In this document: positions 1-64,000 of the stretch, piece by piece | How positions within the stretch are numbered: the first letter of the stretch is position 1 | How the letters are laid out: every line of letters starts with the position of its first letter | Assembly: GCF_050920415.1 (NCBI RefSeq) | Contig: NZ_CP169309.1 | Source of the DNA: Escherichia coli | GTDB taxonomy: Bacteria; Pseudomonadota; Gammaproteobacteria; Enterobacterales; Enterobacteriaceae | Direction: 5' to 3' (one strand) | DNA: 64,000 nt | Notes under the pieces: model-generated | Told to the model about the DNA's origin: nothing | The model's input: only the letters and a program-made list of their open reading frames with translations | Database searches by the model: none | Made by a program: the position numbers and the translations under genes

Positions 1-698
1 ATTGCGCAGACTGACGCGGCGCTGTGGGTTTCTACGATCATGCGTCGTTTAACCTGATTCTCAGTAAACAATTGATCCAGTAACTGGCGATAGCTGTCAG
101 TACGGGAAAGGCTGATGTAGTTCTCACCCTGAAAATCATCCGGCGTTAATACCTTTTTTACCGCCAGCGGATGACCCAGAGGTAACACACACACTTCATC
201 TAAAGAGAGTAATTCGGTACGTTCTGTTCCCGCAGGCGTATGGAGCGTTTCAGTGAGTCCTAAATCATGACGCTGGGCCGAGAGCCACTCTTCAAGTAGC
301 GGTGACTCCTGCGGCACGATATTTAAGCTGACATCGGGATAACGTGCCAGAAAGGGTTGCAGGAGCTGCGGTAAAAAAGATTGCGAAAAGACCGGCAGGC
401 AGGCAATAGACAGTTCTCCCTGGCGAAACTCGCGCAGACTTTCTGCGGCACTGACAATGCGATCCAGTCCGTACCAGGATCGTTGCACTTCTTCAAACAG
501 ACGCAGTCCTTGCACGGTAGGATGTAATCGTCCACGTATGCGCTCAAACAATTTCAGCCCGATCACCTTCTCAAAGCGCGCCAGTTCGCGGCTGACGGTT
601 GGCTGTGAGGTGTGTAGCAGGTGTGCCGCCTCAGTCAGGCTTCCGGCGGTCATTACCGCATGAAAAATTTCAATATGACGTAAGTTAACGGCGGCCAT
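1..698 (-). CDS. lysR: LysR transcriptional activator of lysA, 3' end runs off window start
   Basis: Manual minus-strand translation from ATG at 698-696 gives MAAVNLRHIEIFHAVMTAGSLTEAAHLLHTSQPTVSRELARFEK... (LysR-type HTH); divergent from lysA. Not in ORF track because no stop lies in the window. Confidence 0.85.
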   Translation of the reverse strand, partial: MAAVNLRHIEIFHAVMTAGSLTEAAHLLHTSQPTVSRELARFEKVIGLKLFERIRGRLHPTVQGLRLFEEVQRSWYGLDRIVSAAESLREFRQGELSIACLPVFSQSFLPQLLQPFLARYPDVSLNIVPQESPLLEEWLSAQRHDLGLTETLHTPAGTERTELLSLDEVCVLPLGHPLAVKKVLTPDDFQGENYISLSRTDSYRQLLDQLFTENQVKRRMIVETHSAASVCA

Positions 699-819
699 TA
701 GCGCTCTCTCGCAATCCGGTAATCCATATCATTTTTGCATAGACTCGACATAAATCGATATTTTTTATTCTTTTTATGATGTGGCGTAATCATAAAAAAG
801 CACTTATCTGGAGTTTGTT

Positions 820-2082
820 ATGCCACATTCACTGTTCAGCACCGATACCGACCTCACCGCCGAAAATCTGCTGCGTTTGCCCGCAGAATTTGGCTGCCCG
901 GTGTGGGTCTACGATGCGCAAATTATTCGTCGGCAGATTGCAGCGCTGAAACAGTTTGATGTGGTGCGCTTTGCACAGAAAGCCTGTTCCAATATTCATA
1001 TTTTGCGCCTAATGCGTGAGCAGGGCGTAAAAGTGGATTCCGTCTCGTTAGGCGAAATAGAGCGTGCACTGGTGGCGGGTTACAATCCGCAAACGCACCC
1101 CGATGATATTGTTTTTACGGCAGATGTTATCGATCAGGCGACGCTTGAACGCGTCAGTGAATTGCAAATTCCGGTGAATGCGGGTTCTGTTGATATGCTC
1201 GACCAACTGGGTCAGGTTTCGCCAGGGCATCGGGTATGGCTGCGTGTTAACCCGGGGTTTGGTCACGGGCATAGCCAAAAAACCAATACCGGTGGCGAAA
1301 ACAGCAAGCACGGCATCTGGTATACCGACCTGCCAGCCGCACTGGAATTGATACAACGTCATCATCTGCAGCTGGTCGGTGTTCACATGCATATTGGTTC
1401 CGGCGTTGATTACGCACATCTGGAGCAGGTGTGTGGTGCTATGGTGCGTCAGGTCATCGAATTTGGTCAGGATTTACAGGCTATTTCTGCGGGCGGTGGG
1501 CTTTCTATTCCTTATCAACAGGGTGAAGAGGCGGTTGATACCGAACATTATTATGGTCTGTGGAATGCTGCGCGTGAGCAAATCGCCCGCCATTTGGGCC
1601 ATCCTGTGAAACTGGAAATTGAACCGGGTCGCTTTCTGGTAGCGCAGGCTGGCGTATTAATTACTCAAGTGCGGAGCGTCAAACAAATGGGTAGCCGCCA
1701 CTTTGTGCTGGTTGATGCCGGGTTCAACGATCTGATGCGCCCGGCAATGTACGGTAGTTACCACCATATCAGTGCCCTGGCATCTGATGGTCGTTCTCTG
1801 GAACATGCACCAACGGTGGAAACCGTCGTCGCCGGACCGTTATGTGAATCGGGCGATGTCTTTACCCAGCAGGAAGGGGGAAATGTCGAAACCCGCGCCT
1901 TGCCGGAAGTGAAGGCAGGTGATTATCTGGTACTGCATGATACAGGGGCATATGGCGCATCAATGTCATCCAACTACAATAGCCGTCCGCTGTTACCAGA
2001 AGTTCTGTTTGATAATGGTCAGGCGCGGTTGATTCGCCGACGCCAGACCATTGAAGAATTACTGGCGCTGGAATTGCTTTAA
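820..2082 (+). CDS. lysA: Diaminopimelate decarboxylase
   Basis: 420 aa ORF; sequence recognised as LysA; divergent from lysR as in E. coli. Confidence 0.95.
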   Translation: MPHSLFSTDTDLTAENLLRLPAEFGCPVWVYDAQIIRRQIAALKQFDVVRFAQKACSNIHILRLMREQGVKVDSVSLGEIERALVAGYNPQTHPDDIVFTADVIDQATLERVSELQIPVNAGSVDMLDQLGQVSPGHRVWLRVNPGFGHGHSQKTNTGGENSKHGIWYTDLPAALELIQRHHLQLVGVHMHIGSGVDYAHLEQVCGAMVRQVIEFGQDLQAISAGGGLSIPYQQGEEAVDTEHYYGLWNAAREQIARHLGHPVKLEIEPGRFLVAQAGVLITQVRSVKQMGSRHFVLVDAGFNDLMRPAMYGSYHHISALASDGRSLEHAPTVETVVAGPLCESGDVFTQQEGGNVETRALPEVKAGDYLVLHDTGAYGASMSSNYNSRPLLPEVLFDNGQARLIRRRQTIEELLALELL

Positions 2083-2088
2083 CTGCGG

Positions 2089-3120
2089 TTAGTCGCTGGT
2101 TGCATGATGACTTGCCTCCAGCGACGGAGTTGACACTGAATGGCGACGTACCAGCGTCGGACTAAAGACATTAGTGATTTCCGGGAGAGGGCGATTATCA
2201 GCCAGCGCCAAAGCCAGTTCGGCAGCCTGGGTCGCCATCGTCACGATTGGGTAACGCACGGTGGTCAGACGCGGGCGCACATAGCGTGACACCAGCACAT
2301 CATCAAAGCCAATTAACGAAATCTCACCCGGTACTTCAATACCATTATCATTGAGAACGCCCATCGCACCCGCCGCCATTGAATCGTTATAACAGGCTAC
2401 CGCAGTGAAATTCCTTCCGCGTCCCAAAAGCTCGGTCATTGCCTGTTCGCCGCCGCTTTCGTCTGGTTCGCCAAATGTCACCAGCCGATCATTGGCCGGA
2501 ATACCACTTTCAGCGAGGGCATCGTAATAACCCTGCAGACGATCTTCGGCGTCAGAAATAGAGTGGTTAGAGCACAGATAACCAATGCGGGTATGACCTT
2601 GTTGAATTAGATGACGCGTTGCCAGCCAGGCACCGTAACGGTCGTCCAGAGCAATACAACGGTTTTCAAAGCCAGGCAGGATGCGGTTGATCAGCACCAT
2701 ACCGGGCATTTGTTTCATTAATGAGGCTAAGTCGGCATCCGGGATCATTTTGGCATGGACGACCAGCGCAGCGCAGCGATGGCGGATCAGTTGCTCAATG
2801 GCCTGACGCTCTTTTTGCTCGTTGTGGTAACCGTTGCCAATCAATAAAAAATTACCAGTGTGATAAGCCACCTGTTCGACCGCTTTCACCATTGCACCGA
2901 AAAACGGATCGGAAACATCACCAACGACCAGACCGATCGTTTCAGTGGTCTGCTGCGCCAGCGCACGGGCGTTGGCGTTCGGGTGATAGCTAAGAGACTC
3001 CATTGCACTATGCACAGCCAGTCGGGAAGCTTCGCTGGCTTTGGGTGAATTATTAATGACGCGGGAAACGGTGGCGACTGAAACGCCTGCCAGTCGGGCT
3101 ACATCCTTTATGGTCGCCAT
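2089..3120 (-). CDS. galR: Galactose operon repressor (LacI family)
   Basis: 343 aa ORF starting MATIKDVARLAGVSVATVSRV (HTH); recognised as GalR. Confidence 0.95.
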   Translation of the reverse strand: MATIKDVARLAGVSVATVSRVINNSPKASEASRLAVHSAMESLSYHPNANARALAQQTTETIGLVVGDVSDPFFGAMVKAVEQVAYHTGNFLLIGNGYHNEQKERQAIEQLIRHRCAALVVHAKMIPDADLASLMKQMPGMVLINRILPGFENRCIALDDRYGAWLATRHLIQQGHTRIGYLCSNHSISDAEDRLQGYYDALAESGIPANDRLVTFGEPDESGGEQAMTELLGRGRNFTAVACYNDSMAAGAMGVLNDNGIEVPGEISLIGFDDVLVSRYVRPRLTTVRYPIVTMATQAAELALALADNRPLPEITNVFSPTLVRRHSVSTPSLEASHHATSD

Positions 3121-3333
3121 GAAAATACCTTAGTGGGTAAACGCTTACGTTCTGTCAGTGTTACGGAAAATACCTGTTGGTTCAAGTGGCGACGTGTTTT
3201 CATCGTGGGAATGTGAGCCAAACGCAAATAAATAAGACAAAAAAAGAGATTGCAAACCTTTGGTTACACTTTGCGAAACGCTGTTGCGATTGACCGCTGG
3301 TTGCGTTTGGCTTCAGGTTGCTAAAGTGGTGGT

Positions 3334-3416
3334 CCCAGAGGTATTGATAGGTGAAGTCAACTTCGGGTTGAGCACATGAATTACACCAGCCTGCGCAGAT
3401 GCGCAGGTTTTTTTTT
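3334..3416 (+). ncRNA. omrB: OmrB small regulatory RNA
   Basis: Starts CCCAGAGGTATTGATAGGTGA, ends with hairpin CCTGCGCAGATGCGCAGG plus T9; shares 5' and 3' ends with the adjacent copy; lies between galR and aas, where I recall the OmrA/OmrB pair. Confidence 0.85.
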
Positions 3417-3530
3417 GCCGGCCATCAATCTGTAACAGTAACCGACAATTTACACACCTCGTTGCATTTCCCTTCATTCCTTTGCGTTTTCTCGCTGGCG
3501 AAGAGTCGTTGTGCAGACCACAATCAAGAT

Positions 3531-3618
3531 CCCAGAGGTATTGATTGGTGAGATTATTCGGTACGCTCTTCGTACCCTGTCTCTTGCACCAACCTGCGCG
3601 GATGCGCAGGTTTTTTTT
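3531..3618 (+). ncRNA. omrA: OmrA small regulatory RNA
   Basis: Starts CCCAGAGGTATTGATTGGTGA, ends with hairpin CCTGCGCGGATGCGCAGG plus T8; paralogous to the upstream copy. Confidence 0.85.
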
Positions 3619-3684
3619 CGCACCTAATTTACTGTCGCTCGCGTTCTTTATCTCGTGTAATCTCCCTCCATTCGCTTTTACTGA

Positions 3685-7051
<3,367 letters not shown>

Positions 7052-7054
7052 TCT

Positions 7055-7080
7055 TTAACGCCGGTTTTAACCGGCGTTAA
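7055..7080. terminator. Bidirectional hairpin between convergent lplT and tas
   Basis: Palindrome TTAACGCCGG ttttaa CCGGCGTTAA immediately after both stop codons. Confidence 0.6.
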
Positions 7081-7082
7081 TC

Positions 7083-8123
7083 TTATGGTGCCGGATAAGT
7101 ATAAACCTGATGCACCGCTTCAATTTCAGCTAATACGTCTTCGCTTAACTCCAGATGCAAACTTTCGACGTTAGTTTTCAGCTGCTCCATCGTGGTTGCG
7201 CCCAGCAGAGTGCTGGCAACAAACGGTTGACGGCGTACAAAAGCGAGCGCCATCTGAGCAGGATCCAGGCCATGACGTCTGGCGATATCAACATACGCCG
7301 CGACGGCTTTTTGCGTTTGCTCACCGCTATAGCGAGTGAAGCGGCTAAAGAGCGTATTACGTGCGCCAGCAGGTTTTGCACCGTTGAGGTATTTCCCGGT
7401 CAGCGTGCCGAAACCCAGACACGAATAGGCCAGCAGCTCAACCCCTTCATACTGGCTGACTTCTGCCAGACCCACTTCAAAACTGCGGTTTAACAGACTG
7501 TAGGGGTTCTGAATGGTGACAATACGCGGCAGATCGTGTTTGTCCGCCAGATGCAGGTAACGCATTACGCCAAATGCAGTTTCATTCGATACGCCGATAT
7601 AACGAATTTTCCCCGCGCGTTGGTACTCTGCCAGTGCGTCCAGCGTATCCAGCAGCGAAACCGCAGGGGCAGAATCTGTCCAGCTATAACCGAGTTTGCC
7701 GAAGCAGTTGGTTGGGCGCTGCGGCCAGTGCACCTGATAAAGATCGAGGTAATCAGTCTGCAGGCGCTTGAGGCTGTCATGCAGAGCTTCGCGGATATTC
7801 TTCCGATCCAGCGCCTGATCCGGGCGGATGCCCTTGTCATTATTGCGCGACGGTCCGCTCACTTTGGAAGCGATAATTAACTTTTCGCGGCTGCCATGTT
7901 TTGCCAGCCAGTTACCGACGTAGGTTTCGGTTAACCCTTGCGTTTCGGGGCGCGGCGGCACTGGGTACATTTCGGCAACGTCGATAAGGTTAATGCCCTG
8001 AGCGACGGCATAGTCGAGTTGTGCGTGGGCGTCGGCTTCGCTGTTCTGTTCACCAAACGTCATCGTGCCAAGCCCCAGCGTGCTGACTTCCAGCGAACTG
8101 TGGGGTATACGGTGATATTGCAT
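7083..8123 (-). CDS. tas: Aldo-keto reductase Tas
   Basis: 346 aa ORF; AKR family; recognised as Tas. Confidence 0.9.
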   Translation of the reverse strand: MQYHRIPHSSLEVSTLGLGTMTFGEQNSEADAHAQLDYAVAQGINLIDVAEMYPVPPRPETQGLTETYVGNWLAKHGSREKLIIASKVSGPSRNNDKGIRPDQALDRKNIREALHDSLKRLQTDYLDLYQVHWPQRPTNCFGKLGYSWTDSAPAVSLLDTLDALAEYQRAGKIRYIGVSNETAFGVMRYLHLADKHDLPRIVTIQNPYSLLNRSFEVGLAEVSQYEGVELLAYSCLGFGTLTGKYLNGAKPAGARNTLFSRFTRYSGEQTQKAVAAYVDIARRHGLDPAQMALAFVRRQPFVASTLLGATTMEQLKTNVESLHLELSEDVLAEIEAVHQVYTYPAP

Positions 8124-8230
8124 AGCCGTTTCCTTTTTATAATCACGACATAAGGAATATAAAAATGGCAGAGGGAAGGGAAAAGGGAAAGCGAAAAATC
8201 TTAAGGCCAGCCGGATGCTGACCTTATTTT

Positions 8231-8449
8231 TTAACGTTCAATAATTTGCGAAACATCATCACGGTTAATTTGCATCGCGTTACCTTGCTGATCGTGATAA
8301 CTCACCAGCCCGGTATCATCATCAATTTCAGGTTTTCCATCGGTCAAAATCATACGGCCATCTTTGGTCGCCATGACGTAATCACTGGAACACCCGGAAA
8401 CAGCAAACGCCAGTCCGACTGCAGAAATTATTACTGCCCATTTTTTCAT
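8231..8449 (-). CDS. ygdR: Small lipoprotein (DUF903 family)
   Basis: 72 aa; signal peptide with lipobox AVSGC; paralogous to the ORF at 42189. Confidence 0.85.
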
Positions 8450-8586
8450 CCGGTTATCCTCATTTGGCCCACCTATGATAATAGTCTTTTTATAAACCGA
8501 CGTTATATATCTTGAAAGCAGGAAAATCTTAAACTGTGAGGGTAACAGGAGTGAGTACGCTCTCCTGCAGGAGAGCGTACGGAGTA

Positions 8587-9300
8587 TCAGAGCGGATTCT
8601 TTTTGTTGCGAATCAGGTTGAGGCTTTCAACCGCAATAGAGAAGAACATCGCGAAGTAGATGTAACCTTTCGGTACGTGGATGTCGAAACTTTCCAGAAT
8701 CAGGGTAAAGCCCACCAGAATCAGGAAAGAGAGCGCCAGCATTTTTACCGAAGGATGGCGTTCGACAAAATCACCAATCGAGCGCGCGGCAAACATCATC
8801 ACGCCTACGGCAATCACCACGGCTGCCATCATAATAAACAGGTGATCTGACAGACCCACAGCGGTAATCACCGAGTCGAGGCTGAAGATAATATCCAGCA
8901 GCATAATCTGCACGATAGCGCCGAGGAATGATGAAACGCGTGTTTTCAGCCCTTCTTCTTCACCTTCGATGGATTCGTGGATTTCCTTGCTGGCTTTCCA
9001 GATAAGGAACAGACCTCCCAGCAGCAGAATCAAATCACGGGCGGAAATTTCCTGACTGAATATTGTAAAAAGTGGATTCGTCAGGCGCGTTACCCAGGCT
9101 ATTGACGCCAGCAGCGCCAGACGCATAACCATGGCTCCCGCCAACCCCAGACGGCGCGCATGTGCACGTTGTGCCGTGGGGAGCTTTGCCACCACCAGAG
9201 AAAGGAAAATAATATTGTCGATCCCAAGAACGATCTCCAGCAGCGTCAGCGTACCGAGCGCAAGCCAGGCGTTAGGATCGGTTATCCATGCAAATAACAT
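8587..9300 (-). CDS. ygdQ: TerC-family inner membrane protein
   Basis: 237 aa polytopic membrane ORF; recognised as YgdQ. Confidence 0.85.
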
Positions 9301-9368
9301 CTAAAAAGCCCTGCCAAAAAAATGAAGCGGTAATTATATGCCCGGAAAGCGGCAGGTCAAAGCGATGG

Positions 9369-10058
9369 CTACTGGATCAGAAAATGACGGGCCAGTAGCG
9401 CACTGGTGAAATTCTTCTTCAAATAAAAGCCACGCGGCAGCGTCAGAATCCGTTCGCCCCGGGCACCAATGGCTTCGGTAAGCGCTTTCGCATTCGCTGC
9501 TTTCGGGCGTATCTGTAAATACTCCCCGTGACGAGCGGTGATCCGCTCAACCTGACCGAGAACAATCATATCCATTAATTCTTCCCAGTCTTCGCGCAGT
9601 TGCCGGTCTTCCTCTTCATTCGGGCTCCATAGCAATGGTGATCCTACGCGACGCTGCGCCAGCGGGATGCTGCGCTCGCCTTCAACCGGTATCCACAGCA
9701 CGCGTTTGAGCTTGTGGCGCACGTGGCTGGTTTCCCAGGTCACCCCGCTATTACCCGTTAACGGGGCAACACAAACGAATGTTGTTTCCAGCGGACGACC
9801 AAGACTATCCACAGGGATAGTTTTAAGTTCCACGCCCAGAGCAGCAAAATCTTGCTCAGGTTTACTCCCTGCGCTGGCACCTAGCCAGATCTCCAGTAAC
9901 ACGCCAATCCAGCCCTTATCGCGTTTTAAATTCTCCGGCGTCACCAGCCCAGCAAGTGCCGCCAGTTCTCCCAATGTATAACCAGAAAGTTGTTGTGCTT
10001 GCGCTAACAATTGTTCTTCAGTTTCGGGAGGAGAGAGCAGTGGGCGAGGTTGGGACAT
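9369..10058 (-). CDS. mutH: Methyl-directed mismatch repair endonuclease MutH
   Basis: 229 aa; recognised as MutH. Confidence 0.95.
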
Positions 10059-10246
10059 GTCATGATACCTTGGTTAAAAAACAAACAGCACTTCTGTGCC
10101 GAATATTCGCAGTGTAACTTTTTCCACATGCGTTGTTCAATTCTCTGATTTATATTGCTTTTTAGGTGTCGGATAATCCAGTTGCGCAACACTGCAACGG
10201 GTTTTCCAAATCTGGTCACTGAAAATAAACAGGATCTTACACCATG

Positions 10247-10600
10247 TTATCCACAGAAAGCTGGGATAACTGTGAAAAACCTCCACTACTGTTTCCATTT
10301 ACAGCCTTGACGTGCGACGAAACTCCAGTTTTTAGTGGTTCAGTGCTTAACTTAGTGGCACATTCTGTGGATAAATACGGCGTTGGTTGATCTTTCGCCA
10401 ACCTGTAAATGAGAGGTGTGACCTGGGTCACGAATTACTCCTTTTTATTACTTAAATTACATGTAATGCATTGACTAATAATGATTATTTTAAAATGTCG
10501 ATATCAGGCTTATTCAGAATGCTCCGGGTTTTCCCGTAGTAATTCCGTAGTTCTTCACAACTCTATCCACAGAAAAGGTGAATAAAAACGGCTATCCACC
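10247..10600. promoter_or_regulatory. DnaA-box cluster in the mutH-rppH intergenic region (DARS2-like)
   Basis: Perfect TTATCCACA at 10247-10255, its reverse complement TGTGGATAA at 10366-10374, and near-consensus CTATCCACA at 10563-10571 and CTATCCACC at 10592-10600, in a 685 bp non-coding gap; I recall DARS2 at this locus. Confidence 0.6.
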
Positions 10601-10742
10601 CCTTCCTCTGTTTATAACTCTGCACATAACTGTGAGTTATTCAATTGTTATTAGTGTGTAATGCCCTGCAGAGAGTGGTTTACCGTCTTCATGGAGTATG
10701 AAACAATCATTCGTATATAAAGCTTTATTTTGAGGTAGTCCG

Positions 10743-11273
10743 GTGATTGATGACGATGGCTACCGCCCAAACGTAGGTATCGTGATTTGTAATCGCCAGG
10801 GGCAGGTAATGTGGGCCCGGCGATTTGGTCAGCACTCCTGGCAATTTCCGCAAGGCGGAATCAACCCCGGAGAATCCGCAGAGCAGGCGATGTACCGTGA
10901 ATTGTTTGAAGAAGTAGGATTAAGCCGCAAAGACGTTCGAATCCTTGCTTCAACGCGTAACTGGTTGCGCTACAAATTACCGAAACGTTTGGTGCGTTGG
11001 GACACGAAGCCGGTTTGTATCGGCCAAAAACAAAAATGGTTTCTCTTGCAGCTGGTGAGCGGCGATGCAGAAATCAATATGCAAACCAGCAGTACACCAG
11101 AGTTTGATGGCTGGAGATGGGTAAGTTACTGGTATCCGGTCAGACAGGTGGTGTCATTTAAACGTGATGTCTACCGTAGGGTAATGAAAGAGTTCGCGAG
11201 TGTTGTGATGGCGCTGCAGGATAATACGCCAAAACCACAAAACGCATCTGCTTATCGACGTAAAAGAGGTTAA
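10743..11273 (+). CDS. rppH: RNA pyrophosphohydrolase (Nudix)
   Basis: 176 aa with Nudix box ([22 protein letters not shown]); recognised as RppH/NudH. Confidence 0.95.
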
Positions 11274-11285
11274 GTCACGCCAATT

Positions 11286-13532
11286 ATGCTCACTCGCCTG
11301 CGCGAAATAGTCGAAAAGGTAGCCAGCGCACCACGCCTGAATGAGGCGTTAAATATTCTGGTTACCGACATCTGTCTTGCGATGGATACCGAGGTCTGTT
11401 CGGTCTACCTGGCCGATCATGACCGACGTTGTTACTACCTGATGGCGACCCGGGGGCTGAAAAAACCACGTGGTCGCACTGTAACGCTTGCGTTTGATGA
11501 AGGGATCGTCGGCCTGGTTGGCAGGCTGGCGGAACCGATAAACCTTGCAGATGCGCAAAAGCACCCCAGCTTCAAATACATCCCCTCCGTAAAAGAAGAA
11601 CGTTTCCGCGCGTTTTTAGGCGTACCAATTATTCAACGTCGCCAGTTGCTTGGTGTACTGGTGGTACAGCAACGAGAGTTGCGCCAGTATGACGAAAGTG
11701 AAGAATCCTTCCTGGTGACGCTTGCCACCCAGATGGCAGCGATTCTTTCTCAGTCGCAGTTGACTGCCTTGTTTGGGCAATATCGCCAGACGCGAATCCG
11801 TGCATTACCGGCAGCGCCCGGTGTAGCAATTGCCGAAGGCTGGCAGGATGCCACGTTACCTTTAATGGAACAGGTGTATCAGGCATCAACGCTGGATCCG
11901 GCTCTGGAACGCGAACGACTGACCGGGGCGCTGGAAGAAGCGGCAAACGAGTTTCGCCGCTACAGCAAACGCTTTGCCGCCGGTGCACAAAAAGAAACGG
12001 CGGCTATTTTCGATCTTTACTCGCACCTGCTTTCGGACACCCGGCTGCGTCGCGAATTGTTTGCCGAGGTTGATAAAGGCTCGGTGGCAGAGTGGGCGGT
12101 AAAAACGGTCATTGAAAAATTTGCCGAACAGTTTGCCGCGCTAAGCGATAACTATCTCAAAGAGCGGGCTGGCGATTTACGTGCGCTGGGTCAGCGATTG
12201 CTGTTTCATCTTGATGACGCTAATCAAGGGCCGAACGCCTGGCCGGAACGTTTCATTCTGGTGGCAGATGAACTGTCAGCGACAACGCTTGCTGAGCTGC
12301 CCCAGGATCGCTTAGTCGGTGTTGTCGTGCGAGATGGCGCAGCCAACTCCCATGCTGCGATCATGGTACGTGCGCTGGGGATCCCTACCGTAATGGGCGC
12401 GGATATTCAGCCTTCGGTGCTGCATCGTCGGACGTTGATCGTCGATGGTTATCGCGGTGAATTGCTGGTCGATCCGGAGCCGGTACTGCTGCAAGAATAT
12501 CAGCGGCTAATTAGTGAAGAGATTGAGCTTAGCCGTCTGGCGGAAGATGACGTCAATTTACCCGCCCAGTTAAAAAGCGGCGAGCGCATTAAAGTCATGC
12601 TCAATGCCGGTTTAAGCCCGGAACATGAACAAAAACTGGGCAGCCGTATTGATGGCATAGGACTTTATCGCACTGAAATCCCATTCATGCTGCAAAGTGG
12701 TTTTCCGTCGGAAGAAGAACAGGTGGCGCAGTATCAGGGGATGCTGCAAATGTTCAATGATAAACCCGTCACCTTGCGTACGCTGGATGTCGGAGCAGAT
12801 AAGCAGCTGCCTTACATGCCGATCAGCGAAGAGAATCCATGCCTGGGTTGGCGTGGGATTCGCATTACGCTCGATCAGCCGGAGATCTTCTTGATTCAGG
12901 TGCGGGCGATGCTGCGTGCTAATGCCGCTACGGGCAACCTGAATATTCTGTTGCCGATGGTCACCAGCCTCGATGAAGTTGACGAAGCACGCCGCCTGAT
13001 TGAACGTGCCGGACGTGAAGTCGAGGAGATGATCGGTTACGAAATTCCCAAACCACGTATCGGCATCATGCTTGAAGTGCCGTCAATGGTATTTATGCTG
13101 CCGCATCTGGCAAAGCGGGTCGATTTTATCTCTGTTGGCACCAACGATCTGACTCAATACATCCTGGCCGTTGATCGCAACAATACCCGGGTGGCGAACA
13201 TTTATGACAGTCTTCATCCTGCAATGTTACGAGCTCTGGCGATGATCGCTCGGGAAGCGGAAATACATGGTATCGATCTCCGTTTGTGCGGTGAAATGGC
13301 GGGCGATCCCATGTGCGTGGCAATCCTCATTGGGCTTGGGTATCGCCATCTGTCTATGAACGGACGTTCTGTAGCGCGCGTAAAATACCTGCTGCGGCGC
13401 ATTGATTATGCCGAAGCAGAAAACCTTGCGCAGCGTAGTCTGGAAGCGCAACTGGCGACCGAAGTTCGCCATCAGGTTGCAGCCTTTATGGAGCGTCGCG
13501 GCATGGGCGGGTTGATTCGCGGAGGGTTATAG
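11286..13532 (+). CDS. ptsP: PTS-Ntr enzyme I (GAF domain plus EI)
   Basis: 748 aa; recognised as PtsP; immediately downstream of rppH. Confidence 0.95.
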   Translation: MLTRLREIVEKVASAPRLNEALNILVTDICLAMDTEVCSVYLADHDRRCYYLMATRGLKKPRGRTVTLAFDEGIVGLVGRLAEPINLADAQKHPSFKYIPSVKEERFRAFLGVPIIQRRQLLGVLVVQQRELRQYDESEESFLVTLATQMAAILSQSQLTALFGQYRQTRIRALPAAPGVAIAEGWQDATLPLMEQVYQASTLDPALERERLTGALEEAANEFRRYSKRFAAGAQKETAAIFDLYSHLLSDTRLRRELFAEVDKGSVAEWAVKTVIEKFAEQFAALSDNYLKERAGDLRALGQRLLFHLDDANQGPNAWPERFILVADELSATTLAELPQDRLVGVVVRDGAANSHAAIMVRALGIPTVMGADIQPSVLHRRTLIVDGYRGELLVDPEPVLLQEYQRLISEEIELSRLAEDDVNLPAQLKSGERIKVMLNAGLSPEHEQKLGSRIDGIGLYRTEIPFMLQSGFPSEEEQVAQYQGMLQMFNDKPVTLRTLDVGADKQLPYMPISEENPCLGWRGIRITLDQPEIFLIQVRAMLRANAATGNLNILLPMVTSLDEVDEARRLIERAGREVEEMIGYEIPKPRIGIMLEVPSMVFMLPHLAKRVDFISVGTNDLTQYILAVDRNNTRVANIYDSLHPAMLRALAMIAREAEIHGIDLRLCGEMAGDPMCVAILIGLGYRHLSMNGRSVARVKYLLRRIDYAEAENLAQRSLEAQLATEVRHQVAAFMERRGMGGLIRGGL

Positions 13533-13682
13533 CGCGGATCATATACATATCTTTTAACGGTATCCGGCAACCAGCCAGGTCCCCTTGTGCTATTATTCGC
13601 ACCTTTGGAGCGCCTGAAACCTGCGGCGCGCATTTCAATCGCTGTTCTCTTTCAGCGAAATAACAAGAACTTGTGGTGACAG

Positions 13683-14558
13683 ATGACCAGTAGCTATCTG
13701 CATTTTCCGGAGTTTGATCCGGTCATTTTCTCAATAGGACCCGTAGCGCTTCACTGGTACGGCCTGATGTATCTGGTGGGTTTCATTTTTGCAATGTGGC
13801 TGGCAACACGTCGGGCGAATCGTCCGGGCAGCGGCTGGACCAAAAATGAAGTTGAAAACTTACTCTATGCGGGCTTCCTCGGCGTCTTCCTCGGTGGACG
13901 TATTGGTTATGTTCTGTTCTACAACTTCCCGCAGTTTATGGCCGATCCGCTGTATCTTTTCCGTGTCTGGGACGGCGGCATGTCCTTCCACGGCGGCCTG
14001 ATTGGCGTTATCGTGGTGATGATTATCTTCGCCCGCCGTACTAAACGTTCCTTCTTCCAGGTTTCTGATTTTATCGCACCACTCATTCCGTTTGGTCTTG
14101 GTGCCGGGCGTCTGGGCAACTTTATTAACGGTGAATTGTGGGGCCGCGTTGACCCGAACTTCCCGTTTGCCATGCTGTTCCCCGGCTCCCGTACAGAAGA
14201 TATTTTGCTGCTGCAAACCAACCCGCAGTGGCAATCCATTTTCGACACTTACGGTGTGCTGCCGCGCCACCCATCACAGCTTTACGAGCTGCTGCTGGAA
14301 GGTGTGGTGCTGTTTATTATCCTCAACCTGTATATTCGTAAACCGCGCCCAATGGGAGCTGTCTCAGGTTTGTTCCTGATTGGCTACGGCGCGTTTCGCA
14401 TCATTGTTGAGTTTTTCCGCCAGCCCGACGCGCAGTTTACCGGTGCCTGGGTGCAGTACATCAGCATGGGGCAAATTCTTTCCATCCCGATGATTGTCGC
14501 GGGTGTGATCATGATGGTCTGGGCATATCGTCGCAGCCCACAGCAACACGTTTCCTGA
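13683..14558 (+). CDS. lgt: Prolipoprotein diacylglyceryl transferase
   Basis: 291 aa membrane protein; recognised as Lgt. Confidence 0.95.
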
Positions 14559-14564
14559 GGAACC

Positions 14565-15359
14565 ATGAAACAGTATTTAGAACTGATGCAAAAAGTGCTC
14601 GACGAAGGCACACAGAAAAACGACCGTACCGGAACCGGAACGCTTTCCATTTTTGGTCATCAGATGCGTTTTAACCTGCAGGATGGATTCCCGCTGGTGA
14701 CAACCAAACGTTGCCACCTGCGTTCCATCATCCACGAACTGCTGTGGTTCTTGCAGGGCGACACTAACATTGCTTATCTACACGAAAACAATGTCACCAT
14801 CTGGGACGAATGGGCCGATGAAAATGGCGACCTCGGTCCGGTGTATGGTAAACAGTGGCGTGCCTGGCCAACGCCAGATGGTCGTCATATTGACCAGATC
14901 ACTACGGTACTGAACCAGCTGAAAAACGACCCGGATTCCCGCCGCATTATTGTTTCAGCGTGGAACGTTGGTGAACTGGATAAAATGGCGCTGGCACCGT
15001 GCCATGCATTCTTCCAGTTCTATGTGGCAGACGGCAAACTCTCTTGCCAGCTTTATCAGCGCTCCTGTGACGTCTTCCTCGGCCTGCCATTTAACATTGC
15101 CAGCTATGCGTTACTGGTACATATGATGGCGCAGCAGTGCGATCTGGAAGTGGGTGATTTTGTCTGGACCGGTGGCGACACGCACCTGTACAGCAATCAT
15201 ATGGATCAAACCCATTTGCAATTAAGCCGTGAACCGCGCCCGCTGCCGAAGCTGATTATCAAACGTAAACCTGAATCCATCTTCGACTACCGTTTCGAAG
15301 ACTTTGAGATTGAAGGCTACGATCCGCATCCGGGCATTAAAGCGCCGGTGGCTATCTAA
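14565..15359 (+). CDS. thyA: Thymidylate synthase
   Basis: 264 aa starting [26 protein letters not shown]; recognised as ThyA. Confidence 0.97.
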
Positions 15360-15380
15360 TTACGAAACATCCTGCCAGAG

Positions 15381-15408
15381 CCGACGCCAGTGTGCGTCGG
15401 TTTTTTTT
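15381..15408 (+). terminator. Rho-independent terminator after thyA
   Basis: Hairpin CCGACGC cagtgt GCGTCGG followed by T8. Confidence 0.8.
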
Positions 15409-15543
15409 ACCCTCCGTTAAATTCTTCGCGACGCCTTCCCGAAATTTTGCAACCTCCTGCAACGGCGTAAATAGTCCGGAAGATGCGCCGAAGAAATAGA
15501 AACTGGCCCTCGTCTTTTTTTCTCCTCGCTCCATACTGCCGGC

Positions 15544-16014
15544 ATGAAAACACAACGTGGTTATACGCTGATTGAAACGCTGGTCGCGATGCTGATTCTG
15601 GTCATGCTAAGCGCAAGTGGACTCTATGGCTGGCAATACTGGCAGCAGTCGCAACGGCTATGGCAAACCGCCAGCCAGGCGCGGGACTATTTGCTCTATT
15701 TACGTGAAGATGCCAACTGGCATAACCGCGACCACAGTATCAGCGTTATCAGGGAGGGGGCGTTATGGTGCCTTGTGAGTTCCGCGGCTGGGGCCAATAC
15801 CTGTCATGGCAGTTCACCATTGGTCTTTGTGCCTCGCTGGCCCGAAGTCGAAATGAGCGACCTGACACCTTCGCTCACTTTCTTTGGCCTGCGCAATACC
15901 GCTTGGGCCGGACATATTCGCTTCAAAAACTCAACGGGAGAGTGGTGGCTGGTGGTTTCGCCGTGGGGAAGACTCCGGCTTTGTCAGCAAGGAGAAACAG
16001 AAGGATGCCTGTAA
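15544..16014 (+). CDS. ppdA: Prepilin-type (type IV pilin-like) protein
   Basis: 156 aa; N-terminal [11 protein letters not shown] prepilin motif. Confidence 0.88.
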
Positions 16015-16568
16015 AAGAGCAAGGTTTTTCTTTGCTGGAAGTGTTGATTGCTATGGCGATCAGTAGCGTATTGTTGCTGGGGGCAGCACGCTTTCTGCCT
16101 GCGTTACAGCGTGAAAGTTTAACGAGCACCCGTAAGCTGGCGCTGGAAGATGAAATCTGGCTGCGGGTATTTACCGTCGCGAAGCATCTCCAGAGGGCGG
16201 GTTATTGTCATGGCAGCTGTACCGGCGAAGGGCTGGAAATTGTCGGACAGGGGGACTGTATCATTGTGCAGTGGGATGCGAACAGTAACGGTATCTGGGA
16301 TCGCGAACCGGTAAAAGAGTCCGACCAAATTGGATTTCGTGTGAAGGAGCATGTGCTGGAAACGCTACGCGGTGCGACATCCTGTGAAGGTAAGGGCTGG
16401 GATAAAGTCACTAATCCGGATGCCATCATTATCGACACTTTTCAGGTTACCCGACAGGATGTCAGCGGTTTCTCGCCGGTGTTGACGGTTAATATGCATG
16501 CTGCCAGCAAGGCTGATCCACAAACTGTGGTGGATGCCAGCTATAGCGTGACAGGATTCAACCTGTGA
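16005..16568 (+). CDS. ppdB: Prepilin-type protein
   Basis: Start chosen at ATG 16005 ([25 protein letters not shown]); the 15765 track ORF is an in-frame upstream extension. Confidence 0.85.
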
Positions 16569-16972
16569 ACCGCGAAAAGGGTGTTTCGTCACTGGCTCTG
16601 GTCCTTATGCTGCTGGTTTTGGGTAGCTTGCTATTGCAAGGAATGAGTCAGCAGGATCGCAGTTTTGCCTCTCGCGTGAGCATGGAAAGTCAGTCATTGC
16701 GCCGCCAGGCCATCGTTCAGTCGACGCTGGAGTGGGGAAAAATGCACGCCTGGCAGACGCAGCCCGCAGTTCAGTGCTTACTGTACGCTGCCACCGGTGC
16801 CCGGGTTTGTCTGCGTTTATTGGCAGATAATGAAGCCTTATTGATTGCCGGTTATGAAGGCGTTTCGTTGTGGCGAACAGGCGAAGTCATCGATGGAAAC
16901 ATTGTTTTTTCGCCACGCGGCTGGAGCGATTTTTGTCCGCTGAAAGAGAGGGCGTTATGTCAGCTTCCCTGA
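16565..16972 (+). CDS. ygdB: Uncharacterised protein in ppd cluster
   Basis: 135 aa; overlaps ppdB stop; conserved position. Confidence 0.8.
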
Positions 16973-17280
16973 AGAATCAACAAGGCTTTAGCCTGCCGGA
17001 GGTGATGTTGGCGATGGTGCTGATGGTGATGATTGTCACTGCGTTATCGGGTTTCCAGCGAACATTAATGAACAGTCTTGCCAGTAGAAACCAGTACCAA
17101 CAGCTCTGGCGGCATGGCTGGCAGCAAACGCAACTGCGCGCGAATTCGCCACCTGCCCACTGGCAGGTCAACCGAATGCAGACATCGCAGGCGGGATGTG
17201 TCAGCATCAGCGTTACGCTAGTTTCACCCGGGGGCAGAGAAGGCGAGATGACCCGCCTGCATTGCCCGAATCGTCAGTAG
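16957..17280 (+). CDS. ppdC: Prepilin-type protein
   Basis: Start at ATG 16957 ([20 protein letters not shown]); the 16870 track ORF is an upstream extension. Confidence 0.85.
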
Positions 17281-17292
17281 TCAGGAGCCGCT

Positions 17293-20200
17293 ATGTTAAG
17301 GGTCTACCATTCCAATCGTCTGGACGTGCTGGAAGCGTTGATGGAGTTTATTGTCGAACGCGAACGGCTGGACGATCCTTTCGAACCAGAGATGATTCTG
17401 GTGCAAAGTACCGGTATGGCGCAGTGGCTGCAAATGACCCTGTCGCAAAAGTTTGGTATTGCGGCAAACATTGATTTTCCGCTGCCAGCGAGCTTTATCT
17501 GGGATATGTTCGTCCGGGTGTTACCGGAGATCCCCAAAGAGAGCGCCTTTAACAAACAGAGCATGAGCTGGAAACTGATGACTCTGCTGCCGCAACTGTT
17601 GGAGCGCGAAGACTTTACCCTGTTGCGGCATTATCTGACTGACGATAGTGACAAGCGAAAACTGTTCCAGCTTTCTTCAAAAGCGGCGGACCTGTTTGAC
17701 CAGTATCTGGTCTATCGTCCGGACTGGCTGGCACAGTGGGAAATAGGACATTTGGTTGAAGGGCTGGGAGAAGCACAGGCCTGGCAAGCGCCGTTGTGGA
17801 AGGCGCTGGTGGAATATACCCATCAACTCGGGCAACCGCGCTGGCACCGAGCCAATCTCTATCAGCGCTTTATCGAAACGCTGGAGTCCGCGACGACCTG
17901 CCCGCCGGGGCTACCTTCGCGCGTCTTTATATGCGGTATTTCCGCGTTACCGCCTGTTTATCTCCAGGCGCTACAGGCGCTGGGTAAACATATTGAAATC
18001 CATCTCCTGTTTACCAACCCTTGCCGTTATTACTGGGGCGACATTAAAGATCCTGCTTATCTGGCGAAACTACTGACTCGTCAGCGCCGACACAGTTTTG
18101 AAGATCGCGAATTACCGCTATTTCGCGATAGCGAAAATGCCGGACAGCTCTTTAACAGCGATGGTGAACAGGATGTCGGCAACCCGCTGTTGGCCTCATG
18201 GGGCAAGTTGGGGCGCGACTACATTTATCTCCTTTCTGATCTGGAGAGCAGCCAGGAGCTGGACGCTTTTGTCGATGTGACGCCAGATAACCTGCTGCAT
18301 AACATTCAGTCTGACATTCTGGAACTGGAGAACCGCGCCGTTGCGGGTGTGAACATCGAAGAGTTTTCCCGTAGCGATAACAAACGCCCTCTTGATCCAC
18401 TGGATAGCAGTATCACCTTCCACGTTTGCCATAGCCCGCAGCGTGAAGTTGAAGTTTTACACGATCGCTTGCTGGCGATGCTGGAGGAAGACCCGACACT
18501 GACTCCGCGCGACATCATCGTGATGGTGGCTGATATCGACAGCTACAGTCCGTTTATTCAGGCAGTGTTTGGTAGCGCACCTGCGGATCGTTACCTGCCA
18601 TACGCCATTTCCGATCGTCGGGCGCGGCAGTCACATCCGGTACTGGAAGCGTTTATCAGCCTGTTATCACTGCCTGACAGCCGATTTGTGTCGGAAGACG
18701 TGCTGGCATTACTGGATGTGCCGGTGCTGGCGGCGCGGTTTGACATCACCGAAGAAGGGCTGCGTTATTTACGTCAGTGGGTCAACGAGTCCGGAATTCG
18801 TTGGGGGATAGATGACGATAACGTTCGCGAGTTGGAACTCCCCGCCACCGGTCAACACACCTGGCGGTTTGGCCTGACGCGCATGTTGCTGGGCTACGCG
18901 ATGGAGAGCGCGCAGGGCGAGTGGCAATCGGTTCTGCCTTATGATGAATCGAGTGGCTTAATTGCAGAACTGGTGGGGCACCTGGCTTCACTGCTAATGC
19001 AGCTAAACATCTGGCGTCGCGGGCTGGCGCAGGAGCGTCCGCTGGAAGAGTGGTTACCGGTTTGTCGCGATATGCTCAACGCCTTCTTCCTGCCGGATGC
19101 GGAAACCGAAGCGGCGATGACGCTGATCGAACAACAATGGCAGGCGATTATCGCCGAAGGTTTAGGTGCGCAGTATGGCGACGCGGTGCCGTTGTCACTA
19201 TTGCGTGATGAACTGGCACAACGTCTGGATCAGGAACGTATCAGCCAGCGTTTTCTCGCCGGGCCGGTTAACATTTGTACTCTGATGCCAATGCGTTCCA
19301 TCCCATTCAGAGTGGTGTGCCTGCTGGGAATGAACGACGGCGTTTACCCACGCCAGCTTGCGCCATTGGGCTTTGACCTGATGAGTCAGAAACCGAAGCG
19401 TGGCGACCGTAGCCGTCGCGATGACGACCGCTATCTGTTCCTGGAAGCGTTAATTTCCGCGCAGCAAAAACTCTATATCAGCTATATCGGGCGTTCCATT
19501 CAGGATAACAGTGAACGTTTCCCGTCGGTACTGGTGCAGGAACTGATCGACTACATCGGGCAAAGCCATTATCTACCGGGCGATGAAGCGCTCAACTGTG
19601 ATGAAAGCGAGGCAAGGGTAAAAGCGCATCTTACTTGCCTCCATACCCGAATGCCGTTTGATCCGCAAAACTACCAGCCAGGCGAACGACAAAGTTATGC
19701 TCGTGAATGGCTACCTGCGGCCAGCCAGGCTGGTAAAGCACATTCTGAATTTGTTCAGCCGCTGCCGTTTACCTTACCGGAAACCGTGCCGCTGGAAACG
19801 CTACAACGATTCTGGGCACATCCGGTGCGGGCATTTTTCCAGATGCGTTTGCAGGTGAACTTCCGTACCGAAGACAGCGAAATCCCCGACACCGAGCCAT
19901 TTATTCTGGAAGGGCTTAGCCGTTATCAAATCAATCAGCAGTTATTGAATGCACTGGTTGAGCAGGATGATGCCGAACGCTTGTTCCGTCGCTTCCGGGC
20001 GGCAGGGGATTTACCGTATGGCGCTTTTGGTGAAATTTTCTGGGAAACACAGTGCCAGGAGATGCAGCAGCTTGCCGACAGAGTCATTGCCTGTCGCCAA
20101 CCGGGGCAAAGTATGGAAATTGATCTCGCCTGCAACGGTGTGCAAATAACGGGTTGGTTGCCGCAGGTGCAGCCGGATGGCCTGTTACGCTGGCGTCCCT

Positions 20201-20661
20201 CTTTATTAAGTGTGGCGCAGGGAATGCAACTTTGGCTGGAACACCTTGTCTACTGTGCCAGCGGTGGTAATGGTGAAAGTCGCCTTTTTCTACGCAAAGA
20301 CGGCGAGTGGCGTTTTCCGCCGCTTGCAGCCGAACAGGCTTTACATTACCTCTCAGAACTGATTGAGGGGTATCGTGAAGGGATGTCCACGCCGCTGCTG
20401 GTGTTACCTGAAAGTGGCGGCGCGTGGCTAAAAACCTGTTATGACGCGCAAAACGATGCCATGCTGGATGACGATTCCACGTTGCAGAAAGCCCGTACGA
20501 AATTCCTTCAGGCTTACGAAGGCAACATGATGGTGCGTGGAGAAGGTGATGATATCTGGTATCAACGGCTCTGGCGGCAATTAACACCAGAGACAATGGA
20601 AGCCATCGTTGAACAGTCGCAACGTTTCCTGTTACCGCTGTTTCGCTTTAATCAGTCATGA
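17293..20661 (+). CDS. recC: Exodeoxyribonuclease V gamma subunit
   Basis: 1122 aa; recognised as RecC. Confidence 0.96.
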   Translation: MLRVYHSNRLDVLEALMEFIVERERLDDPFEPEMILVQSTGMAQWLQMTLSQKFGIAANIDFPLPASFIWDMFVRVLPEIPKESAFNKQSMSWKLMTLLPQLLEREDFTLLRHYLTDDSDKRKLFQLSSKAADLFDQYLVYRPDWLAQWEIGHLVEGLGEAQAWQAPLWKALVEYTHQLGQPRWHRANLYQRFIETLESATTCPPGLPSRVFICGISALPPVYLQALQALGKHIEIHLLFTNPCRYYWGDIKDPAYLAKLLTRQRRHSFEDRELPLFRDSENAGQLFNSDGEQDVGNPLLASWGKLGRDYIYLLSDLESSQELDAFVDVTPDNLLHNIQSDILELENRAVAGVNIEEFSRSDNKRPLDPLDSSITFHVCHSPQREVEVLHDRLLAMLEEDPTLTPRDIIVMVADIDSYSPFIQAVFGSAPADRYLPYAISDRRARQSHPVLEAFISLLSLPDSRFVSEDVLALLDVPVLAARFDITEEGLRYLRQWVNESGIRWGIDDDNVRELELPATGQHTWRFGLTRMLLGYAMESAQGEWQSVLPYDESSGLIAELVGHLASLLMQLNIWRRGLAQERPLEEWLPVCRDMLNAFFLPDAETEAAMTLIEQQWQAIIAEGLGAQYGDAVPLSLLRDELAQRLDQERISQRFLAGPVNICTLMPMRSIPFRVVCLLGMNDGVYPRQLAPLGFDLMSQKPKRGDRSRRDDDRYLFLEALISAQQKLYISYIGRSIQDNSERFPSVLVQELIDYIGQSHYLPGDEALNCDESEARVKAHLTCLHTRMPFDPQNYQPGERQSYAREWLPAASQAGKAHSEFVQPLPFTLPETVPLETLQRFWAHPVRAFFQMRLQVNFRTEDSEIPDTEPFILEGLSRYQINQQLLNALVEQDDAERLFRRFRAAGDLPYGAFGEIFWETQCQEMQQLADRVIACRQPGQSMEIDLACNGVQITGWLPQVQPDGLLRWRPSLLSVAQGMQLWLEHLVYCASGGNGESRLFLRKDGEWRFPPLAAEQALHYLSELIEGYREGMSTPLLVLPESGGAWLKTCYDAQNDAMLDDDSTLQKARTKFLQAYEGNMMVRGEGDDIWYQRLWRQLTPETMEAIVEQSQRFLLPLFRFNQS

Positions 20662-20836
20662 GTGCTGTATAAAAATTGCGCAATTCATCTGCTTACTTTA
20701 TGATGCGCACCAGTCACGGACTGATGGTTATATAGACATAGGCTGACTCGTGCAGCACAAGATTAAATTCTGCCGGATAATTTTCGTTAACGTATTGAAT
20801 CTGGTTAGAAAATAAAGTTGATAATGAGGTCCGTGA

Positions 20837-23725
20837 ATGCCCCGCAGCACCTGGTTCAAAGCATTATTGTTGTTTGTTGCCCTTTGGGCACCCTTAAGTC
20901 AGGCAGAAACGGGATGGCAGCCGATTCAGGAAACCATCCGTAAAAGTGATAAAGATAACCGTCAGTATCAGGCTATACGTCTGGATAACGGTATGGTGGT
21001 TTTGCTGGTTTCTGACCCGCAGGCGGTTAAATCGCTCTCGGCGCTGGTGGTGCCCGTTGGGTCGCTGGAAGATCCCGAGGCGTACCAGGGGCTGGCACAT
21101 TACCTTGAACATATGAGTCTGATGGGTTCGAAAAAGTACCCGCAGGCTGACAGTCTGGCTGAATACCTCAAAATGCACGGCGGCAGCCACAATGCCAGCA
21201 CGGCACCGTATCGCACGGCTTTCTATCTGGAAGTTGAGAACGACGCCTTACCCGGTGCGGTAGACCGCCTGGCCGATGCTATTGCTGAACCCTTGCTCGA
21301 CAAGAAATACGCCGAACGTGAGCGTAATGCGGTGAACGCTGAATTAACCATGGCGCGTACGCGTGATGGGATGCGCATGGCACAGGTCAGCGCAGAAACC
21401 ATTAACCCGGCACACCCAGGTTCAAAGTTTTCTGGTGGTAACCTCGAAACTTTAAGCGATAAACCCGGCAATCCGGTACAGCAGGCGCTGAAAGATTTCC
21501 ACGAGAAATATTACTCTGCCAATCTGATGAAGGCGGTTATTTACAGCAATAAACCGTTGTCGGAGTTGGCAAAAATGGCGGCGGACACTTTTGGTCGCGT
21601 GCCGAACAAAGAGAGCAAAAAACCGGAAATCACCGTGCCGGTAGTCACCGACGCGCAAAAGGGCATTATCATTCATTACGTCCCGGCGCTGCCGCGTAAA
21701 GTTCTGCGCGTTGAGTTTCGCATCGATAACAATTCAGCGAAGTTCCGTAGTAAAACGGATGAATTGATTACCTATCTGATTGGTAATCGCAGCCCAGGTA
21801 CACTTTCTGACTGGCTGCAAAAGCAGGGATTAGTTGAGGGCATTAGCGCCAACTCCGATCCTATTGTCAACGGCAACAGCGGCGTATTAGCCATCTCTGC
21901 GTCTTTAACCGATAAAGGTCTGGCTAATCGCGATCAGGTTGTGGCGGCAATATTCAGCTATCTCAATCTGTTGCGTGAAAAAGGTATTGATAAACAATAT
22001 TTTGATGAACTGGCCAATGTACTGGATATCGACTTTCGTTATCCGTCAATCACCCGTGATATGGATTACGTCGAATGGCTGGCAGATACCATGATTCGCG
22101 TTCCTGTTGAGCATACGCTGGATGCAGTCAATATTGCCGATCGGTACGATGCTAAAGCAGTAAAAGAACGCCTGGCGATGATGACGCCGCAGAATGCGCG
22201 TATCTGGTATATCAGCCCGAAAGAGCCGCACAACAAAACGGCTTACTTTGTCGATGCGCCGTATCAGGTAGATAAAATCAGCCCACAAACTTTCGCTGAC
22301 TGGCAGAAAAAAGCCGCCAATATTGCGCTCTCCTTACCGGAGCTTAACCCTTATATTCCTGACGATTTCTCGCTGATTAAGTCAGAGAAGAAATACGACC
22401 ATCCAGAGCTGATTGTTGATGAGTCGAATCTGCGCGTGGTGTATGCGCCAAGCCGATATTTTGCCAGCGAACCAAAAGCTGATGTTAGCCTGATTTTGCG
22501 TAACCCGAAAGCCATGGACAGCGCCCGCAATCAGGTGATGTTTGCGCTCAATGATTATCTTGCCGGACTGGCGCTTGATCAGTTAAGCAACCAGGCGTCG
22601 GTTGGTGGCATAAGTTTTTCCACCAATGCTAACAACGGCCTTATGGTTAATGCCAATGGTTACACCCAGCGCCTGCCGCAGCTGTTCCAGGCTCTGCTGG
22701 AGGGCTACTTTAGCTATACCGCTACGGAAGATCAGCTTGAGCAGGCGAAGTCCTGGTATAACCAGATGATGGATTCCGCAGAAAAGGGCAAAGCGTTCGA
22801 GCAGGCGATTATGCCCGCGCAGATGCTCTCGCAAGTGCCGTACTTCTCGCGAGATGAACGGCGCAAAATTTTGTCTTCAATCACTTTGAAAGAGGTGCTG
22901 GCCTATCGCGACGCCTTAAAATCAGGGGCTCGACCAGAGTTTATGGTTATTGGCAACATGACCGAAGCCCAGGCAACAACGCTGGCACGCGATGTGCAAA
23001 AACAGTTGGGCGCTGATGGTTCGGAGTGGTGTCGTAACAAAGATGTCGTGGTCGATAAAAAACAATCCGTCATCTTTGAAAAAGCCGGTAACAGCACCGA
23101 CTCCGCACTGGCAGCGGTATTTGTACCGACTGGCTACGATGAATACACCAGCTCAGCCTATAGCTCTCTGCTGGGGCAGATCGTACAGCCGTGGTTCTAC
23201 AATCAGTTGCGTACCGAAGAACAGTTGGGCTATGCCGTGTTTGCGTTTCCAATGAGCGTGGGACGTCAGTGGGGCATGGGCTTCCTGTTGCAAAGCAATG
23301 ATAAACAGCCTTCATTCTTGTGGGAGCGTTACAAGGCGTTTTTCCCAACCGCAGAGGCAAAATTGCGGACGATGAAGCCAGAAGAGTTTGCGCAAATCCA
23401 GCAGGCGGTAATAACCCAGATGCTGCAGGCACCGCAAACGCTCGGCGAAGAAGCATCGAAGTTAAGTAAAGATTTCGATCGCGGCAATATGCGCTTCGAT
23501 TCGCGTGATAAAATCGTGGCCCAGATAAAACTGCTGACGCCGCAAAAACTTGCTGATTTCTTCCATCAGGCGGTGGTCGAGCCGCAAGGCATGGCTATTC
23601 TGTCGCAGATTTCCGGCAGCCAGAACGGGAAAGCCGAATATGTGCATCCTGAAGGTTGGAAAGTGTGGGAGAACGTCAGCGCGTTGCAGCAAACAATGCC
23701 CCTGATGAGTGAAAAGAATGAGTGA
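20837..23725 (+). CDS. ptrA: Protease III (pitrilysin), periplasmic M16 zinc metalloprotease
   Basis: 962 aa with signal peptide and HxxEH motif (HYLEHM); recognised as PtrA. Confidence 0.95.
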   Translation: MPRSTWFKALLLFVALWAPLSQAETGWQPIQETIRKSDKDNRQYQAIRLDNGMVVLLVSDPQAVKSLSALVVPVGSLEDPEAYQGLAHYLEHMSLMGSKKYPQADSLAEYLKMHGGSHNASTAPYRTAFYLEVENDALPGAVDRLADAIAEPLLDKKYAERERNAVNAELTMARTRDGMRMAQVSAETINPAHPGSKFSGGNLETLSDKPGNPVQQALKDFHEKYYSANLMKAVIYSNKPLSELAKMAADTFGRVPNKESKKPEITVPVVTDAQKGIIIHYVPALPRKVLRVEFRIDNNSAKFRSKTDELITYLIGNRSPGTLSDWLQKQGLVEGISANSDPIVNGNSGVLAISASLTDKGLANRDQVVAAIFSYLNLLREKGIDKQYFDELANVLDIDFRYPSITRDMDYVEWLADTMIRVPVEHTLDAVNIADRYDAKAVKERLAMMTPQNARIWYISPKEPHNKTAYFVDAPYQVDKISPQTFADWQKKAANIALSLPELNPYIPDDFSLIKSEKKYDHPELIVDESNLRVVYAPSRYFASEPKADVSLILRNPKAMDSARNQVMFALNDYLAGLALDQLSNQASVGGISFSTNANNGLMVNANGYTQRLPQLFQALLEGYFSYTATEDQLEQAKSWYNQMMDSAEKGKAFEQAIMPAQMLSQVPYFSRDERRKILSSITLKEVLAYRDALKSGARPEFMVIGNMTEAQATTLARDVQKQLGADGSEWCRNKDVVVDKKQSVIFEKAGNSTDSALAAVFVPTGYDEYTSSAYSSLLGQIVQPWFYNQLRTEEQLGYAVFAFPMSVGRQWGMGFLLQSNDKQPSFLWERYKAFFPTAEAKLRTMKPEEFAQIQQAVITQMLQAPQTLGEEASKLSKDFDRGNMRFDSRDKIVAQIKLLTPQKLADFFHQAVVEPQGMAILSQISGSQNGKAEYVHPEGWKVWENVSALQQTMPLMSEKNE

Positions 23726-26700
23726 TGTCGCCGAGACACTAGATCCTTTGCGCTTGCCCTTACAGGGCGAGCGCCTGATTGAAGCCTCTGCCGGCACAGG
23801 CAAAACCTTTACGATTGCGGCGCTCTATTTGCGCCTGTTACTTGGACTAGGCGGTTCTGCCGCCTTTCCCCGCCCGCTGACCGTTGAAGAACTGCTGGTG
23901 GTGACCTTTACCGAGGCTGCCACGGCAGAATTGCGCGGTCGTATCCGTAGCAATATCCACGAGTTGCGCATCGCCTGTCTGCGTGAAACCACCGACAATC
24001 CACTGTACGAACGCCTGCTGGAAGAGATCGACGATAAAGCGCAAGCCGCGCAGTGGTTGTTGTTAGCCGAACGGCAGATGGATGAAGCGGCAGTCTTTAC
24101 TATTCACGGTTTTTGCCAGCGCATGCTCAACTTGAATGCCTTTGAATCCGGCATGCTGTTTGAGCAGCAGCTGATTGAAGATGAGTCTCTGCTACGCTAC
24201 CAGGCCTGCGCCGATTTCTGGCGTCGCCACTGCTACCCGCTGCCGCGTGAAATTGCCCAGGTGGTCTTTGAAACCTGGAAAGGACCGCAGGCGTTGCTGC
24301 GCGATATTAATCGTTATCTGCAAGGCGAAGCACCGGTTATCAAAGCACCGCCGCCCGATGATGAAACGCTGGCTTCCCGCCACGCGCAAATTGTGGCGCG
24401 TATTGATACGGTAAAACAGCAGTGGCGCGACGCAGTGGGTGAACTGGATGCGCTGATCGAATCTTCTGGTATTGATCGACGCAAGTTTAACCGTAGCAAT
24501 CAGGCTAAATGGATCGAGAAGATCAGTGCCTGGGCAGAAGAAGAGACCAACAGTTATCAGTTACCGGAGTCGCTGGAAAAATTCTCTCAGCGTTTCTTAG
24601 AAGATCGCACGAAAGCCGGGGGGGAAACCCCGCGACATCCACTGTTTGAGGCGATCGATCAACTGCTTGCAGAACCATTGTCGATCCGTGATCTGGTGAT
24701 CACCCGCGCATTGGCTGAGATCCGCGAAACAGTAGCGCGTGAAAAACGCCGCCGTGGCGAATTGGGTTTTGATGACATGTTAAGTCGGCTCGATTCCGCG
24801 CTGCGTAGCGAAAGCGGCGAGGTGTTGGCAGCGGCGATCCGTACGCGATTCCCGGTGGCAATGATTGATGAATTTCAGGATACCGACCCCCAGCAGTACC
24901 GAATTTTTCGCCGTATCTGGCACCATCAACCGGAAACTGCATTGTTGCTGATTGGCGACCCGAAACAGGCTATATATGCATTCCGTGGAGCGGATATCTT
25001 CACTTATATGAAGGCGCGTAATGAAGTTCACGCGCACTACACCTTAGACACCAACTGGCGCTCAGCACCTGGAATGGTGAACAGCGTGAATAAGCTTTTC
25101 AGTCAGACTGATGACGCGTTCATGTTTCGCGAAATACCGTTTATTCCAGTGAAATCAGCCGGGAAAAATCAGGCGTTACGTTTTGTGTTTAAAGGTGAAA
25201 CGCAGCCTGCGATGAAAATGTGGCTGATGGAAGGCGAAAGCTGCGGCGTTGGCGACTATCAAAGTACCATGGCGCAGGTATGTGCTGCGCAAATCCGCGA
25301 CTGGCTACAAGCCGGACAGCGGGGCGAAGCGTTGCTGATGAACGGCGACGACGCGCGTCCGGTGCGTGCTTCGGACATCAGTGTGCTGGTGCGCAGCCGC
25401 CAGGAGGCCGCTCAGGTGCGCGATGCCTTAACGCTGCTGGAAATCCCTTCCGTTTACCTTTCGAACCGCGACAGTGTTTTTGAAACTCTGGAAGCGCAGG
25501 AGATGCTTTGGCTGTTGCAGGCGGTGATGACACCAGAACGTGAGAACACTCTGCGCAGTGCGCTGGCAACGTCAATGATGGGGCTGAATGCGCTGGATAT
25601 TGAAACGCTGAATAATGACGAACATGCGTGGGATGCGGTAGTCGAAGAGTTCGATGGTTATCGGCAAATCTGGCGCAAACGTGGCGTTATGCCGATGCTG
25701 CGGGCGCTGATGTCGGCGCGTAACATTGCAGAAAACTTGCTGGCAACAGCAGGCGGTGAGCGACGGCTTACAGACATTTTGCATATCAGCGAACTGCTAC
25801 AAGAAGCCGGAACGCAGCTGGAAAGTGAACATGCGCTGGTACGCTGGTTATCGCAACATATCCTCGAGCCAGACAGTAATGCCTCCAGCCAACAAATGCG
25901 TCTCGAAAGTGATAAACATCTGGTGCAGATTGTCACGATCCACAAATCGAAAGGGCTGGAATATCCATTGGTCTGGCTGCCGTTTATCACCAATTTCCGC
26001 GTCCAGGATCAGGCGTTTTATCACGATCGCCACTCGTTTGAGGCTGTTCTGGATCTTAATGCTGCGCCAGAAAGCGTCGACCTCGCGGAGGCCGAACGTC
26101 TGGCGGAAGATCTGCGTTTGCTTTACGTTGCGCTGACGCGTTCGGTTTGGCATTGCAGTCTCGGCGTTGCACCGCTGGTGCGCCGTCGTGGCGATAAAAA
26201 AGGTGACACCGACGTCCACCAAAGTGCGCTCGGGCGTTTGCTGCAAAAAGGGGAACCGCAAGATGCGGCAGGGCTTCGCACCTGTATTGAAGCGTTGTGC
26301 GATGAGGATATTGCCTGGCAAACGGCACAAACGGGTGATAACCAGCCCTGGCAGTTTAATGATGTTTTTACAGCAGAACTGAATGCGAAGATGCTACAAC
26401 GATTGCCTGGCGATAACTGGCGCGTCACCAGCTATTCAGGTTTGCAGCAGCGTGGTCACGGTATCGCTCAGGATCTGATGCCACGGCTGGATGTTGATGC
26501 CGCAGGCGTGGTCAGCGTCGTTGAAGAACCGACGTTAACACCGCATCAGTTCCCGCGCGGTGCGTCACCAGGGACATTCTTGCACAGTTTGTTTGAAGAC
26601 CTCGATTTTACCCAGCCGGTTGACCCGAACTGGGTACAGGAAAAACTGGAACTCGGCGGCTTTGAATCGCAGTGGGAACCAGTATTGACCGAGTGGATCA

Positions 26701-27260
26701 CGGCTGTCCTCCAGGCACCTCTCAATGAAACGGGTGTTAGCCTGAATCAGCTTTCCGACCGCGATAAACAGGTGGAGATGGAGTTTTACCTGCCGATTAG
26801 TGAACCGCTCATCGCCAGCCAGCTTGATGCACTAATTCGCCAGTTTGATCCGCTATCCGCTGGCTGCCCGCCGCTGGAGTTCATGCAGGTACGCGGCATG
26901 TTAAAAGGCTTTATCGACCTGGTATTCCGCCACGAAGGGCGTTATTACCTGCTCGACTATAAATCCAACTGGCTGGGTGAAGACAGTTCGGCTTATACCC
27001 AACAGGCTATGGCAGCGGCGATGCAGGCACACCGCTATGATCTGCAATATCAGCTTTATACCCTGGCGCTGCATCGTTATCTGCGCCATCGCATTGCTGA
27101 TTACGACTATGATCGTCACTTTGGCGGCGTTATCTATCTGTTCCTGCGTGGCGTTGATAAAGAACATCCGCAACAAGGGATTTACACAACCCGACCCAAC
27201 GCTGGGTTGATTGACCTGATGGATGAGATGTTTGCCGGTATGACCCTGGAGGAGGCGTAA
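23718..27260 (+). CDS. recB: Exodeoxyribonuclease V beta subunit (helicase/nuclease)
   Basis: Start at ATG 23718 ([13 protein letters not shown]); Walker A GTGKT; overlaps ptrA stop. Confidence 0.96.
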
Positions 27261-29086
27261 TGAAATTGCAAAAGCAATTACTGGAAGCTGTGGAGCACAA
27301 ACAGCTACGCCCGCTGGATGTGCAATTTGCCCTGACCGTGGCGGGAGATGAACATCCTGCCGTCACCCTCGCGGCAGCCCTGTTAAGCCACGACGCCGGG
27401 GAAGGGCATGTCTGTTTACCGCTCTCACGACTGGAAAATAACGAGGAGTCACATCCGCTGTTAGCAACCTTCGTCAGCGAAATCGGTGAGTTACAAAATT
27501 GGGAAGAATGCTTGCTGGCTTCACAAGCGGTCAGCCGGGGAGATGAACCAACGCCGATGATCCTCTGTGGTGATCGTCTTTATTTGAATCGCATGTGGTG
27601 TAACGAGCGCACAGTGGCACGCTTTTTCAACGAAGTGAATCATGCCATTGAGGTTGATGAAGCTCTACTGGCGCAAACCCTGGACAAACTTTTTCCAGTA
27701 AGCGATGAAATTAACTGGCAAAAAGTGGCGGCGGCAGTGGCGCTGACGCGGCGGATCTCGGTGATTTCCGGCGGCCCTGGCACCGGTAAAACGACCACCG
27801 TAGCGAAGTTGTTGGCAGCGTTAATTCAAATGGCAGACGGCGAACGCTGCCGTATCCGCCTGGCTGCGCCAACGGGGAAAGCTGCCGCGCGCTTAACCGA
27901 ATCGCTTGGCAAAGCTTTGCGCCAGTTACCGCTGACCGATGAACAAAAGAAACGCATACCGGAAGACGCCAGCACCTTGCACCGTCTCCTGGGCGCGCAG
28001 CCAGGTAGCCAGCGTTTACGCCATCATGCCGGTAACCCGCTGCATCTTGATGTGCTGGTGGTGGATGAAGCGTCAATGATCGATCTCCCCATGATGTCGC
28101 GCCTGATCGATGCGTTGCCCGATCATGCCAGAGTGATCTTCCTCGGTGATCGCGATCAACTGGCCTCGGTTGAGGCTGGAGCTGTGCTGGGCGATATCTG
28201 CGCTTATGCCAACGCAGGCTTTACCGCCGAGCGTGCCGGGCAATTAAGTCGTCTGACGGGAAGTCATGTTCCGTCAGGAACTGGCACAGAAGCGGCATCT
28301 TTGCGCAACAGTCTCTGCCTGCTGCAAAAAAGCTATCGTTTCGGCAGCGATTCTGGCATTGGTCAGTTAGCTGCGGCGATCAACCGTGGTGATAAAACGG
28401 CAGTGAAAACCGTTTTTCAGCAGGATTTTACTGATATCGAAAAACGGCTTTTACAGAGCGGCGAAGACTATATTGCGATGCTTGAGGAGGCTCTTGCGGG
28501 TTACGGGCGTTATCTGGATCTGCTGCAAGCGCGTGCCGAGCCGGATTTAATCATTCAGGCGTTCAATGAGTACCAGCTTTTGTGCGCCCTGCGGGAAGGG
28601 CCGTTTGGCGTGGCTGGACTGAATGAGCGAATTGAGCAGTTTATGCAACAGAAGCGCAAAATTCATCGTCATCCGCACTCTCGTTGGTACGAAGGCCGAC
28701 CAGTGATGATTGCCCGTAATGACAGCGCGCTTGGGTTGTTTAATGGCGATATCGGTATTGCGCTGGATCGCGGGCAGGGGACGCGCGTCTGGTTTGCGAT
28801 GCCGGATGGCAATATTAAGTCTGTGCAACCGAGCCGCCTGCCAGAACACGAAACCACGTGGGCGATGACGGTACATAAATCGCAGGGATCGGAGTTTGAC
28901 CATGCGGCGTTGATTTTACCGAACCAACGCACGCCAGTTGTAACGCGAGAGCTGGTTTACACTGCGGTGACCCGCGCGCGTCGCCGTCTGTCGTTGTATG
29001 CCGATGAGCGCATATTAAGTGCGGCAATCGCCACTCGTACTGAGCGGCGCAGTGGTCTGGCGGCGTTGTTTAGTTCGCGGGAATAA
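27260..29086 (+). CDS. recD: Exodeoxyribonuclease V alpha subunit
   Basis: 608 aa; Walker [11 protein letters not shown]; start overlaps recB stop. Confidence 0.96.
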
Positions 29087-29089
29087 ACG

Positions 29090-29290
<201 letters not shown>

Positions 29291-29323
29291 ATTGCGCATG
29301 TCGCATCTGGCGATTTCCACCAC

Positions 29324-30655
29324 TTACCCCAAATCCGCCATCAACACTTTGGATTTACGCTGGTAGTTGTACAACTGCTTTTTGCTCTCGGGCAGTAAAT
29401 CAATATCCACCGGGGTAAATCCACGTTCCTGGAACCAGTGAATACTGCGCGTGGTCAGTACAAACAATTTGCTTAATCCGCTTTGCTTCGCCTGAGCGGC
29501 AATGCGCTCCAGCAAAACCTCGCCCCTTGATGAGCTGCGGTAATCCGGGTGAACGGCCACACAGGCCATTTCCCCAATCTTCTCTTCCGGGAACGGATAG
29601 AGTGCTGCGCAGGCAATAGTCGTGTTATCGCGCTGAATAATGGTGAATTTGTCGATTTCCATCTCCAGTTGCTCGCGAGAACGGCGTACCAGAATACCTT
29701 GCTGCTCCAGTGGGCGAATCAACTCCAGAATGCCGCCAATATCGTTGATTGTTGCGCGACGAATTTGCTCGGCGCTTTCCATCACAATCTGCGTACCGAT
29801 ACCGTCACGTGAGAACAACTCTTGCAACAGCGCGCCATCTTCCTGGTAACTAATTAAATGACAGCGACGTACGCCGCTGCGGCAGGCTTTCACCGCACCA
29901 CGCAAAAAGCGCACCGTACCGGAGTTGTAATCGCCTTTCTCTTCCTGAGCTTCTACCCGCGCTTGTGCTTCGTTAGGGAAAAGCTCGGAGACAATATCGC
30001 CGTCGTCATTAGTGACGCCCTGTGAAGAGCAAAAACCAATCATCTTTTCAGCTTTCAGTTTGATGGCCAGTTGAGTGGCGATCTCTTCCGAGGTCAGATT
30101 AAAGCTCTCGCCAGTGACTGAAACCGCGACCGGCCCCAGCAGCACTATCGCACCGCTGTCCAGTTGACGATGAATCGCATCTTCGTCAATCCGCCGGATA
30201 CGCCCGCTATGGCAGTAATCCACACCGTCATCCACGCCCAGCGGCTGGGCAATAATAAAATTGCCACTGACGACGTTGATATGCGCGCCCTGCAGCGGCG
30301 TGTTATTGAGACTCATCGACAGGCGAGCAGTAATGTCCAGTTGCAATGTTCCCGCAGCCTGCTTCACCAGTTCTAGTGTTTTGGCGTCGGTCACGCGTAT
30401 ATTTTTGTGATATAGCGGTTCGTGGTGATGCGCTGCCAGATTCGCATCGATCTGCGGGCGCGCTCCATAGACCACGACCAGACGGATGCCGAGGCTGTGC
30501 AGCAACCCGATATCATTAACGATACTGGAGAAATTCTCATGCTCAATGGCTTCACCGCCGAGCATGATGACAAACGTTTTTCCCCGGTGGGTATTGATAT
30601 AAGGAACCGAATGGCGGAATCCCTCGACCAACTCGGTTTTACGTTCCTTCACCAC
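29324..30655 (-). CDS. argA: N-acetylglutamate synthase
   Basis: 443 aa from GTG at 30655 ([12 protein letters not shown]); the track ORF extends in-frame upstream. Confidence 0.93.
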
Positions 30656-30670
30656 GGCACACCTCTTTGC

Positions 30671-30704
30671 ATGATTATTCGTAATTATTGTATTTTTATT
30701 CTGT
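30671..30704. promoter_or_regulatory. Candidate ArgR operator (ARG boxes) upstream of argA
   Basis: AT-rich dyad-like sequence TGATTATTCGTAATTATTGTATTTTTATTC just upstream of the argA start; resembles the ARG-box consensus from memory. Confidence 0.35.
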
Positions 30705-30885
30705 TTTTTCACTGGGTGCAAGTGCAAATTTTACGCATGAGCAACTTTTTTATCAGTAATGCCGTGAATATAAAAAGAATGTTTACCGTTTATTAGATGA
30801 CAGATTATGCGTCTTTCGCTAAAGTTTCCGGTCAAATTAGTCGTTTATTTGTTACACAGCTTAGATTTTTTTGCTCGGGAGATGC

Positions 30886-32139
30886 ATGTCGGGATCCAAC
30901 ACAGCAATCAGCCGTCGTCGTTTACTGCAAGGCGCGGGTGCCATGTGGCTATTGAGCGTAAGTCAGGTCAGTCTGGCTGCGGTCAGCCAGGTCGTGGCGG
31001 TGCGCGTCTGGCCTGCGTCCAGCTACACCCGTGTGACGGTAGAATCTAATCGTCAGCTGAAATATAAGCAGTTCGCGTTGAGTAACCCTGAACGCGTGGT
31101 GGTGGATATCGAAGATGTAAACCTGAACTCAGTGCTCAAGGGGATGGCGGCACAAATTCGTGCTGATGACCCGTTCATTAAGTCGGCGCGCGTCGGGCAG
31201 TTTGACCCGCAAACCGTGCGGATGGTTTTTGAGTTAAAGCAAAACGTAAAACCGCAGCTGTTTGCCCTTGCTCCGGTCGCCGGGTTTAAAGAGCGTCTGG
31301 TGATGGATCTCTATCCTGCCAATGCTCAGGACATGCAGGACCCGCTGCTGGCGCTGCTGGAGGATTACAATAAAGGCGATCTCGAAAAGCAGGTGCCGCC
31401 TGCGCAGAGTGGCCCGCAGCCAGGCAAAGCAGGGCGCGATCGTCCGATTGTCATTATGCTTGACCCTGGCCATGGCGGCGAAGACTCCGGTGCGGTGGGG
31501 AAATACAAAACGCGTGAAAAAGACGTGGTATTGCAAATTGCCCGCCGTTTGCGCTCTCTGATTGAGAAAGAGGGCAATATGAAAGTTTACATGACCCGTA
31601 ATGAAGACATCTTCATTCCGTTGCAAGTGCGCGTAGCAAAAGCACAGAAACAGCGTGCTGACTTGTTTGTCTCTATTCATGCCGATGCCTTTACCAGTCG
31701 CCAGCCGAGCGGTTCCTCTGTGTTTGCGCTCTCTACCAAAGGTGCAACCAGTACCGCGGCAAAATATCTGGCGCAAACTCAGAACGCCTCGGACTTGATT
31801 GGTGGCGTGAGTAAGAGCGGCGACCGTTATGTCGACCATACTATGTTCGATATGGTGCAGTCGCTGACCATTGCCGACAGTCTGAAGTTTGGTAAAGCTG
31901 TGTTGAATAAGCTCGGTAAAATCAACAAGCTGCATAAAAATCAGGTTGAACAAGCCGGGTTTGCCGTGCTGAAAGCGCCTGATATACCCTCTATTTTGGT
32001 CGAAACGGCGTTTATCAGTAACGTTGAGGAAGAACGTAAACTGAAAACGGCAACCTTCCAGCAGGAAGTTGCGGAATCAATCCTCGCAGGGATAAAAGCG
32101 TATTTTGCCGATGGGGCGACGCTGGCGAGAAGGGGATAA
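30886..32139 (+). CDS. amiC: N-acetylmuramoyl-L-alanine amidase AmiC (Tat-exported)
   Basis: Start at ATG 30886 ([19 protein letters not shown] twin-arginine signal); amidase_3 domain. Confidence 0.93.
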
Positions 32140-32310
32140 TGTTTTTATTTATTCAATGAATTTATATTTCGTTGAATAGATAATATTTACCTGAATATTA
32201 GACGTTGGTTTTGTGACTGATGTCGAATATTTGAATGTCGGCTTGAAAAATAAGCCGACCATCTCTTTAATTAAGCACAATTCCGTGTAATGTATATGCA
32301 TTAGTTAATC

Positions 32311-32340
32311 ATCTTGTAACTGTTAAATCAGGCAAGGCAA
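32311..32340 (+). promoter_or_regulatory. RAT (ribonucleic antiterminator) element of a BglG/SacY-type antitermination leader
   Basis: ATCTTGTAACTGTTAAATCAGGCAAGGCAA resembles the RAT consensus GGATTGTTACTG-N6-CAGGCAAAACC and overlaps the 5' arm of the following terminator. Confidence 0.65.
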
Positions 32341-32385
32341 TGTTTGAAGTAATTATTACTTCTGACGTGCCTTGCCTTTTTTTTT
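32329..32385 (+). terminator. Leader terminator partnered with the RAT
   Basis: 10 bp stem AGGCAAGGCA / TGCCTTGCCT with ~28 nt loop, followed by T9 (32377-32385), directly upstream of the antiterminator RBS GGAG. Confidence 0.7.
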
Positions 32386-32396
32386 GGAGCTATGGA

Positions 32397-33220
32397 ATGA
32401 TCATCGAAAAAGTCATGAACAATAATTGTGTACAGGCATCGATGAATGGACAGGAGGTTATCATTTCTGGGCCTGGCGTCGGTTACAAAAAAAATATGGA
32501 ATGTCGGTCCCTGAGCATCCGGCTAACCGGATTTTTTATGTCAGAAATGAACAAAAAAATAAACTCTACAAATTGATTGAGCATGTGGATATTGAGTATA
32601 TTTTTGTTGCCGAATAAATAGTGCAATATGCGGAGAACAATCTCGAAAAAAATCTCAATCCATCGCTACTATTGATTCTTGCTGATCATATTTCGAATGC
32701 AATATCCCGAGTCGCTTCAGGCATACAAATTAATAATGTTTTCCTTGATGAAATCAAAGCGTTGTACAAAGCAGAGTATGCGATAAGTCGCGATGCATTA
32801 ACTATCATTAATGAGCAATTCAGCGTTCAACTTCCTGATGATGAGATTGGTTTTATAGCATTGCATATTTTAAATAATTATGAGAATTCAGTTGATTATG
32901 AATCAGTACGGATTATTGAGTTGTCGCAAATAATCACGGGGCTTATTGAAGTTGTTTATAACAGAAAGGTGGACAGAAGTTCATTTAATTATTCCAGGTT
33001 CATGATACACCTTAAATATTTTTCAAGTCGCGTATTATGCAATGAAAAAATAAAACAGAAAGATATTGGTGATCTCTATGAACAGTTTCTTGAGAAAGAC
33101 ATTCTGTTACAGCGCGCAATTCATGAAATTGAAAGGTATTTGTACGCCACTTTTAAATATGAATTGATTTTGGAAGAAAAACTATATCTCTCTATTCGCA
33201 CCAAAGTATTAATGGACTGA
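32397..33220 (+). pseudogene. BglG/LicT-family transcription antiterminator (CAT-PRD1-PRD2), disrupted
   Basis: CAT domain MIIEKVMNNNCVQASMNGQEVIISGPGVGYKK in one frame; continuation ...RIFYVRNEQKNKLYKLIEHVDIEYIFVAE in the -1 frame after an A8 run (32486-32493); in-frame TAA at 32615-32617; PRD region continues to 33220 (FIALHIL, FMIHLKYF conserved His). Confidence 0.8.
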
Positions 33221-33251
33221 TTATATATAACATTTATATGAGATAACCCGC

Positions 33252-34832
33252 ATGAAACAAAAGAAAGCCTGGAGTTTTTTTCAGAGCCTGGGAAAGGCAT
33301 TTATGTATCCCATCGCTCTGCTAAGTGTATGTGGCATGATGTTAGGGCTAGGAAGTGGTTTAGCCAGCGATGATATGGCAAAATTAATTCCACTACTGGC
33401 TATTCCCGTAATTAAAACCATTCTTGATTTTATTGTTAGCCTTGGTTTGTTTGCCTTTGTCAATTTACCTGTATTGTTTGCGATAGCTATACCTCTGGGG
33501 TTATTAAAAGAGAAAGAGGATAAAGCCTATGGCGCTTTTTCTGGCTTAATTGGTTTCATGGCGATGCATCTGGGAACGAACTTTTATCTTAAACAACATG
33601 ACTTATTGGTCGCTGCTGATCAAATGTCGACACATGGGCAAACCATTATTCTGGGAATCCAGTCCTACAATACCAGTGTGTTGGGTGGGATTATAGCAGG
33701 ATTATTAGTCGCCAGTATGTATAAAAAGATCGTTAACTTACGTATTCCTGAATCATTAGGATTTTATAGTGGCCCACGCCTGGTGCCTATTATTACACTG
33801 ATTGTGATGAGTGGATTTGGTCTGATCATCCCTTTTATCTGGCCGCCATTTTTCAATCTTTTCATGCTCATTGGCCACTGGATTTCAACTTCCGGTCCTG
33901 TTGGCTATTTTTTCTATGCAGTCGCCGAACGCGTGACGATACCTTTTGGTTTAAATCACCTGGTGACGTCAGTTTTCCGCTTTACCCCCATCGGCGGATC
34001 GGCAGTGATCGGCGGAGAAGAGTATTATGGCACCCTGAACATGTTTATGGCGTACGTCAAAGAGAATGCGGTCATTCCGCTGGAGTTGGCGGGGAAAATG
34101 GAACAGGGCAAACTGATGATTCAGTATGGTCTGGCTGGTGCCGCGCTGGCGATGTATCGCACTGCTCATGCTCAAAACAGAAAAGCTATCAAAGCATTGC
34201 TTATTTCCGGGGTGCTTACAGTCATTATTGGCGGCGTCAGCGAACCGATTGAGTTTCTGTTCTTATTTGTCAGTCCACTGCTATTTGTCTTCCATGCTTT
34301 TATGAATGGATTCGCCAACATGGTCTTGCCATATATGGGCGTGAAGATGGGATTTACTGGCGATCTGATTCAATTTATTAGCTTTGGCGTATTGCGTGGC
34401 ACAAGAACAGGTTGGCCAATAGCGGTGTGTGTCGAAGTGGCCTATTTCTTTATTTATTACTTTGTGTTCCGTTGGACTATTCTCAAATTTAACCTGATGA
34501 CGGTAGGCCGTGAAGAGTCCAGTCCTGTCACGCTGAACGCTCATGAGGATACGGCTATAGCGGATATCCCAACGCTTGATAAATCAGAGCTGCAAGCAGC
34601 GGAGCAGATGGTTAAGGCACTTGGTGGTAAAGAGAATATTAAATCCCTGGATAATTGCGTAACTCGTTTACGTTTAACAATCGCAGATATGGGATTGATT
34701 GACGAGGCAGCAATAAAAAGAGCTGGCGGAATTGCGGTTGTTAAACTTGATCAAAATACCCTACAAGTCATTATCGGTACTAAAGTCATCGCCTTGCGTC
34801 GGGATATGGATAACTACATGGGGATATGCTGA
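33252..34832 (+). CDS. PTS sugar transporter EIICB, glucose/maltose family, no EIIA domain
   Basis: 526 aa; polytopic EIIC with SEPIEF motif; C-terminal EIIB with phospho-Cys motif NCVTRLR. Confidence 0.9.
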   Translation: MKQKKAWSFFQSLGKAFMYPIALLSVCGMMLGLGSGLASDDMAKLIPLLAIPVIKTILDFIVSLGLFAFVNLPVLFAIAIPLGLLKEKEDKAYGAFSGLIGFMAMHLGTNFYLKQHDLLVAADQMSTHGQTIILGIQSYNTSVLGGIIAGLLVASMYKKIVNLRIPESLGFYSGPRLVPIITLIVMSGFGLIIPFIWPPFFNLFMLIGHWISTSGPVGYFFYAVAERVTIPFGLNHLVTSVFRFTPIGGSAVIGGEEYYGTLNMFMAYVKENAVIPLELAGKMEQGKLMIQYGLAGAALAMYRTAHAQNRKAIKALLISGVLTVIIGGVSEPIEFLFLFVSPLLFVFHAFMNGFANMVLPYMGVKMGFTGDLIQFISFGVLRGTRTGWPIAVCVEVAYFFIYYFVFRWTILKFNLMTVGREESSPVTLNAHEDTAIADIPTLDKSELQAAEQMVKALGGKENIKSLDNCVTRLRLTIADMGLIDEAAIKRAGGIAVVKLDQNTLQVIIGTKVIALRRDMDNYMGIC

Positions 34833-36007
34833 TGGATGTTTTTAATACTCCTATTTCCCGCAAAGGAACATATTGTACCCAATGGGACTTTTGCGAGGAC
34901 AGATTTGGTGTAAAAGATGTATTACCATTCTCTATTTCAGATATGGATCTTCCGATACCGGAAGCTATCATCAGGGCATTAAGAAAACGTCTGGAACACC
35001 CGATTTTAGGGTACAGCCGTTGGCAGCATGATGACTATCTGAATGCGATAGTCAATTGGTATCATCAACAATATAAAACTGAAATCAAACCAGAATGGAT
35101 CACCTATAGCCCAAGCGTGATGTACTCCATTGCTAAAGCAATAGAGTTATTGACATCGCATGGTGATAATATTCTCGTTTTTACACCTGTCTATAATGCA
35201 TTTTTTGATATAATTAAACATAGCGAGAGAAATATTCTGACAGCCTCTTTGATTATAAAAAATGAGGGGGGCTACGCTATCAATTGGCAAGATTTTGATC
35301 TTAAGATTCAAAGCGCAAAGATGGTGTTATTATGTAATCCTCATAACCCGACAGGAACCGTCTGGTCGGAAGAAGAGCTGCATAAAATCGCTGCAAGCTG
35401 TGCAAGACATAATGTCTGGTTATGTTCAGATGAAATTCACAGTGATTTTGTTTTTAATCGTAGCTTTACATCTGCGCTTAAAATAAAAAAAGAAAAAGTA
35501 GTGGTGTTTAATTCGATATCGAAGACATTTAATGTTCCTGCGCTAACAGGATCGTATATGATTTCAACTGACGATAATTTTAATCATAAGTTCAGGACGA
35601 TATCAAGATATCGCGATTTTGTAAACTCCCCATCCGTACTGAATATAATTGCAACTATTATTGCCTATAACGAATGTGAGGGATGGTTAAAGTCATTAAA
35701 GGCACATATTGCCTCTAACATTCAATTCACCCAGCAGTATCTGAACGAAAATACTCCAGAATTGATTGTAAGGCCTGCTGATGGTTGCTATTTTTCGTGG
35801 ATAGATTGCTCTGCTATTGGTTATCCCTTTGATGAATTCTACAGTCGATTAATTCATGAAGGCAAAGTGGGCATTATGGCGGGGAATGTCTATGGAACGG
35901 AGGGGGAGGGCTACCTTCGTCTGAACCTGGCCTGCGGTCGAGAAAAATTATATATGGGGCTTACGCGTCTTGCGAGTGTAATTAAAAATATTAATCAAGG
36001 AAAATAA
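34832..36007 (+). CDS. MalY/PatB-like PLP-dependent C-S lyase (aminotransferase class I/II fold)
   Basis: N-terminus MDVFNTPISRKGTYCTQWD aligns with E. coli MalY MFDFSKVVDRHGTWCTQWD; SxSKTFN PLP-lysine region; alternative ATG at 34826 overlaps the PTS stop. Confidence 0.88.
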   Translation: MDVFNTPISRKGTYCTQWDFCEDRFGVKDVLPFSISDMDLPIPEAIIRALRKRLEHPILGYSRWQHDDYLNAIVNWYHQQYKTEIKPEWITYSPSVMYSIAKAIELLTSHGDNILVFTPVYNAFFDIIKHSERNILTASLIIKNEGGYAINWQDFDLKIQSAKMVLLCNPHNPTGTVWSEEELHKIAASCARHNVWLCSDEIHSDFVFNRSFTSALKIKKEKVVVFNSISKTFNVPALTGSYMISTDDNFNHKFRTISRYRDFVNSPSVLNIIATIIAYNECEGWLKSLKAHIASNIQFTQQYLNENTPELIVRPADGCYFSWIDCSAIGYPFDEFYSRLIHEGKVGIMAGNVYGTEGEGYLRLNLACGREKLYMGLTRLASVIKNINQGK

Positions 36008-36009
36008 AA

Positions 36010-36606
36010 ATGAACAGCACGGATCTTATCCATCTCATTAAACATTTTATGCGTAACGAACATAAAGCAGTTGAAGAAGTTATTGATTCCCCCCTTTCGG
36101 AGGTCGCAAATTTAATTAAAGTATTACAGTCTTGTCAGGGGAAAGTTGTTTTTATTGGTGTCGGTAAGTCCGGTATTATTGCCCGAAAACTCGCCGCAAC
36201 ATTTGCCAGCACTGGAACTCCCTCGTTTTTTGTTCACGGTACTGAAGCCGTACACGGCGATCTTGGGATGGTGGCGAAAGATGATGTTGTTATTCTTATT
36301 TCAAACAGTGGTGAGACGACAGAAATCCTGGCAACACTACCTAGTCTGAAAAAAATGGGTAATTATTTGATCTCCTTTACCCGCAGTCATCGCTCATCGC
36401 TTGCGATAAGTTGTGATTTATCCGTTGAAATTCCCGTAAAAAGTGAGGCGGATAATTTAGGTTTAGCGCCGTCATGCTCATCAACAGTCGTTCTGGTTGT
36501 TGGTGATGCGGTGGCGCTTGCGCTCTCCGAATTGAAAAAGTTTACTTGTGCTGATTTCGGCTTATATCATCCAGGAGGTGCGCTCGGTATTAAAGCAAAC
36601 TCATAA
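36010..36606 (+). CDS. SIS-domain-only sugar-phosphate isomerase, KdsD/GutQ-like without CBS domains
   Basis: 198 aa; GVGKSGIIARKLAATFASTGTPSFFVHGTEAVHGDLGMV and SNSGET closely resemble the KdsD SIS domain; ORF ends where CBS domains would begin. Confidence 0.88.
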   Translation: MNSTDLIHLIKHFMRNEHKAVEEVIDSPLSEVANLIKVLQSCQGKVVFIGVGKSGIIARKLAATFASTGTPSFFVHGTEAVHGDLGMVAKDDVVILISNSGETTEILATLPSLKKMGNYLISFTRSHRSSLAISCDLSVEIPVKSEADNLGLAPSCSSTVVLVVGDAVALALSELKKFTCADFGLYHPGGALGIKANS

Positions 36607-36676
36607 TTTTAGAATATAAAACAGTAACCGGTCACGCCATCTTTTGGGGTGGCGTTCATTGATGTGAGTGTCAGCT

Positions 36677-37624
36677 ATGAAAAACGTTCTGGTCACCGTT
36701 CCCAGCTTTTCAGCGCGTTGTGTTTCTGCCAGCAAGCTGCTAAGAGAAAATCATTTTAACCTTATTATCAAGAATAATGTGGAGCATCTGGTTAAATCAG
36801 AATCCACAGTATTACGAGAATCTATTTGCGCAGTCATTGCCGGAAAAGATTGTTATCAAGCGGATACGTTATCGCGACTACCAGGAGTGAAAATAATATC
36901 GAGATTCGGGACAGGGATTGATAATATTGATCTTCATACGGCTCGACAATCAGGTATTGTGGTCAATAATGCTGTTGGGATTAATTCAAATGCAGTCGCG
37001 GAATTTATCATTGGTCTTATTTTTGCGAGCATGAGAAATATCCCCGGTAGCTATCATGCGATGCAAAATGGTTATTGGGGCGAGTCGCATGGCTGCGAGT
37101 TACAAGGTAAACGTATTGGCCTGCTTGGCTACGGCAATATTGGCAAAACACTGGCGAAAAGGTTATCTGGTTTTGATGTTGAGCTTTTAGCTTTTGACAA
37201 ACAACCCGATTTCCAGGCCGCAGGCAAAGATGGAGTTCAGTTCGTATCAATTGAAGATATCTTTATGCAGTCTCATGTCATCATCGTTCTTTTGCCATTT
37301 TCTCCGGAGCTGGAGAACTTCATTAGTCATAAATATTTGTCGATGATGCGCAATGGTGCTCTTATCATCAACGCCGCAAGGGGAAAGTTGCTGGATGAGA
37401 GTGCTTTACTTCAGGTAATTGAAGAACGAAATGTTTTTGCAGCACTGGATGTGTTTAGCTCTGAACCGCTAGCGCAATTTAGCCCATTGCTACATGCCAG
37501 GAATATCATTACAACGCCGCATATTGCGGCCGCCACCGTTGAGTCATACCAGCAAACCGGGATATACGTTGCCAGGTCGATAATAGATTTCTTTGCAGGA
37601 AGGGAGATAAAAAACGTGCTGTGA
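36677..37624 (+). CDS. NAD-dependent D-isomer-specific 2-hydroxyacid dehydrogenase
   Basis: About 315 aa; NAD-binding GLLGYGNIGKT and catalytic-region TPHIAAAT; start could alternatively be GTG at 36668. Confidence 0.85.
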   Translation: MKNVLVTVPSFSARCVSASKLLRENHFNLIIKNNVEHLVKSESTVLRESICAVIAGKDCYQADTLSRLPGVKIISRFGTGIDNIDLHTARQSGIVVNNAVGINSNAVAEFIIGLIFASMRNIPGSYHAMQNGYWGESHGCELQGKRIGLLGYGNIGKTLAKRLSGFDVELLAFDKQPDFQAAGKDGVQFVSIEDIFMQSHVIIVLLPFSPELENFISHKYLSMMRNGALIINAARGKLLDESALLQVIEERNVFAALDVFSSEPLAQFSPLLHARNIITTPHIAAATVESYQQTGIYVARSIIDFFAGREIKNVL

Positions 37625-37650
37625 GTTCAGCTAAGGAAGATTTCAGGTAC

Positions 37651-37683
37651 AAAAAAACCGCAATCTGTGAAACATATTGCGGT
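37651..37683 (-). terminator. Rho-independent terminator of the tRNA-fMet operon
   Basis: On the minus strand, stem ACCGCAAT / ATTGCGGT followed by T7, immediately 3' of the last tRNA copy. Confidence 0.75.
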
Positions 37684-37702
37684 TTATCAGCATCATAAGT
37701 GT

Positions 37703-37779
<77 letters not shown>

Positions 37780-37812
37780 TCACCGTACTGCTTTACTTCA
37801 TCAAATTTTGAT

Positions 37813-37889
<77 letters not shown>

Positions 37890-37922
37890 TCACCGTACTG
37901 CTTTACTTCATCAAATTTTAAT

Positions 37923-37999
<77 letters not shown>

Positions 38000-38032
38000 T
38001 CACCGTACTGCTTTACTTCATCAAATTTTAAT

Positions 38033-38109
<77 letters not shown>

Positions 38110-38317
38110 TCCGTGGATGCGCACTATACTCCGCTCGCGTTTTCATGCAACCTTTTTTTTACCCAGATCACGGATTTGGTATGATTTTGAGCAAAAACAA
38201 ATCACTAAAGCCTGTTTTTTGTGCAAAATTTGCGTCAGGGAGAGGCTGCTCATTTCATTAAACGCGGCGGTTTGTTATCTTCATTGCGCCTTATTTTTTA
38301 AACTGAAGAAGAGAACA

Positions 38318-39415
38318 ATGAAAGGACGTTGGGTAAAGTACCTTCTTATGGGCACGGTTGTGGCAATGCTTGCCGCCTGCTCTTCCAAACCAACCGATCG
38401 CGGACAGCAATATAAAGACGGGAAATTTACCCAGCCTTTCTCTCTGGTAAACCAGCCAGATGCCGTTGGCGCGCCAATTAACGCCGGTGATTTTGCCGAG
38501 CAAATTAACCATATCCGTACTTCGTCACCGCGTCTGTATGGCAACCAGAGTAATGTTTATAATGCGGTGCAGGAGTGGCTACGCGCAGGCGGTGATACCC
38601 GCAATATGCGTCAGTTCGGCATTGACGCCTGGCAGATGGAAGGTGCCGACAACTATGGCAACGTGCAGTTTACGGGCTATTACACGCCTGTCATTCAGGC
38701 GCGCCATACCCGTCAGGGCGAGTTCCAGTATCCTATTTACCGTATGCCGCCAAAACGTGGTCGTCTGCCGTCTCGTGCTGAGATCTACGCGGGAGCATTG
38801 AGCGATAAATACATCCTCGCTTACAGCAACTCTCTGATGGATAACTTCATTATGGATGTGCAGGGTAGCGGGTATATCGATTTTGGTGATGGCAGTCCGC
38901 TTAACTTCTTCAGCTATGCCGGAAAGAATGGTCATGCCTATCGCAGTATTGGTAAGGTGCTGATTGACCGTGGCGAAGTGAAAAAAGAAGATATGTCGAT
39001 GCAGGCGATTCGTCACTGGGGTGAAACACACAGTGAAGCCGAGGTTCGCGAGCTGCTGGAACAGAACCCGTCTTTCGTCTTCTTTAAACCGCAATCTTTT
39101 GCTCCGGTGAAAGGGGCAAGTGCGGTGCCGCTGGTTGGTCGCGCTTCAGTTGCGTCCGATCGTTCCATTATCCCGCCTGGTACAACTTTACTGGCAGAAG
39201 TGCCGCTGCTGGATAATAACGGCAAATTTAACGGTCAGTACGAACTGCGGCTGATGGTGGCGCTGGATGTCGGTGGTGCAATCAAAGGCCAACACTTCGA
39301 TATTTATCAAGGTATCGGGCCGGAAGCCGGACACCGCGCAGGTTGGTACAACCACTATGGACGTGTTTGGGTGCTGAAAACCGCCCCGGGCGCAGGTAAC
39401 GTCTTTAGCGGCTGA
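38318..39415 (+). CDS. mltA: Membrane-bound lytic murein transglycosylase A (lipoprotein)
   Basis: Start at ATG 38318 (MKGRWVKYLLMGTVVAMLAACSS lipobox); the 38036 track ORF is an extension through the tRNA genes. Confidence 0.93.
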   Translation: MKGRWVKYLLMGTVVAMLAACSSKPTDRGQQYKDGKFTQPFSLVNQPDAVGAPINAGDFAEQINHIRTSSPRLYGNQSNVYNAVQEWLRAGGDTRNMRQFGIDAWQMEGADNYGNVQFTGYYTPVIQARHTRQGEFQYPIYRMPPKRGRLPSRAEIYAGALSDKYILAYSNSLMDNFIMDVQGSGYIDFGDGSPLNFFSYAGKNGHAYRSIGKVLIDRGEVKKEDMSMQAIRHWGETHSEAEVRELLEQNPSFVFFKPQSFAPVKGASAVPLVGRASVASDRSIIPPGTTLLAEVPLLDNNGKFNGQYELRLMVALDVGGAIKGQHFDIYQGIGPEAGHRAGWYNHYGRVWVLKTAPGAGNVFSG

Positions 39416-39491
39416 TGTGTTATTCTGTATACCGTTTTGACGGATACGACAGGGTGAGGGATAACCTCGCCCTTTTTAATTCTGAGGTGCT

Positions 39492-40298
39492 ATGTCTGTG
39501 GTAATTAGTGATGCATGGCGTCAGCGTTTTGGTGGCACTGCGCGTCTGTATGGTGAAAAAGCGTTGCAACTGTTTGCTGATGCGCATATTTGTGTGGTCG
39601 GTATCGGTGGCGTCGGTTCCTGGGCGGCGGAAGCGCTGGCGCGTACGGGGATTGGCGCAATCACACTTATCGATATGGATGATGTGTGCGTCACTAATAC
39701 CAATCGGCAAATTCACGCGCTGCGAGATAACGTCGGGCTGGCCAAAGCGGAAGTAATGGCGGAGCGTATTCGCCAGATTAACCCGGAGTGCCGTGTAACG
39801 GTGGTAGATGACTTCGTGACGCCGGATAACGTAGCGCAATATATGAGTGCCGGTTATTCGTACGTGATTGATGCCATTGATAGTGTGCGACCCAAAGCGG
39901 CGCTGATTGCTTATTGTCGGCGCAATAAAATCCCTCTGGTCACGACTGGTGGTGCTGGTGGGCAGATTGATCCGACGCAGATTCAGGTTACCGATCTGGC
40001 GAAAACGATTCAGGACCCTCTGGCGGCGAAGTTGCGCGAGCGCCTGAAAAGCGATTTTGGCGTAGTGAAAAACAGCAAAGGTAAGCTCGGCGTGGATTGC
40101 GTGTTCTCTACCGAAGCGCTGGTGTACCCGCAGTCAGACGGTACGGTGTGCGCGATGAAAGCCACGGCAGAAGGGCCGAAGCGGATGGATTGTGCATCTG
40201 GATTTGGCGCGGCGACGATGGTGACCGCCACCTTTGGTTTTGTTGCGGTTTCTCATGCGTTGAGGAAGATGATGGTGAAAGCGGCGCGTCAGGGGTAA
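39492..40298 (+). CDS. tcdA: tRNA threonylcarbamoyladenosine dehydratase (ThiF/MoeB-like E1)
   Basis: 268 aa; Rossmann motif VVGIGGVGSWAAEALARTG. Confidence 0.9.
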   Translation: MSVVISDAWRQRFGGTARLYGEKALQLFADAHICVVGIGGVGSWAAEALARTGIGAITLIDMDDVCVTNTNRQIHALRDNVGLAKAEVMAERIRQINPECRVTVVDDFVTPDNVAQYMSAGYSYVIDAIDSVRPKAALIAYCRRNKIPLVTTGGAGGQIDPTQIQVTDLAKTIQDPLAAKLRERLKSDFGVVKNSKGKLGVDCVFSTEALVYPQSDGTVCAMKATAEGPKRMDCASGFGAATMVTATFGFVAVSHALRKMMVKAARQG

Positions 40299-40348
40299 AC
40301 AATCAGGTCGGATGCGACGTGAACGTCTTATCCGACCTGGTTTTGCGC

Positions 40349-40792
40349 TTAACCCTGCTTCGCCGCCGCGATAATCGCCTCGCTTAACGCATTCAACCCC
40401 TGACTGCGAGAGGCGCTAAGTTGCCCACGCAATCCCAGCTCATCAAACAATGCCAGCGGCGACTGTGCCTGCAATTCGGCGGCGGTTTTCCCCTCAACGG
40501 CAGTCAACAACACCGCCAGCAGGCCGCGCACAATGCGTCCTTCGCTGTCGCCAAAGAAATGCATCGTGCCGTTTTCAGCCACGGTATATCCCAGCCAGAC
40601 GCGGTTTTCGCATCCGGCGATCTCTTTAGCCTGCGCTTTTAACTCGTCTGGCAAAGCTGGAAGCTGTTTCCCCAACATAATTAGCTGACGATATTTGTCT
40701 TCCCATTGAGTCAACGGCGCGAAAGTTTCGTGTAACGTCTTTACGGTAACGGTTGTGCCGAACGGATGTCCGGCGAATTGCGGGTTCGTCAT
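40349..40792 (-). CDS. csdE: Sulfur acceptor protein (SufE-like)
   Basis: 147 aa; recognised as CsdE; adjacent to csdA. Confidence 0.9.
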
Positions 40793-41997
40793 TAATCCAC
40801 CAATAATTCCAGCGCACGGTCAACGGCATTCACCAGCGCATCCACATCACTCTTTGTATTATATGGCGCAAAAGAGGCGCGCAGTGTGCCGGTTACGCCT
40901 AATTCTGCCAGTAGCGGCTGAGCGCAATGCTGCCCGGCCCGCAGGGCAATGCCGTACTCCGCCAGCAGCGTCACCATATCGCTGTGATGAACGCCAGCAA
41001 AATCAAAGGCTAGCAGGCTGGAATCCTGGCTGCGGAATGAACGAAAGCCTGGACGTTTTGCCAGCGCCTCTTCTGCAATCGTCGCCAGGCTGCGACTCCA
41101 GCTTTCTGCCTGGTTGATATCGTAATCTGCCAGCCATTCCAGCGCCGCGCTTAACCCAATTACGCCAGCGACATTTGGCGTTCCTGCTTCCAGTTTCCAC
41201 GGCGCAGATTGAGTGATGAAGCCGTCAAAACTCACTTCGTGAACCATTTTGCCGCCGCCCAGCCAGGGCGACATTGCTTCCAGCAGTTCTGGTTTGCCGT
41301 AAAGTACGCCTATCCCTGTCGGGCCATACAGTTTGTGACCAGAGAAAGCGTAAAAATCAATATCCAGTTGCTGAACATCCGCGGGGAAATGCACCGCCCC
41401 CTGAGCACCATCAACCATCACCACCATCCCGGCTGAATGAGCAAAGGTAATCGCTCGTGCCAGATCCGGGCAACCGCCAGTGACGTTAGACATCTGGCCC
41501 AACGCCAGAATCCGACTATGGGGAGTAATCAGTTCAGGCAACAAATCGATATCTGGCAACCGCTGCGCATTAAGCGGCAATTTCACCACTTTGGCTCCGG
41601 TTTGTTGGGCGACCATCAGCCAGGGGACGAGGTTGGCGTGATGCTCTGCCACACTGACAATAATTTCATCGCCCGGTTGCAGACGCGGACGGGCATAGCA
41701 TTGCGCCACCATGTTGATGGATTCAGTGGTGCCACGCGTCCAGACGATAGTTTTGTCATCTGGTGCATTCAGTAATTGCGCCACTTTTTCCCGTGCAGCT
41801 TCGTAACGCGCGGTCAGGCGTTGGGCCTCGGCAAACTGACTACGATGGACGTTTCCGGCGCTCAGGCTGTAAAACTGTCGGGTTGCTTCAACCACGACTT
41901 CAGGTTTAAGCGCGGTCGCGGCACTGTCGAGATAGACGCCCGCATCCTGTAGCGCGGGAAACTGGGCGCGAAATTGCGCGGGATTAAAAACGTTCAT
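40792..41997 (-). CDS. csdA: Cysteine desulfurase / sulfinate desulfinase
   Basis: 401 aa from ATG at 41997 ([13 protein letters not shown]); PLP class V aminotransferase; track ORF has an upstream extension. Confidence 0.92.
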
Positions 41998-42188
41998 GGT
42001 ACTCCTCGGCTTGATGCACCGATCGTGACGCAAAATTCACTTTGATACAAGGAGAGTGCTAACCATCAGAATTATCTGGATATCCTGACGAAGCCGCGTA
42101 AGTAACATATGCTAAATAGTGTTAGGCGTTAATTTTAGCCTGTTAATCAATACTATTAAGATTTATTAATCGCTTTAAGGAGAAGATG

Positions 42189-42416
42189 ATGAAAAAGACT
42201 GCCGCAATTATTTCTGCCTGTATGCTGACTTTTGCCCTGAGCGCCTGTTCCGGTTCGAACTATGTGATGCACACCAATGACGGACGTACCATCGTCTCTG
42301 ACGGCAAACCACAGACTGATAACGATACCGGTATGATTTCGTATAAAGACGCTAATGGCAACAAACAGCAGATCAACCGTACCGACGTGAAAGAGATGGT
42401 CGAACTGGATCAGTAA
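42189..42416 (+). CDS. ygdI: Small lipoprotein (DUF903 family), paralog of YgdR
   Basis: 75 aa with lipobox LSAC; similar to the ORF at 8231-8449. Confidence 0.85.
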
Positions 42417-42432
42417 TTCGCGATCGCAAGGT

Positions 42433-42638
42433 AAAAAAAAGCACCGCAATTAGGCGGTGCTACATTAATCACTATGGACAGACAGGGTAAATGTACAGGA
42501 AGTGAAAAAAGGTAGCTTTGCTACCATGGTCTGAATCGCAGACCAATTGCAAACACAACAACACAACATCACAACCGTAAGCCAAAAGTTCACCAGAACA
42601 CGCATTCCGATAAAACTTTTCGTTCCGGCTCAGGAAGT
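42433..42638 (-). ncRNA. gcvB: GcvB small RNA
   Basis: Minus-strand sequence begins ACTTCCTGAGCCGGAACGAAAAG, contains the GT-rich region GTTGTGATGTTGTGTTGTTGTGTTTGCAATTGG, ends with terminator GCACCGCCTAATTGCGGTGC plus T8; divergent from gcvA. Confidence 0.88.
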
Positions 42639-42766
42639 GCCGCCACTATAGGTATTTGCTGGTAGAAGCTCAACGGACAATTTATAATGGCTCAGATTAA
42701 AAAAACTAATAGGTTACACAGTGTGATCTAATTGTTAAATTCATTTAACATCAAAGTTTAAAAGCC

Positions 42767-43684
42767 ATGTCTAAACGATTACCACCGCTAAATGCCTTAC
42801 GAGTTTTTGATGCCGCAGCACGCCATTTAAGTTTCACTCGCGCAGCAGAAGAGCTTTTTGTGACTCAGGCCGCAGTAAGTCATCAAATCAAGTCTCTTGA
42901 GGATTTTCTGGGGCTAAAACTGTTCCGCCGCCGTAATCGTTCACTCCTGCTGACCGAGGAAGGGCAAAGCTATTTCCTCGATATCAAAGAGATATTTTCG
43001 CAATTAACCGAAGCGACACGTAAACTCCAGGCCCGTAGCGCCAAGGGGGCGTTGACGGTCAGTTTACTCCCCAGTTTCGCCATTCATTGGTTGGTTCCAC
43101 GACTTTCCAGCTTTAATTCAGCTTATCCGGGAATTGACGTTCGCATCCAGGCGGTTGATCGTCAGGAAGATAAGCTGGCGGATGATGTTGACGTGGCGAT
43201 ATTCTATGGTCGGGGCAACTGGCCGGGGCTACGGGTGGAAAAACTTTACGCCGAATATTTATTGCCGGTGTGTTCGCCGCTACTGCTGACAGGCGATAAA
43301 CCCTTGAAGACCCCGGAAGACTTGGCTAAACATACGTTATTACATGATGCGTCTCGCCGTGACTGGCAGACATATACTCGCCAATTGGGGTTAAATCATA
43401 TCAACGTTCAGCAAGGACCAATATTTAGTCATAGCGCCATGGTGCTGCAAGCGGCTATCCACGGGCAGGGAGTGGCGCTGGCGAATAACGTGATGGCGCA
43501 ATCTGAAATTGAAGCCGGACGTCTTGTTTGCCCGTTTAATGATGTTCTGGTCAGTAAAAACGCTTTTTATCTGGTTTGTCATGACAGCCAGGCAGAACTG
43601 GGTAAAATAGCCGCCTTTCGCCAATGGATCCTGGCGAAAGCCGCTGCTGAACAAGAAAAATTCCGCTTTCGTTATGAACAATAA
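42767..43684 (+). CDS. gcvA: Glycine cleavage system transcriptional regulator (LysR family)
   Basis: 305 aa; N-terminal LysR-type HTH; recognised as GcvA. Confidence 0.95.
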   Translation: MSKRLPPLNALRVFDAAARHLSFTRAAEELFVTQAAVSHQIKSLEDFLGLKLFRRRNRSLLLTEEGQSYFLDIKEIFSQLTEATRKLQARSAKGALTVSLLPSFAIHWLVPRLSSFNSAYPGIDVRIQAVDRQEDKLADDVDVAIFYGRGNWPGLRVEKLYAEYLLPVCSPLLLTGDKPLKTPEDLAKHTLLHDASRRDWQTYTRQLGLNHINVQQGPIFSHSAMVLQAAIHGQGVALANNVMAQSEIEAGRLVCPFNDVLVSKNAFYLVCHDSQAELGKIAAFRQWILAKAAAEQEKFRFRYEQ

Positions 43685-43702
43685 TTTACGTAGGGTACGA
43701 CC

Positions 43703-44098
43703 ATGACCAGCCGTTTTATGCTGATTTTCGCCGCCATTAGCGGCTTCATTTTTGTGGCGCTGGGCGCTTTTGGCGCGCATGTGTTAAGTAAAACCATGGG
43801 GGCCGTTGAGATGGGCTGGATCCAGACCGGTCTCGAATACCAGGCGTTCCATACGCTGGCGATCTTAGGTCTGGCGGTGGCAATGCAGCGTCGCATCAGT
43901 ATCTGGTTTTACTGGAGTAGCGTTTTCCTTGCGTTAGGCACGGTGCTGTTCAGCGGCAGCCTTTATTGCCTGGCGCTGTCCCATCTGCGTTTGTGGGCAT
44001 TTGTCACACCGGTTGGCGGCGTGAGCTTCCTCGCGGGCTGGGCGTTAATGTTAGTTGGTGCTATCCGTTTAAAGCGCAAGGGCGTAAGTCATGAATAA
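43703..44098 (+). CDS. ygdD: DUF423 inner membrane protein
   Basis: 131 aa hydrophobic; conserved position before rlmM. Confidence 0.85.
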
Positions 44099-45191
44099 GG
44101 TTGTATTGCTGTGCCGTCCGGGCTTTGAAAAAGAGTGCGCCGCAGAAATTACCGATAAAGCCGGCCAGCGGGAAATTTTCGGTTTTGCCCGCGTGAAAGA
44201 GAATGCGGGTTATGTCATTTATGAATGTTATCAACCTGATGATGGCGATAAGTTAATCCGTGAGCTGCCGTTCAGTTCATTAATTTTTGCCCGCCAGTGG
44301 TTTGTGGTCGGGGAACTCCTGCAGCATTTGCCGCCAGAAGATCGTATTACCCCCATTGTCGGCATGTTACAGGGCGTAGTAGAGAAGGGCGGTGAACTGC
44401 GTGTTGAAGTTGCCGATACCAACGAAAGCAAAGAGTTGCTGAAATTCTGCCGTAAATTCACCGTGCCGCTACGCGCTGCCTTGCGCGATGCCGGGGTGCT
44501 GGCGAACTATGAAACGCCGAAGCGTCCGGTTGTGCATGTATTCTTTATTGCACCAGGTTGCTGCTATACCGGTTACTCATACAGCAACAATAATTCGCCG
44601 TTCTATATGGGCATTCCGCGCCTGAAATTTCCGGCAGATGCGCCGAGTCGTTCCACGCTCAAACTGGAAGAGGCATTTCATGTGTTTATTCCGGCGGATG
44701 AGTGGGATGAACGTCTGGCGAACGGGATGTGGGCGGTGGATTTAGGTGCTTGCCCAGGCGGCTGGACCTACCAACTGGTGAAGCGCAACATGTGGGTATA
44801 TTCCGTTGATAACGGCCCGATGGCACAAAGCCTGATGGATACCGGGCAGGTGACGTGGCTGCGGGAAGACGGTTTCAAATTCCGTCCGACACGCAGCAAT
44901 ATCTCCTGGATGGTATGCGATATGGTTGAAAAGCCGGCGAAAGTTGCGGCATTGATGGCGCAGTGGCTGGTTAATGGCTGGTGCCGTGAAACCATTTTCA
45001 ACCTCAAACTGCCGATGAAAAAACGCTACGAAGAAGTGTCACATAATCTGGCGTATATTCAGGCACAGCTTGATGAACATGGCATAAATGCTCAGATTCA
45101 GGCGCGACAGTTGTATCACGATCGTGAAGAAGTGACGGTGCATGTCCGCCGCATCTGGGCTGCGGTGGGAGGCCGTCGCGACGAGCGATAA
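44091..45191 (+). CDS. rlmM: 23S rRNA 2'-O-ribose C2498 methyltransferase
   Basis: 366 aa; recognised as RlmM (YgdE). Confidence 0.9.
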
Positions 45192-45234
45192 CTAACAAGG
45201 CCGGGGCGTCGTCTCCGGCCTGCTACCCTTTCCG

Positions 45235-45966
45235 TCAGGCTGTTACCAAAGAAGCCGCAACCTGGCGCTCATCAGAAATAATGTGCGTGACCTCATCCAG
45301 ATGCCCGATGCGGGCTTCCCCTGAACGATTAAATTTACTTTTATCAATCAATAACAACGATTGCGCGGCACGTTTTAATAGCATCGATTTGTAATCAGCG
45401 TTGATGGCATTGGAGTCCCACAGTGCACCGCTGCTATCGATCCCTTCACAAGAAAAAATAAACAGATCGATTTCCAGCGATTTAAGTTGGGAAATCAGCG
45501 AGGGATTGACGTAACAGCCATATTTGCGCTCAAGTGTGCCGCCGGAACTGATCAGTTGAATGCGTTCACGTTTACCGAGTTCATGGCAAATCGGATGGCT
45601 ATTGGTGAAGACCTGGATGTTGATGTCAGGCAACTGGCGTGCCAGATACCAGCAGGTTGAACTGGCGTCTAAGGCTATCACCATCCCTTCTTCAATCCAC
45701 GCGAGCGCCTCGCGCGCGATATCTGCTTTATGCGCATAATGGCTTTTCAGCCGGATGTGAAAGGGATCGCCACTGTCTTGATTTTGACGGTGGATATATT
45801 TAGCGCGCCCATGATTGCGCAGAATTTTACCCTGCGTCTGTAATTCATTGAGATCGCGACGAATGGTTTCTTTACTGACCTTTAGCTGTTCAGAGAGAGC
45901 TTCCGTGGTCAGGCTGGTATGGTTCAGCAGCAGGTCGACTATCGCTTGCTGGCGTGCCGCTTTCAT
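45235..45966 (-). CDS. fucR: L-fucose operon activator (DeoR family)
   Basis: 243 aa from ATG at 45966 (MKAARQQAIVDLL); DeoR HTH. Confidence 0.92.
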   Translation of the reverse strand: MKAARQQAIVDLLLNHTSLTTEALSEQLKVSKETIRRDLNELQTQGKILRNHGRAKYIHRQNQDSGDPFHIRLKSHYAHKADIAREALAWIEEGMVIALDASSTCWYLARQLPDINIQVFTNSHPICHELGKRERIQLISSGGTLERKYGCYVNPSLISQLKSLEIDLFIFSCEGIDSSGALWDSNAINADYKSMLLKRAAQSLLLIDKSKFNRSGEARIGHLDEVTHIISDERQVAASLVTA

Positions 45967-46023
45967 ATTTTTCACCCCATCATTCGATAACCGCCCGCGT
46001 CATGCGGGCGTACCGGTATGAGA

Positions 46024-46446
46024 TTACGGTGTTACCCCTTTTTTTAAAAGAATATTCCCATACTTCGCTCGTTCGCCTGTGATAACGATCGCAAAGGCTT
46101 TTTGCGCCCGCTCATAAAACGCAAAACGATTGATGCGGATGATGTCAGGACAGGGGGCTTGTAGTGAAAGCGCATTACGATAACGTCGTTCTACTTCAGG
46201 ATCGAGAGTGTCACCTTCTACCGCCGCCATCATCACCAGCGGCGGTGCATAACTGTCCAGTTCAAATAACGGGATTATCGCCTGGAGCAAGTCGCTCACC
46301 AACAGGCCATCAGCGCGGATCACCTGCGGTCCCATCGAATGGGCGGGAAAGTGAGCATCGGAAAAAATAATTTCATCTCCATGTCCCATCTCTGCCAGCA
46401 CTTTCAATAGTTCGGGGGAAATTAACGGCGAAATTGTTTTCAGCAT
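46024..46446 (-). CDS. fucU: L-fucose mutarotase
   Basis: 140 aa; recognised as FucU. Confidence 0.93.
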
Positions 46447-46447
46447 T

Positions 46448-47896
46448 TCACACTTCCTCTATAAATTCAGGTTCAGTTTGTGGGTAGAAATAACGGTACT
46501 GATAATGAATCTGCGCGCGAGCTTCTTCCGGGCTGTTAAATTCCCCTACGCCATACCAACCGAACAGCGCAGCTCCTGCGACGGTCGTTTCGGCGTCGTC
46601 GAGAACTTTTACCGGAATATCAAGCATATTGGCTTTAATCTGATTCCACAATGTGTTGCGACTTCCTCCACCTACTAACAATAATTCAGAGGCTTTAAAG
46701 TGCCCGATTTTTTCCAGCATCTGTAGATTGCGCTGTAATTGCGCGGTTAACCCTTCCAGCGCCGCGCGATAGAAATGTCCGCGCGTGGTATTGAGCGTCA
46801 CTCCTTGCCAGCCAGCGTTCTGACACGACAATAAATCACACTGCATTTTCACACCATCCGTACCCGGGGGGATCAGACGAGCTTCATCAATCAACATTTG
46901 CCAGGGCGTTTCAGTAGTCCAGAACAGTTTTCTCACCCATTCCAGCACGCCGGATGCCAGCCATTGCATACCGGGGTTATACAATCCTGCCTGGCTATCC
47001 AGTTCGCAGGTCGAACCGGCGTACTGACTTAGCAGTGAAGTATCAACCTGCGTACTGCGGACCATTAAAATTTCCCAGGTACCGGAAGAGAGCACGGGTT
47101 CATTTTGTTCGGCACCAGCGCCAAAAAGGGCGAACTGGGTATCGTGACCTGCGGAAATCACCGGTATGCCAACGGGTAAGCCGAGCATTGCTGCGGCGCT
47201 GTTCTGTAGCGTACCTATCTGTTCACCCGCTTCCACCAGACGAGGGAAGAGACGGCGTGGAATACCGGTGGCTTGTAAAATTTGCGGACTGAAATCGCGT
47301 TGCTGGATATCCAGCATCTGGCTGGTTCCGGCCATCGTGATATCAGTAGTCAATTCGCCGGTTAAACGGTGGTTAATCAGCGACGAAATAAAGAGCCAGG
47401 CGTGCGCGCGTTCCAGCAGTTGTGGATGATTTTCTTTCAACCACACCAATTTATATAACGTATTGAAACTAAAGGCTCCGACGCCAGAAATAGCCTGCAA
47501 CTGCTGTGCGGAGATCAACCGTTCAATATTGTCCATTACCGCTGCTGTTCGCGGACATTTCCAGCTAATGATCGGATAGAGCAGATTGCCTTGCTTATCT
47601 ACCAGAGCGCCATCCACACCAAAGGTGGTGACGGCGATACCGCGGATGTGGCATTCAGTCAGTTCACTATTGATTTGCCGACAGCAATCAGCAAAGCGTT
47701 GCAAAATGGCGTCTAAAGACCACTGGTGCCAGGTGTTGTTTTCCATCGCGATATCGCTGGCATTAGGCGTTGAGGCGCGGGCAACAATTTTTCCCTGCCG
47801 ATTAACCGCGATGGCCCTGACATTGGTTGCGCCACAGTCGAGTACCAGGATAACTTCTTGTTTCATAATCGCTCCTGCAATATAGCCGGATAACAT
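46448..47896 (-). CDS. fucK: L-fuculokinase
   Basis: 482 aa FGGY kinase; an alternative start MKQEV at 47866 is possible. Confidence 0.92.
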
Positions 47897-47974
47897 TGTT
47901 TATCCGGCTAACCACTCTTGCTTGTTCAGGCCCGGTAGCCGGAGCGACCGGGCATCACATCAGGGAGTAATGTA

Positions 47975-49750
47975 TTAACGCTTGTACAACGGACCGTAGT
48001 TCTGGCAAGCGCGGTAATCCTGGCCTTCAATATCCATGCCGTGCGCAGCCCAGGCAGAAGGACGATACACTTTGGTCTCTTCAACGTTGTGCATACATAC
48101 CGGGATACGCAGCATGGAGGCGAGAGTGATAAAGTCTGCGCCAACGTGGCCGATGGTCAGAACCCCATGGTTAGCGCCCCAGTTCGCCATTACCGAGTAC
48201 ACATCCGTAAACGGCCCTTTACCGGTGAGGCGCGGTGCAAACCAGGTGGTTGGCCAGGTTGAGTTGGTGCGTTTGTTGAGGATGTCATGCACATCCTTCG
48301 GTAACTCAACGCTCCAGCCTTCCGCGATTTGCAGTACCGGTCCCAGGCCTTTGATGATGTTGACACGGGTCATGGTGAACGGGACACCGCCTTCAGTAAG
48401 GAAGCGGGAAGAGTAACCACCGCCACGGAAATATTCGTGGATAGCCGGGCACCATTCGGTCGCGGCGAGGCAAGCGTCAGCCTCTTGCTGAGAGATTTCC
48501 CAGTGCGGCTTCATCGTCGGTTTACCTTCGCTGTCGCGTTGTTTACAGGATCCGTCCAGCGCAGCAGAACCGGAGTTGATCAAGTGGATGATGCCGTGTT
48601 CTGCCAGTCCGTCCAGTTTATGCCCCGTTACTCGCTCAATTGCTTCTGGTGACCAGTAGGTACGCACATCGGCAAATACCTGAGCGGTGCCGGTGAGTTG
48701 GTGACCCATTAGCATTGCCACGCCGTTAAGACTGTCGTTTTCGGTCGCCACGACAAAGGGTTCACGCACGCCATTCCAGTCAAATGAACTGTTAAGGATC
48801 GCTTCGGCGGTGTCGCCATTGGGATATTGATCGGTCCAGTGACGTTGTCCCTGGAAGCCCGCAGCGATGGCGTTGTAGCCAAGTGATTCTTCCACGCGAC
48901 CAATATCGGCCAGTTTGCTGTTGCCTTGCATCATGTCGCGGATACACATCGCCATCAGTAAACTTTCGCGCAGAACTGCGCGGCTTTGCTCGGCATTGCG
49001 TTGATACTGTTTGTTATTTTCATCTTCGCCATAGCGGAAGTTTTTATCAGCCCAGGCCAGCGCCATTTCCAGTTCTGCTTCGTCGTAAATCTTCTGATCA
49101 ATACGGCGACGCAGTTCGGTCATATCCACCGCCTGGACTTTCATTCCCAGCCAGGATTCAAAGAAGTTGTGGTCAACGATGGAACCGGCGATCCCCATCG
49201 AAACGCCGCCCAGCGACAGATAGCTTTTACCTTTCATACTGGCGACTGCCAAACCGGCGCGGGCAAAGCGCAGCAGTTTTTCTTCAACGTCGGCAGGAAT
49301 CGATGTGTCATCGGCATCCTGAACGTCATGACCGTAAATGGAGAATGCCGGGATACCTTTCTGACTGTGAGCTGCCAGAGCTGCGGCGAGGTAAACAGCG
49401 CCTGGGCGTTCAGTGCCGTTAAAGCCCCAAATGGCTTTCGGGCGGGTAGGGTCCATGTCAATGGTTTCACTGCCATAGCACCAGCAAGGCGTTACCGTAA
49501 TGGTGAGGCCTACATTCTGGCTGCTGAATTTTTCTTCGCAAGCAGCAGCTTCAGCCATACCCGCGATACAGGTATCGGAAATGACACACTCGACGGCAGC
49601 TCCGCAGGCATGGCGCAGTTTCTCGGTCAGCAGTGCGGCCGTAGCTTTCGCCATATTCATTGTTTGTTCTTCAAGCGACTCACGAACACCCATGCGACGA
49701 CCGTCAATAACCGGGCGGATACCAATTTTCGGTAAGCTGATTTTTTTCAT
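47975..49750 (-). CDS. fucI: L-fucose isomerase
   Basis: 591 aa; recognised as FucI. Confidence 0.95.
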
Positions 49751-49782
49751 TACAGATTCCTCACTTTATTCGGAAAATATGT

Positions 49783-51099
49783 TCAGTTAGTTGCCGTTTG
49801 AGAACGGAAACGGGCAAAGATAAAGATGACCGCGAAGCAGAGTGCGGGGATCAGTTCGGCTGTGGGGATGTTGCCCGCCGCGTCACTGACAAAACCCATG
49901 ACCGGAGTGACAATACCGCCGCCAATAATGGTCATAACGATGAAGGACGAGCCGTATTTGGTGTCCTGGCCGAGATTCTTTATGCCCAGCGAGAAGATTG
50001 TTGGGTACTGAATCGACATAAAGGCGCTGCATAAAGTCAGGGCTATTAAACCCACATGACCGCCAGCGAAGGCTGAGATCAGGCACAGTGCCATAGCGAT
50101 TAATGCGTAGGCTGCCAGGACTTTGTGTGGTGCGAAGCGACTGATGAGCCAGGTGCCGGTGAAACGACCAATAAAGAAGCACACCATGGTTCCGGTTAAA
50201 TAGTTAGCGGCAAAGCCTGCGGTCATACCTGGAATTTCTTCTACAGCGTAGCGAATTAAATAGCTCCAGCAGGCCGTTTGTGCGCCAACGTAGCAGAATT
50301 GCGCTAATACTGCCCAGCGCCAGTGGCGAATACGCGCCAGGCGAGAAAGCGATGCGGAGAACGATCCTTGTTTGGCGTCACTGTGATTATCACTCTGCAA
50401 TGCCGGGAATTTCGTCAGCATGATCAGCAGGGCGACCAGTAACACGATAGCCACGATGATCATATAAGGTGTCTGTACCGATAATACCAAGCTGTGTTTA
50501 TACGCACTCAATTGCTCTGGTGACATTTTATCGAGAACGTCTTGCGATTGATGTGGCACGTTAGACAAAATAAGACTTTGCCCAAAGACAACCGCAATAA
50601 TTGCGCCAAATGAGTTAAATGTTTGCGCAAGATTTAAGCGAAAGTGACCGCTGCTTTCTGGTCCTAATACCGTAACGAAAGGGTTTGCGGCAGTTTCCAG
50701 ACAACCTAATCCGGCTGCAATAATAAATAGGCCAATTAAAAATAAGGTGTAGTTCATTATTTCTGCGGCGGGCCAGAATAATGCAGCGCCGAAGGCATAT
50801 AAAAACAATCCGGTAATAATCCCTGCTTTATAACTGAGTTTTTTCATCAATATCCCGGCAGGGATTGGGATAATGAAATAACCAAAGTAAAAGGCCGATT
50901 GGATCAGACCTGCCTGAAAGTTTGTCAGCGTAAAAGCCTGCTGAAATTGAGGCAATAAAATGTCGTTAAGGTTATTGGCTACCGCCCAAAGAAAAAACAG
51001 TGAGCACAGCAGCGCGAATGGAATAATGTAACTTCTGCTTTGCCCTGCATCTTTATCTACCGCACGGTAACTCTGCGTTTGTATTGATGTGTTTCCCAT
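49783..51099 (-). CDS. fucP: L-fucose:H+ symporter (MFS)
   Basis: 438 aa; 12-TM profile; recognised as FucP. Confidence 0.95.
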   Translation of the reverse strand: MGNTSIQTQSYRAVDKDAGQSRSYIIPFALLCSLFFLWAVANNLNDILLPQFQQAFTLTNFQAGLIQSAFYFGYFIIPIPAGILMKKLSYKAGIITGLFLYAFGAALFWPAAEIMNYTLFLIGLFIIAAGLGCLETAANPFVTVLGPESSGHFRLNLAQTFNSFGAIIAVVFGQSLILSNVPHQSQDVLDKMSPEQLSAYKHSLVLSVQTPYMIIVAIVLLVALLIMLTKFPALQSDNHSDAKQGSFSASLSRLARIRHWRWAVLAQFCYVGAQTACWSYLIRYAVEEIPGMTAGFAANYLTGTMVCFFIGRFTGTWLISRFAPHKVLAAYALIAMALCLISAFAGGHVGLIALTLCSAFMSIQYPTIFSLGIKNLGQDTKYGSSFIVMTIIGGGIVTPVMGFVSDAAGNIPTAELIPALCFAVIFIFARFRSQTATN

Positions 51100-51645
51100 A
51101 GCATCCTCTTAGGTTCAGAAGCTTAAGCACGTAATCGGTTATGTTTTCAAAAGTGCAAAACCAGCGAGTTCGGGCTTCATATCAGTGAATATTTGCCTGT
51201 CTGAAATGAACTCATGGATTCATTTTCAAATAAAAAACGCTCTGTAATATGACGGCGGTCACACTTATTAGCTGGAAGGTGACTTTATGTGACTACCATC
51301 ACTTTAATAATCGAAATTTCATGCCCGTTTCAGAAAATAAATCATAAAAAACACAAACCCGATGACCGTATTAATTGTTTGTGCCGAAAACGGGCATTTC
51401 TGGCGAGGGGGAATGGAAAAATGACCGTTTTGATAAATATTTTTAAGAGCGGTCATTTTTAATAGGGTTATAAAAAGACAACTTGCAGTTATTTACTGTG
51501 ATTAGTTGAACCAGGTCACAAAATCTAAGCTTGTGAATTTCTTTCTGGTTAATCAGGAAGAAGATGGTGGGTAATTAAACGGCTAATTCAATAGTGTGAA
51601 AGGAACAACATTATTGCCCTGTTTTGAATCAGAGAGAGGTAGCTA
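51100..51645. promoter_or_regulatory. Divergent fucPIKUR / fucAO control region
   Basis: 546 bp AT-rich gap between divergent fucP and fucA; individual FucR/CRP sites not resolved by eye. Confidence 0.55.
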
Positions 51646-52293
51646 ATGGAACGAAATAAACTTGCTCGTCAGATTATTGACACTTGCCTGGAAATGACCC
51701 GCTTGGGACTGAACCAGGGAACAGCGGGTAACGTCAGTGTACGTTATCAGGATGGGATGCTGATTACGCCTACAGGCATTCCGTATGAAAAACTGACGGA
51801 GTCGCATATTGTCTTTATTGATGGCAACGGTAAACATGAGGAAGGAAAGCTTCCCTCAAGCGAATGGCGTTTCCATATGGCGGCCTATCAAAGCAGACCG
51901 GATGCCAACGCGATTGTTCACAATCATGCCGTTCATTGCACGGCAGTTTCCATTCTTAACCGACCGATCCCTGCTATTCACTACATGATTGCGGCGGCTG
52001 GTGGTAATTCTATTCCTTGCGCGCCTTATGCGACCTTTGGAACTCGCGAACTTTCTGAACATGTTGCGCTGGCTCTCAAAAACCGTAAGGCAACTTTGTT
52101 ACAACATCATGGGCTTATCGCTTGTGAGGTGAATCTGGAGAAAGCGTTATGGCTGGCGCATGAGGTTGAAGTGCTGGCGCAACTTTACCTGACGACCCTG
52201 GCGATTACGGACCCGGTGCCAGTGCTGAGCGATGAAGAGATTGCCGTAGTGCTGGAGAAATTCAAAACCTACGGGTTACGGATTGAAGAGTAA
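51646..52293 (+). CDS. fucA: L-fuculose-1-phosphate aldolase
   Basis: 215 aa class II aldolase; recognised as FucA. Confidence 0.95.
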   Translation: MERNKLARQIIDTCLEMTRLGLNQGTAGNVSVRYQDGMLITPTGIPYEKLTESHIVFIDGNGKHEEGKLPSSEWRFHMAAYQSRPDANAIVHNHAVHCTAVSILNRPIPAIHYMIAAAGGNSIPCAPYATFGTRELSEHVALALKNRKATLLQHHGLIACEVNLEKALWLAHEVEVLAQLYLTTLAITDPVPVLSDEEIAVVLEKFKTYGLRIEE

Positions 52294-52320
52294 TTTCGTA
52301 AAGCAAAAAGGAGCAGGATG

Positions 52321-53469
52321 ATGGCTAACAGAATGATTCTGAACGAAACGGCATGGTTTGGTCGGGGAGCTGTTGGGGCCTTAACTGATGAGGTGAAACG
52401 CCGTGGTTATCAGAAGGCACTGATCGTCACCGATAAAACGCTGGTGCAATGCGGCGTGGTGGCGAAAGTGACCGATAAGATGGATGCTGCAGGGCTGGCA
52501 TGGGCGATTTACGATGGTGTAGTGCCCAACCCGACAATTACTGTCGTCAAAGAAGGGCTTGGTGTATTCCAGAGTAGCGGTGCGGATTACCTGATCGCTA
52601 TTGGTGGTGGTTCTCCACAGGACACGTGTAAAGCGATTGGCATCATCAGCAACAACCCGGAATTCGCCGATGTGCGCAGTCTGGAAGGGCTTTCCCCGAC
52701 CAATAAACCCAGTGTACCGATTCTGGCAATCCCCACCACAGCAGGCACTGCGGCAGAAGTGACCATTAACTATGTGATCACTGACGAAGAAAAACGACGC
52801 AAGTTCGTTTGTGTTGATCCGCATGATATCCCGCAGGTGGCATTTATTGACGCTGACATGATGGATGGTATGCCGCCTGCGCTGAAAGCCGCGACGGGTG
52901 TCGATGCACTCACTCATGCTATTGAGGGGTATATTACTCGTGGTGCGTGGGCGCTAACCGATGCGCTGCACATTAAAGCGATTGAAATTATTGCTGGGGC
53001 GCTACGAGGATCGGTTGCTGGTGATAAGGATGCCGGAGAAGAAATGGCGCTCGGGCAGTATGTTGCGGGTATGGGCTTCTCGAATGTTGGGTTAGGGCTG
53101 GTGCATGGTATGGCGCATCCGCTGGGCGCGTTTTACAACACTCCACACGGTGTTGCGAACGCCATCTTGTTACCGCATGTCATGCGTTATAACGCCGAAT
53201 TTACTGGCGAGAAGTACCGCGATATCGCGCGCGTTATGGGCGTGAAAGTGGAAGGTTTGAGCCTGGAAGACGCGCGTAATGCCGCTGTTGAAGCGGTATT
53301 TGCTCTCAACCGTGATGTCGGTATTCCGCCACATTTGCGTGATGTTGGTGTACGCAAGGAAGACATTCCGGCACTGGCGCAGGCGGCTCTGGACGATGTT
53401 TGTACCGGTGGCAACCCGCGTGAAGCAACGCTTGAGGATATTGTAGCGCTTTACCATACCGCCTGGTAA
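52321..53469 (+). CDS. fucO: L-1,2-propanediol oxidoreductase (lactaldehyde reductase)
   Basis: Iron-containing alcohol dehydrogenase; start MANRMILNE (second ATG). Confidence 0.93.
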   Translation: MANRMILNETAWFGRGAVGALTDEVKRRGYQKALIVTDKTLVQCGVVAKVTDKMDAAGLAWAIYDGVVPNPTITVVKEGLGVFQSSGADYLIAIGGGSPQDTCKAIGIISNNPEFADVRSLEGLSPTNKPSVPILAIPTTAGTAAEVTINYVITDEEKRRKFVCVDPHDIPQVAFIDADMMDGMPPALKAATGVDALTHAIEGYITRGAWALTDALHIKAIEIIAGALRGSVAGDKDAGEEMALGQYVAGMGFSNVGLGLVHGMAHPLGAFYNTPHGVANAILLPHVMRYNAEFTGEKYRDIARVMGVKVEGLSLEDARNAAVEAVFALNRDVGIPPHLRDVGVRKEDIPALAQAALDDVCTGGNPREATLEDIVALYHTAW

Positions 53470-53523
53470 TTGCGCTGATGTGACGATGCCGGATGCGACG
53501 TTTGCACCGTATCCGGCACGCCG

Positions 53524-54390
<867 letters not shown>

Positions 54391-55758
54391 TTAATCGCAG
54401 GCAACGATCTTCATCGCCAGGCCACCACGAGAGGTTTCGCGGTACTTGGCATTCATATCTTTACCTGTTTCGTACATGGTTTCGATAACTTTATCGAGGC
54501 AGACACGTGGTTCGCTGGTACGGCGTAGCGCCATACGTGCAGCGTTCACCGCTTTTACTGCCGCAATGGCGTTACGCTCAATGCACGGTACCTGAACTTG
54601 TCCAGCAACCGGGTCACAAGTCAGACCGAGGTTGTGTTCCATGGCGATTTCCGCCGCGATGCACACCTGCGCCGGGCTTGCGCCTAACAGTTCTGCCAGA
54701 CCAGCTGCCGCCATAGAGCACGCCACGCCAACTTCACCCTGGCAACCCACTTCGGCACCAGAAATCGAGGCGTTCATCTTATAAAGAGAACCAATCGCGC
54801 TTGCTACCAGCAGGTAACGAGCCAGTGAGTTAGCGTTCACTTCGCGGATAAACTTGTCGTAGTACGCCAGCACTGCCGGGATAATCCCGCACGCACCGTT
54901 AGTCGGCGCAGTCACCACGCGACCGCCCGCAGCGTTCTCTTCGTTCACTGCCAGCGCAAACATGTTGATCCAGTCAACAACTGCCATCGGATCAGTGGTG
55001 GTTTTATCCTGGCTAACCAGCATCCGGCGCAGTGCCGCAGCGCGGCGTGGAACGCGCAGTTTGCCTGGCAACACGCCTTCGGTGGCAATACCGCGCTCAA
55101 TACCGCCACGCATTACTTCCCAGACGTTCGCCAGGTGCTGTTCCAGCTCTTCTTTGCTGTGCAGCGCCAGCTCGTTTTTCATCATCAGACCAGAGAGTGA
55201 CAGCCCGGTCTCCTGACAATGTTTTTGAAGATCGGCAGCGGAACTGTACGGATAAGGAACTTCAACCGGTGCGCTATCCTGCTGACCAAAATGTTCTTCA
55301 TCAACGATAAAGCCACCGCCGATAGAGTAGTAAGTCTGACTGTAAACGACTTTATCGCCCGCCAGCGCGGTAATGCGCATGCCGTTTTCATGCAGAGAAA
55401 GGTTATCGGCATGGAAGTTCATGCACTGATCAACCGGGAACTCCACTTCGTGCTGACCGTTTGCCAACATCAGGCGACCATGAGTATTCACATCCTGAAT
55501 AAAACCAGGGATGGAATCGATATCCACGGTATCCGGCAGGTTACCCGCCAGGCCCATAATAATGGCGATATCAGTGTGGTGGCCTTTACCAGTCAGAGAG
55601 AGCGAGCCGTACACGTCAACCACCACGCGGGTCACGTCTTTAAGCAGGTTACGGGCAATCAGATCGTCGGTAAATTGTTTACCCGCTTTCATTGGTCCAA
55701 CGGTATGAGAACTGGAAGGGCCAATGCCGATTTTGAAAATATCGAATACGCTAATCAT
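54391..55758 (-). CDS. sdaB: L-serine dehydratase 2
   Basis: 455 aa; recognised as SdaB. Confidence 0.94.
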   Translation of the reverse strand: MISVFDIFKIGIGPSSSHTVGPMKAGKQFTDDLIARNLLKDVTRVVVDVYGSLSLTGKGHHTDIAIIMGLAGNLPDTVDIDSIPGFIQDVNTHGRLMLANGQHEVEFPVDQCMNFHADNLSLHENGMRITALAGDKVVYSQTYYSIGGGFIVDEEHFGQQDSAPVEVPYPYSSAADLQKHCQETGLSLSGLMMKNELALHSKEELEQHLANVWEVMRGGIERGIATEGVLPGKLRVPRRAAALRRMLVSQDKTTTDPMAVVDWINMFALAVNEENAAGGRVVTAPTNGACGIIPAVLAYYDKFIREVNANSLARYLLVASAIGSLYKMNASISGAEVGCQGEVGVACSMAAAGLAELLGASPAQVCIAAEIAMEHNLGLTCDPVAGQVQVPCIERNAIAAVKAVNAARMALRRTSEPRVCLDKVIETMYETGKDMNAKYRETSRGGLAMKIVACD

Positions 55759-55815
55759 AGGAAATACATCGCGTTAAAACGGAGGAAGCGCCGCCCGAAA
55801 GCGGCGCGAAAGGAC

Positions 55816-57105
55816 TTAGCTGAACAGAGAGTAGAAGATTGCGGAGATTGCAATCAGACCCATCACGACAACGAATACGTTGCTGATGTGACCGCTGTAC
55901 TTACGCATTGCCGGTACTTTCTGGATTGCGTACATCGGCATCAGGAACAGGATCATCGCGATGATTGGGCCACCCAGGGTTTCAATCATACCCAGGATGC
56001 TCGGGTTCAGGGTGGCAACAATCCAGGTCGTTACCAGCATGAACAGCGCAGTGATACGGTTCAGCTTGTTGATTTCGATAGACTTACCTTTACCACGCAG
56101 AGATTTAATCACCATACCGTTGAAGCCTTCACGTGCACCCAGGTAGTGGCCGAGGAAGGATTTGGTGATAGCGATAATCGCGATAATCGGAGCCATCCAC
56201 GCGATAACCGGTGCGTTAAAGTGGTTAGCCAGGTAAGACAGAATCGAGATGTTCTGCTCTTTAGCCGCAGCCAGGTCTGCCGGAGTCAGGCTCAGTACGC
56301 AGCTGAAGACGAAGAACATTACGGTCAGCACCATCATGATGTGTGCGAATGCCAGGATCTTCGAGCATTTCTGTTCTGCCATATCGCCGTACTCTTCACG
56401 CTTCGCAACGGCGAAAGAAGAGATGATCGGAGAGTGGTTGAACGAGAACACCATGACCGGAATCGCCAGCCACAGGGTCATCCACAGACCGTTGCCGGTT
56501 GCCGATGCAGTGTCCAGAGACAGCGTTTCCAGTGCTGCGCCGTTCCACTGCGGGATCAGGTACAGAGCCAGCAGCATCAGTACACCAACAAACGGGAATA
56601 CCAGAATACTCATCGCCTTCACGATCATCTGCTCACCGAAGCGAACAATGGTCATCATACCCACAATCAGGATCAGAGACAGAATCGCACGCGGCGGCGG
56701 CGTCATACCCAGCTGGTGAGACATGAAGCTTTCAACCGTGTTGGTGATTGCCACACTGTAAACCAGCAGGATCGGGTAGATAGCAAAGAAGTAGAGCAGG
56801 GTAATCAGTTTACCTGCACCAATACCAAAGTGTTCTTCTACAACCTCGGTGATGTCTTCGCCTGGGTTTTTACCAGACAGTACGAAGCGAGTCAGGCCGC
56901 GGTGAGCAAAAAACGTCATCGGGAACGCAAGGATAGCCATGATGATCAGCGGGATCATACCGCCAACACCGGCGTTGATTGGCAGGAACAGCACGCCCGC
57001 GCCGATTGCCGTGCCGTAAAGGCCCAGCATCCACATGGTGTCTGTCTTGCGCCATGCACTACGTGAGTCTTTCGACACAATCGTGCTGGTTTGAGTCGTT
57101 TCCAT
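55816..57105 (-). CDS. sdaC: Serine:H+ symporter
   Basis: 429 aa from second ATG (METTQTSTI); HAAAP transporter. Confidence 0.94.
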
Positions 57106-57661
57106 CAATTTCTCCTGGAGGAATGCAAATAATTCAGCTTTTAGCCAGTTCAGCCCGGGAAGGTGCCTGACCGTAAAAATGAAATCTGTCTATCGGCGAT
57201 GGCTTAATCATTTTCCGCCGTAATAATTTGAGGGCGGAAAGATACACACAAGTTATGTATCTATCAGTGATCTTGATCTCAAATACAATAATCTACTTGG
57301 AAGATAGATAATCTCAACGCTTTACTCTGTAAATCAAAAGTAAAAAAGAATTTAAGGGCAATATTTGCCCATTAAACGACATCTGACCTCTTCCGGGGCG
57401 CGCAATATATGTAGGTTGAGCTGAAAAAATCAATACTTTTAGTGAATAATGGGGATAATTTATTTTTCATAGCGATAAAATGTGGTTTGTGAAAACAGGG
57501 AAACGTTTGCGTTGCAATATAAATTGTATGACATATTAACTGTGATGATGTTTATCGCGTGAGGACGGTAAGAAACATTTATATAACAAATGAAATGAAT
57601 TGATGGGTAAGTAACCAAAAACGAGAAAACCCGGCAACTAATGTCACCGGGGAAGGGGAGA

Positions 57662-59026
57662 TTACGTGCAGATTTCGTAGCAAGGGATGTACGCTGAGCC
57701 TGGCAACTTCATACGATGCTGGGCAACAAAACCCTGTAGCAGGTCGTCCATACGACGCATAATCTCTTTATCGCCGTTGATTTTGTAAGGACCAAACTCT
57801 TCAATGGCGCGAATACCGACTTCTTTTACGTTACCCGCCACAATACCGGAGAAGGCACGACGCAGATCAGCGGCCAAAACTTCTACTGGCTGATCCGGGT
57901 ACAGTTTCAGATTAGCCATGTTCTCGTGAGACGGCTCAAACGGCATTTGCAGATCGGGCGCAATGCGCATTGACCAGTTAAAGCTGTAGGCATCGCCCGT
58001 ATCGCGACGGTTTTCTTTCACCAGCGGCATCGATTTTTTCATCTGACGAGCGACTTCAGCGGCGTCATCAATGATGATGCGATAATGGCGTCGTGCGTTT
58101 TCTCCCAGCGTATGCACGACAAACTCGTCCAGTACGCGGAAATAGTCGGCGCTCTCTTTTGGCCCGGTGAGGATCAATGGTAAAACCTGATCTTTGTTGG
58201 CCGGATTCATTAAAATTCCCAGCAAATACAGCAACTCTTCTGCCGTACCCACACCGCCAGGGAAGATAATGATGCCGTGAGCGATACGAACAAAAGCTTC
58301 CAGACGTTTTTCGATATCCGGCATGATGATCAATTCGTTGACCAGCGGGTTAGGCGGTTCAGCGGCGATAATCGACGGCTCAGTCATGCCAATAAAACGA
58401 CTGTCTTTGTAACGCTGCTGTGCGTGTCCGACCGCAGCACCTTTCATCGGCGCTTCCATCGCTCCCGGACCACAGCCGGTGCAGATATTCAGCTCACGCA
58501 GGCCCAGCTGATTCCCGACGCGACGGGCATACAAATACTCGTTTTCGTTAATTGAGTGCCCGCCCCAGCAGACCACCATATTTGGCGCTTCACCGACATG
58601 CAGTGCGCGAGCGTTACGCAAGATGGAAAAGACCAGGTTAGTGATGTGGACGGAGTTGTCGAGATTCAGGTTGGGAAAACGAACGGTGTTATGGATTTGC
58701 CCGTAAACGAAGAGAATGTCACGCAGAACCGCGAACAAGTTGGCCTGCAAAGCGCGGATAATACGCCCATCGACAAAAGCTTCTTCCGGGGGATTAATCA
58801 GTTCCAGCTTTACGCCGCGTTCACGGCGCAGGACGTTAATATCGAAATTTTCAAAACGAGACAGCAATTCTTTGCTGTTATCGGTCAAACTACCGGAGTT
58901 CAGTACGGCAAGTGAACAGTTGCGAAACAGTTGATAGAGGTCGCTGCTGGCGGTGCGTTTAAGCATATCCACTTCCAGCTGCGACAACATATCCATGGAG
59001 CCAAGCGGGCTAATATGTGTAATCAA
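57662..59026 (-). CDS. ppnN: Nucleotide 5'-monophosphate nucleosidase (LOG family)
   Basis: 454 aa; recognised as YgdH/PpnN. Confidence 0.9.
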
Positions 59027-59137
59027 GAAAAACTCCTTATGGGACGAATATCGTCATTCCCTTTGATTACAATAGCCCTGCCTGATGACCTTTCACAACC
59101 TTCTGCGTGAATCCAGCACGCAAAATTGAGAAAAAAT

Positions 59138-59986
59138 TTATTGCCGAACCAGTCTTGTGGTCGATGGGACAAAATCGCTATTACTGCGCCACGGGTTAAT
59201 GTCCAGACCGCCACGACGGGTATAACGTGCGTAAACGCTCAATTTCTCTGGCTGGCAGAAGCGTAACAGGTCATTAAAGATGCGTTCCACGCACTGTTCG
59301 TGGAACTCGTTGTGATGACGGAAAGAGACCAGGTAACGCAGCAGTTTTTCTCTGTCAATTTGGCGTCCACGATACTGAATTTGGATCGAACCCCAATCTG
59401 GTTGATGGGTGATCAGGCAGTTTGATTTCAGCAGGTGGCTGACGAGCGTCTCTTCTACTACTTTTTCACCACTGGTGGCATTCTCAAGATAGTCAGTAGT
59501 GAATTCATAGTTATCGATAGTGATATCCTGGTCATCAATGCAGGTGCCATTGAAATGACCTATCGGCTGGCCTTCCAGTTCATCAAGACGATATAACGCC
59601 ACGCTAACCTTACCCTGAGCGCAAGTGCTTAAGTCGCGCTCCAGCGTCTGGCGCACCTCATCCCAGTTATTAAAACGCGTCTGGTTAAAACTGTTGAGAT
59701 AAAGCTTAAAACTCTTCGACTCAATCAGATTTACGCTGGTGTAATCAAGTTCAACATGACCGACAGCGACCTGCGGCAAACCTTTCGCATTCAGCCAGGA
59801 GAGTTCATACAGCGTCCAGATATCAGCGCCATGAAAAGGCAGGTTATCTGCTTTCAGGCCCAACGGGTCGCGATTCAGGCTGCGTGGAACGCCTTGCAGT
59901 AGGCTGGCGTCATAGGTATCCCGGTAATCGGTTGATTTTCCAAGAGTCAGGCCCGCAAGTGCCTGATGGTTTGCATAAGAAGACAT
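59138..59986 (-). CDS. queF: NADPH-dependent 7-cyano-7-deazaguanine reductase
   Basis: 282 aa; recognised as QueF (YqcD). Confidence 0.92.
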
Positions 59987-60053
59987 GTTTCACCGTCATA
60001 AACCAGATAAACTAAACGACAAGTGTATCTGGTTTAAGTGAAGAGAGAAATTA

Positions 60054-60599
60054 GTGGACGATTTGACCGCACAAGCCTTGAAAGATTTTACTGCACGCTA
60101 CTGCGATGCGTGGCATGAAGAGCATAAAAGCTGGCCGTTAAGTGAGGAACTGTACGGCGTTCCTTCACCGTGCATTATTTCAACCACCGAAGACGCTGTA
60201 TACTGGCAACCCCAGCCGTTTACCGGTGAACAAAATGTAAACGCGGTTGAACGTGCTTTTGATATTGTGATACAACCCACGGTTCATACTTTTTACACGA
60301 CCCAGTTTGCCGGGGATATGCACGCGCAGTTTGGCGATATCAAACTGACATTGCTGCAAACCTGGAGTGAAGACGACTTCCGTCGGGTGCAGGAAAATCT
60401 GATTGGTCATCTGGTGACTCAGAAAAGGCTAAAACTGCCGCCCACGCTATTTATCGCGACGCTGGAAGAAGAGTTAGAGGTCATCTCGTTGTGTAATCTC
60501 TCCGGTGAAGTGTGCAAAGAGACGCTGGGAACACGCAAACGGACGCATTTAGCCTCAAATCTTGCGGAATTCCTTAATCAACTTAAGCCTCTTCTGTAA
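60054..60599 (+). CDS. syd: SecY-interacting protein Syd
   Basis: 181 aa; recognised as Syd. Confidence 0.92.
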
Positions 60600-60809
60600 T
60601 CCAAATACCCCATCTTGTTGTGAGAGATCTCTTACAGACTCTGTAGGAGATCGCCAGGAAATAAGCGAATACTTAAAAAGATAAGAATCGTTATTTTCAT
60701 TTAAAATCAATATATTGCTTGTTAATTCTTAACTTTCATATGAAATTTTCCTTAAGGCATTGTCTGTAAGCGCCTTGTAAGACTTCGCGAAAAAGACGAT
60801 TCTATCTTC

Positions 60810-61177
60810 GTCGACAGGGAGTCAGACAACGAAGTGAACATCAGGATGATGACACTTCTGAAGGACACACCAGGAGGGTGTTTCAGGGAAAGGCTTCTGG
60901 ATGAAGCGAAGAGGATGACGCAGGACGCGTTAAAGGACACCTCCAGGATGGAGAATGAGAACCGGTCAGGATGATTCGGTGGGTCAGGAAGGCCAGGGAC
61001 ACTTCAGGATGAAGTATCACATCGGGGTGGTGTGAGCAGGAAGCAATAGTTCAGGATGAACGATTGGCCGCAAGGCCAGAGGAAAAGTTGTCAAGGATGA
61101 GCAGGGAGCAACAAAAGTAGCTGGAATGCTGCGAAACGAACCGGGAGCACTGTGAATACAGTGCTCCCTTTTTTTAT
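60810..61177 (+). ncRNA. csrB: CsrB sRNA (CsrA-sequestering)
   Basis: Begins GTCGACAGGGAGTCAGACAACGAAGTGAACATCAGGATGATGACAC; at least eight CAGGATG/AGGATGA-type motifs counted by eye; ends with hairpin GGGAGCACTGTGAATACAGTGCTCCC plus T7; between syd and yqcC. Confidence 0.9.
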
Positions 61178-61220
61178 TCCTGCTATCCTTCGCGGCAGTT
61201 TTTCTTATTGAGGTTGCTTT

Positions 61221-61550
61221 ATGACCACTCATGACCGCGTTCGTCTCCAGTTGCAGGCGCTTGAAGCGTTACTGCGTGAACATCAGCACTGGCGAAACGA
61301 TGAACCCCAGCCGCATCAATTTAACAGTACCCAACCGTTCTTTATGGACACCATGGAACCACTGGAGTGGTTGCAGTGGGTGCTGATCCCGCGAATGCAC
61401 GATTTGTTAGATAACAACCAGCCGTTACCGGGCGCTTTTGCCGTTGCACCCTATTATGAAATGGCGCTGGCGACGGACCACCCGCAACGCGCGCTTATTC
61501 TGGCTGAGCTGGAAAAACTGGATGCTCTTTTTGCGGATGATGCGAGCTGA
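61221..61550 (+). CDS. yqcC: DUF446 protein
   Basis: 109 aa; conserved position upstream of truC. Confidence 0.85.
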   Translation: MTTHDRVRLQLQALEALLREHQHWRNDEPQPHQFNSTQPFFMDTMEPLEWLQWVLIPRMHDLLDNNQPLPGAFAVAPYYEMALATDHPQRALILAELEKLDALFADDAS

Positions 61551-62332
61551 TGCTGGAAATAATCTACCAGGATGAATGGCTGGTTGCGGTAAATAAACCC
61601 TCCGGCTGGCTGGTTCACCGCAGCTGGCTGGATCGCGACGAGAAAGTGGTGGTTATGCAAACCGTGCGTGACCAGATTGGTCAGCATGTATTTACCGCGC
61701 ATCGGCTGGATCGACCGACGTCCGGCGTATTGCTGATGGGACTATCCAGCGAGGCCGGACGGCTGCTGGCACAACAGTTTGAACAGCACCAAATCCAGAA
61801 ACGTTACCATGCGATTGTGCGCGGCTGGCTGATGGAAGAGGCTGTGCTGGATTATCCGCTGGTGGAAGAACTGGACAAAATCGCTGATAAATTCGCCCGC
61901 GAAGATAAAGGTCCACAGCCAGCGGTGACACATTATCGCGGTCTGGCGACCGTAGAAATGCCTGTAGCGACCGGACGTTACCCGACTACGCGCTACGGTC
62001 TGGTGGAACTGGAGCCGAAAACAGGACGCAAGCATCAGCTCCGTCGCCATCTTGCCCACTTGCGCCATCCGATTATTGGCGACAGCAAACATGGTGATTT
62101 ACGTCAGAATCGTAGCGGTGCTGAACATTTTGGCCTTCAGCGGTTAATGCTGCATGCCAGTCAGTTGTCATTGACACATCCATTTACTGGCGAGCCGCTG
62201 ACTATTCACGCGGGCCTGGACGACACCTGGATGCAGGCGTTATCACAATTTGGCTGGCGTGGTCTGCTTCCTGAAAATGAAAGGGTTGAGTTCAGCGCGC
62301 CATCGGGTCAGGATGGAGAGATAAGTTCCTAA
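61550..62332 (+). CDS. truC: tRNA pseudouridine(65) synthase
   Basis: 260 aa; RluA-family motif [12 protein letters not shown]. Confidence 0.92.
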
Positions 62333-62349
62333 TCCAGGGAGAAAACGGT

Positions 62350-62799
62350 ATGGCGGAAATTGGTATTTTTGTGGGCACCATGTACGGAAATTCACTGTTA
62401 GTGGCGGAAGAAGCGGAAGCAATTCTGACCGCGCAGGGCCACAAAGCAACGGTATTTGAAGATCCTGAATTAAGTGACTGGCTGCCCTATCAGGATAAGT
62501 TCGTTCTGGTGGTTACGTCCACGACCGGGCAGGGCGACCTTCCTGATAGCATTGTGCCACTTTTTCAGGGAATCAAAGATAGCCTGGGCTTCCAGCCGAA
62601 TCTGCGTTATGGCGTGATTGCGCTCGGCGACAGTAGTTATGTGAATTTCTGCAATGGCGGCAAACAGTTCGATGCCTTGTTGCAGGAACAGAGTGCGCAG
62701 CGGATAGGGGAAATGCTGTTGATTGACGCCAGTGAGAACCCGGAACCGGAAACGGAATCAAATCCGTGGGTCGAACATTGGGGCACGCTGTTGTCCTGA
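62350..62799 (+). CDS. yqcA: Flavodoxin-like protein
   Basis: 149 aa; flavodoxin fold signature (VGTMYGNS... TTGQGDLP). Confidence 0.88.
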
Positions 62800-63233
62800 T
62801 ACGTTCAGCGAGCGGTAAATGCCGTTTTAGCGGTGCTGAATCGAATCTTTTCAGGCAAATGCCAGTAAAAACTGCTTCATAGCGCGGATTTTTACTGGCG
62901 TTTGCCTGGAGTCAAGCGATCCATTTCATACTCTTCTTTATTTCTTCGTTTTAACCCTTCCTTTCTTATTCTTGTTTTCATTTCCGTGAAGTGGATTCCA
63001 CCGTCCAGGGCTAATGCCAAAATCGGGCCTCATTGAACGCATTAATGTTGTGTTGTTGCACGGTGAGCCGCTATGGCGCGCTTTTTATACTGTTATTGCC
63101 AGATATAAACACGCGCCGTATTCGGCGAACGACCTATAAAAACGGCAAAAAATACCCTACGTCACCTCTGATTTCCTGGCGATGTCGCAGTCCAGAGTGA
63201 GCGTGGCTAACGCGAATTTTCAGGAGTGCAACA

Positions 63234-64000
63234 ATGAGTTCTTTAAGTCAGGCTGCGAGCAGTGTGGAAAAACGCACGAATGCTCGTTACTGGATAGTGG
63301 TGATGTTGTTTATCGTCACATCCTTCAACTACGGCGACCGCGCTACGCTCTCTATCGCCGGTTCGGAAATGGCCAAAGATATCGGCCTTGATCCTGTGGG
63401 AATGGGCTATGTGTTCTCTGCTTTCTCATGGGCTTATGTTATCGGGCAGATCCCTGGTGGCTGGTTGCTGGACCGTTTTGGTTCAAAACGCGTCTACTTC
63501 TGGTCGATCTTTATCTGGTCGATGTTTACCTTGCTGCAAGGCTTCGTCGATATCTTTAGTGGATTCGGCATTATCGTTGCCCTGTTTACGCTGCGCTTCC
63601 TGGTCGGGCTTGCTGAAGCGCCATCTTTCCCTGGCAACAGCCGCATTGTTGCGGCCTGGTTTCCGGCGCAGGAAAGGGGAACGGCGGTGTCGATTTTTAA
63701 CTCCGCCCAATACTTCGCAACGGTTATCTTCGCGCCGATTATGGGCTGGCTGACTCATGAAGTGGGCTGGTCACACGTCTTCTTCTTTATGGGCGGTCTG
63801 GGCATTGTCATCAGCTTTATCTGGTTGAAAGTCATCCACGAGCCAAATCAACATCCGGGCGTAAATCAGAAAGAGCTGGAGTACATCGCCGCGGGTGGTG
63901 CGCTGATCAATATGGATCAGCAAAATACCAAAGTTAAAGTGTCGTTCAGCGTGAAGTGGGGGCAGATCAAACAGCTGCTCGGGTCACGGATGATGATCGG
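63234..64000 (+). CDS. gudP: Glucarate/galactarate MFS transporter, 5' part only
   Basis: Manual translation from ATG 63234: MSSLSQAASSVEKRTNARYWIVVMLFIVTSFNYGDRATLSIAG...; open to the window end, so absent from the ORF track. Confidence 0.85.
   Translation, partial: MSSLSQAASSVEKRTNARYWIVVMLFIVTSFNYGDRATLSIAGSEMAKDIGLDPVGMGYVFSAFSWAYVIGQIPGGWLLDRFGSKRVYFWSIFIWSMFTLLQGFVDIFSGFGIIVALFTLRFLVGLAEAPSFPGNSRIVAAWFPAQERGTAVSIFNSAQYFATVIFAPIMGWLTHEVGWSHVFFFMGGLGIVISFIWLKVIHEPNQHPGVNQKELEYIAAGGALINMDQQNTKVKVSFSVKWGQIKQLLGSRMMI

What the first reader, a model, noticed from the sequence alone, without database searches (positions are those of the whole stretch)
36010..36606. Stand-alone SIS domain with KdsD-like active-site region and no CBS domains
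The 198 aa protein matches the N-terminal SIS domain of arabinose-5-phosphate isomerases KdsD/GutQ almost motif for motif (GKSGxIxRKxAATFASTGTPSFFVH, SNSGET, GLAP) but ends where the tandem CBS domains of KdsD would begin. In a PTS operon this implies a phosphorylated pentose or related ketose/aldose intermediate, which is unusual because PTS substrates are normally hexoses or hexitols. It could alternatively be a deglycase-type SIS enzyme acting on a sugar conjugate.
Basis: partly seen in the sequence, partly recalled or inferred. Interest (0 to 1): 0.6.

Follow-up and report, generated by a model that had tools for sequence, protein, structure and literature searches.

The report
Known CBS-less arabinose-5-phosphate isomerase (c3406)

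Summary
Window 36010-36606 (+) encodes a 198-aa protein with one SIS domain and no CBS domains. It aligns to the SIS half of E. coli KdsD (59% identity over 154 residues) and ends where KdsD's CBS pair begins. All five KdsD active-site residues are conserved.

It is already known. The protein is 191/198 identical to CFT073 c3406, whose sequence equals PDB 5UQI, "E. coli CFT073 c3406 in complex with A5P". Mosberg et al. [quoted passage not shown]

The same five-gene operon lies next to amiC in CFT073, and in 1688 of 5426 complete E. coli genomes. Its genes are a BglG-type antiterminator, a MalX-like EIICB, a MalY/PatB C-S lyase, the SIS gene and a PGDH-like dehydrogenase. The operon is low in GC and under purifying selection.

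GmhA, FrlB and HxlB relationships are rejected. The sugar taken up by the operon, and the enzyme's role in the cell, remain unknown. GutQ, an isomerase of the same kind in the glucitol PTS operon, shows that the PTS sugar need not be a pentose.

In this strain the antiterminator gene is broken, so the operon is probably not inducible.

The parts
36010..36606 (+). Gene for the single-SIS-domain D-arabinose-5-phosphate isomerase, the orthologue of CFT073 c3406 (198 aa). The predicted catalytic residues are K53, H82, E105, E146 and H187.
   Evidence: ORF. SIS domain only. 191/198 identical to CFT073 C_RS16165, whose sequence equals PDB 5uqi. AlphaFold model with pLDDT 94 matches 5uqi at TM 0.93/0.98 and rmsd 1.0 A, and the KdsD SIS domain 2xhz at TM 0.81/0.92. 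The five residues are invariant in 30 sequences. dN/dS against CFT073 is 0.045.
32311..32386 (+). Operon leader. A RAT-like sequence (TTGTAACTG...CAGGCAA) overlaps the 5' arm of a long hairpin (about 32330-32377) that is followed by T9. This is a putative antitermination-controlled intrinsic terminator.
   Evidence: Sequence. RNA fold -32.4 kcal/mol, z = -5.2 against shuffles. The RAT consensus is recalled from memory, so the RAT assignment is a lead, not a test.
32397..33220 (+). BglG/LicT-family PRD antiterminator gene, which is a pseudogene in this window. It has a 1-bp deletion in an A-run at about 32489 and an AAA-to-TAA nonsense change at 32615-32617.
   Evidence: Alignment with the intact 274-aa CFT073 gene. 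RefSeq note 'frameshifted; internal stop' in the 100%-identical genome. NCBIfam LicT match 159 bits for the C-terminal fragment. The gene is intact in genomes 99.6% identical.
33252..34832 (+). PTS EIICB of the glucose/maltose family (MalX-like, 526 aa). It has no EIIA domain.
   Evidence: NCBIfam TIGR02004 PTS-IIBC-malX 536 bits, below the 632 cut-off. RefSeq 'PTS transporter subunit EIIC'.
34832..36007 (+). MalY/PatB-family PLP-dependent C-S lyase (391 aa). Its stop codon lies 2 nt before the SIS start codon.
   Evidence: TIGR04350 PatB family C-S lyase 368.7 bits, above the 340 cut-off. Annotation. Junction sequence.
36677..37624 (+). D-2-hydroxyacid / phosphoglycerate dehydrogenase-like NAD enzyme (315 aa), the last gene of the operon.
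   Evidence: NCBIfam PGDH 211 bits, below the 454 cut-off, plus other 2-hydroxyacid dehydrogenase models. Annotation.

Best explanation
The gene encodes the orthologue of E. coli CFT073 c3406, a stand-alone SIS-domain D-arabinose-5-phosphate isomerase (EC 5.3.1.13). The enzyme interconverts D-ribulose-5-phosphate and D-arabinose-5-phosphate by the aldose-ketose isomerisation typical of SIS enzymes. It uses the same active-site residues as KdsD, here K53, H82, E105, E146 and H187. By analogy with KdsD, H187 is contributed by a neighbouring subunit of an oligomer. The protein lacks the two C-terminal CBS domains of KdsD, GutQ and KpsF. It is the fourth gene of a horizontally acquired, low-GC operon inserted between amiC and the tRNA-fMet genes. 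The operon encodes a BglG-type antiterminator, a MalX-like EIICB, a MalY/PatB C-S lyase, the SIS isomerase and a 2-hydroxyacid dehydrogenase, and it takes up and processes a carbohydrate that has not been identified. What is shown here: sequence identity, fold, conserved residues, operon synteny and purifying selection. What is taken from the literature and the PDB: isomerase activity and A5P binding of the CFT073 protein. What is inferred: (a) this allele has the same activity, because its 7 substitutions all lie outside the invariant columns; (b) the role in the cell is catabolic or regulatory for the operon rather than supply of Kdo for LPS; (c) in this particular strain the operon is poorly inducible or not inducible, because its antiterminator gene carries a frameshift and a stop codon while the leader terminator is intact.
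For: The protein is 198 aa with a SIS domain only. PDB 5uqi/5vhu match at E 1e-119. The 5uqi sequence is identical to CFT073 C_RS16165 and 191/198 identical to the window protein. The Foldseek top hit is 5uqi, 'E. coli CFT073 c3406 in complex with A5P', at TM 0.93/0.98 and rmsd 1.0 A. Next is the KdsD SIS domain 2xhz at TM 0.81/0.92 and rmsd 1.7 A. KdsD K59/H88/E111/E152/H193 map to K53/H82/E105/E146/H187, and these are invariant across 30 SIS-only homologues plus KdsD and GutQ. The same operon lies at the same chromosomal site in CFT073 and in 1688 of 5426 complete E. coli genomes. RefSeq names the protein a KpsF/GutQ family sugar-phosphate isomerase. Mosberg et al. 2011 is cited by title, and a review states that this isomerase converts Ru5P to A5P in a UPEC strain. 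dN/dS is 0.045. GC is 35-44% against 50-55% in the flanks. The antiterminator lesions are, and the leader terminator.
Against: No assay exists for this exact allele, which differs from c3406 at 7 of 198 residues. One of these, T104 for A, is adjacent to E105, but the position is variable in the family. The primary paper could not be read in the held library, so its kinetic and genetic details rest on my recollection of the abstract. The role in the cell is unknown. As I recall, deleting c3406 alone did not reproduce the colonisation defect of the c3405-c3410 deletion. Isomerase activity in vitro does not prove that A5P/Ru5P is the substrate in vivo.
Confidence: 0.93

Rival explanations
1. The A5P/Ru5P activity is real but incidental. 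In the cell the enzyme would isomerise a different phosphosugar made from the unknown PTS substrate, after the MalY/PatB-type PLP enzyme and/or the dehydrogenase have acted. Alternatively it would make A5P only as a regulatory signal for the operon, as has been proposed for GutQ and the gut operon.
For: The antiterminator-EIICB-aminotransferase-SIS core is conserved in Enterobacter (64% identity) and Atlantibacter (85%), which suggests the four proteins work together. The closest non-enterobacterial relatives (50-62% identity) are SIS-only proteins of Firmicutes, which as I recall make no Kdo or LPS. These genes sit beside PTS-GAT/DHDPS-like/KDPG-aldolase clusters or in a LacI-SIS-PfkB kinase-MFS cluster. 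That points to a catabolic role for the subfamily. GutQ sets the precedent in the glucitol PTS operon.
Against: The crystal structure has A5P bound. The active-site residues are identical to those of KdsD. No alternative substrate is known.
Confidence: 0.25
2. It is a deglycase- or GmhA-type SIS enzyme (similar to FrlB, GfrE or GmhA) acting on a sugar-amine phosphate or heptose phosphate.
For: A PLP-dependent enzyme is encoded immediately upstream, which could hint at an amino-compound conjugate.
Against: BLASTP gives FrlB 23.5 bits at 20% identity and GmhA 27.7 bits at 20% identity, against KdsD 172 bits at 59%. NCBIfam scores GmhA at 19 bits and lists no FrlB model. Structurally, GmhA matches at TM 0.66-0.68 and rmsd 3.8 A, against TM 0.81/0.92 and rmsd 1.7 A for KdsD.
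Confidence: 0.02
3. It is a decaying fragment of a full-length kdsD/kpsF/gutQ-type gene that lost its CBS half, and so a non-functional remnant.
For: It matches only the N-terminal half of the KdsD and KpsF profiles.
Against: The same 196-201 aa length is conserved in hundreds of homologues across Enterobacteria and Firmicutes. dN/dS is 0.045. The 198-aa protein folds and was crystallised with ligand. There is no room for a CBS remnant downstream.
Confidence: 0.01

Closest known systems
E. coli CFT073 c3406 (RefSeq C_RS16165 / WP_001066223.1; PDB 5UQI, 5VHU), the 'unique arabinose 5-phosphate isomerase' of Mosberg et al. 2011
   Same: Both are 198 aa and 96.5% identical. They share the single-SIS architecture, the same five-gene operon and the same insertion site next to amiC. 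The model superposes on 5uqi at rmsd 1.0 A.
   Different: There are seven conservative or peripheral substitutions: N3S, H15R, L18H, F32V, A104T, H128R and R180C. The operon DNA is about 6% diverged. In CFT073 a type VI secretion island lies on the far side of the operon, and it is absent here. The antiterminator is intact in CFT073 and broken here.
E. coli KdsD (and its paralogues GutQ and KpsF), the canonical SIS + 2xCBS arabinose-5-phosphate isomerases
   Same: The SIS domains are homologous: 59% identity to KdsD and 45% to GutQ over 154 residues. The catalytic residues are identical and the fold is the same (2xhz). Like GutQ, the gene sits in a PTS operon.
   Different: There is no tandem CBS pair, so the protein is 198 aa against 328 and 321 aa. 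The score is below the TIGR00393 KpsF/GutQ cut-off (190.4 against 203.7). The gene is not in the kds/lpt LPS locus.
Single-SIS-domain homologues with solved structures: Bacteroides fragilis 3ETN and Listeria monocytogenes 3FXA
   Same: These are also about 200 aa, SIS-only proteins with the same fold: TM 0.85-0.90 and 30-34% identity.
   Different: They are much more distant in sequence and come from different genomic contexts. As I recall, the Listeria protein was reported to prefer glucose-6-phosphate, so the SIS-only architecture alone does not fix the substrate.
E. coli malX-malY (PTS EIICB plus C-S lyase), the nearest known analogue of the operon's upstream half
   Same: The EIICB matches the MalX models best, and the PLP enzyme passes the PatB/MalY family cut-off.
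   Different: This operon adds a BglG-type antiterminator, the isomerase and a dehydrogenase. I did not compare the sequences directly with K-12 MalX and MalY.

Membership tests
Arabinose-5-phosphate isomerase, KdsD/GutQ/KpsF type (EC 5.3.1.13) | KdsD-type SIS domain (PF01380) with significant, best-in-class similarity | tested here: met
   Pfam SIS E 1.6e-25. The best NCBIfam models are KdsD at 196 bits, kpsF at 190 and GutQ at 162. BLASTP to KdsD gives 59% identity and 172 bits.
Arabinose-5-phosphate isomerase, KdsD/GutQ/KpsF type (EC 5.3.1.13) | Active-site residues equivalent to KdsD K59, H88, E111, E152 and H193. The residue list is from my recollection of the mutational and structural study behind PDB 2xhz. 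| tested here: met
   K53, H82, E105, E146 and H187 align to them. They are invariant in a 30-sequence alignment.
Arabinose-5-phosphate isomerase, KdsD/GutQ/KpsF type (EC 5.3.1.13) | C-terminal tandem CBS domains (the full KpsF/GutQ architecture, TIGR00393) | tested here: not met
   There is no CBS hit. The protein ends at the SIS/CBS boundary. TIGR00393 scores 190.4 bits against a cut-off of 203.7 and matches only profile positions 1-152 of 268. The protein is therefore an architectural variant, not a canonical family member.
Arabinose-5-phosphate isomerase, KdsD/GutQ/KpsF type (EC 5.3.1.13) | Catalysis of Ru5P <-> A5P | not testable with these tools
   This is reported for the 96.5%-identical CFT073 protein (paper title; review statement; PDB 5uqi with A5P bound). 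It has not been assayed for this allele.
Arabinose-5-phosphate isomerase, KdsD/GutQ/KpsF type (EC 5.3.1.13) | SIS fold superposable on a solved arabinose-5-phosphate isomerase | tested here: met
   The model has pLDDT 94. It matches 2xhz at TM 0.81/0.92 and rmsd 1.7 A, and 5uqi at TM 0.93/0.98 and rmsd 1.0 A.
c3406 orthologous group (single-SIS isomerase of the c3405-c3410 operon) | Near-identical full-length sequence | tested here: met
   191/198 identical with no gaps.
c3406 orthologous group (single-SIS isomerase of the c3405-c3410 operon) | Same operon (antiterminator, EIICB, MalY/PatB, SIS, dehydrogenase) at the amiC / tRNA-fMet site | tested here: met
   Window and 100%-identical genome annotation compared with CFT073. 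The c3405-c3410 block is described in PMC2831201.
GmhA (sedoheptulose-7-phosphate isomerase) | Sequence and fold closer to GmhA than to other SIS families | tested here: not met
   27.7 bits and 20% identity. NCBIfam scores 19 bits against a cut-off of 265. TM 0.66-0.68 and rmsd 3.8 A.
FrlB-type deglycase (double-SIS fructoselysine-6-P deglycase) | Two SIS domains and sequence similarity to FrlB | tested here: not met
   There is only one SIS domain. BLASTP gives 23.5 bits, 20% identity and E 0.013 against a four-sequence database.
6-phospho-3-hexuloisomerase (HxlB/PHI) | Score at or above the TIGR03127 cut-off | tested here: not met
   50.1 bits against a cut-off of 160.

The most novel reading that the evidence does not exclude
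The c3406-type SIS-only isomerase may not be a redundant source of A5P for Kdo. It may instead be a dedicated step, or the maker of a signal molecule, in the catabolism of an unidentified PTS-imported carbohydrate or sugar conjugate. That compound would be processed together with a MalY/PatB C-S lyase and a 2-hydroxyacid dehydrogenase, in a pathway acquired from a low-GC donor. Its true substrate in the cell could be something other than A5P/Ru5P.
Probability: 0.25. Interest if true: 0.4.

Novelty: already known. Interest (0 to 1): 0.12.

Why it matters
For the scan this finding is a correct call on a known gene, so it should not be pursued as a discovery. One open question remains. The substrate of the c3405-c3410 PTS operon is unidentified, and so is the reason an arabinose-5-phosphate isomerase is kept next to a C-S lyase. 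As I recall, this operon was implicated in urinary-tract colonisation by CFT073. About a third of complete E. coli genomes carry it. Related SIS-only genes sit beside PTS clusters in Firmicutes, so there may be a recurring and still unexplained link between this kind of isomerase and PTS sugar systems.

Tried and rejected
1. GmhA, FrlB and HxlB relationships were tested by NCBIfam, BLASTP and Foldseek and rejected.
2. The idea of a truncated pseudogene of a full-length isomerase was rejected on conserved length, dN/dS and the solved structure.
3. I tried to read the primary paper by DOI and by PMC3133213, and also Cech 2017 (PMC5553037) and Meredith & Woodard 2005 (PMC1251629). None is held. 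A full-text search for 'c3406' gave only unrelated hits, and searches for the metV island gave no functional follow-up on the operon's substrate. The published kinetics and mutant phenotypes are therefore cited from my memory of the abstract and marked as such.
4. An Rfam scan of the operon found only the four tRNAs and no curated RAT or leader family. The simple terminator scan missed the leader hairpin, which was found by folding.
5. I considered guessing the PTS substrate from gene content, for example an amino-sugar or a thio-conjugate. I found no evidence that discriminates between candidates, so none is proposed.

Full report
**Observation**

The ORF at window 36010-36606 (+) runs from ATG to TAA and encodes 198 aa.
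- The quoted motifs are present: GKSGIIARKLAATFASTGTPSFFVH (residues 52-76), SNSGET (98-103) and GLAP (151-154).
- Pfam finds a single SIS domain (PF01380, residues 41-170, E 1.6e-25) and no CBS domain.
- The best NCBIfam models are KdsD (NF008141, 196 bits), KpsF/GutQ (TIGR00393, 190 bits) and GutQ (162 bits). Each matches only over its N-terminal SIS half.
- In an alignment with K-12 KdsD and GutQ (fetched), the protein ends about ten residues after the conserved HPGGALG. KdsD and GutQ continue for about 125 residues of CBS domains.
- The next gene starts at 36677, so there is no room for a CBS remnant.

**Identity**

- A search of PDB sequences returns a 198-aa chain, 5uqi/5vhu, at E 1e-119.
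- I fetched the CFT073 chromosome. The 5uqi sequence is exactly the product of CFT073 C_RS16165. The window protein is 191/198 identical to it, with substitutions at positions 3, 15, 18, 32, 104, 128 and 180.
- An AlphaFold model (pLDDT 94.1) searched against the PDB gives these matches:

| Target | Description | TM (query/target) | rmsd |
|---|---|---|---|
| 5uqi | "E. coli CFT073 c3406 in complex with A5P" | 0.93/0.98 | 1.0 A |
| 2xhz | SIS domain of E. coli KdsD | 0.81/0.92 | 1.7 A |
| 3fxa, 3etn | single-SIS proteins | 0.85-0.90 | 1.6-2.1 A |
| GmhA | sedoheptulose-7-phosphate isomerase | about 0.66 | 3.8 A |

- KdsD residues K59, H88, E111, E152 and H193 are the active-site residues probed in the 2xhz study, as I recall. 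They correspond to K53, H82, E105, E146 and H187.
- These five residues are invariant in a 30-sequence alignment of SIS-only homologues plus KdsD and GutQ. None of the seven substitutions falls in an invariant or nearly invariant column.

**Literature**

- Two held papers list Mosberg et al. [quoted passage not shown]
- One review summarises it as an isomerase of a UPEC strain that converts Ru5P to A5P.
- PMC2831201 describes c3405-c3410 as a conserved colinear block inside PAI-CFT073-metV, annotated as a maltose/glucose-type PTS.
- The primary paper is not in the held library.
- From my own recollection of its abstract: c3406 resembles the SIS domain of the other isomerases but lacks the tandem CBS domains. 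Recombinant c3406 had arabinose-5-phosphate isomerase activity. Deleting c3406 alone did not abolish competitive fitness in the mouse urinary tract, whereas deleting c3405-c3410 had done so in earlier work by Lloyd and colleagues.

**Context**

The window is E. coli chromosome: recD, argA, amiC, the operon, four tRNA-fMet genes, then mltA, tcdA, csdE and csdA.

The operon contains:

| Coordinates | Gene product |
|---|---|
| 32397-33220 | BglG/LicT-type PRD antiterminator |
| 33252-34832 | MalX-like EIICB |
| 34832-36007 | MalY/PatB-family C-S lyase (passes its NCBIfam cut-off) |
| 36010-36606 | SIS isomerase |
| 36677-37624 | PGDH-like 2-hydroxyacid dehydrogenase |

- The gene assignments rest. 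The same five genes, in the same order and next to amiC, are present in CFT073.
- The 5.4-kb block occurs in 1688 of 5426 complete E. coli genomes. Ninety-four are at least 99% identical and 1545 are 90-95% identical.
- GC is 35-44% in the operon against 50-55% in the flanks, which fits horizontal acquisition.
- Between the window and CFT073 alleles all genes show strong purifying selection. dN/dS is 0.045 for the SIS gene.

**Relatives elsewhere**

- The nearest non-E. coli relatives are 196-201 aa SIS-only proteins from Atlantibacter (85% identity), Citrobacter (82%) and Enterobacter (about 64%). Next come many Firmicutes at 50-62%. This is as close as, or closer than, E. coli's own KdsD, which is 48.5% identical over the full length.
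- Atlantibacter and Enterobacter keep the antiterminator-EIICB-aminotransferase-SIS core.
- In Lactiplantibacillus, Companilactobacillus and Enterococcus the SIS-only gene adjoins a cluster of PTS-GAT, a DHDPS-like gene, a KDPG aldolase and a PRD regulator.
- In Mammaliicoccus lentus it lies in a LacI-SIS-PfkB kinase-MFS cluster.

The subfamily is therefore repeatedly linked to sugar uptake and catabolism. As I recall, many of the carrier organisms make no Kdo.

**Mechanism**

The best-supported reading is an aldose-ketose isomerase that interconverts Ru5P and A5P with KdsD's catalytic machinery but without the CBS module.
- Shown here: homology, fold, catalytic residues, synteny and selection.
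- From the PDB and the literature: A5P binding and isomerase activity of the orthologue.
- Inferred: the same activity for this allele, and a catabolic or regulatory role rather than an LPS-biosynthetic one.

That is not compelled, because gutQ, which encodes an isomerase of the same kind, lies in the glucitol PTS operon of K-12.

**Rivals**

- The deglycase or GmhA reading is rejected. FrlB scores 23.5 bits and GmhA 27.7 bits, against 172 bits for KdsD. HxlB scores 50 bits against a cut-off of 160.
- A decaying gene fragment is rejected by conserved length, selection and the solved structure.
- One reading stays open, at roughly 0.25: A5P/Ru5P may not be the substrate in the cell, or A5P may serve mainly as a signal.

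**Strain-specific point**

- Relative to the intact CFT073 gene, the antiterminator here has a 1-bp deletion at about 32489 and an AAA-to-TAA change at 32615-32617.
- RefSeq marks it "frameshifted; internal stop" in the 100%-identical genome. Genomes that are 99.6% identical have it intact.
- Upstream, a RAT-like sequence overlaps a long hairpin followed by T9 (fold -32.4 kcal/mol, z -5.2).
- If that hairpin is the controlled terminator, the operon, including the SIS gene, is probably not inducible in this strain. This is an inference.

**Verdict**

Interest is low. The only open question is the operon's substrate.

Noticed in passing
window 32397-33220: The BglG/LicT-type antiterminator of the operon is a pseudogene in this strain. 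It has a 1-bp deletion in an A-run at about 32489 and an AAA-to-TAA stop at 32615-32617. The gene is intact in CFT073 and in E. coli genomes 99.6% identical over the operon.
   Followed up: yes
window 32311-32386: In the leader upstream of the antiterminator gene, a RAT-like motif (TTGTAACTG...CAGGCAA) overlaps the 5' arm of a long hairpin followed by T9 (-32.4 kcal/mol, z -5.2). This is a likely antitermination-controlled terminator. The simple terminator scan and Rfam both missed it.
   Followed up: partly
window 30886-32139 (amiC) and 29292-37716: amiC differs from the CFT073 allele at 88 of 1254 nucleotides but at 0 amino acids (dS 0.38). The argA-amiC-operon block is 93.8% identical to CFT073, against 96.3% for the adjacent recC-recD block. 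This suggests a locally older or recombined segment around the insertion site.
   Followed up: partly
window 37703-38109 (- strand): There are four tandem tRNA-Met(CAT) genes at 110-bp spacing between the operon and mltA. As I recall, K-12 has three (metZ, metW, metV). Unlike CFT073, no type VI secretion island lies beyond the operon here.
   Followed up: partly
window 32000-37500: The operon has 35-44% GC against 50-55% in the flanking core genes, consistent with acquisition from a low-GC donor.
   Followed up: partly
L005 8001-8594; L012 7001-7606; L013 7001-7603; L007 8001-8606: SIS-only homologues (50-60% identical) in Firmicutes lie next to PTS-GAT + DHDPS-like + KDPG-aldolase + PRD-regulator clusters in Lactiplantibacillus, Companilactobacillus and Enterococcus. 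In Mammaliicoccus lentus the gene is in a LacI-SIS-PfkB kinase-MFS cluster. This recurrent link between SIS-only isomerase-like genes and sugar-uptake loci occurs in bacteria that, as I recall, lack Kdo.
   Followed up: partly
L009 4392-8591; L014 3382-7606: Enterobacter and Atlantibacter carry the antiterminator-EIICB-aminotransferase-SIS core, and no dehydrogenase gene is called after the SIS gene in either. In Atlantibacter it is at the same amiC-mltA site, with an uncalled gap after the SIS gene. In Enterobacter it is next to a fructose-PTS-like cluster.
   Followed up: no

What the first reader, a model, noticed from the sequence alone, without database searches (positions are those of the whole stretch)
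37625..37702. Island boundary coincides with the tRNA operon terminator and lacks integration scars
The last island gene ends at 37624 and the tRNA-fMet terminator (strong on the minus strand: stem plus T7) starts about 25 bp later, so the acquired block abuts the tRNA 3' flank as classic genomic islands do. I could not find an integrase, a phage or IS remnant, or a direct repeat of the tRNA 3' end at the amiC-proximal edge (32140-32310). That suggests an old, degraded or recombination-mediated acquisition rather than a recent mobile element.
Basis: seen in the sequence. Interest (0 to 1): 0.4.

Follow-up and report, generated by a model that had tools for sequence, protein, structure and literature searches.

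The report
Scarless arm of known metV island

Summary
The last block gene ends at 37624. A hairpin plus U7 on the minus strand lies at 37651-37685, and tRNA-fMet starts at 37703. No integrase, IS element or copy of the tRNA 3' end lies at the amiC edge.

The block (32140-37702) matches the PRD/PTS/PatB/SIS/dehydrogenase genes next to amiC in CFT073, published as c3405-c3410 of PAI-CFT073-metV.

One correction is needed. The terminator is not the resident tRNA terminator. K-12, Salmonella, Cronobacter, Kosakonia and Enterobacter share a different one (ACACCC-N4-GGGTGT plus T7) in a short amiC-tRNA spacer. The empty site is therefore ancestral, the block is an insertion, and "deleted in K-12" is refuted. 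Homology to empty sites is lost exactly at the amiC stop codon and at the tRNA CCA end.

Four haplotypes exist among 5,426 complete E. coli genomes:
- empty, about 64%;
- block only, as here, 11%;
- block plus T6SS module, 20%;
- T6SS only, 4.6%.

The T6SS module is flanked by 15-nt repeats of the tRNA 3' end, and the block lies outside them. The block is old: it sits at the same site in E. whittamii and Atlantibacter hermannii, and the three genus lineages are about equally diverged. This is a known kind of feature and of low interest.

The parts
30886..32139 (+). amiC, the core gene that forms the left border. Homology to empty-site genomes ends at its stop codon, which is TAA here and TGA in K-12.
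   Evidence: The protein is identical to K-12 AmiC despite 79 nucleotide differences.
32140..32339 (+). amiC-proximal non-coding edge of the block. It holds no tRNA-like repeat. A hairpin at 32237-32259 may be the amiC terminator. Homology to the Atlantibacter and Citrobacter blocks begins near 32250.
32325..32385 (+). Leader hairpin plus U9 upstream of the operon, a terminator of the kind read through by BglG/LicT-type antiterminators. It is conserved across the three genera.
   Evidence: dG -32.4 kcal/mol, z -5.2
32397..33220 (+). PRD-domain antiterminator of the LicT/BglG family (pafR-like). It is a pseudogene here, frameshifted with an internal stop, and intact in B2 strains, A. hermannii and Citrobacter.
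33252..34832 (+). MalX-like PTS EIICB transporter
34826..36007 (+). PatB/MalY-family C-S lyase
   Evidence: (TIGR04350, 368.7 bits against a cut-off of 340),
36010..36606 (+). SIS-domain protein, KpsF/GutQ-like but without CBS domains
36668..37624 (+). D-2-hydroxyacid dehydrogenase, annotated as phosphoglycerate dehydrogenase. It is the last gene of the block.
37625..37702 (-). The finding itself: the spacer between the convergent block operon and the tRNA operon. It belongs to the inserted segment and is not homologous to the K-12/Salmonella spacer.
37651..37685 (-). Intrinsic-terminator-like hairpin (stem AACCGCAAU/AUUGCGGUU, 11-nt loop) plus U7 for the tRNA-fMet operon. This is the 'CCGCAA-type' terminator found wherever foreign DNA sits at metV.
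37703..38109 (-). Four tandem tRNA-fMet genes with a 110-bp period. The CCA end of the last copy, at 37703, is the right border of the variable segment.
38319..39415 (+). mltA, a core gene beyond the tRNA operon promoter region

Best explanation
Bases 37625-37702 form the terminator spacer between two convergent transcription units. One is a five-gene operon: a pafR-like antiterminator, a MalX-like PTS EIICB, a PatB lyase, an SIS protein and a 2-hydroxyacid dehydrogenase. The other is a four-copy tRNA-fMet operon. The hairpin plus U7 on the minus strand ends the tRNA transcript.

The whole interval from the amiC stop codon to the tRNA CCA end (32140-37702) is foreign DNA. It replaced the ancestral enterobacterial amiC-tRNA spacer of 70-110 bp, including that spacer's own terminator. 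It is the amiC-proximal arm of the known metV genomic island (PAI-CFT073-metV, genes c3405-c3410), here without the T6SS module.

Most likely history (inferred): an element entered long ago at, or just after, the 3' end of the last tRNA-fMet gene and brought its own terminator. Its far-side junction and any recombinase were later deleted up to the amiC stop codon. Since then the block has behaved as a present/absent allele that moves between E. coli lineages by homologous recombination in the flanking core genes. A second element, the T6SS module, later used the same tRNA end in some lineages and left 15-nt repeats. The window shows the block-only state.

Shown directly: the anatomy, the exact homology breaks, the ancestral empty state, the four haplotypes and their frequencies, the repeats around the T6SS module, and the age of the block.

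Inferred: recombinase-mediated entry, the order of events, and spread by homologous recombination.
For: Identity of the block:
- It carries the same five genes, in the same order and next to amiC, as ATCC 25922 and CFT073, where a T6SS cluster follows.
- c3405-c3410 are published as the maltose/glucose-type PTS set inside PAI-CFT073-metV. pafR is published as a regulator of the metV island.

The empty state is ancestral:
- K-12 has 73 bp between amiC and the tRNA, with terminator ACACCC-GTTA-GGGTGT plus T7.
- The same terminator adjoins tRNA-fMet in Salmonella, Cronobacter, Kosakonia and Enterobacter (alignment).
- That terminator is absent from the window.

Exact breaks:
- Alignments lose homology to K-12 at the amiC stop codon and at the tRNA CCA end.

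The site is used by a repeat-flanked element:
- In ATCC 25922 and E. coli W, the T6SS module lies between the intact tRNA and a 15-nt copy of its 3' end (TTGGTTGCGGGGGCC), and it has the same outer end (ACAGTCAAGAGG...) in both backgrounds.
- The module's tRNA-proximal end carries a terminator paralogous to the one at 37651-37685.

Frequencies in 5,426 complete genomes:
- block present in 1,683;
- block-only junction in 595;
- block/repeat/T6SS junction in 1,087;
- K-12 spacer/repeat/T6SS junction in 250;
- K-12-type junction in 3,734, a count that includes the previous class.

Age:
- The block is at the same site, without T6SS, in E. whittamii, E69 and A. hermannii.
- Its nucleotide divergence tracks that of the flanks.
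- Proteins from the three genera are about equidistant.
- A. hermannii keeps the left part of the ancestral spacer between amiC and the block (z about 6). This places the entry point between the old terminator and the tRNA.

Recombinational spread:
- Window positions of about 26,000-42,000 are 92-96% identical to K-12, B2 and W, against 96-99% outside, with a sharp right edge near 42,000.
- amiC differs at 79-88 sites from K-12, ATCC 25922 and W, whereas K-12 and ATCC 25922 differ from each other at only 29.

No current mobility:
- The block is absent from the plasmid and phage collections.
- The junction motif has no viral match. All 48 metagenomic occurrences are the known tRNA-T6SS or repeat-block junctions.
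Against: - No integrase was found anywhere at this locus, not even in the repeat-flanked T6SS module. Recombinase-mediated entry is therefore inferred only from geometry.
- In two Citrobacter species the same block lies next to tRNA-Asp (aspV), but distal to the native aspV terminator. That terminator is shared with E. coli aspV flanks. Entry there did not cross the tRNA 3' end.
- The tRNA-like stretch after the ancestral-spacer remnant in A. hermannii (16 of 22 matches) is not significant (61-166 of 1,000 shuffles score as well).
- The raised divergence of the flanks is noisy. It also holds against block-bearing B2 strains, so it shows a divergent local haplotype rather than co-transfer with the block specifically.
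- E. albertii, E. fergusonii, E. marmotae and E. ruysiae could not be inspected directly. Their absence from the one genome scan rests on six peptide patterns.
Confidence: 0.65

Rival explanations
1. The window haplotype is secondary. It arose from the composite island (block plus T6SS module) when the T6SS module was lost by recombination between the repeated tRNA 3' end and terminator copies. That loss would restore a block that directly abuts the tRNA.
For: - In ATCC 25922 the two copies are identical over 41 nt (GGCCCCCGCAACCAATTTATTAGAATGCTGACAAACCGCAA), enough for such a deletion.
- 65% of block-bearing genomes carry the T6SS module.
- The window's terminator loop resembles the block-side copy. 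Both this scenario and the main one predict that.
Against: - The block-only arrangement is the phylogenetically wider one. It occurs in E. whittamii, E69 and A. hermannii, all without T6SS.
- The T6SS module also occurs on the empty K-12-type background (E. coli W and 250 genomes), so the two modules are independent.
- No remnant of the T6SS module lies in 37625-37702.
Confidence: 0.2
2. The block never entered through the tRNA. It was placed in the intergenic gap by illegitimate recombination or replacement. Its position next to tRNA genes only reflects that gaps between convergent genes downstream of tRNA operons tolerate insertions.
For: - In Citrobacter the block lies beyond the native aspV terminator, with no tRNA-derived repeat.
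- No integrase or att repeat bounds the block in any of seven genomes examined.
- The conserved part of the block ends at the dehydrogenase stop codon when compared across genera.
Against: - In Escherichia and Atlantibacter the ancestral terminator has been separated from the tRNA, and a different terminator sits against the CCA end.
- That new terminator is paralogous to the one carried at the tRNA-proximal end of the repeat-flanked T6SS module. This links it to elements that do target the tRNA end.
Confidence: 0.25
3. The block is ancestral to Escherichia, and K-12-type strains lost it by deletion.
For: - It lies at the same site in E. whittamii, E69 and A. hermannii.
- Its divergence is similar to that of the flanking core genes.
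Against: - The K-12 spacer and its terminator are orthologous to those of Salmonella, Cronobacter, Kosakonia and Enterobacter.
- A deletion cannot recreate that sequence.
- The K-12 spacer shows no similarity to either end of the block.
Confidence: 0.03

Closest known systems
PAI-CFT073-metV / metV genomic island of extraintestinal pathogenic E. coli (genes c3385-c3410; the PTS set c3405-c3410 including pafR)
   Same: - Same chromosomal slot, between the 3' end of the tRNA-fMet operon and amiC.
- Same five genes in the same order and orientation (literature).
- 90-98% nucleotide identity gene by gene to ATCC 25922, whose five block proteins carry the same accessions as those of CFT073.
   Different: - The T6SS module of about 36 kb and the 15-nt tRNA repeat that separates it from the PTS genes are absent here.
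- The antiterminator gene is a pseudogene.
- The local haplotype is 5-10% diverged from the B2 version.
- There are four tRNA copies instead of three.
E. coli W 'ETSS2' T6SS cluster downstream of metV
   Same: - Same tRNA hot spot.
- Its tRNA-proximal end carries a CCGCAA-type terminator paralogous to 37651-37685.
   Different: W has the T6SS module on the ancestral K-12-type spacer and lacks the PTS block. The window has the reverse combination.
Classical tRNA-linked genomic islands with a P4-type integrase and att repeats (for example islands at pheV, leuX, selC and aspV)
   Same: - Position at a tRNA 3' end.
- Low GC.
- Strain-variable presence.
- metV is a listed hot spot.
   Different: No integrase, no flanking repeat and no mobility genes. 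The cargo is a single metabolic operon. The block is at least as old as the genus.

Membership tests
metV genomic island (PAI-CFT073-metV), PTS arm c3405-c3410 | Lies between amiC and the 3' end of the tRNA-fMet (metZWV) operon | tested here: met
   CFT073 and ATCC 25922 have the same layout.
metV genomic island (PAI-CFT073-metV), PTS arm c3405-c3410 | Orthologous gene set: PRD antiterminator, EIICB, PatB/MalY, SIS, dehydrogenase | tested here: met
   Each gene is 90-98% identical in nucleotides to ATCC 25922. The ATCC 25922 proteins are identical to those of CFT073. The link from old locus tags to these genes rests and on position.
metV genomic island (PAI-CFT073-metV), complete form | T6SS cluster between the tRNA and the PTS genes | tested here: not met
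   Only 78 bp separate the dehydrogenase gene from the tRNA. The window matches the block-only junction class, 595 of 5,426 genomes.
Integrase-type tRNA genomic island | Adjacent to the 3' end of a tRNA gene, with homology to the empty site lost at or inside the tRNA end | tested here: met
Integrase-type tRNA genomic island | Tyrosine-recombinase (integrase) gene or remnant | tested here: not met
   Five metabolic or regulatory genes fill the block. The non-coding remainder is 278 bp.
Integrase-type tRNA genomic island | Direct repeat of the tRNA 3' end at the distal border | tested here: not met
   for the window; for Citrobacter and A. hermannii. The repeat exists only around the separate T6SS module in other genomes.
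Integrase-type tRNA genomic island | Atypical base composition and strain-variable presence | tested here: met
   35-45% GC against 50-55% in the flanks. Present in 31% of complete E. coli genomes.
Intrinsic (Rho-independent) terminator | GC-containing hairpin directly followed by a U-run on the transcribed strand | tested here: met
   The stem is conserved and the loop is variable across Escherichia and Atlantibacter.
Intrinsic (Rho-independent) terminator | Transcripts actually end there | not testable with these tools
   Needs Term-seq or 3' RACE.

The most novel reading that the evidence does not exclude
The PTS block and the T6SS module share a conserved tRNA-proximal end: the 15-nt tRNA-fMet core, then ATTTATTAGAAT, then a CCGCAA hairpin. 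This could be the attachment arm of a family of integrase-less cassettes that are moved into tRNA 3' flanks in trans by a recombinase encoded elsewhere. The block would then be a satellite cassette that has been captured at metV (Escherichia, Atlantibacter) and near aspV (Citrobacter), rather than a dead remnant.
Probability: 0.08. Interest if true: 0.5.

Novelty: already known. Interest (0 to 1): 0.2.

Why it matters
The practical value is small. The analysis shows that this "island without scars" is the published PTS/pafR arm of the metV island. It fixes the island's true borders at the amiC stop codon and the tRNA CCA end. It also shows that the terminator next to the tRNA came in with the foreign DNA.

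The locus resolves cleanly into two independent modules and four haplotypes, whose frequencies were measured in 5,426 genomes. That makes it a tidy teaching case of tandem accretion at a tRNA hot spot followed by erosion of the scars. It may also serve as a marker for lineage typing. It opens no new mechanism.

Tried and rejected
- Search for a copy of the tRNA 3' end at the amiC edge. None was found with up to 3 mismatches in 15 nt. Permissive local alignment of the left spacers of the window, E69 and E. whittamii to the tRNA scored at chance level. A TTGGTT hexamer near 32204 was rejected: it is not conserved in the other Escherichia haplotypes (alignment) and is expected by chance.
- The tRNA-like stretch in A. 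hermannii (16 of 22 matches) is not significant. I report it only as suggestive.
- Looking for an intact progenitor element with the junction motif CCCCGCAACCAATTTATTAGAAT. There were 0 hits in viral contigs. The 48 metagenomic hits were all the known tRNA-T6SS or repeat-block junctions.
- The block is not on plasmids or phages. Only paralog-level fragments matched.
- Counting four-copy tRNA arrays by BLAST coverage failed, because overlapping pieces inflate coverage.
- Kluyvera and Klebsiella gave no usable outgroup site, because their amiC is not next to the tRNA.
- The primary papers (Lloyd et al. 2009; Baum et al. 2014) are not in the held library. Their content is used only through papers that cite them. 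My recollection that c3405-10 mutants are attenuated in the urinary tract is memory, not a checked source.

Full report
**What is in the window.**
The window is E. coli and is 100% identical across this region to strain MFDS1022581. The local order is as follows.
- argA on the minus strand.
- amiC at 30886-32139 on the plus strand.
- A 5.56-kb block at 32140-37702.
- Four tandem tRNA-fMet genes on the minus strand at 37703-38109.
- mltA at 38319-39415.

The block holds five genes:
- a LicT/BglG-family PRD antiterminator, which is frameshifted here;
- a MalX-like PTS EIICB;
- a PatB/MalY C-S lyase;
- a KpsF/GutQ-like SIS protein;
- a D-2-hydroxyacid dehydrogenase that ends at 37624.

A strong leader hairpin plus U9 at 32325-32385 precedes the operon and is conserved across genera.

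- On the minus strand, 37625-37702 folds into a 9-10 bp stem (AACCGCAAU/AUUGCGGUU) with an 11-nt loop, followed by U7. This structure lies about 27 bp after the dehydrogenase stop codon and 18 bp before the tRNA 3' end.
- No copy of the tRNA 3' end is present at the amiC edge, even with 3 mismatches in 15 nt.
- Repeat finding gives nothing beyond the tRNA array.
- No integrase or IS element is annotated or possible in the 278 bp of non-coding sequence.
- The block is AT-rich, 35-45% GC against 50-55% in the flanks.

**What the block is.**
ATCC 25922 and CFT073 (phylogroup B2) carry the same five genes next to amiC, followed by a T6SS cluster and then the tRNAs. This is the published PAI-CFT073-metV. 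Its genes c3405-c3410 are described there as a maltose/glucose-type PTS set restricted to UPEC, E2348/69 and SMS-3-5. The PRD regulator of the metV island is published as PafR. The window therefore holds the amiC-side arm of a known island, without the T6SS module.

**Where the true borders lie.**
K-12 has only 73 bp between the amiC stop codon and the tRNA. That spacer contains an amiC terminator and a tRNA terminator, ACACCC-GTTA-GGGTGT plus T7. The window shares nothing with this spacer. Similarity stops at the amiC stop codon (TAA here, TGA in K-12) and resumes at the first base of the tRNA, and the ACACCC terminator is absent from the window. The terminator at 37651-37685 is therefore part of the variable segment.

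**Which state is ancestral.**
I fetched the amiC neighbourhood from other genera. Salmonella, Cronobacter, Kosakonia and Enterobacter all have a short spacer. In each, the tRNA-adjacent part is AAAAAAACACCC-N4-GGGTGT, the K-12 type (alignment). The empty site is therefore ancestral for the family, and the block is an insertion.

**Scars at the locus in other genomes.**
- In ATCC 25922 the block's terminator is followed by TTGGTTGCGGGGGCC, a 15-nt copy of the tRNA 3' end, and then by the T6SS module.
- At the other end of the module, the intact tRNA is followed by a second, paralogous CCGCAA-type terminator. The two copies are identical over 41 nt.
- E. coli W has the same T6SS end and the same 15-nt repeat, but placed on the ancestral K-12-type spacer and without the block (literature).

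The T6SS module is thus a repeat-flanked tRNA island with no integrase annotated. The PTS block lies outside its repeats.

**Haplotype frequencies.**
Junction-specific searches of 5,426 complete E. coli genomes gave these counts:
- block present, 1,683;
- block directly abutting the tRNA, as here, 595;
- block/repeat/T6SS, 1,087;
- K-12 spacer/repeat/T6SS, 250;
- K-12-type junction, 3,734, a count that includes the previous class because 83% of the query is covered.

This leaves about 3,484 empty sites. The four classes add up to 5,416.

**Age and distribution of the block.**
A scan of one genome per species found the block in only five enterobacterial representatives.
- E. whittamii and a divergent lineage deposited as E. 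coli E69 have it at the same site, without T6SS.
- Atlantibacter hermannii has amiC, block, three tRNA-fMet genes and mltA in that order.
- Two Citrobacter species have it next to tRNA-Asp (aspV).

The scan recovered relatives down to 68% identity. Absence from the E. albertii, E. fergusonii, E. marmotae, E. ruysiae and Salmonella representatives is therefore probably real, but it was not checked directly.

Nucleotide identity of the block genes tracks that of the flanks:

| Compared with the window | Flanks | Block |
|---|---|---|
| ATCC 25922 | 93-95% | 90-98% |
| E69 | 91-94% | 87-92% |
| A. hermannii | 76-81% | 68-77% |

The Escherichia, Atlantibacter and Citrobacter proteins are about equidistant: EIICB 84-87% and PatB 68-73%. 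Beyond these genera, the nearest named PatB relatives are at about 50% identity, from an uncultured Enterobacter sequence and from Clostridioides and Terrisporobacter; a few unnamed metagenomic sequences reach 52-61%. The block has been in each genus for a long time.

**A remnant in Atlantibacter.**
Between amiC and the block, A. hermannii retains, in the right orientation, the left part of the ancestral spacer. The retained sequence is CACACGTCAGAAATGAAAAAACAC, up to the start of the old terminator (z about 6 against Kosakonia and Enterobacter). The insert therefore entered between the old terminator and the tRNA. A following stretch resembles the tRNA T-arm region (16 of 22 matches) but is not significant. 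The Escherichia haplotypes have lost this remnant entirely.

**A caution from Citrobacter.**
In Citrobacter the block ends at the dehydrogenase stop codon and is followed by the native aspV terminator, which is shared with E. coli aspV flanks. That insertion did not cross the tRNA end. No tRNA-Asp repeat is present either.

**Evidence for spread by homologous recombination.**
- Window positions of about 26,000-42,000 are 92-96% identical to K-12, ATCC 25922 and W, against 96-99% elsewhere, with a sharp edge near 42,000.
- amiC differs from K-12, ATCC 25922 and W at 79-88 sites, all synonymous. K-12 and ATCC 25922 differ from each other at only 29 sites.
- This strain therefore carries a deeply divergent local haplotype of about 16 kb that includes the block. 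About 109 genomes share it at 99% identity or more.

**No sign of present mobility.**
- The block is absent from 72,556 plasmids and 50,697 phage records; only paralog-level fragments match.
- The junction motif has no viral match.
- Its 48 metagenomic occurrences are all the two known junctions.

**Conclusion.**
It needs three corrections.
- The terminator came in with the foreign DNA.
- The border is the tRNA CCA end.
- The block is the already described PTS/pafR arm of the metV island, at a hot spot where a second module does carry tRNA-derived repeats.

The way the block first entered remains inferred. This is a known kind of feature and of low interest.

Noticed in passing
window 37703-38109: There are four tandem tRNA-fMet genes with a 110-bp period. 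K-12, ATCC 25922, W, E69 and A. hermannii have three. Cronobacter and Kosakonia have two, and the Salmonella contig has one. Among listed E. coli hits, only the identical strain showed four copies.
   Followed up: partly
window 32397-33220 (ORFs 32340-32576 and 32621-33220): The pafR-like PRD antiterminator is frameshifted with an internal stop in this strain. It is intact in B2 strains, A. hermannii and Citrobacter. The leader terminator it would read through (32325-32385) is intact, so the operon may be locked off here.
   Followed up: partly
window 30886-32139 and about 26000-42000: amiC carries 79-88 nucleotide differences from K-12, B2 and W but not one amino-acid change. A tract of about 16 kb around the block is roughly twice as diverged as the rest of the window, with a sharp right edge near 42,000. 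This looks like an imported, deeply divergent haplotype.
   Followed up: partly
L003:26208-26222 with L004:8420-8480 (ATCC 25922); L016:39268-39282 with L016:2260-2330 (E. coli W): The T6SS module at metV is flanked by a 15-nt direct repeat of the tRNA-fMet 3' end. It has the same outer end on two different backgrounds and has no annotated integrase. In ATCC 25922 the repeat extends to 41 identical nt.
   Followed up: yes
L006:7370-12852 and L008 (Citrobacter sp. MGH106 and FP75): The same five-gene block lies next to tRNA-Asp (aspV), between a small periplasmic-protein gene and the native aspV terminator. This is a second tRNA-flank location in another genus.
   Followed up: yes
window 29090-29340: The recD-argA spacer is about 180 bp longer than in K-12. 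It contains REP-like palindromes and a duplicated fragment of the argA 3' end (CTTACCCTAAATCCGCCA near 29170, repeated at 29324).
   Followed up: no
L007:11856-12254: In A. hermannii the dehydrogenase gene of the block appears truncated, with only a 132-aa ORF. This suggests decay of the operon in that genome.
   Followed up: no
proteins P0002-P0009; L005:3709-5482: In the E69-type allele class, some E. coli and Shigella genomes encode a single fusion protein of 550-592 aa joining the PatB lyase and the SIS domain.
   Followed up: no
window 3334-3618, 42433-42638, 60819-61178: Ordinary core sRNA genes are found at their expected places: OmrA/OmrB, GcvB and CsrB.
   Followed up: no

Follow-up and report, generated by a model that had tools for sequence, protein, structure and literature searches.

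A minus-strand element between ygdI and gcvA in Escherichia coli is the canonical small RNA gene gcvB

What is encoded on the minus strand between ygdI and gcvA in this Escherichia coli DNA, and does it depart in any way from what is known of this locus? A sequence-only reading of the region had placed the small RNA (sRNA) GcvB on the minus strand at 42433-42638. Coordinates are those of the window, by which we mean the whole 64,000-nucleotide stretch of DNA that was analyzed. We scanned positions 38000..47000, and then the whole 64-kb window, with Rfam 15 and obtained a match to RF00022 (GcvB) on the minus strand at 42433..42638, exactly where the sRNA had been placed. The absence of a covariance-model match was to count against the claim, and the outcome was the opposite: the match scores 199 bits against a gathering score of 42 (E 1.6e-47) and is untruncated, spanning model positions 1-204 of 204. 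The curated ncRNA gcvB of K-12 MG1655 (b4443, at 2942696..2942901 of that genome, flanked by gcvA and ygdI and annotated as 'small regulatory RNA GcvB') is identical to the window element at 206 of 206 nt. Because the full-model RF00022 score lies above the gathering threshold and the sequence is identical to that of the characterized K-12 gcvB, we assign the element to the GcvB family. It is virtually certain that 42433..42638 (-) is Escherichia coli gcvB, encoding the 206-nt small RNA GcvB, whose Hfq dependence we take from the literature. No result of the present analysis speaks against this identification. Our analysis confirms that the feature is the canonical, already known GcvB sRNA, with its usual sequence and its usual context, and that it is neither strain specific nor novel.

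The features of the locus are listed in Table 1. Nucleotide n of GcvB corresponds to window coordinate 42638 minus (n - 1). The 5' end had been recognized correctly: ACUUCCUGAGCCGG begins at 42638, which is both position 1 of the Rfam model and nt 1 of K-12 b4443.

Table 1. Features of the gcvB locus, in window coordinates.
Feature	Coordinates	Strand	Description	Basis
gcvA	42767..43684	+	LysR-type activator of gcvB, divergent; ATG 128 nt from gcvB 5' end	ORF, RefSeq annotation of identical locus
IR1	42696..42710	.	Putative GcvA binding box ATTAAAAAAACTAAT (ATTA-N7-TAAT, includes CTAAT); centre 42703, -65 from gcvB 5' end	Pattern match
IR2	42674..42688	.	Putative weak GcvA half-site CGGACAATTTATAAT; centre -43, beside -35 hexamer	Position from PMC5002191
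gcvB promoter	42645..42673	-	Sigma-70-like: -35 TTGAGC 42673..42668, 17-nt spacer, -10 TATAGT 42650..42645	Consensus scan
gcvB	42433..42638	-	206-nt GcvB sRNA; 5' end 42638, 3' end 42433	RF00022 and b4443 identity
SL1	42578..42632	-	5' stem-loop, GcvB nt 7-61	Minimum-free-energy fold and alignment
R1	42549..42576	-	G/U-rich principal seed, GcvB nt 63-90, GGUUGUGAUGUUGUGUUGUUGUGUUUGC	Base composition, conservation
SL2	42527..42545	-	Hairpin, GcvB nt 94-112	Folding
t1	42505..42525	-	Internal Rho-independent terminator: hairpin GGUAGCAAAGCUACC nt 114-128 (42525..42511) and U6 nt 129-134	Terminator scan
R2	42491..42504	-	Conserved seed core CACUUCCUGUACAU, GcvB nt 135-148	Conservation
R3	42468..42485	-	Seed, GcvB nt 154-171	Conservation, published positions
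t2	42433..42461	-	Final Rho-independent terminator: hairpin AGCACCGCCUAAUUGCGGUGCU nt 178-199 (42461..42440) and U tail	Terminator scan
ygdI	42189..42416	+	Lipoprotein gene, convergent with gcvB; stop codon 16 nt from gcvB 3' end	ORF, RefSeq annotation

The element was also said to lie between ygdI and a divergent gcvA. The open reading frames and the RefSeq annotation of an identical locus bear this out, with ygdI at 42189..42416 (+) and gcvA at 42767..43684 (+). On the ygdI side, the terminator scan found no plus-strand intrinsic terminator around 42416..42461. Transcripts of ygdI may therefore run into the gcvB t2 hairpin, or may use this hairpin without a U tract.

A GT-rich target-binding region was part of the original description, and we find it as R1: GcvB nt 63-90, at 42576..42549, reach up to 96% G+U in a 25-nt window and appear as a CA-rich run when read on the plus strand. 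The single-stranded state of R1 is predicted, the region being unpaired in the centroid structure and partly paired in the minimum-free-energy fold. The RNA as a whole folds at -62.1 kcal/mol (z = -3.6), a value equalled by none of 200 shuffled sequences.

Both t1 and t2 were found on the gcvB strand by the terminator scan. The terminator that had been claimed is t2: an 8-bp hairpin, six of its pairs G-C, occupies 42461..42440, and a U8 tail continues to 42433. The second, internal terminator t1 (42525..42511 and U6) had gone unmentioned, which leaves the GcvB claim unaffected. A stop at t1 would, from its position in the sequence, yield a short form of GcvB of about 130-134 nt. The ~200-nt form is the main species on later northern blots, and for this reason we do not rely on the t1/t2 ratio of 90% to 10% found in the literature. 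This ratio comes from PMC1557403, citing Urbanowski 2000, according to which ~90% of E. coli gcvB transcripts end at t1 and 10% at t2; the same paper reports functional t1 and t2 terminators in E. coli and Y. pestis.

Upstream of the RNA, the hexamers of the gcvB promoter match the consensus at 9 of 12 positions, and the -10 hexamer ends 7 nt before the start of the RNA. That this promoter is used in vivo is stated in the legend to Fig. 1 of PMC1557403, citing Urbanowski 2000. We searched 42640-42766 for the GcvA site, as the sequence-only reading had proposed, and found ATTA-N7-TAAT at 42696..42710, a match whose midpoint falls at -65 relative to the gcvB 5' end. CTAAT and ATTA-n7-TAAT are the conserved GcvA motifs (PMC5002191). 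The ATTA-N7-TAAT pattern, which is not very specific by itself, occurs three times in the 64 kb (IR1 among them) against 0.77 expected; the putative assignment of IR1 is carried by its exact position and its conservation. The same paper describes two inverted repeats, IR1 with its centre at -65 relative to the gcvB start and IR2, called the least conserved motif, with its centre at -43; it gives 48 bp of the gcvA-gcvB intergenic region as protected by GcvA. In the window, CGGACAATTTATAAT resembles the motif in its right half only (ATAAT compared with CTAAT). This fits the published description of IR2, which we infer to be a putative site. Across ten homologous loci, the -10 hexamer is invariant and the -35 hexamer nearly so, and the IR1 core is kept out to Yersinia and Photorhabdus.

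We compared the 1.5-kb ygdI-gcvA block of the window with K-12 and counted 30 differences, none of which falls in gcvB. Two are intergenic, ygdI has one and gcvA has 27. The two intergenic differences are SNPs at window positions 42719 and 42762, within the 128 nt that separate gcvA from gcvB. In gcvA, 27 of 918 nt differ (2.9%) and 26 of these changes are synonymous, so that the GcvA protein shows a single, conservative difference, D in the window for E in K-12 at residue 177 (E177D). Compared with 27/918 in gcvA, the 0/206 differences in gcvB and 2/128 in the intergenic region point to a very strong constraint on the entire RNA sequence.

One may ask whether the differences from K-12, namely the two intergenic SNPs and the 27 changed nucleotides of gcvA, mark a gcvB that is decayed or non-functional, for example silenced through mutations in its promoter or its regulator. 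Natural disruption of gcvB does exist elsewhere, as in E. coli OkiPb01677, where ISVsa5 is inserted after nt 125. For the window, however, we rejected this reading as exceedingly improbable. The RNA is identical to that of K-12 at every one of its 206 nt, the promoter and the GcvA box are intact, neither SNP touching the -35 or -10 hexamer, IR1 or IR2, and the GcvA protein is near-identical. Furthermore, other sequenced E. coli strains carry the 901-nt locus without a single difference. That the SNPs at 42719 and 42762 alter the expression of gcvA or gcvB would be a lesser, very unlikely alternative.

We scanned a collection of species-representative genomes (298 Gb) for the R2 14-mer CACTTCCTGTACAT, which returned at least 120 loci. 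A 14-mer is too short for a collection of 298 Gb, and most of the matches listed are chance occurrences in unrelated phyla. Rescanning 18 candidate loci with Rfam left ten true GcvB loci, scoring 154-198 bits, from E. albertii, Citrobacter werkmanii, Enterobacter cloacae, three other Enterobacter species, Superficieibacter electus, Yersinia artesiana and two Photorhabdus species. We left out a Yersinia aldovae locus (L014) and a Pseudidiomarina locus, both of which carry the 14-mer and have no GcvB Rfam match. Five loci of Candidatus Enterovibrio escacola (L060-L064, on five contigs of one genome) were left out on the same grounds; these copies may belong to a repeated element that contains CACTTCCTGTACAT by chance. 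A divergent gcvA was found at a distance of 122-129 nt in all eight related loci with enough flanking sequence, and ygdI is located downstream in eight of the ten.

The window sequence and the ten homologues were aligned, giving 11 sequences. Within this alignment, GcvB nt 72-91 are invariant except for nt 78, and R3 is invariant throughout. R2 is invariant in all 11 sequences as well, which is a consequence of selection because the loci were retrieved through an exact R2 14-mer. The sequence of SL1, on the other hand, varies widely, and six pairs of its inner helix are changed on both sides. In the consensus structure, 95.7% of the cells are in standard pairs, compared with 34-43% after displacement of the partners by 1-3 columns. 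Both sides are changed in seven pairs, and one of 500 shuffles reached the covariation score of the 11-sequence alignment (0.120). The t1 helix is conserved, with one compensatory pair, and the t2 stem is invariant across genera. Taken from this alignment, covariation argues for the predicted secondary structure of GcvB mainly in SL1. The two predicted R2-R3 helices never vary and thus hold no structural information; their invariance fits a role as seed sequence. We note that the consensus computed with MAFFT and RNAalifold missed SL2 because in Yersinia and Photorhabdus its 3' arm sits one column out of register. When the 11 sequences were folded singly, every one of them formed SL2 as a hairpin of 6-8 bp (-7.7 to -10.7 kcal/mol) despite the sequence changes.

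The conservation pattern also bears on a possible protein product. GcvB contains a 46-codon open reading frame with an ATG start at 42605..42465 (-), corresponding to GcvB nt 34-174 (MRVLVNFWLTVVMLCCCVCNWSAIQTMVAKLPFFTSCTFTLSVHSD), and its translation would make the locus the source of a small protein or of a dual-function RNA. E. albertii, Citrobacter werkmanii and Enterobacter sp. BIGb0383 keep the whole frame, with 1-4 residues replaced. However, indels break or alter it in E. cloacae, Enterobacter Ag1, Superficieibacter and Enterobacter Bisph1, and Yersinia and Photorhabdus lack its ATG as well as 7 nt that are present in E. coli. No Shine-Dalgarno sequence precedes the frame (GAACGAAAAGUUUUAUCGGAAUG), its AUG is buried in the SL1 hairpin, and conservation tracks the seeds and stems of the RNA rather than codon positions. 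We therefore rejected the small-protein reading of the 46-aa frame, whose start codon lies within SL1 and which is neither conserved nor preceded by a Shine-Dalgarno sequence, and we regard a coding function of the locus as highly implausible. Low-level translation of the frame in Escherichia and Citrobacter is hardly any more credible; if it did take place, GcvB would be a dual-function RNA in Escherichia and Citrobacter only.

The gcvB gene is close to universal among the complete genomes of the species. The 901-nt stretch 42100..43000 is 100% identical in two complete E. coli chromosomes and is covered over at least 80% of its length in 5423 of 5426 complete E. coli genomes. The gene itself is present in 5425 of these 5426 genomes, with at least 99% identity in 5389, and a gcvB match is absent altogether from one. 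In the natural isolate OkiPb01677 (NZ_AP042483.1), gcvB is split after nt 125 by the IS4-like element ISVsa5 (locus L123, 3001..4560, with the transposase at 3233..4441), which parts R1 and t1 from R2, R3 and t2. We discounted plasmid-borne copies: one place labelled 'plasmid' and nine PLSDB records (H38-H46) measure 0.57 to 5.4 Mb and seem to be chromosomes, or large replicons resembling chromosomes.

Most RefSeq (PGAP) records of E. coli have no feature at the gcvB locus, and the K-12 reference has one. The gene is under-annotated outside the reference strain. The value of the present identification is one of annotation only: GcvB is a master regulator that acts post-transcriptionally on amino-acid transport and metabolism, and labelling gcvB in the window is correct and useful, and it opens no new question.

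Some other RNA genes were recorded in the window. Four tandem initiator tRNA-Met(CAT) genes are arranged on the minus strand with a period of 110 nt (37703-37779, 37813-37889, 37923-37999 and 38033-38109). K-12 MG1655 has three such genes at the corresponding locus (metZ, metW and metV), compared with four in the window, and the tRNA-Met array therefore varies in copy number. The stretch examined in E. albertii contains two initiator tRNA-Met genes, and those of Citrobacter and Enterobacter sp. BIGb0383 contain three. A full-length CsrB sRNA lies at 60819..61178 (+) (RF00018, 380.9 bits, E 8.9e-111), and two adjacent sRNA genes of the OmrA/OmrB family were found at 3334..3415 (+) and 3531..3618 (+) (RF00079, 86.1 and 96.6 bits).

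From the literature, the regulation of gcvB in the window would be as follows. When glycine is available, GcvA, encoded divergently 128 nt away, would activate the sigma-70 promoter of gcvB through the ATTA-N7-TAAT box at -65; together with GcvR, GcvA would instead bring about repression. In a fusion in E. coli, activation of gcvB by GcvA is about 400-fold, with glycine inducing and GcvR needed for repression (PMC1557403). Transcripts would be either about 130 nt long, ending at the internal t1, or 206 nt long, ending at t2. GcvB depends on Hfq and represses the mRNAs of transport and biosynthesis genes for amino acids and peptides (PMC9299463). The t2 hairpin with its U tail and the internal U-rich stretches of the RNA are compatible with an Hfq-dependent, trans-acting sRNA.

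Among the many transport and biosynthesis mRNAs expected to pair with GcvB are dppA, oppA, cycA, gdhA and phoP. Pairing with them would occur chiefly through the single-stranded, G/U-rich R1 and additionally through R2 and R3, and it would block translation initiation and promote decay of the mRNA. R1 is the main pairing region, used for most targets, R2 is highly conserved and used for cycA, and the targets of R3 include phoP, gdhA, cstA and map (PMC9299463). In the window, bases 156, 160 and 162 of R3 are G, G and C, the same as at the positions mutated in that study.

The closest known system is the K-12 locus itself, which has the same 206-nt sequence, the same neighbours, the same distance of 128 nt to gcvA, the same promoter hexamers and GcvA box and the same two terminators. 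All differences lie outside the RNA (the SNPs at 42719 and 42762, the 26 synonymous changes in gcvA and E177D). The GcvB orthologues of Salmonella, Yersinia and Photorhabdus share the order SL1, R1, SL2, t1, R2/R3 and t2, together with a divergent gcvA and invariant R2 and R3. For Y. pestis GcvB, regulation by GcvA and GcvR has been demonstrated (PMC1557403). Unlike the RNA of the window, GcvB of Yersinia and Photorhabdus has an R1 linker that is 7 nt shorter and an SL1 whose sequence is largely different, with compensatory pairs; in Photorhabdus the RNA is 198 nt long. Outside the family, oxyR-oxyS is arranged alike, with a LysR-type regulator divergent from the sRNA gene that it activates by way of an inverted repeat close to the -35 hexamer (PMC5002191). 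It differs from gcvA-gcvB in its regulator, its signal (peroxide, not glycine), its RNA family and its regulon.

Follow-up and report, generated by a model that had tools for sequence, protein, structure and literature searches.

A 64-kb window of Escherichia coli DNA (the whole stretch analyzed here) holds, between the genes syd and yqcC, an interval packed with GGA motifs. The locus raises the question of whether this interval encodes a small RNA of the CsrB type, as an earlier note on the same DNA had proposed for positions 60810-61177, or whether it is better read as a related RNA, as a purine-rich repeat or leader, or as a set of small proteins. CsrB has been characterized since 1997. The best explanation is that window positions 60810-61178 (+) are almost certainly the E. 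coli csrB gene, encoding the CsrA-sequestering RNA. The identification as csrB is correct, and what it identifies is already known, being a near-identical allele of the K-12 gene.

A scan of the window with all Rfam families placed the CsrB/RsmB model RF00018 at 60819-61178 (+), where all of its positions (1-356 of 356) are matched with a score of 380.9 bits (gathering score 71, E 8.9e-111) and where it is the best model after competition within the Csr/Rsm clan, CL00106. This is the covariance search by which the earlier note had suggested checking its proposal, and the proposal was upheld by this full-length match as well as by synteny with K-12 b4408, covariation and the UvrY palindrome upstream. 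The 5' end at 60810 is the same as the K-12 csrB +1 (GTCGACAGGG), and the annotated K-12 3' end falls on window position 61178. The extent first given for the RNA (60810-61177, about 368 nt) thus had the right start and an end that was short by one base, the gene being 369 nt long. The predicted minimum free energy (MFE) of the RNA is -119.7 kcal/mol (z -4.28), better than that of all 100 shuffles. Every defining feature of the CsrB family and of its E. coli orthologue that can be checked in sequence is present at the locus, and no observation spoke against the identification. The features of the locus are collected in Table 1.

Table 1. Features of the csrB locus, in window coordinates.
Feature	Position	Strand	Basis or remark
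syd (SecY-interacting protein), upstream flank	60054-60599	+	181-aa ORF; Pfam PF07348 (Syd), E 1.8e-72
18-nt palindrome TGTGAGAGATCTCTTACA, putative phospho-UvrY (BarA-UvrY) site by sequence match	60619-60636	+	Centre at -183/-182 from csrB +1
Auxiliary UvrY half-site TGTAGGAGATCG	60642-60653	+	5 bp 3' of the palindrome
IHF consensus match AATCAATATATTG (WATCAANNNNTTR)	60705-60717	+	Exact match; centre near -99
Putative weak sigma-70 promoter	60775-60803	+	-35 TTGTAA (60775-60780), 17-bp spacer, -10 GATTCT (60798-60803)
csrB, 369-nt non-coding RNA	60810-61178	+	RF00018 match, synteny with K-12 b4408, fold
Array of 11 short hairpins with GGA in each loop and GGA-bearing single-stranded linkers between them (sites 2-21)	60839-61132	+	
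GGA sites 20 (61105) and 21 (61123)	61105-61125	+	CsrA sites that would shield decay-initiating cleavage, by K-12 numbering
Unstructured segment CGAAACGAACC, which would hold the RNase E "necessary cleavage site"	61131-61142	+	CsrD-dependent decay pathway
Intrinsic terminator	61143-61175	+	11-bp stem with 7 GC pairs and 4-nt loop (61143-61168), then T7 (61169-61175)
yqcC (DUF446), downstream flank	61221-61550	+	109-aa ORF; Pfam PF04287, E 1.3e-34
46-aa ORF	60834-60974	+	Over csrB
62-aa ORF (the example of the earlier note)	60752-60940	-	Over csrB
45-aa ORF	60883-61020	-	Over csrB
70- to 71-aa ORF (approximate length)	61017-61232	-	Over csrB

The two flanking genes are annotated likewise in K-12 and in a strain that is identical over the interval, and csrB lies on the same strand as both. 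The intergenic gap between them measures 621 bp (60600-61220) and is 100% identical to that of three E. coli genomes. A syd-yqcC gap of 210 bp had been stated earlier, which is wrong and was the sole interpretive error of the earlier note; 210 bp is the spacer from the syd stop to the csrB +1 (60600-60809), and the K-12 spacer has the same length. None of csrA, uvrY, barA and csrD lies within the 64-kb window.

Other RNA genes were observed elsewhere in the window. GcvB, at 42433-42638 (-), reaches its Rfam gathering score with 199 bits, and two tandem full-length matches to OmrA-B (RF00079) at 3334-3415 (+) and 3531-3618 (+), with 86 and 97 bits, are presumably omrA and omrB. At 37703-38109 (-), tRNA-Met(CAT) is present as four identical genes in tandem, spaced by 110 bp. 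Four copies are also found in the only 100% match, strain MFDS1022581, and three in the next five listed records (99.4-99.6% identity, 2013C-4282 among them), so that the array looks like a recent tandem expansion by one unit.

The 368-nt csrB stretch carries 22 GGA triplets on the plus strand and 2 on the minus strand, and it is the GGA-densest stretch of the window, where 368 nt contain 4.9 GGA on average and the runner-up on the plus strand has 13. Motif expectations were derived from 2000 dinucleotide-preserving shuffles, and the extended motifs exceeded every one of them. CAGGA[TCA]G was observed 8 times (0.28 expected, shuffle maximum 3), AGGATG 7 times (0.33 expected, maximum 3), AGGATGA 6 times (0.12 expected, maximum 2) and CAGGATG 5 times (0.09 expected, maximum 2), the last two being the motifs with which the RNA had been described as packed, a description that these counts confirm. 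The bare GGA count (22 compared to 15.4 ± 2.5 in the shuffles) is less decisive, since GG and GA are already enriched as dinucleotides.

The display of these motifs was evaluated with the Rfam consensus structure mapped onto the sequence and with thermodynamic folding. Of the 12 consensus hairpins, 11 have GGA in their loops (CAGGAUG, AGGAG, UGGAU, AGGAC, AGGAU, CAGGAUG, CAGGAAG, AGGAU, AGGAA, AAGGAU and UGGAAU) and the twelfth is the terminator; in terms of triplets, 11 of the 22 GGA fall in consensus hairpin loops. The MFE fold leaves 17 of the 22 fully unpaired, 16 of the 22 fit into a local hairpin whose stem has 3 bp or more, and only two, site 11 and site 22 (in the terminator), are located in stems. 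Over the Boltzmann ensemble, the mean unpaired probability is 0.81 for GGA bases and 0.35 for other bases. The loop context of the motifs, named earlier as a point to be checked, was therefore found to be that of hairpin loops or single-stranded linkers. The global MFE fold also predicts a long-range helix in which RNA positions 16-27 pair with 275-280 and neighbouring bases; the Rfam consensus has no such helix.

Conservation was assessed in a MAFFT alignment of the window sequence with orthologues from 13 other enterobacterial genera that was not fitted to any structure, and pairing was scored on the Rfam hairpins plus three extra local hairpins. Across the 14 genera, 94.0% of cells are standard pairs, compared to 35-50% when the partners are slid by 1-3 columns, and 26 of the 68 stem pairs have changes on both sides. 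The covariation score of 0.258 was reached by none of 500 shuffles (0.148 ± 0.008). Mean column identity is highest for GGA (0.95), followed by stems (0.86) and other columns (0.75), and for 17 of the 21 GGA sites inside the alignment, 12 or more of the 14 genera have the triplet in the same columns. Read from the aligned sequences, the combination of covariation and conserved GGA columns is the signature of a structured RNA in which the selected feature would be the displayed GGA.

The region upstream of the gene contains the elements expected from published work on K-12. Zere et al. (2015) used ChIP-exo and DNase I footprinting to show that phosphorylated UvrY binds TGTGAGAGATCTCTTACA, centred at -183/-182 of E. 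coli csrB (PMC4682653); the window palindrome is identical to the published site in sequence and in distance to +1, with its centre between -183 and -182. The same study describes an auxiliary TGTAGGAGA located 5 bp downstream of the palindrome (PMC4682653), a copy of which occupies window positions 60642-60650. In the phylogenetic footprint this auxiliary element extends to TGTRRGAGATCG and is kept in 13 of 13 genera, though it lies outside the sequence used as probe. Additionally, a second inverted repeat, GATCTCTTACAGA / TCTGTAGGAGATC, was observed at 60626-60652 with 92% complementarity; it shares sequence with the palindrome's right half and with the auxiliary TGTAGGAGATC, giving two overlapping dyad registers.

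A putative IHF site was placed by earlier work between two UvrY crosslinking zones (PMC4682653), and the IHF consensus match of the window, one of four in the 64 kb, falls there. Its core, ATCAA..TT, is conserved across genera, and two of the differences from K-12 (60711 and 60714) are N positions of the consensus. A strict sigma-70 consensus scan of 60500-61300 returned no promoter, which fits an activator-dependent csrB promoter. Phylogenetic footprinting revealed conserved islands in an otherwise variable region, namely TTGTAAGAC (from 60775), GATTCTAT (from 60798) and GTCGACAGG at +1, and it is this conservation that suggests TTGTAA and GATTCT as the probable -35 and -10 hexamers.

The 3' end of csrB has been studied as a decay module. 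Vakulskas et al. (2016) numbered 22 GGA sites in CsrB, with site 22 in the terminator (PMC5027483), and the count and numbering in the window agree with these 22 published sites. In that study, RNase E initiates decay by cutting an unstructured stretch of 9 nt that immediately precedes the terminator and in which two neighbouring A residues are essential; the cut is prevented by CsrA bound to sites 20 and 21, and CsrD overcomes this protection (PMC5027483). Window and K-12 sequences are the same throughout 61105-61142, the part that runs from site 20 up to the terminator. All 14 genera have GGA at both of these sites, and AAACG-AACC in the pre-terminator segment is near-invariant among them. 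The strong terminator that had been noticed at the 3' end was recovered both by a terminator scan and as an Rfam helix, with its 11-bp stem and T7 tract; in the 14-genus alignment, 95.7% of the cells of this stem are paired and two pairs are compensatory.

The terminator has been the target of an insertion in a few strains. Of 5426 complete E. coli genomes, 12 have an IS200/IS605 element (tnpA) of about 712 bp within the terminator's U-tract, for example Z0117EC0005 (1575-2283). The insertion point corresponds to window positions ~61173/61174, and it changes T7 to T5 followed by GTG while the hairpin is left intact.

Three other readings of the interval were weighed against csrB. The RNA could be the paralogue CsrC or a further RNA of the Csr/Rsm clan (CL00106), as these follow the same GGA-hairpin logic, have the same kind of UvrY-dependent upstream palindrome and belong to one Rfam clan. 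However, RF00018 is the winner of the clan competition from end to end of the model at its 380.9 bits, the length of 369 nt and the 22 GGA are those published for CsrB, the syd-csrB-yqcC synteny is that of K-12 csrB, and the palindrome is the csrB version TGTGAGAGATCTCTTACA and not the csrC version TGTGAGACATTGCCGATA. CsrC (RF00084) and the other clan members were rejected on score, length, synteny and palindrome type, and the probability left to them is vanishingly small. Equally negligible is the chance that the interval is a purine-rich or low-complexity repeat that arose by chance and is without function, or that it serves yqcC as a 5' leader or attenuator. The position on the same strand as yqcC, 43 bp before its start codon, would suit a leader, and the simple scan found no consensus sigma-70 promoter for a separate transcript. 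A mere repeat does not account for extended motifs above all 2000 shuffles, for the fold z of -4.28, or for covariation and near-invariant GGA across 14 genera. The leader or attenuator was rejected because a strong T7 terminator separates csrB from yqcC and because csrB has its own conserved, probable promoter and activator site; an IS element also lies between csrB and yqcC in 12 genomes.

The remaining reading, that the region codes for one or more small proteins and that the GGA periodicity is a by-product of coding, starts from four ORFs of 45-71 aa that overlap csrB. For two of these, 60834-60974 (+) and 61017-61232 (-), many E. coli records carry a "hypothetical protein" entry, and the corresponding protein clusters have 11 and 636 members. 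A Pfam search of the four ORFs matched no family, and in the 13 other genera their frames are broken: start codons are gone, spans differ by non-multiples of 3, and stops occur after 1-22 codons. Where the 60834-60974 (+) ORF stays open in orthologues, frameshifts make the peptide depart from the E. coli sequence after some 9 residues. Additionally, the substitutions are of a compensatory base-pairing kind and not codon-like, and K-12 curators annotate an ncRNA at the locus. The protein-coding reading of the four ORFs was rejected as effectively refuted, with no Pfam match and frames broken in orthologues, and is highly improbable. The earlier remark that ORF callers place small spurious ORFs here was accurate, as these ORFs have no Pfam match and no conservation and two of them are deposited as proteins. 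The example chosen for it, 60752-60940 (-), exists and is unconserved, but its exact sequence is absent from the public protein collection; the general claim on ORF callers holds because the two other csrB ORFs are deposited as "hypothetical protein". Such CDS features on csrB are found in older GenBank deposits, for example OKU99256.1 and AFS55826.1. The RefSeq/PGAP record NZ_CP027579.1, from a strain identical over the interval, has no feature in the 621-bp gap and leaves csrB blank; the missing csrB feature is an annotation gap, not biology.

With csrB as the preferred reading, the comparison with K-12 MG1655 (b4408, NC_000913.3 2924156-2924524, minus strand) shows the locus order syd-csrB-yqcC-truC-yqcA, the 5' end, the length, the 22 GGA sites, the UvrY palindrome at -183/-182 and the pre-terminator decay segment to be common to both. 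The two genes differ by 3 substitutions in 369 nt. At 60861, next to GGA site 3, the window has A and K-12 has C. At 60876, the window has G and K-12 has U, which turns loop 4 from CAGGAUG in K-12 into CAGGAGG. At 61149, the window has A, forming an A-U terminator pair, while K-12 has G (G-U), and A is found in all 13 other genera. Four more substitutions lie upstream of the gene (60616, 60711, 60714 and 60718), in the vicinity of the UvrY and IHF sites. The change in loop 4 is argued to be neutral because the position after GGA varies among genera, being U, C, A or G.

The gene and its target are nearly universal in the species. A csrB match was found in 5425 of 5426 complete E. coli genomes, and the 120-nt 5' segment that includes the 60861 and 60876 variants is at least 99% identical to the window in 2229 of these 5425 and 95-99% identical in 3196. 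The K-12 csrA sequence occurs as a single copy in 5425 of the 5426 genomes and is at least 99% identical in 5423. Among the 5426 genomes labelled E. coli, one lacks a csrB match and one, which may be the same, lacks a csrA match; a mislabelled or atypical assembly is the probable cause. A further csrB match comes from a record labelled as a plasmid, probably a mis-typed replicon.

Outside E. coli, the RF00018 orthologues include CsrB of Citrobacter, Klebsiella, Enterobacter, Kluyvera and Edwardsiella and RsmB of Erwinia, Dickeya and Pantoea. Like the window gene, the Enterobacterales orthologues are full-length model matches beside the same 18-nt palindrome, with 21-25 GGA, a conserved 3' third and a conserved terminator. 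Unlike these features, their stem sequences, linker lengths and hairpin number vary, and the RNAs of Erwinia, Pantoea and Mixta are about 300-310 nt long. The Rouxiella CsrB has a flipped orientation with a palindrome spacing of 177 nt.

The E. coli paralogue CsrC (RF00084) lies at a different locus. It is shorter than CsrB and has fewer GGA sites. Like CsrB, it is a CsrA sponge that is activated by UvrY from an upstream inverted repeat and is subject to decay through CsrD and RNase E (PMC4682653, PMC5027483), whereas its palindrome TGTGAGACATTGCCGATA is weaker and its expression shows no IHF dependence (PMC4682653). The RsmY/RsmZ/RsmX RNAs of Pseudomonas and CsrB/C/D of Vibrio share the sponge principle and the GacA/UvrY-type upstream palindrome, but they are separate RNAs that are shorter than E. 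coli CsrB. The one Vibrio locus that was run against RF00018 gave a weak match of 86 bits. Pseudomonads are reported to be without CsrD (PMC5027483).

The UvrY palindrome was also used as a probe across species. The exact 18-nt palindrome, and not the RNA, was searched in one genome per species, which returned at least 120 loci with at least 121 occurrences; the listed loci belong to Enterobacterales, Vibrionaceae, Shewanella and a few others. Enough flanking sequence was available for 114 listed occurrences, and these were scored for a segment with at least 12 GGA located 150-550 nt from the palindrome. Such a segment was found downstream, on the palindrome strand, in 80 of the 114 listed occurrences (median 22 GGA compared to 2 TCC), and on the other side in flipped orientation in 28 of the 114. 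Five of the 114 were without one and one more could not be judged. The palindrome therefore adjoins a GGA-dense, strand-asymmetric segment in 108 of the 114 listed cases among the Gammaproteobacteria. Genomes of Vibrio, Photobacterium and Shewanella contain several copies each of the exact E. coli 18-mer, which flanks GGA-dense RNAs there. All 19 loci run through Rfam have a full-length CsrB match adjoining the palindrome (86-380 bits), and the palindrome lies 181-185 nt from the RNA in the 11 Enterobacteriaceae loci that have both in the same orientation, compared to 183 nt in the window.

Orphan palindromes, with no GGA-dense segment within 550 nt on either side, were observed in a Hahellaceae MAG, a Kangiellaceae MAG, a Pseudomonadales isolate and one other locus, together with a second copy (+ strand) in Shewanella atlantica. 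They are not surprising, because about 600 Gb of sequence, counting both strands, should contain roughly 9 matches to an 18-mer by chance, and they may be such chance matches or non-Csr targets of UvrY/GacA-type regulators. Enterovibrio nigricans, Photobacterium indicum and one more locus have, in addition to the GGA-dense segment downstream of the palindrome, a second one on the same strand, 150-550 nt upstream, with 22-25 GGA per 400 nt. Going by GGA density and strand, this suggests tandem Csr-type sRNA genes in those Vibrionaceae.

Altogether, the identity of csrB, its structure, motif display, conservation and cis-elements are shown by sequence analysis, and how the gene would work can be taken by analogy from the literature on the near-identical K-12 gene. 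Expression of CsrB and sequestration of CsrA are known for the K-12 allele (PMC5027483, PMC4682653). The untranslated transcript of 369 nt would fold into about a dozen short hairpins, which together with their linkers would present the 22 GGA to CsrA. One RNA would hold many CsrA dimers at once and titrate CsrA off its mRNA targets, and this titration would set the activity of the Csr global regulon. Synthesis would depend on phosphorylated UvrY which, bound to the palindrome at -183/-182, would activate the weak csrB promoter, helped by IHF bending at about -99. Removal would begin when RNase E cuts the unstructured segment next to the terminator on its 5' side; CsrA on GGA sites 20 and 21 would block this cut, and CsrD would relieve the block. 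CsrA binding, the action of UvrY and IHF and decay through CsrD and RNase E would thus be expected in this strain on the strength of the K-12 work.

The finding carries little weight for discovery, as the gene is a near-identical allele of a long-characterized K-12 gene. Its practical value lies in annotation: genome scans should label 60810-61178 as csrB and drop the ORFs, because RefSeq/PGAP leaves the gap blank and older deposits place "hypothetical proteins" there. For the family, a simple rule, which is not new, is that an exact copy of the 18-nt UvrY palindrome points to a GGA-dense RNA next to it (108 of 114 listed cases). At the level of strains, it is unlikely, though less so than any of the rival readings of the interval, that the window allele, by its three changes in the RNA and four upstream, shifts the set point of CsrA sequestration or the transcription of csrB relative to K-12; if it did, the shift would offer a handle on strain-level tuning of the Csr system.

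Follow-up and report, generated by a model that had tools for sequence, protein, structure and literature searches.

An inverted repeat between yqcA and gudP in Escherichia coli: a candidate 3'-end RNA hairpin and its overlap, in the left arm, with a box of the gudP control region

What does a long, near-perfect inverted repeat do between two genes that are read in the same direction? The question is raised by the end of the window, that is, the whole 64-kb stretch of E. coli DNA under analysis, which carries csrB, yqcC, truC, yqcA, and gudP, all on the + strand, and corresponds to K-12 near 2.92 Mb, read as the reverse complement. The flavodoxin gene yqcA (62350..62799, +), placed by the ORF list and by the RefSeq annotation of identical DNA, is the last of the yqcC-truC-yqcA run, and its stop codon (62799) is separated from the ATG of gudP (63234) by a gap of 434 bp that contains the repeat. 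RefSeq annotates nothing within this gap in K-12, and the covariance models of Rfam 15 returned only chance-level matches in E. coli and none in the gap of five other genera. Farther upstream, the small RNA CsrB, a known gene, is found at 60819-61178 (Rfam RF00018, 380.9 bits).

Geometry, folding, and copy number of the repeat

The arms of the repeat, CAGGCAAATGCCAGTAAAAA (62852-62871) and TTTTTACTGGCGTTTGCCTG (62889-62908), as read from the sequence and returned by a repeat finder, are complementary at 19 of 20 positions and are spaced 17 nt apart; the preliminary description, which had reported a near-perfect inverted repeat between yqcA and gudP, was exact in its arms, their complementarity, the loop, and the length of the gap. 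The repeat finder also gives longer arms of 35 nt each (62837-62871 and 62889-62923), whose complementarity is weaker (77%). Across the whole window, it is the longest and best of the hairpin-type inverted repeats. The others include one at 51417-51460 with 22-nt arms and no spacer (82%), one at 40301-40342 with 20-nt arms and a 2-nt spacer (85%), and one at 28403-28454 with 16-nt arms and a 20-nt spacer (88%).

When folded as RNA, the + strand reaches −46.3 kcal/mol (z −6.6) versus −38.3 kcal/mol (z −5.3) for the − strand, and the 57-nt core has an energy of −36.8 kcal/mol. The sole mismatch between the arms, T:G, is a G·U pair in the RNA of the + strand and a C·A mismatch in that of the − strand. 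The left arm (62852..62871, +) holds an A-run (62867-62871), and the right arm (62889..62908, +) begins with the complementary run TTTTT (62889-62893), which is thus paired with AAAAA inside the stem and does not lie 3' of it. Between them, the 17-nt loop (62872..62888, +) folds into a weak inner stem, CUGC (62872-75) with GCGG (62884-87), and leaves a bulged A at 62888. The full E. coli stem is followed by GAGUCAAG and has no U-rich tail. In terms of an intrinsic terminator, then, a stable GC-containing stem-loop is present on the same strand, 53 nt past the yqcA stop, while the U-rich tract, about 7-8 nt long, that should directly follow the stem is absent in E. coli, and a terminator scan of the + strand of the E. 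coli gap found no terminator-like site. The earlier statement that there is no T-run therefore holds for the sequence after the stem in Escherichia and overlooks the TTTTT within the right arm.

Of 5426 complete E. coli genomes, 5425 carry the 87-nt region around the hairpin as a single copy, with a median of one place per genome, and it is 100% identical in approximately 80% of these 5425 genomes, K-12 included; the hairpin region is conserved in five other Escherichia lineages as well. Two natural variants were read, one with a change in the loop and the other with a C-to-T change that yields a U·G pair. Within the 64-kb window, no second copy of an arm was found even when 3 mismatches were allowed (0.00 expected from shuffles). 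Like REP, BIME, and IRU (ERIC) elements, the repeat is a palindromic intergenic hairpin, and in Enterobacter and the Citrobacter freundii group REP-like elements take the equivalent place, directly after yqcA; those families, however, are dispersed in many copies. As the repeat is single-copy in each E. coli genome and has no second copy in the window, membership in the REP, IRU, or ERIC families is ruled out; a match to a REP/IRU family was one of the two findings that, according to the preliminary description, would have refuted it.

Orthologous hairpins and the form found in Escherichia

For comparison, 80 loci were retrieved through the YqcA protein, and the sample is hence unbiased for the hairpin. 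The order from yqcA to gudP is kept in most of these loci, and in genomes in which the two genes are separated, no extra copies of the module were found at those loci. Homologous hairpin regions were found in Escherichia species, the Citrobacter koseri/amalonaticus/sedlakii group, Salmonella, and Superficieibacter, as well as in the Raoultella group, Kosakonia, Phytobacter, and Silvania, so the repeat is conserved in relatives, contrary to the other refuting finding of the preliminary description, a lack of conservation in close relatives. No such region is present in Enterobacter, the C. freundii group, Leclercia, and others; there, yqcA is followed instead by T1, which is a different hairpin, or by a REP-like element. 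T1 is GC-rich (CCCTCCC...GGGAGGG), lies in the first 60 nt after yqcA in most genera (L007-L081), and usually has no U-run; in many genera, the hairpin corresponding to the repeat, T2, is located about 100 nt downstream of it. Some stable hairpin within 200 nt of the yqcA stop is present in all 81 of 81 loci, the median best energy over 45 nt being −19.3 kcal/mol versus −12.6 kcal/mol for shuffles.

An alignment of 27 orthologous sequences shows that the core pairs GCCnGUAAAA/UUUUACnGGC and an inner stem are retained. In this set, 70.7% of the cells of the core pairing are paired, versus 29-45% when the partners are slid, and the covariation score is 0.177, compared with at most 0.126 for slid partners; the pair 38-70, for instance, is C-G in 8, A-U in 7, and U-A in 3 orthologues. 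RNAalifold recovered the core hairpin de novo from a 17-sequence subset and gave no consensus for all 27 sequences, a set that is too heterogeneous. The inner segment is hypervariable, even within Escherichia, and yet remains self-complementary: its 19 nt fold better than their own shuffles in 12 of the 27 orthologues, and at least six different inner stems occur, namely CUGC/GCAG, CCUUUC/GAAAGG, CCCUUU/AAAGGG, CCGC/GCGG, CCCUC/GAGGG, and CCCUGC/GCAGGG. The pairing is also strand-specific. An A·C cell on one strand is a G·U pair on the opposite strand, and the counts of G·U and A·C cells are 14 and 2 in Escherichia and 31 and 11 in the 20-sequence core set. The suggestion in the preliminary description that the repeat may be a structured RNA element has thus gained support from a core hairpin that is kept across genera, with compensatory changes and an excess of G·U on one strand.

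What kind of hairpin this is can be read from its surroundings. A run of 4-7 T comes after the inner stem in approximately 20 of the 27 orthologues, and its counterpart in E. coli is the T-run of the right arm (62889-62893). The terminator scan flagged the Citrobacter copy as terminator-like on both strands. On its sequence, the orthologous hairpin T2 is built like a bidirectional-type intrinsic terminator, with which it shares the order of A-run, GC stem, loop, GC stem, and U-run and the location downstream of a stop codon. The E. coli form differs from such terminators in that its inner stem has only 4 bp and its U-run is paired within a longer stem. Accordingly, the earlier remark that the locus lacks a canonical terminator applies to Escherichia only, since in Citrobacter, Salmonella, Superficieibacter, and the Raoultella group 4-7 T come directly after the corresponding hairpin.

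Just 5' of the hairpin, a block at 62836..62847 (+) reads CTGAATCGAATC here and CTGAATCGnGTTAGC in other genera, with the G at 62843 nearly invariant in the alignments. The longer block (62836-62851) is conserved across genera and has neither a pairing partner nor a recognised motif; its GTTAGC half is replaced in E. coli. In three Citrobacter sequences (L010, L021, and L023), the block is complementary, over 9 + 6 bp, to the gudP leader up to the Shine-Dalgarno sequence (z −2.1 to −3.4). Such long-range pairing is not significant in E. coli or in genera other than Citrobacter and was set aside. No conserved sigma-70-like promoter was found upstream of T2.

Several features set Escherichia apart. 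The inner stem of the E. coli hairpin, 4 bp with an energy of −3.9 kcal/mol, is no better than that of shuffles (p = 0.11). Relative to the Citrobacter/Salmonella consensus, on the other hand, the Escherichia-specific substitutions in the arms amount to 4 gains of a pair, 2 upgrades from G·U to Watson-Crick, and 0 losses, and the outer pairs 26-82, 28-80, and 30-78 are found in Escherichia only. The energy of the stem ranges from −24 to −37 kcal/mol in Escherichia, from −16 to −27 kcal/mol in Citrobacter, and from −10 to −16 kcal/mol in Salmonella. In addition, Escherichia lacks T1, the hairpin that directly follows yqcA in most other genera; given that the gap contains no other terminator-like site on the + strand, T2 is the only 3' structure of yqcA in this genus. 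Most likely, the ancestral form was a conserved intrinsic terminator of the bidirectional type, made of an A-run, a GC stem-loop, and a U-run, and in Escherichia the inner stem decayed and the right flank became complementary to the left, giving a stem of approximately 24 bp in which the U-run is now enclosed. With the U-run buried in such a stem, efficient intrinsic termination is proposed to be no longer possible in Escherichia. The near-perfect 20-nt repeat is, then, an Escherichia-specific extension that arose either because a stronger 3' hairpin was selected once T1 had been lost or because a quasi-palindrome was "corrected" by template switching.

The left arm within the gudP control region

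The same bases also have to be considered as DNA. The left arm matches a box that is common to the promoter regions of gud and gar, as judged by a 22-nt position-weight matrix that was trained only on gud box B and gar box 2. The left arm ranks second among the sites of this matrix in 22 of 25 orthologous gud gaps, always on the + strand and with scores of 10-21 bits, whereas the 95th percentile of shuffled sequences is 8.8 bits. In the window, the match, referred to as box A, spans 62849-62870 (12.2 bits) and has the core GGCAAATGCC (62854-62863), of which GGCGTTTGCC (62897-62906) in the right arm is an inverted copy. The right arm itself scores 9.5 bits (62890-62911, − strand) and is box-like in Escherichia only. 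The whole 64-kb window holds 4 matches of at least 12 bits. Two of these lie outside the gud region, at 50970 (−) and 34042 (−), with 16.5 and 13.7 bits, and may be due to chance.

Downstream of the repeat, the control region has a rigid layout. Its 5' edge is formed by a CRP-like site (62915..62930), which reads AGCGA-N6-TCATA in E. coli and AGCGA-N6-TCACA in other genera and is set within the invariant anchor TCAAGCGA (62912-62919; invariant TCAAG.GA columns). The half-site TCGCT, the reverse complement of AGCGA, occurs in a CRP site with a measured affinity of 2.3 nM, and AGCGA-N6-TCACA is taken here as a probable CRP site. Box B (TCCAGGGCTAATGCCAAAATCG; 63004..63025, +), the promoter-proximal copy of the left-arm-like box, is conserved in 70 of the 70 gaps scanned, and it is followed by a putative gudP core promoter (63056..63091, +), identified from conserved blocks, that consists of the box TTGCACGGTG, a 20-nt spacer, and a −10-like TATACT (63086-63091); the orthologous region of Citrobacter gave a promoter-like match. 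Spacings within this region are nearly fixed: boxes A and B are 154-156 bp apart in 19 loci and one helical turn closer, at 146 bp, in Salmonella (2 loci); the anchor is 92-93 bp from box B in 33 of 36 loci and 82 bp in two; and box B is 82-83 bp from TATAC in 67 of 70 loci. Even the 61-62-nt spacer before TTTCATTTCCGTGAAG, the sequence of which cannot be aligned, is constant in length. Some RefSeq E. coli genomes annotate a 42-aa ORF on the purine-rich − strand at 62892-63020 as a "hypothetical protein" (WP_001296328.1); it is probably spurious, because it overlies the spacer that is unalignable between genera. Within the left arm, the GC...GC columns hardly vary, even in sequences whose right arm offers them no partner, and this is explained by the overlap of the left arm with box A.

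A comparison with gar adds to this picture. The garD upstream regions of six further genera (L086-L091) were aligned, the E. coli garP-garD gap being L082:5909-6282. The gar and gud regions have in common the TATACT hexamer, a TTGCACnnTG box 20 nt from TATACT, and a box similar to gud box B (gar box 2, TTTTGnGCATATGCmCATAA), and in both a palindromic GGGC-W4-GCC box is located about 82 bp upstream of the −10. On the strength of their sequences, these shared sites are candidate CdaR sites, and CdaR is the obvious candidate for the protein that binds the box; as of 2020, the binding sites of CdaR were reported as yet to be determined (PMC7652997). Regulators of the PucR family bind inverted-repeat operators, with lengths of 21 bp for GabR, 24 bp for AdeR, and 17 bp for PutR (PMC7652997), and the GGGC-W4-GCC box resembles these in being palindromic, about 20 bp long, flanked by A-rich sequence, and repeated at matching positions in gud and gar. 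In contrast to such operators, box A is approximately 240 bp upstream of the putative start site, and the 57-nt repeat far exceeds a single operator.

The repeat in its entirety was also considered as a CdaR operator, a candidate that was rejected: no string of at least 9 bases is common to the repeat and the E. coli garP-garD control region, and GCAAATGC, an 8-mer that the two do share, is not kept when the gar gaps of other genera are compared. The earlier suggestion of an operator for the gud operon is consequently not supported for the repeat as a whole, given its freely varying self-complementary centre and the lack of such a gar match, and has partial support for the left arm alone, with its box match and fixed spacing.

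Rho, transcript ends, and competing explanations

If the E. coli hairpin is no longer an intrinsic terminator, how does yqcA transcription end? Immediately past the hairpin lies a pyrimidine-rich, G-poor tract (62910..62987, +) that is a candidate rut region. Its C/G ratio, 3.0, is the highest of all 78-nt segments in the 64 kb (9% G, 77% pyrimidine), and C outnumbers G in the equivalent spacer of most genera. According to Adams et al. 2021 (Supplementary file 2), the gap contains a Rho termination region (Rho score 3.98, p = 9e-8); its peak, K-12 position 2922118 (−), is equivalent to 63216 (+) here. In 800-nt windows, the ratio of downstream to upstream reads was 23/114 in untreated cells versus 90/112 with bicyclomycin (Adams et al. 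2021). These data, although coarse in resolution, run against Rho-independent termination at the gap. The peak at about 63216 is 18 nt upstream of the gudP start codon, an arrangement that could also mean Rho-dependent attenuation in the gudP leader; likewise, the Rho signal could instead reflect attenuation of the gudP transcript or an indirect effect of bicyclomycin. A 3' end at the yqcA hairpin is absent from the curated Term-seq lists of Adams et al. 2021 for three conditions, which is weak evidence given the weak expression of yqcA, and the TERMITe tables have no entry for such an end.

A precedent for a hairpin of this kind has been described. Rho-dependent transcripts of E. coli end at stable stem-loops without U-tracts, with a rut region of C > G immediately downstream, and exonucleases trim them back to the stem; it has also been argued that terminators are able to switch type through changes in the U-tract (Dar & Sorek 2018, PMC6061677). 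The yqcA hairpin agrees with this class (PMC6061677) in its stable stem-loop devoid of a U-tail, the adjoining C > G tract, the sensitivity to bicyclomycin, and the switch from an intrinsic type; it differs in the stem of approximately 24 bp (−37 kcal/mol), the relic A-run/U-run in the middle of the stem, and the left arm that is at the same time a conserved DNA box. The reading that is favored, with about an even chance of being correct, is therefore that the repeat constitutes the 3'-end RNA hairpin of the yqcC-truC-yqcA transcript, a former intrinsic terminator that now relies on Rho and insulates the gudP promoter. In such a scheme, Rho would load on the C-rich, G-poor tract just past the hairpin and stop read-through from yqcA, 3'-to-5' exonucleases, presumably PNPase or RNase II, would trim the transcript to the hairpin and leave a stabilised mRNA end, and the hairpin would shield the gudP promoter from upstream transcription. 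At the level of DNA, the left arm would double as box A, a distal box in the control region of gudP to which the gud/gar activator probably binds. It should be noted that most other genera have T1 after yqcA, so that T2 is not needed there as the primary terminator, that the fixed spacings between box A and box B (154-156 or 146 bp) suggest a DNA-level constraint on the same bases, and that the palindrome of Escherichia may have been extended by mutation, through template switching, with no selection for the change.

How far could the arms be explained by DNA alone? They would then be inverted copies of the gudP box, acting as a distal operator or upstream activating sequence, probably for CdaR, and looping with box B, while the RNA hairpin would be incidental. 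Such an explanation is unlikely, although it accounts directly for the second-best matrix rank of the left arm in 22 of 25 gaps, the rarity of matches (only 4 of at least 12 bits in 64 kb), the A-to-B spacing (154-156 bp, 19 loci; 146 bp, Salmonella), and the near-invariant GC...GC columns that lack complementarity in the right arm; inverted repeats of 17-24 bp are, moreover, bound by PucR-family regulators (PMC7652997), and the Escherichia right arm reaches 9.5 bits. A pair of boxes, however, leaves unexplained the self-complementary, freely varying centre, the covariation at the low-information pair 38-70, the T-run after the stem, and the asymmetry of G·U over A·C. Besides, the right arm is box-like in Escherichia only, the site is about 190-250 bp upstream of the putative −10, no mapped binding of CdaR has been reported (PMC7652997), and GCAAATGC, which is common with E. 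coli gar box 1, is not kept in other genera. A purely operator-based model thus fails on the covarying centre, the T-run, the low-information covariation, and the G·U excess, and a purely RNA-based model fails on the conservation of the left arm and its phasing; together, these failures lead to a terminator-type hairpin whose left arm overlaps the distal gudP box. The fullest version of this combination, in which the left arm as DNA (both arms in Escherichia) serves as distal gud/gar activator boxes phased across a CRP-bent spacer and the RNA serves as the hairpin that ends yqcA, is offered tentatively and is more likely incorrect than correct.

The remaining explanations retain the RNA or dispense with function. 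That the E. coli hairpin is still a Rho-independent terminator, releasing the transcript at the internal U5 (62889-62893) or at the GUUUG after a GCCAG...CUGGC core stem, is consistent with the U-runs that follow the homologous hairpins in other genera, with the A-run/U-run pairing typical of bidirectional terminators, and with the lack of another terminator-like site after yqcA. It is nonetheless quite improbable in view of the 4-bp inner stem (−3.9 kcal/mol, p = 0.11 against shuffles), the full stem without a U-rich tail, the scan that detected no terminator, the approximately four-fold rise in read-through into gudP when Rho is inhibited (Adams et al. 2021), and the absence of a Term-seq 3' end from the same lists. 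Alternatively, the palindrome may be neutral, a decaying quasi-palindrome of a terminator that was "corrected" by template-switch errors of replication, with its near-perfection serving no function. Every change in the arms is toward complementarity, as template switching predicts, and the inner stem and the U-run context have decayed, whereas 100% identity of the 87-nt region in approximately 80% of 5425 E. coli genomes, its conservation in five other Escherichia lineages, and the retention of some stable hairpin after yqcA in every lineage make a functionless repeat highly doubtful.

Very unlikely indeed is a regulatory RNA, whether the hairpin were the terminator or body of a small RNA (from the yqcA 3' UTR or from between T1 and T2) or a 24-bp RNase III site by which, as with lambda sib, read-through transcripts would be destabilised. 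In the lambda sib/tI retroregulator, a terminator hairpin becomes part of a longer double-stranded RNA stem only in read-through transcripts; RNase III cleavage is conjectural for the yqcA hairpin, although the stem is long enough for the enzyme. The 5' flank CTGAATCGnGTTAGC, conserved without a pairing partner, and the location of T2 about 100 nt past T1 in many genera would fit such an RNA. Set against these are the lack of an Rfam match in E. coli or five other genera, the lack of a conserved sigma-70-like promoter upstream of T2, the absence of a 3' end from the Term-seq lists of Adams 2021, the silence of the searched RNA-biology literature on yqcA, and the restriction of significant complementarity between the 5' block and the gudP leader to three Citrobacter sequences.

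For E. coli, the favored reading of a Rho-reliant 3' hairpin supplies what the annotation lacks, a 3' end for the yqcC-truC-yqcA unit, which is mostly a routine gain: the element belongs to a known class of structure and involves no new mechanism. It also provides a clean, phylogenetically resolved case of the switch proposed in general form by Dar and Sorek, from an intrinsic terminator to a U-less, Rho-dependent protective hairpin, by way of a palindrome that was extended over the U-tract. Should the left arm indeed be used both as DNA and as RNA, the binding of the activator and the read-through from upstream could affect each other, for example through roadblock-assisted termination or a disturbed activation loop, and CdaR would gain its first proposed operator motif, GGGC-W4-GCC flanked by A-rich sequence. 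Of more use, perhaps, is a side result: the rigid architecture shared by gudP and garP-garD gives candidate CdaR operators, to which gud adds a CRP-like site and a distal box. Such candidates are relevant to the use of glucarate and galactarate by E. coli and Salmonella in the inflamed gut, as well as to CdaR-based biosensors.
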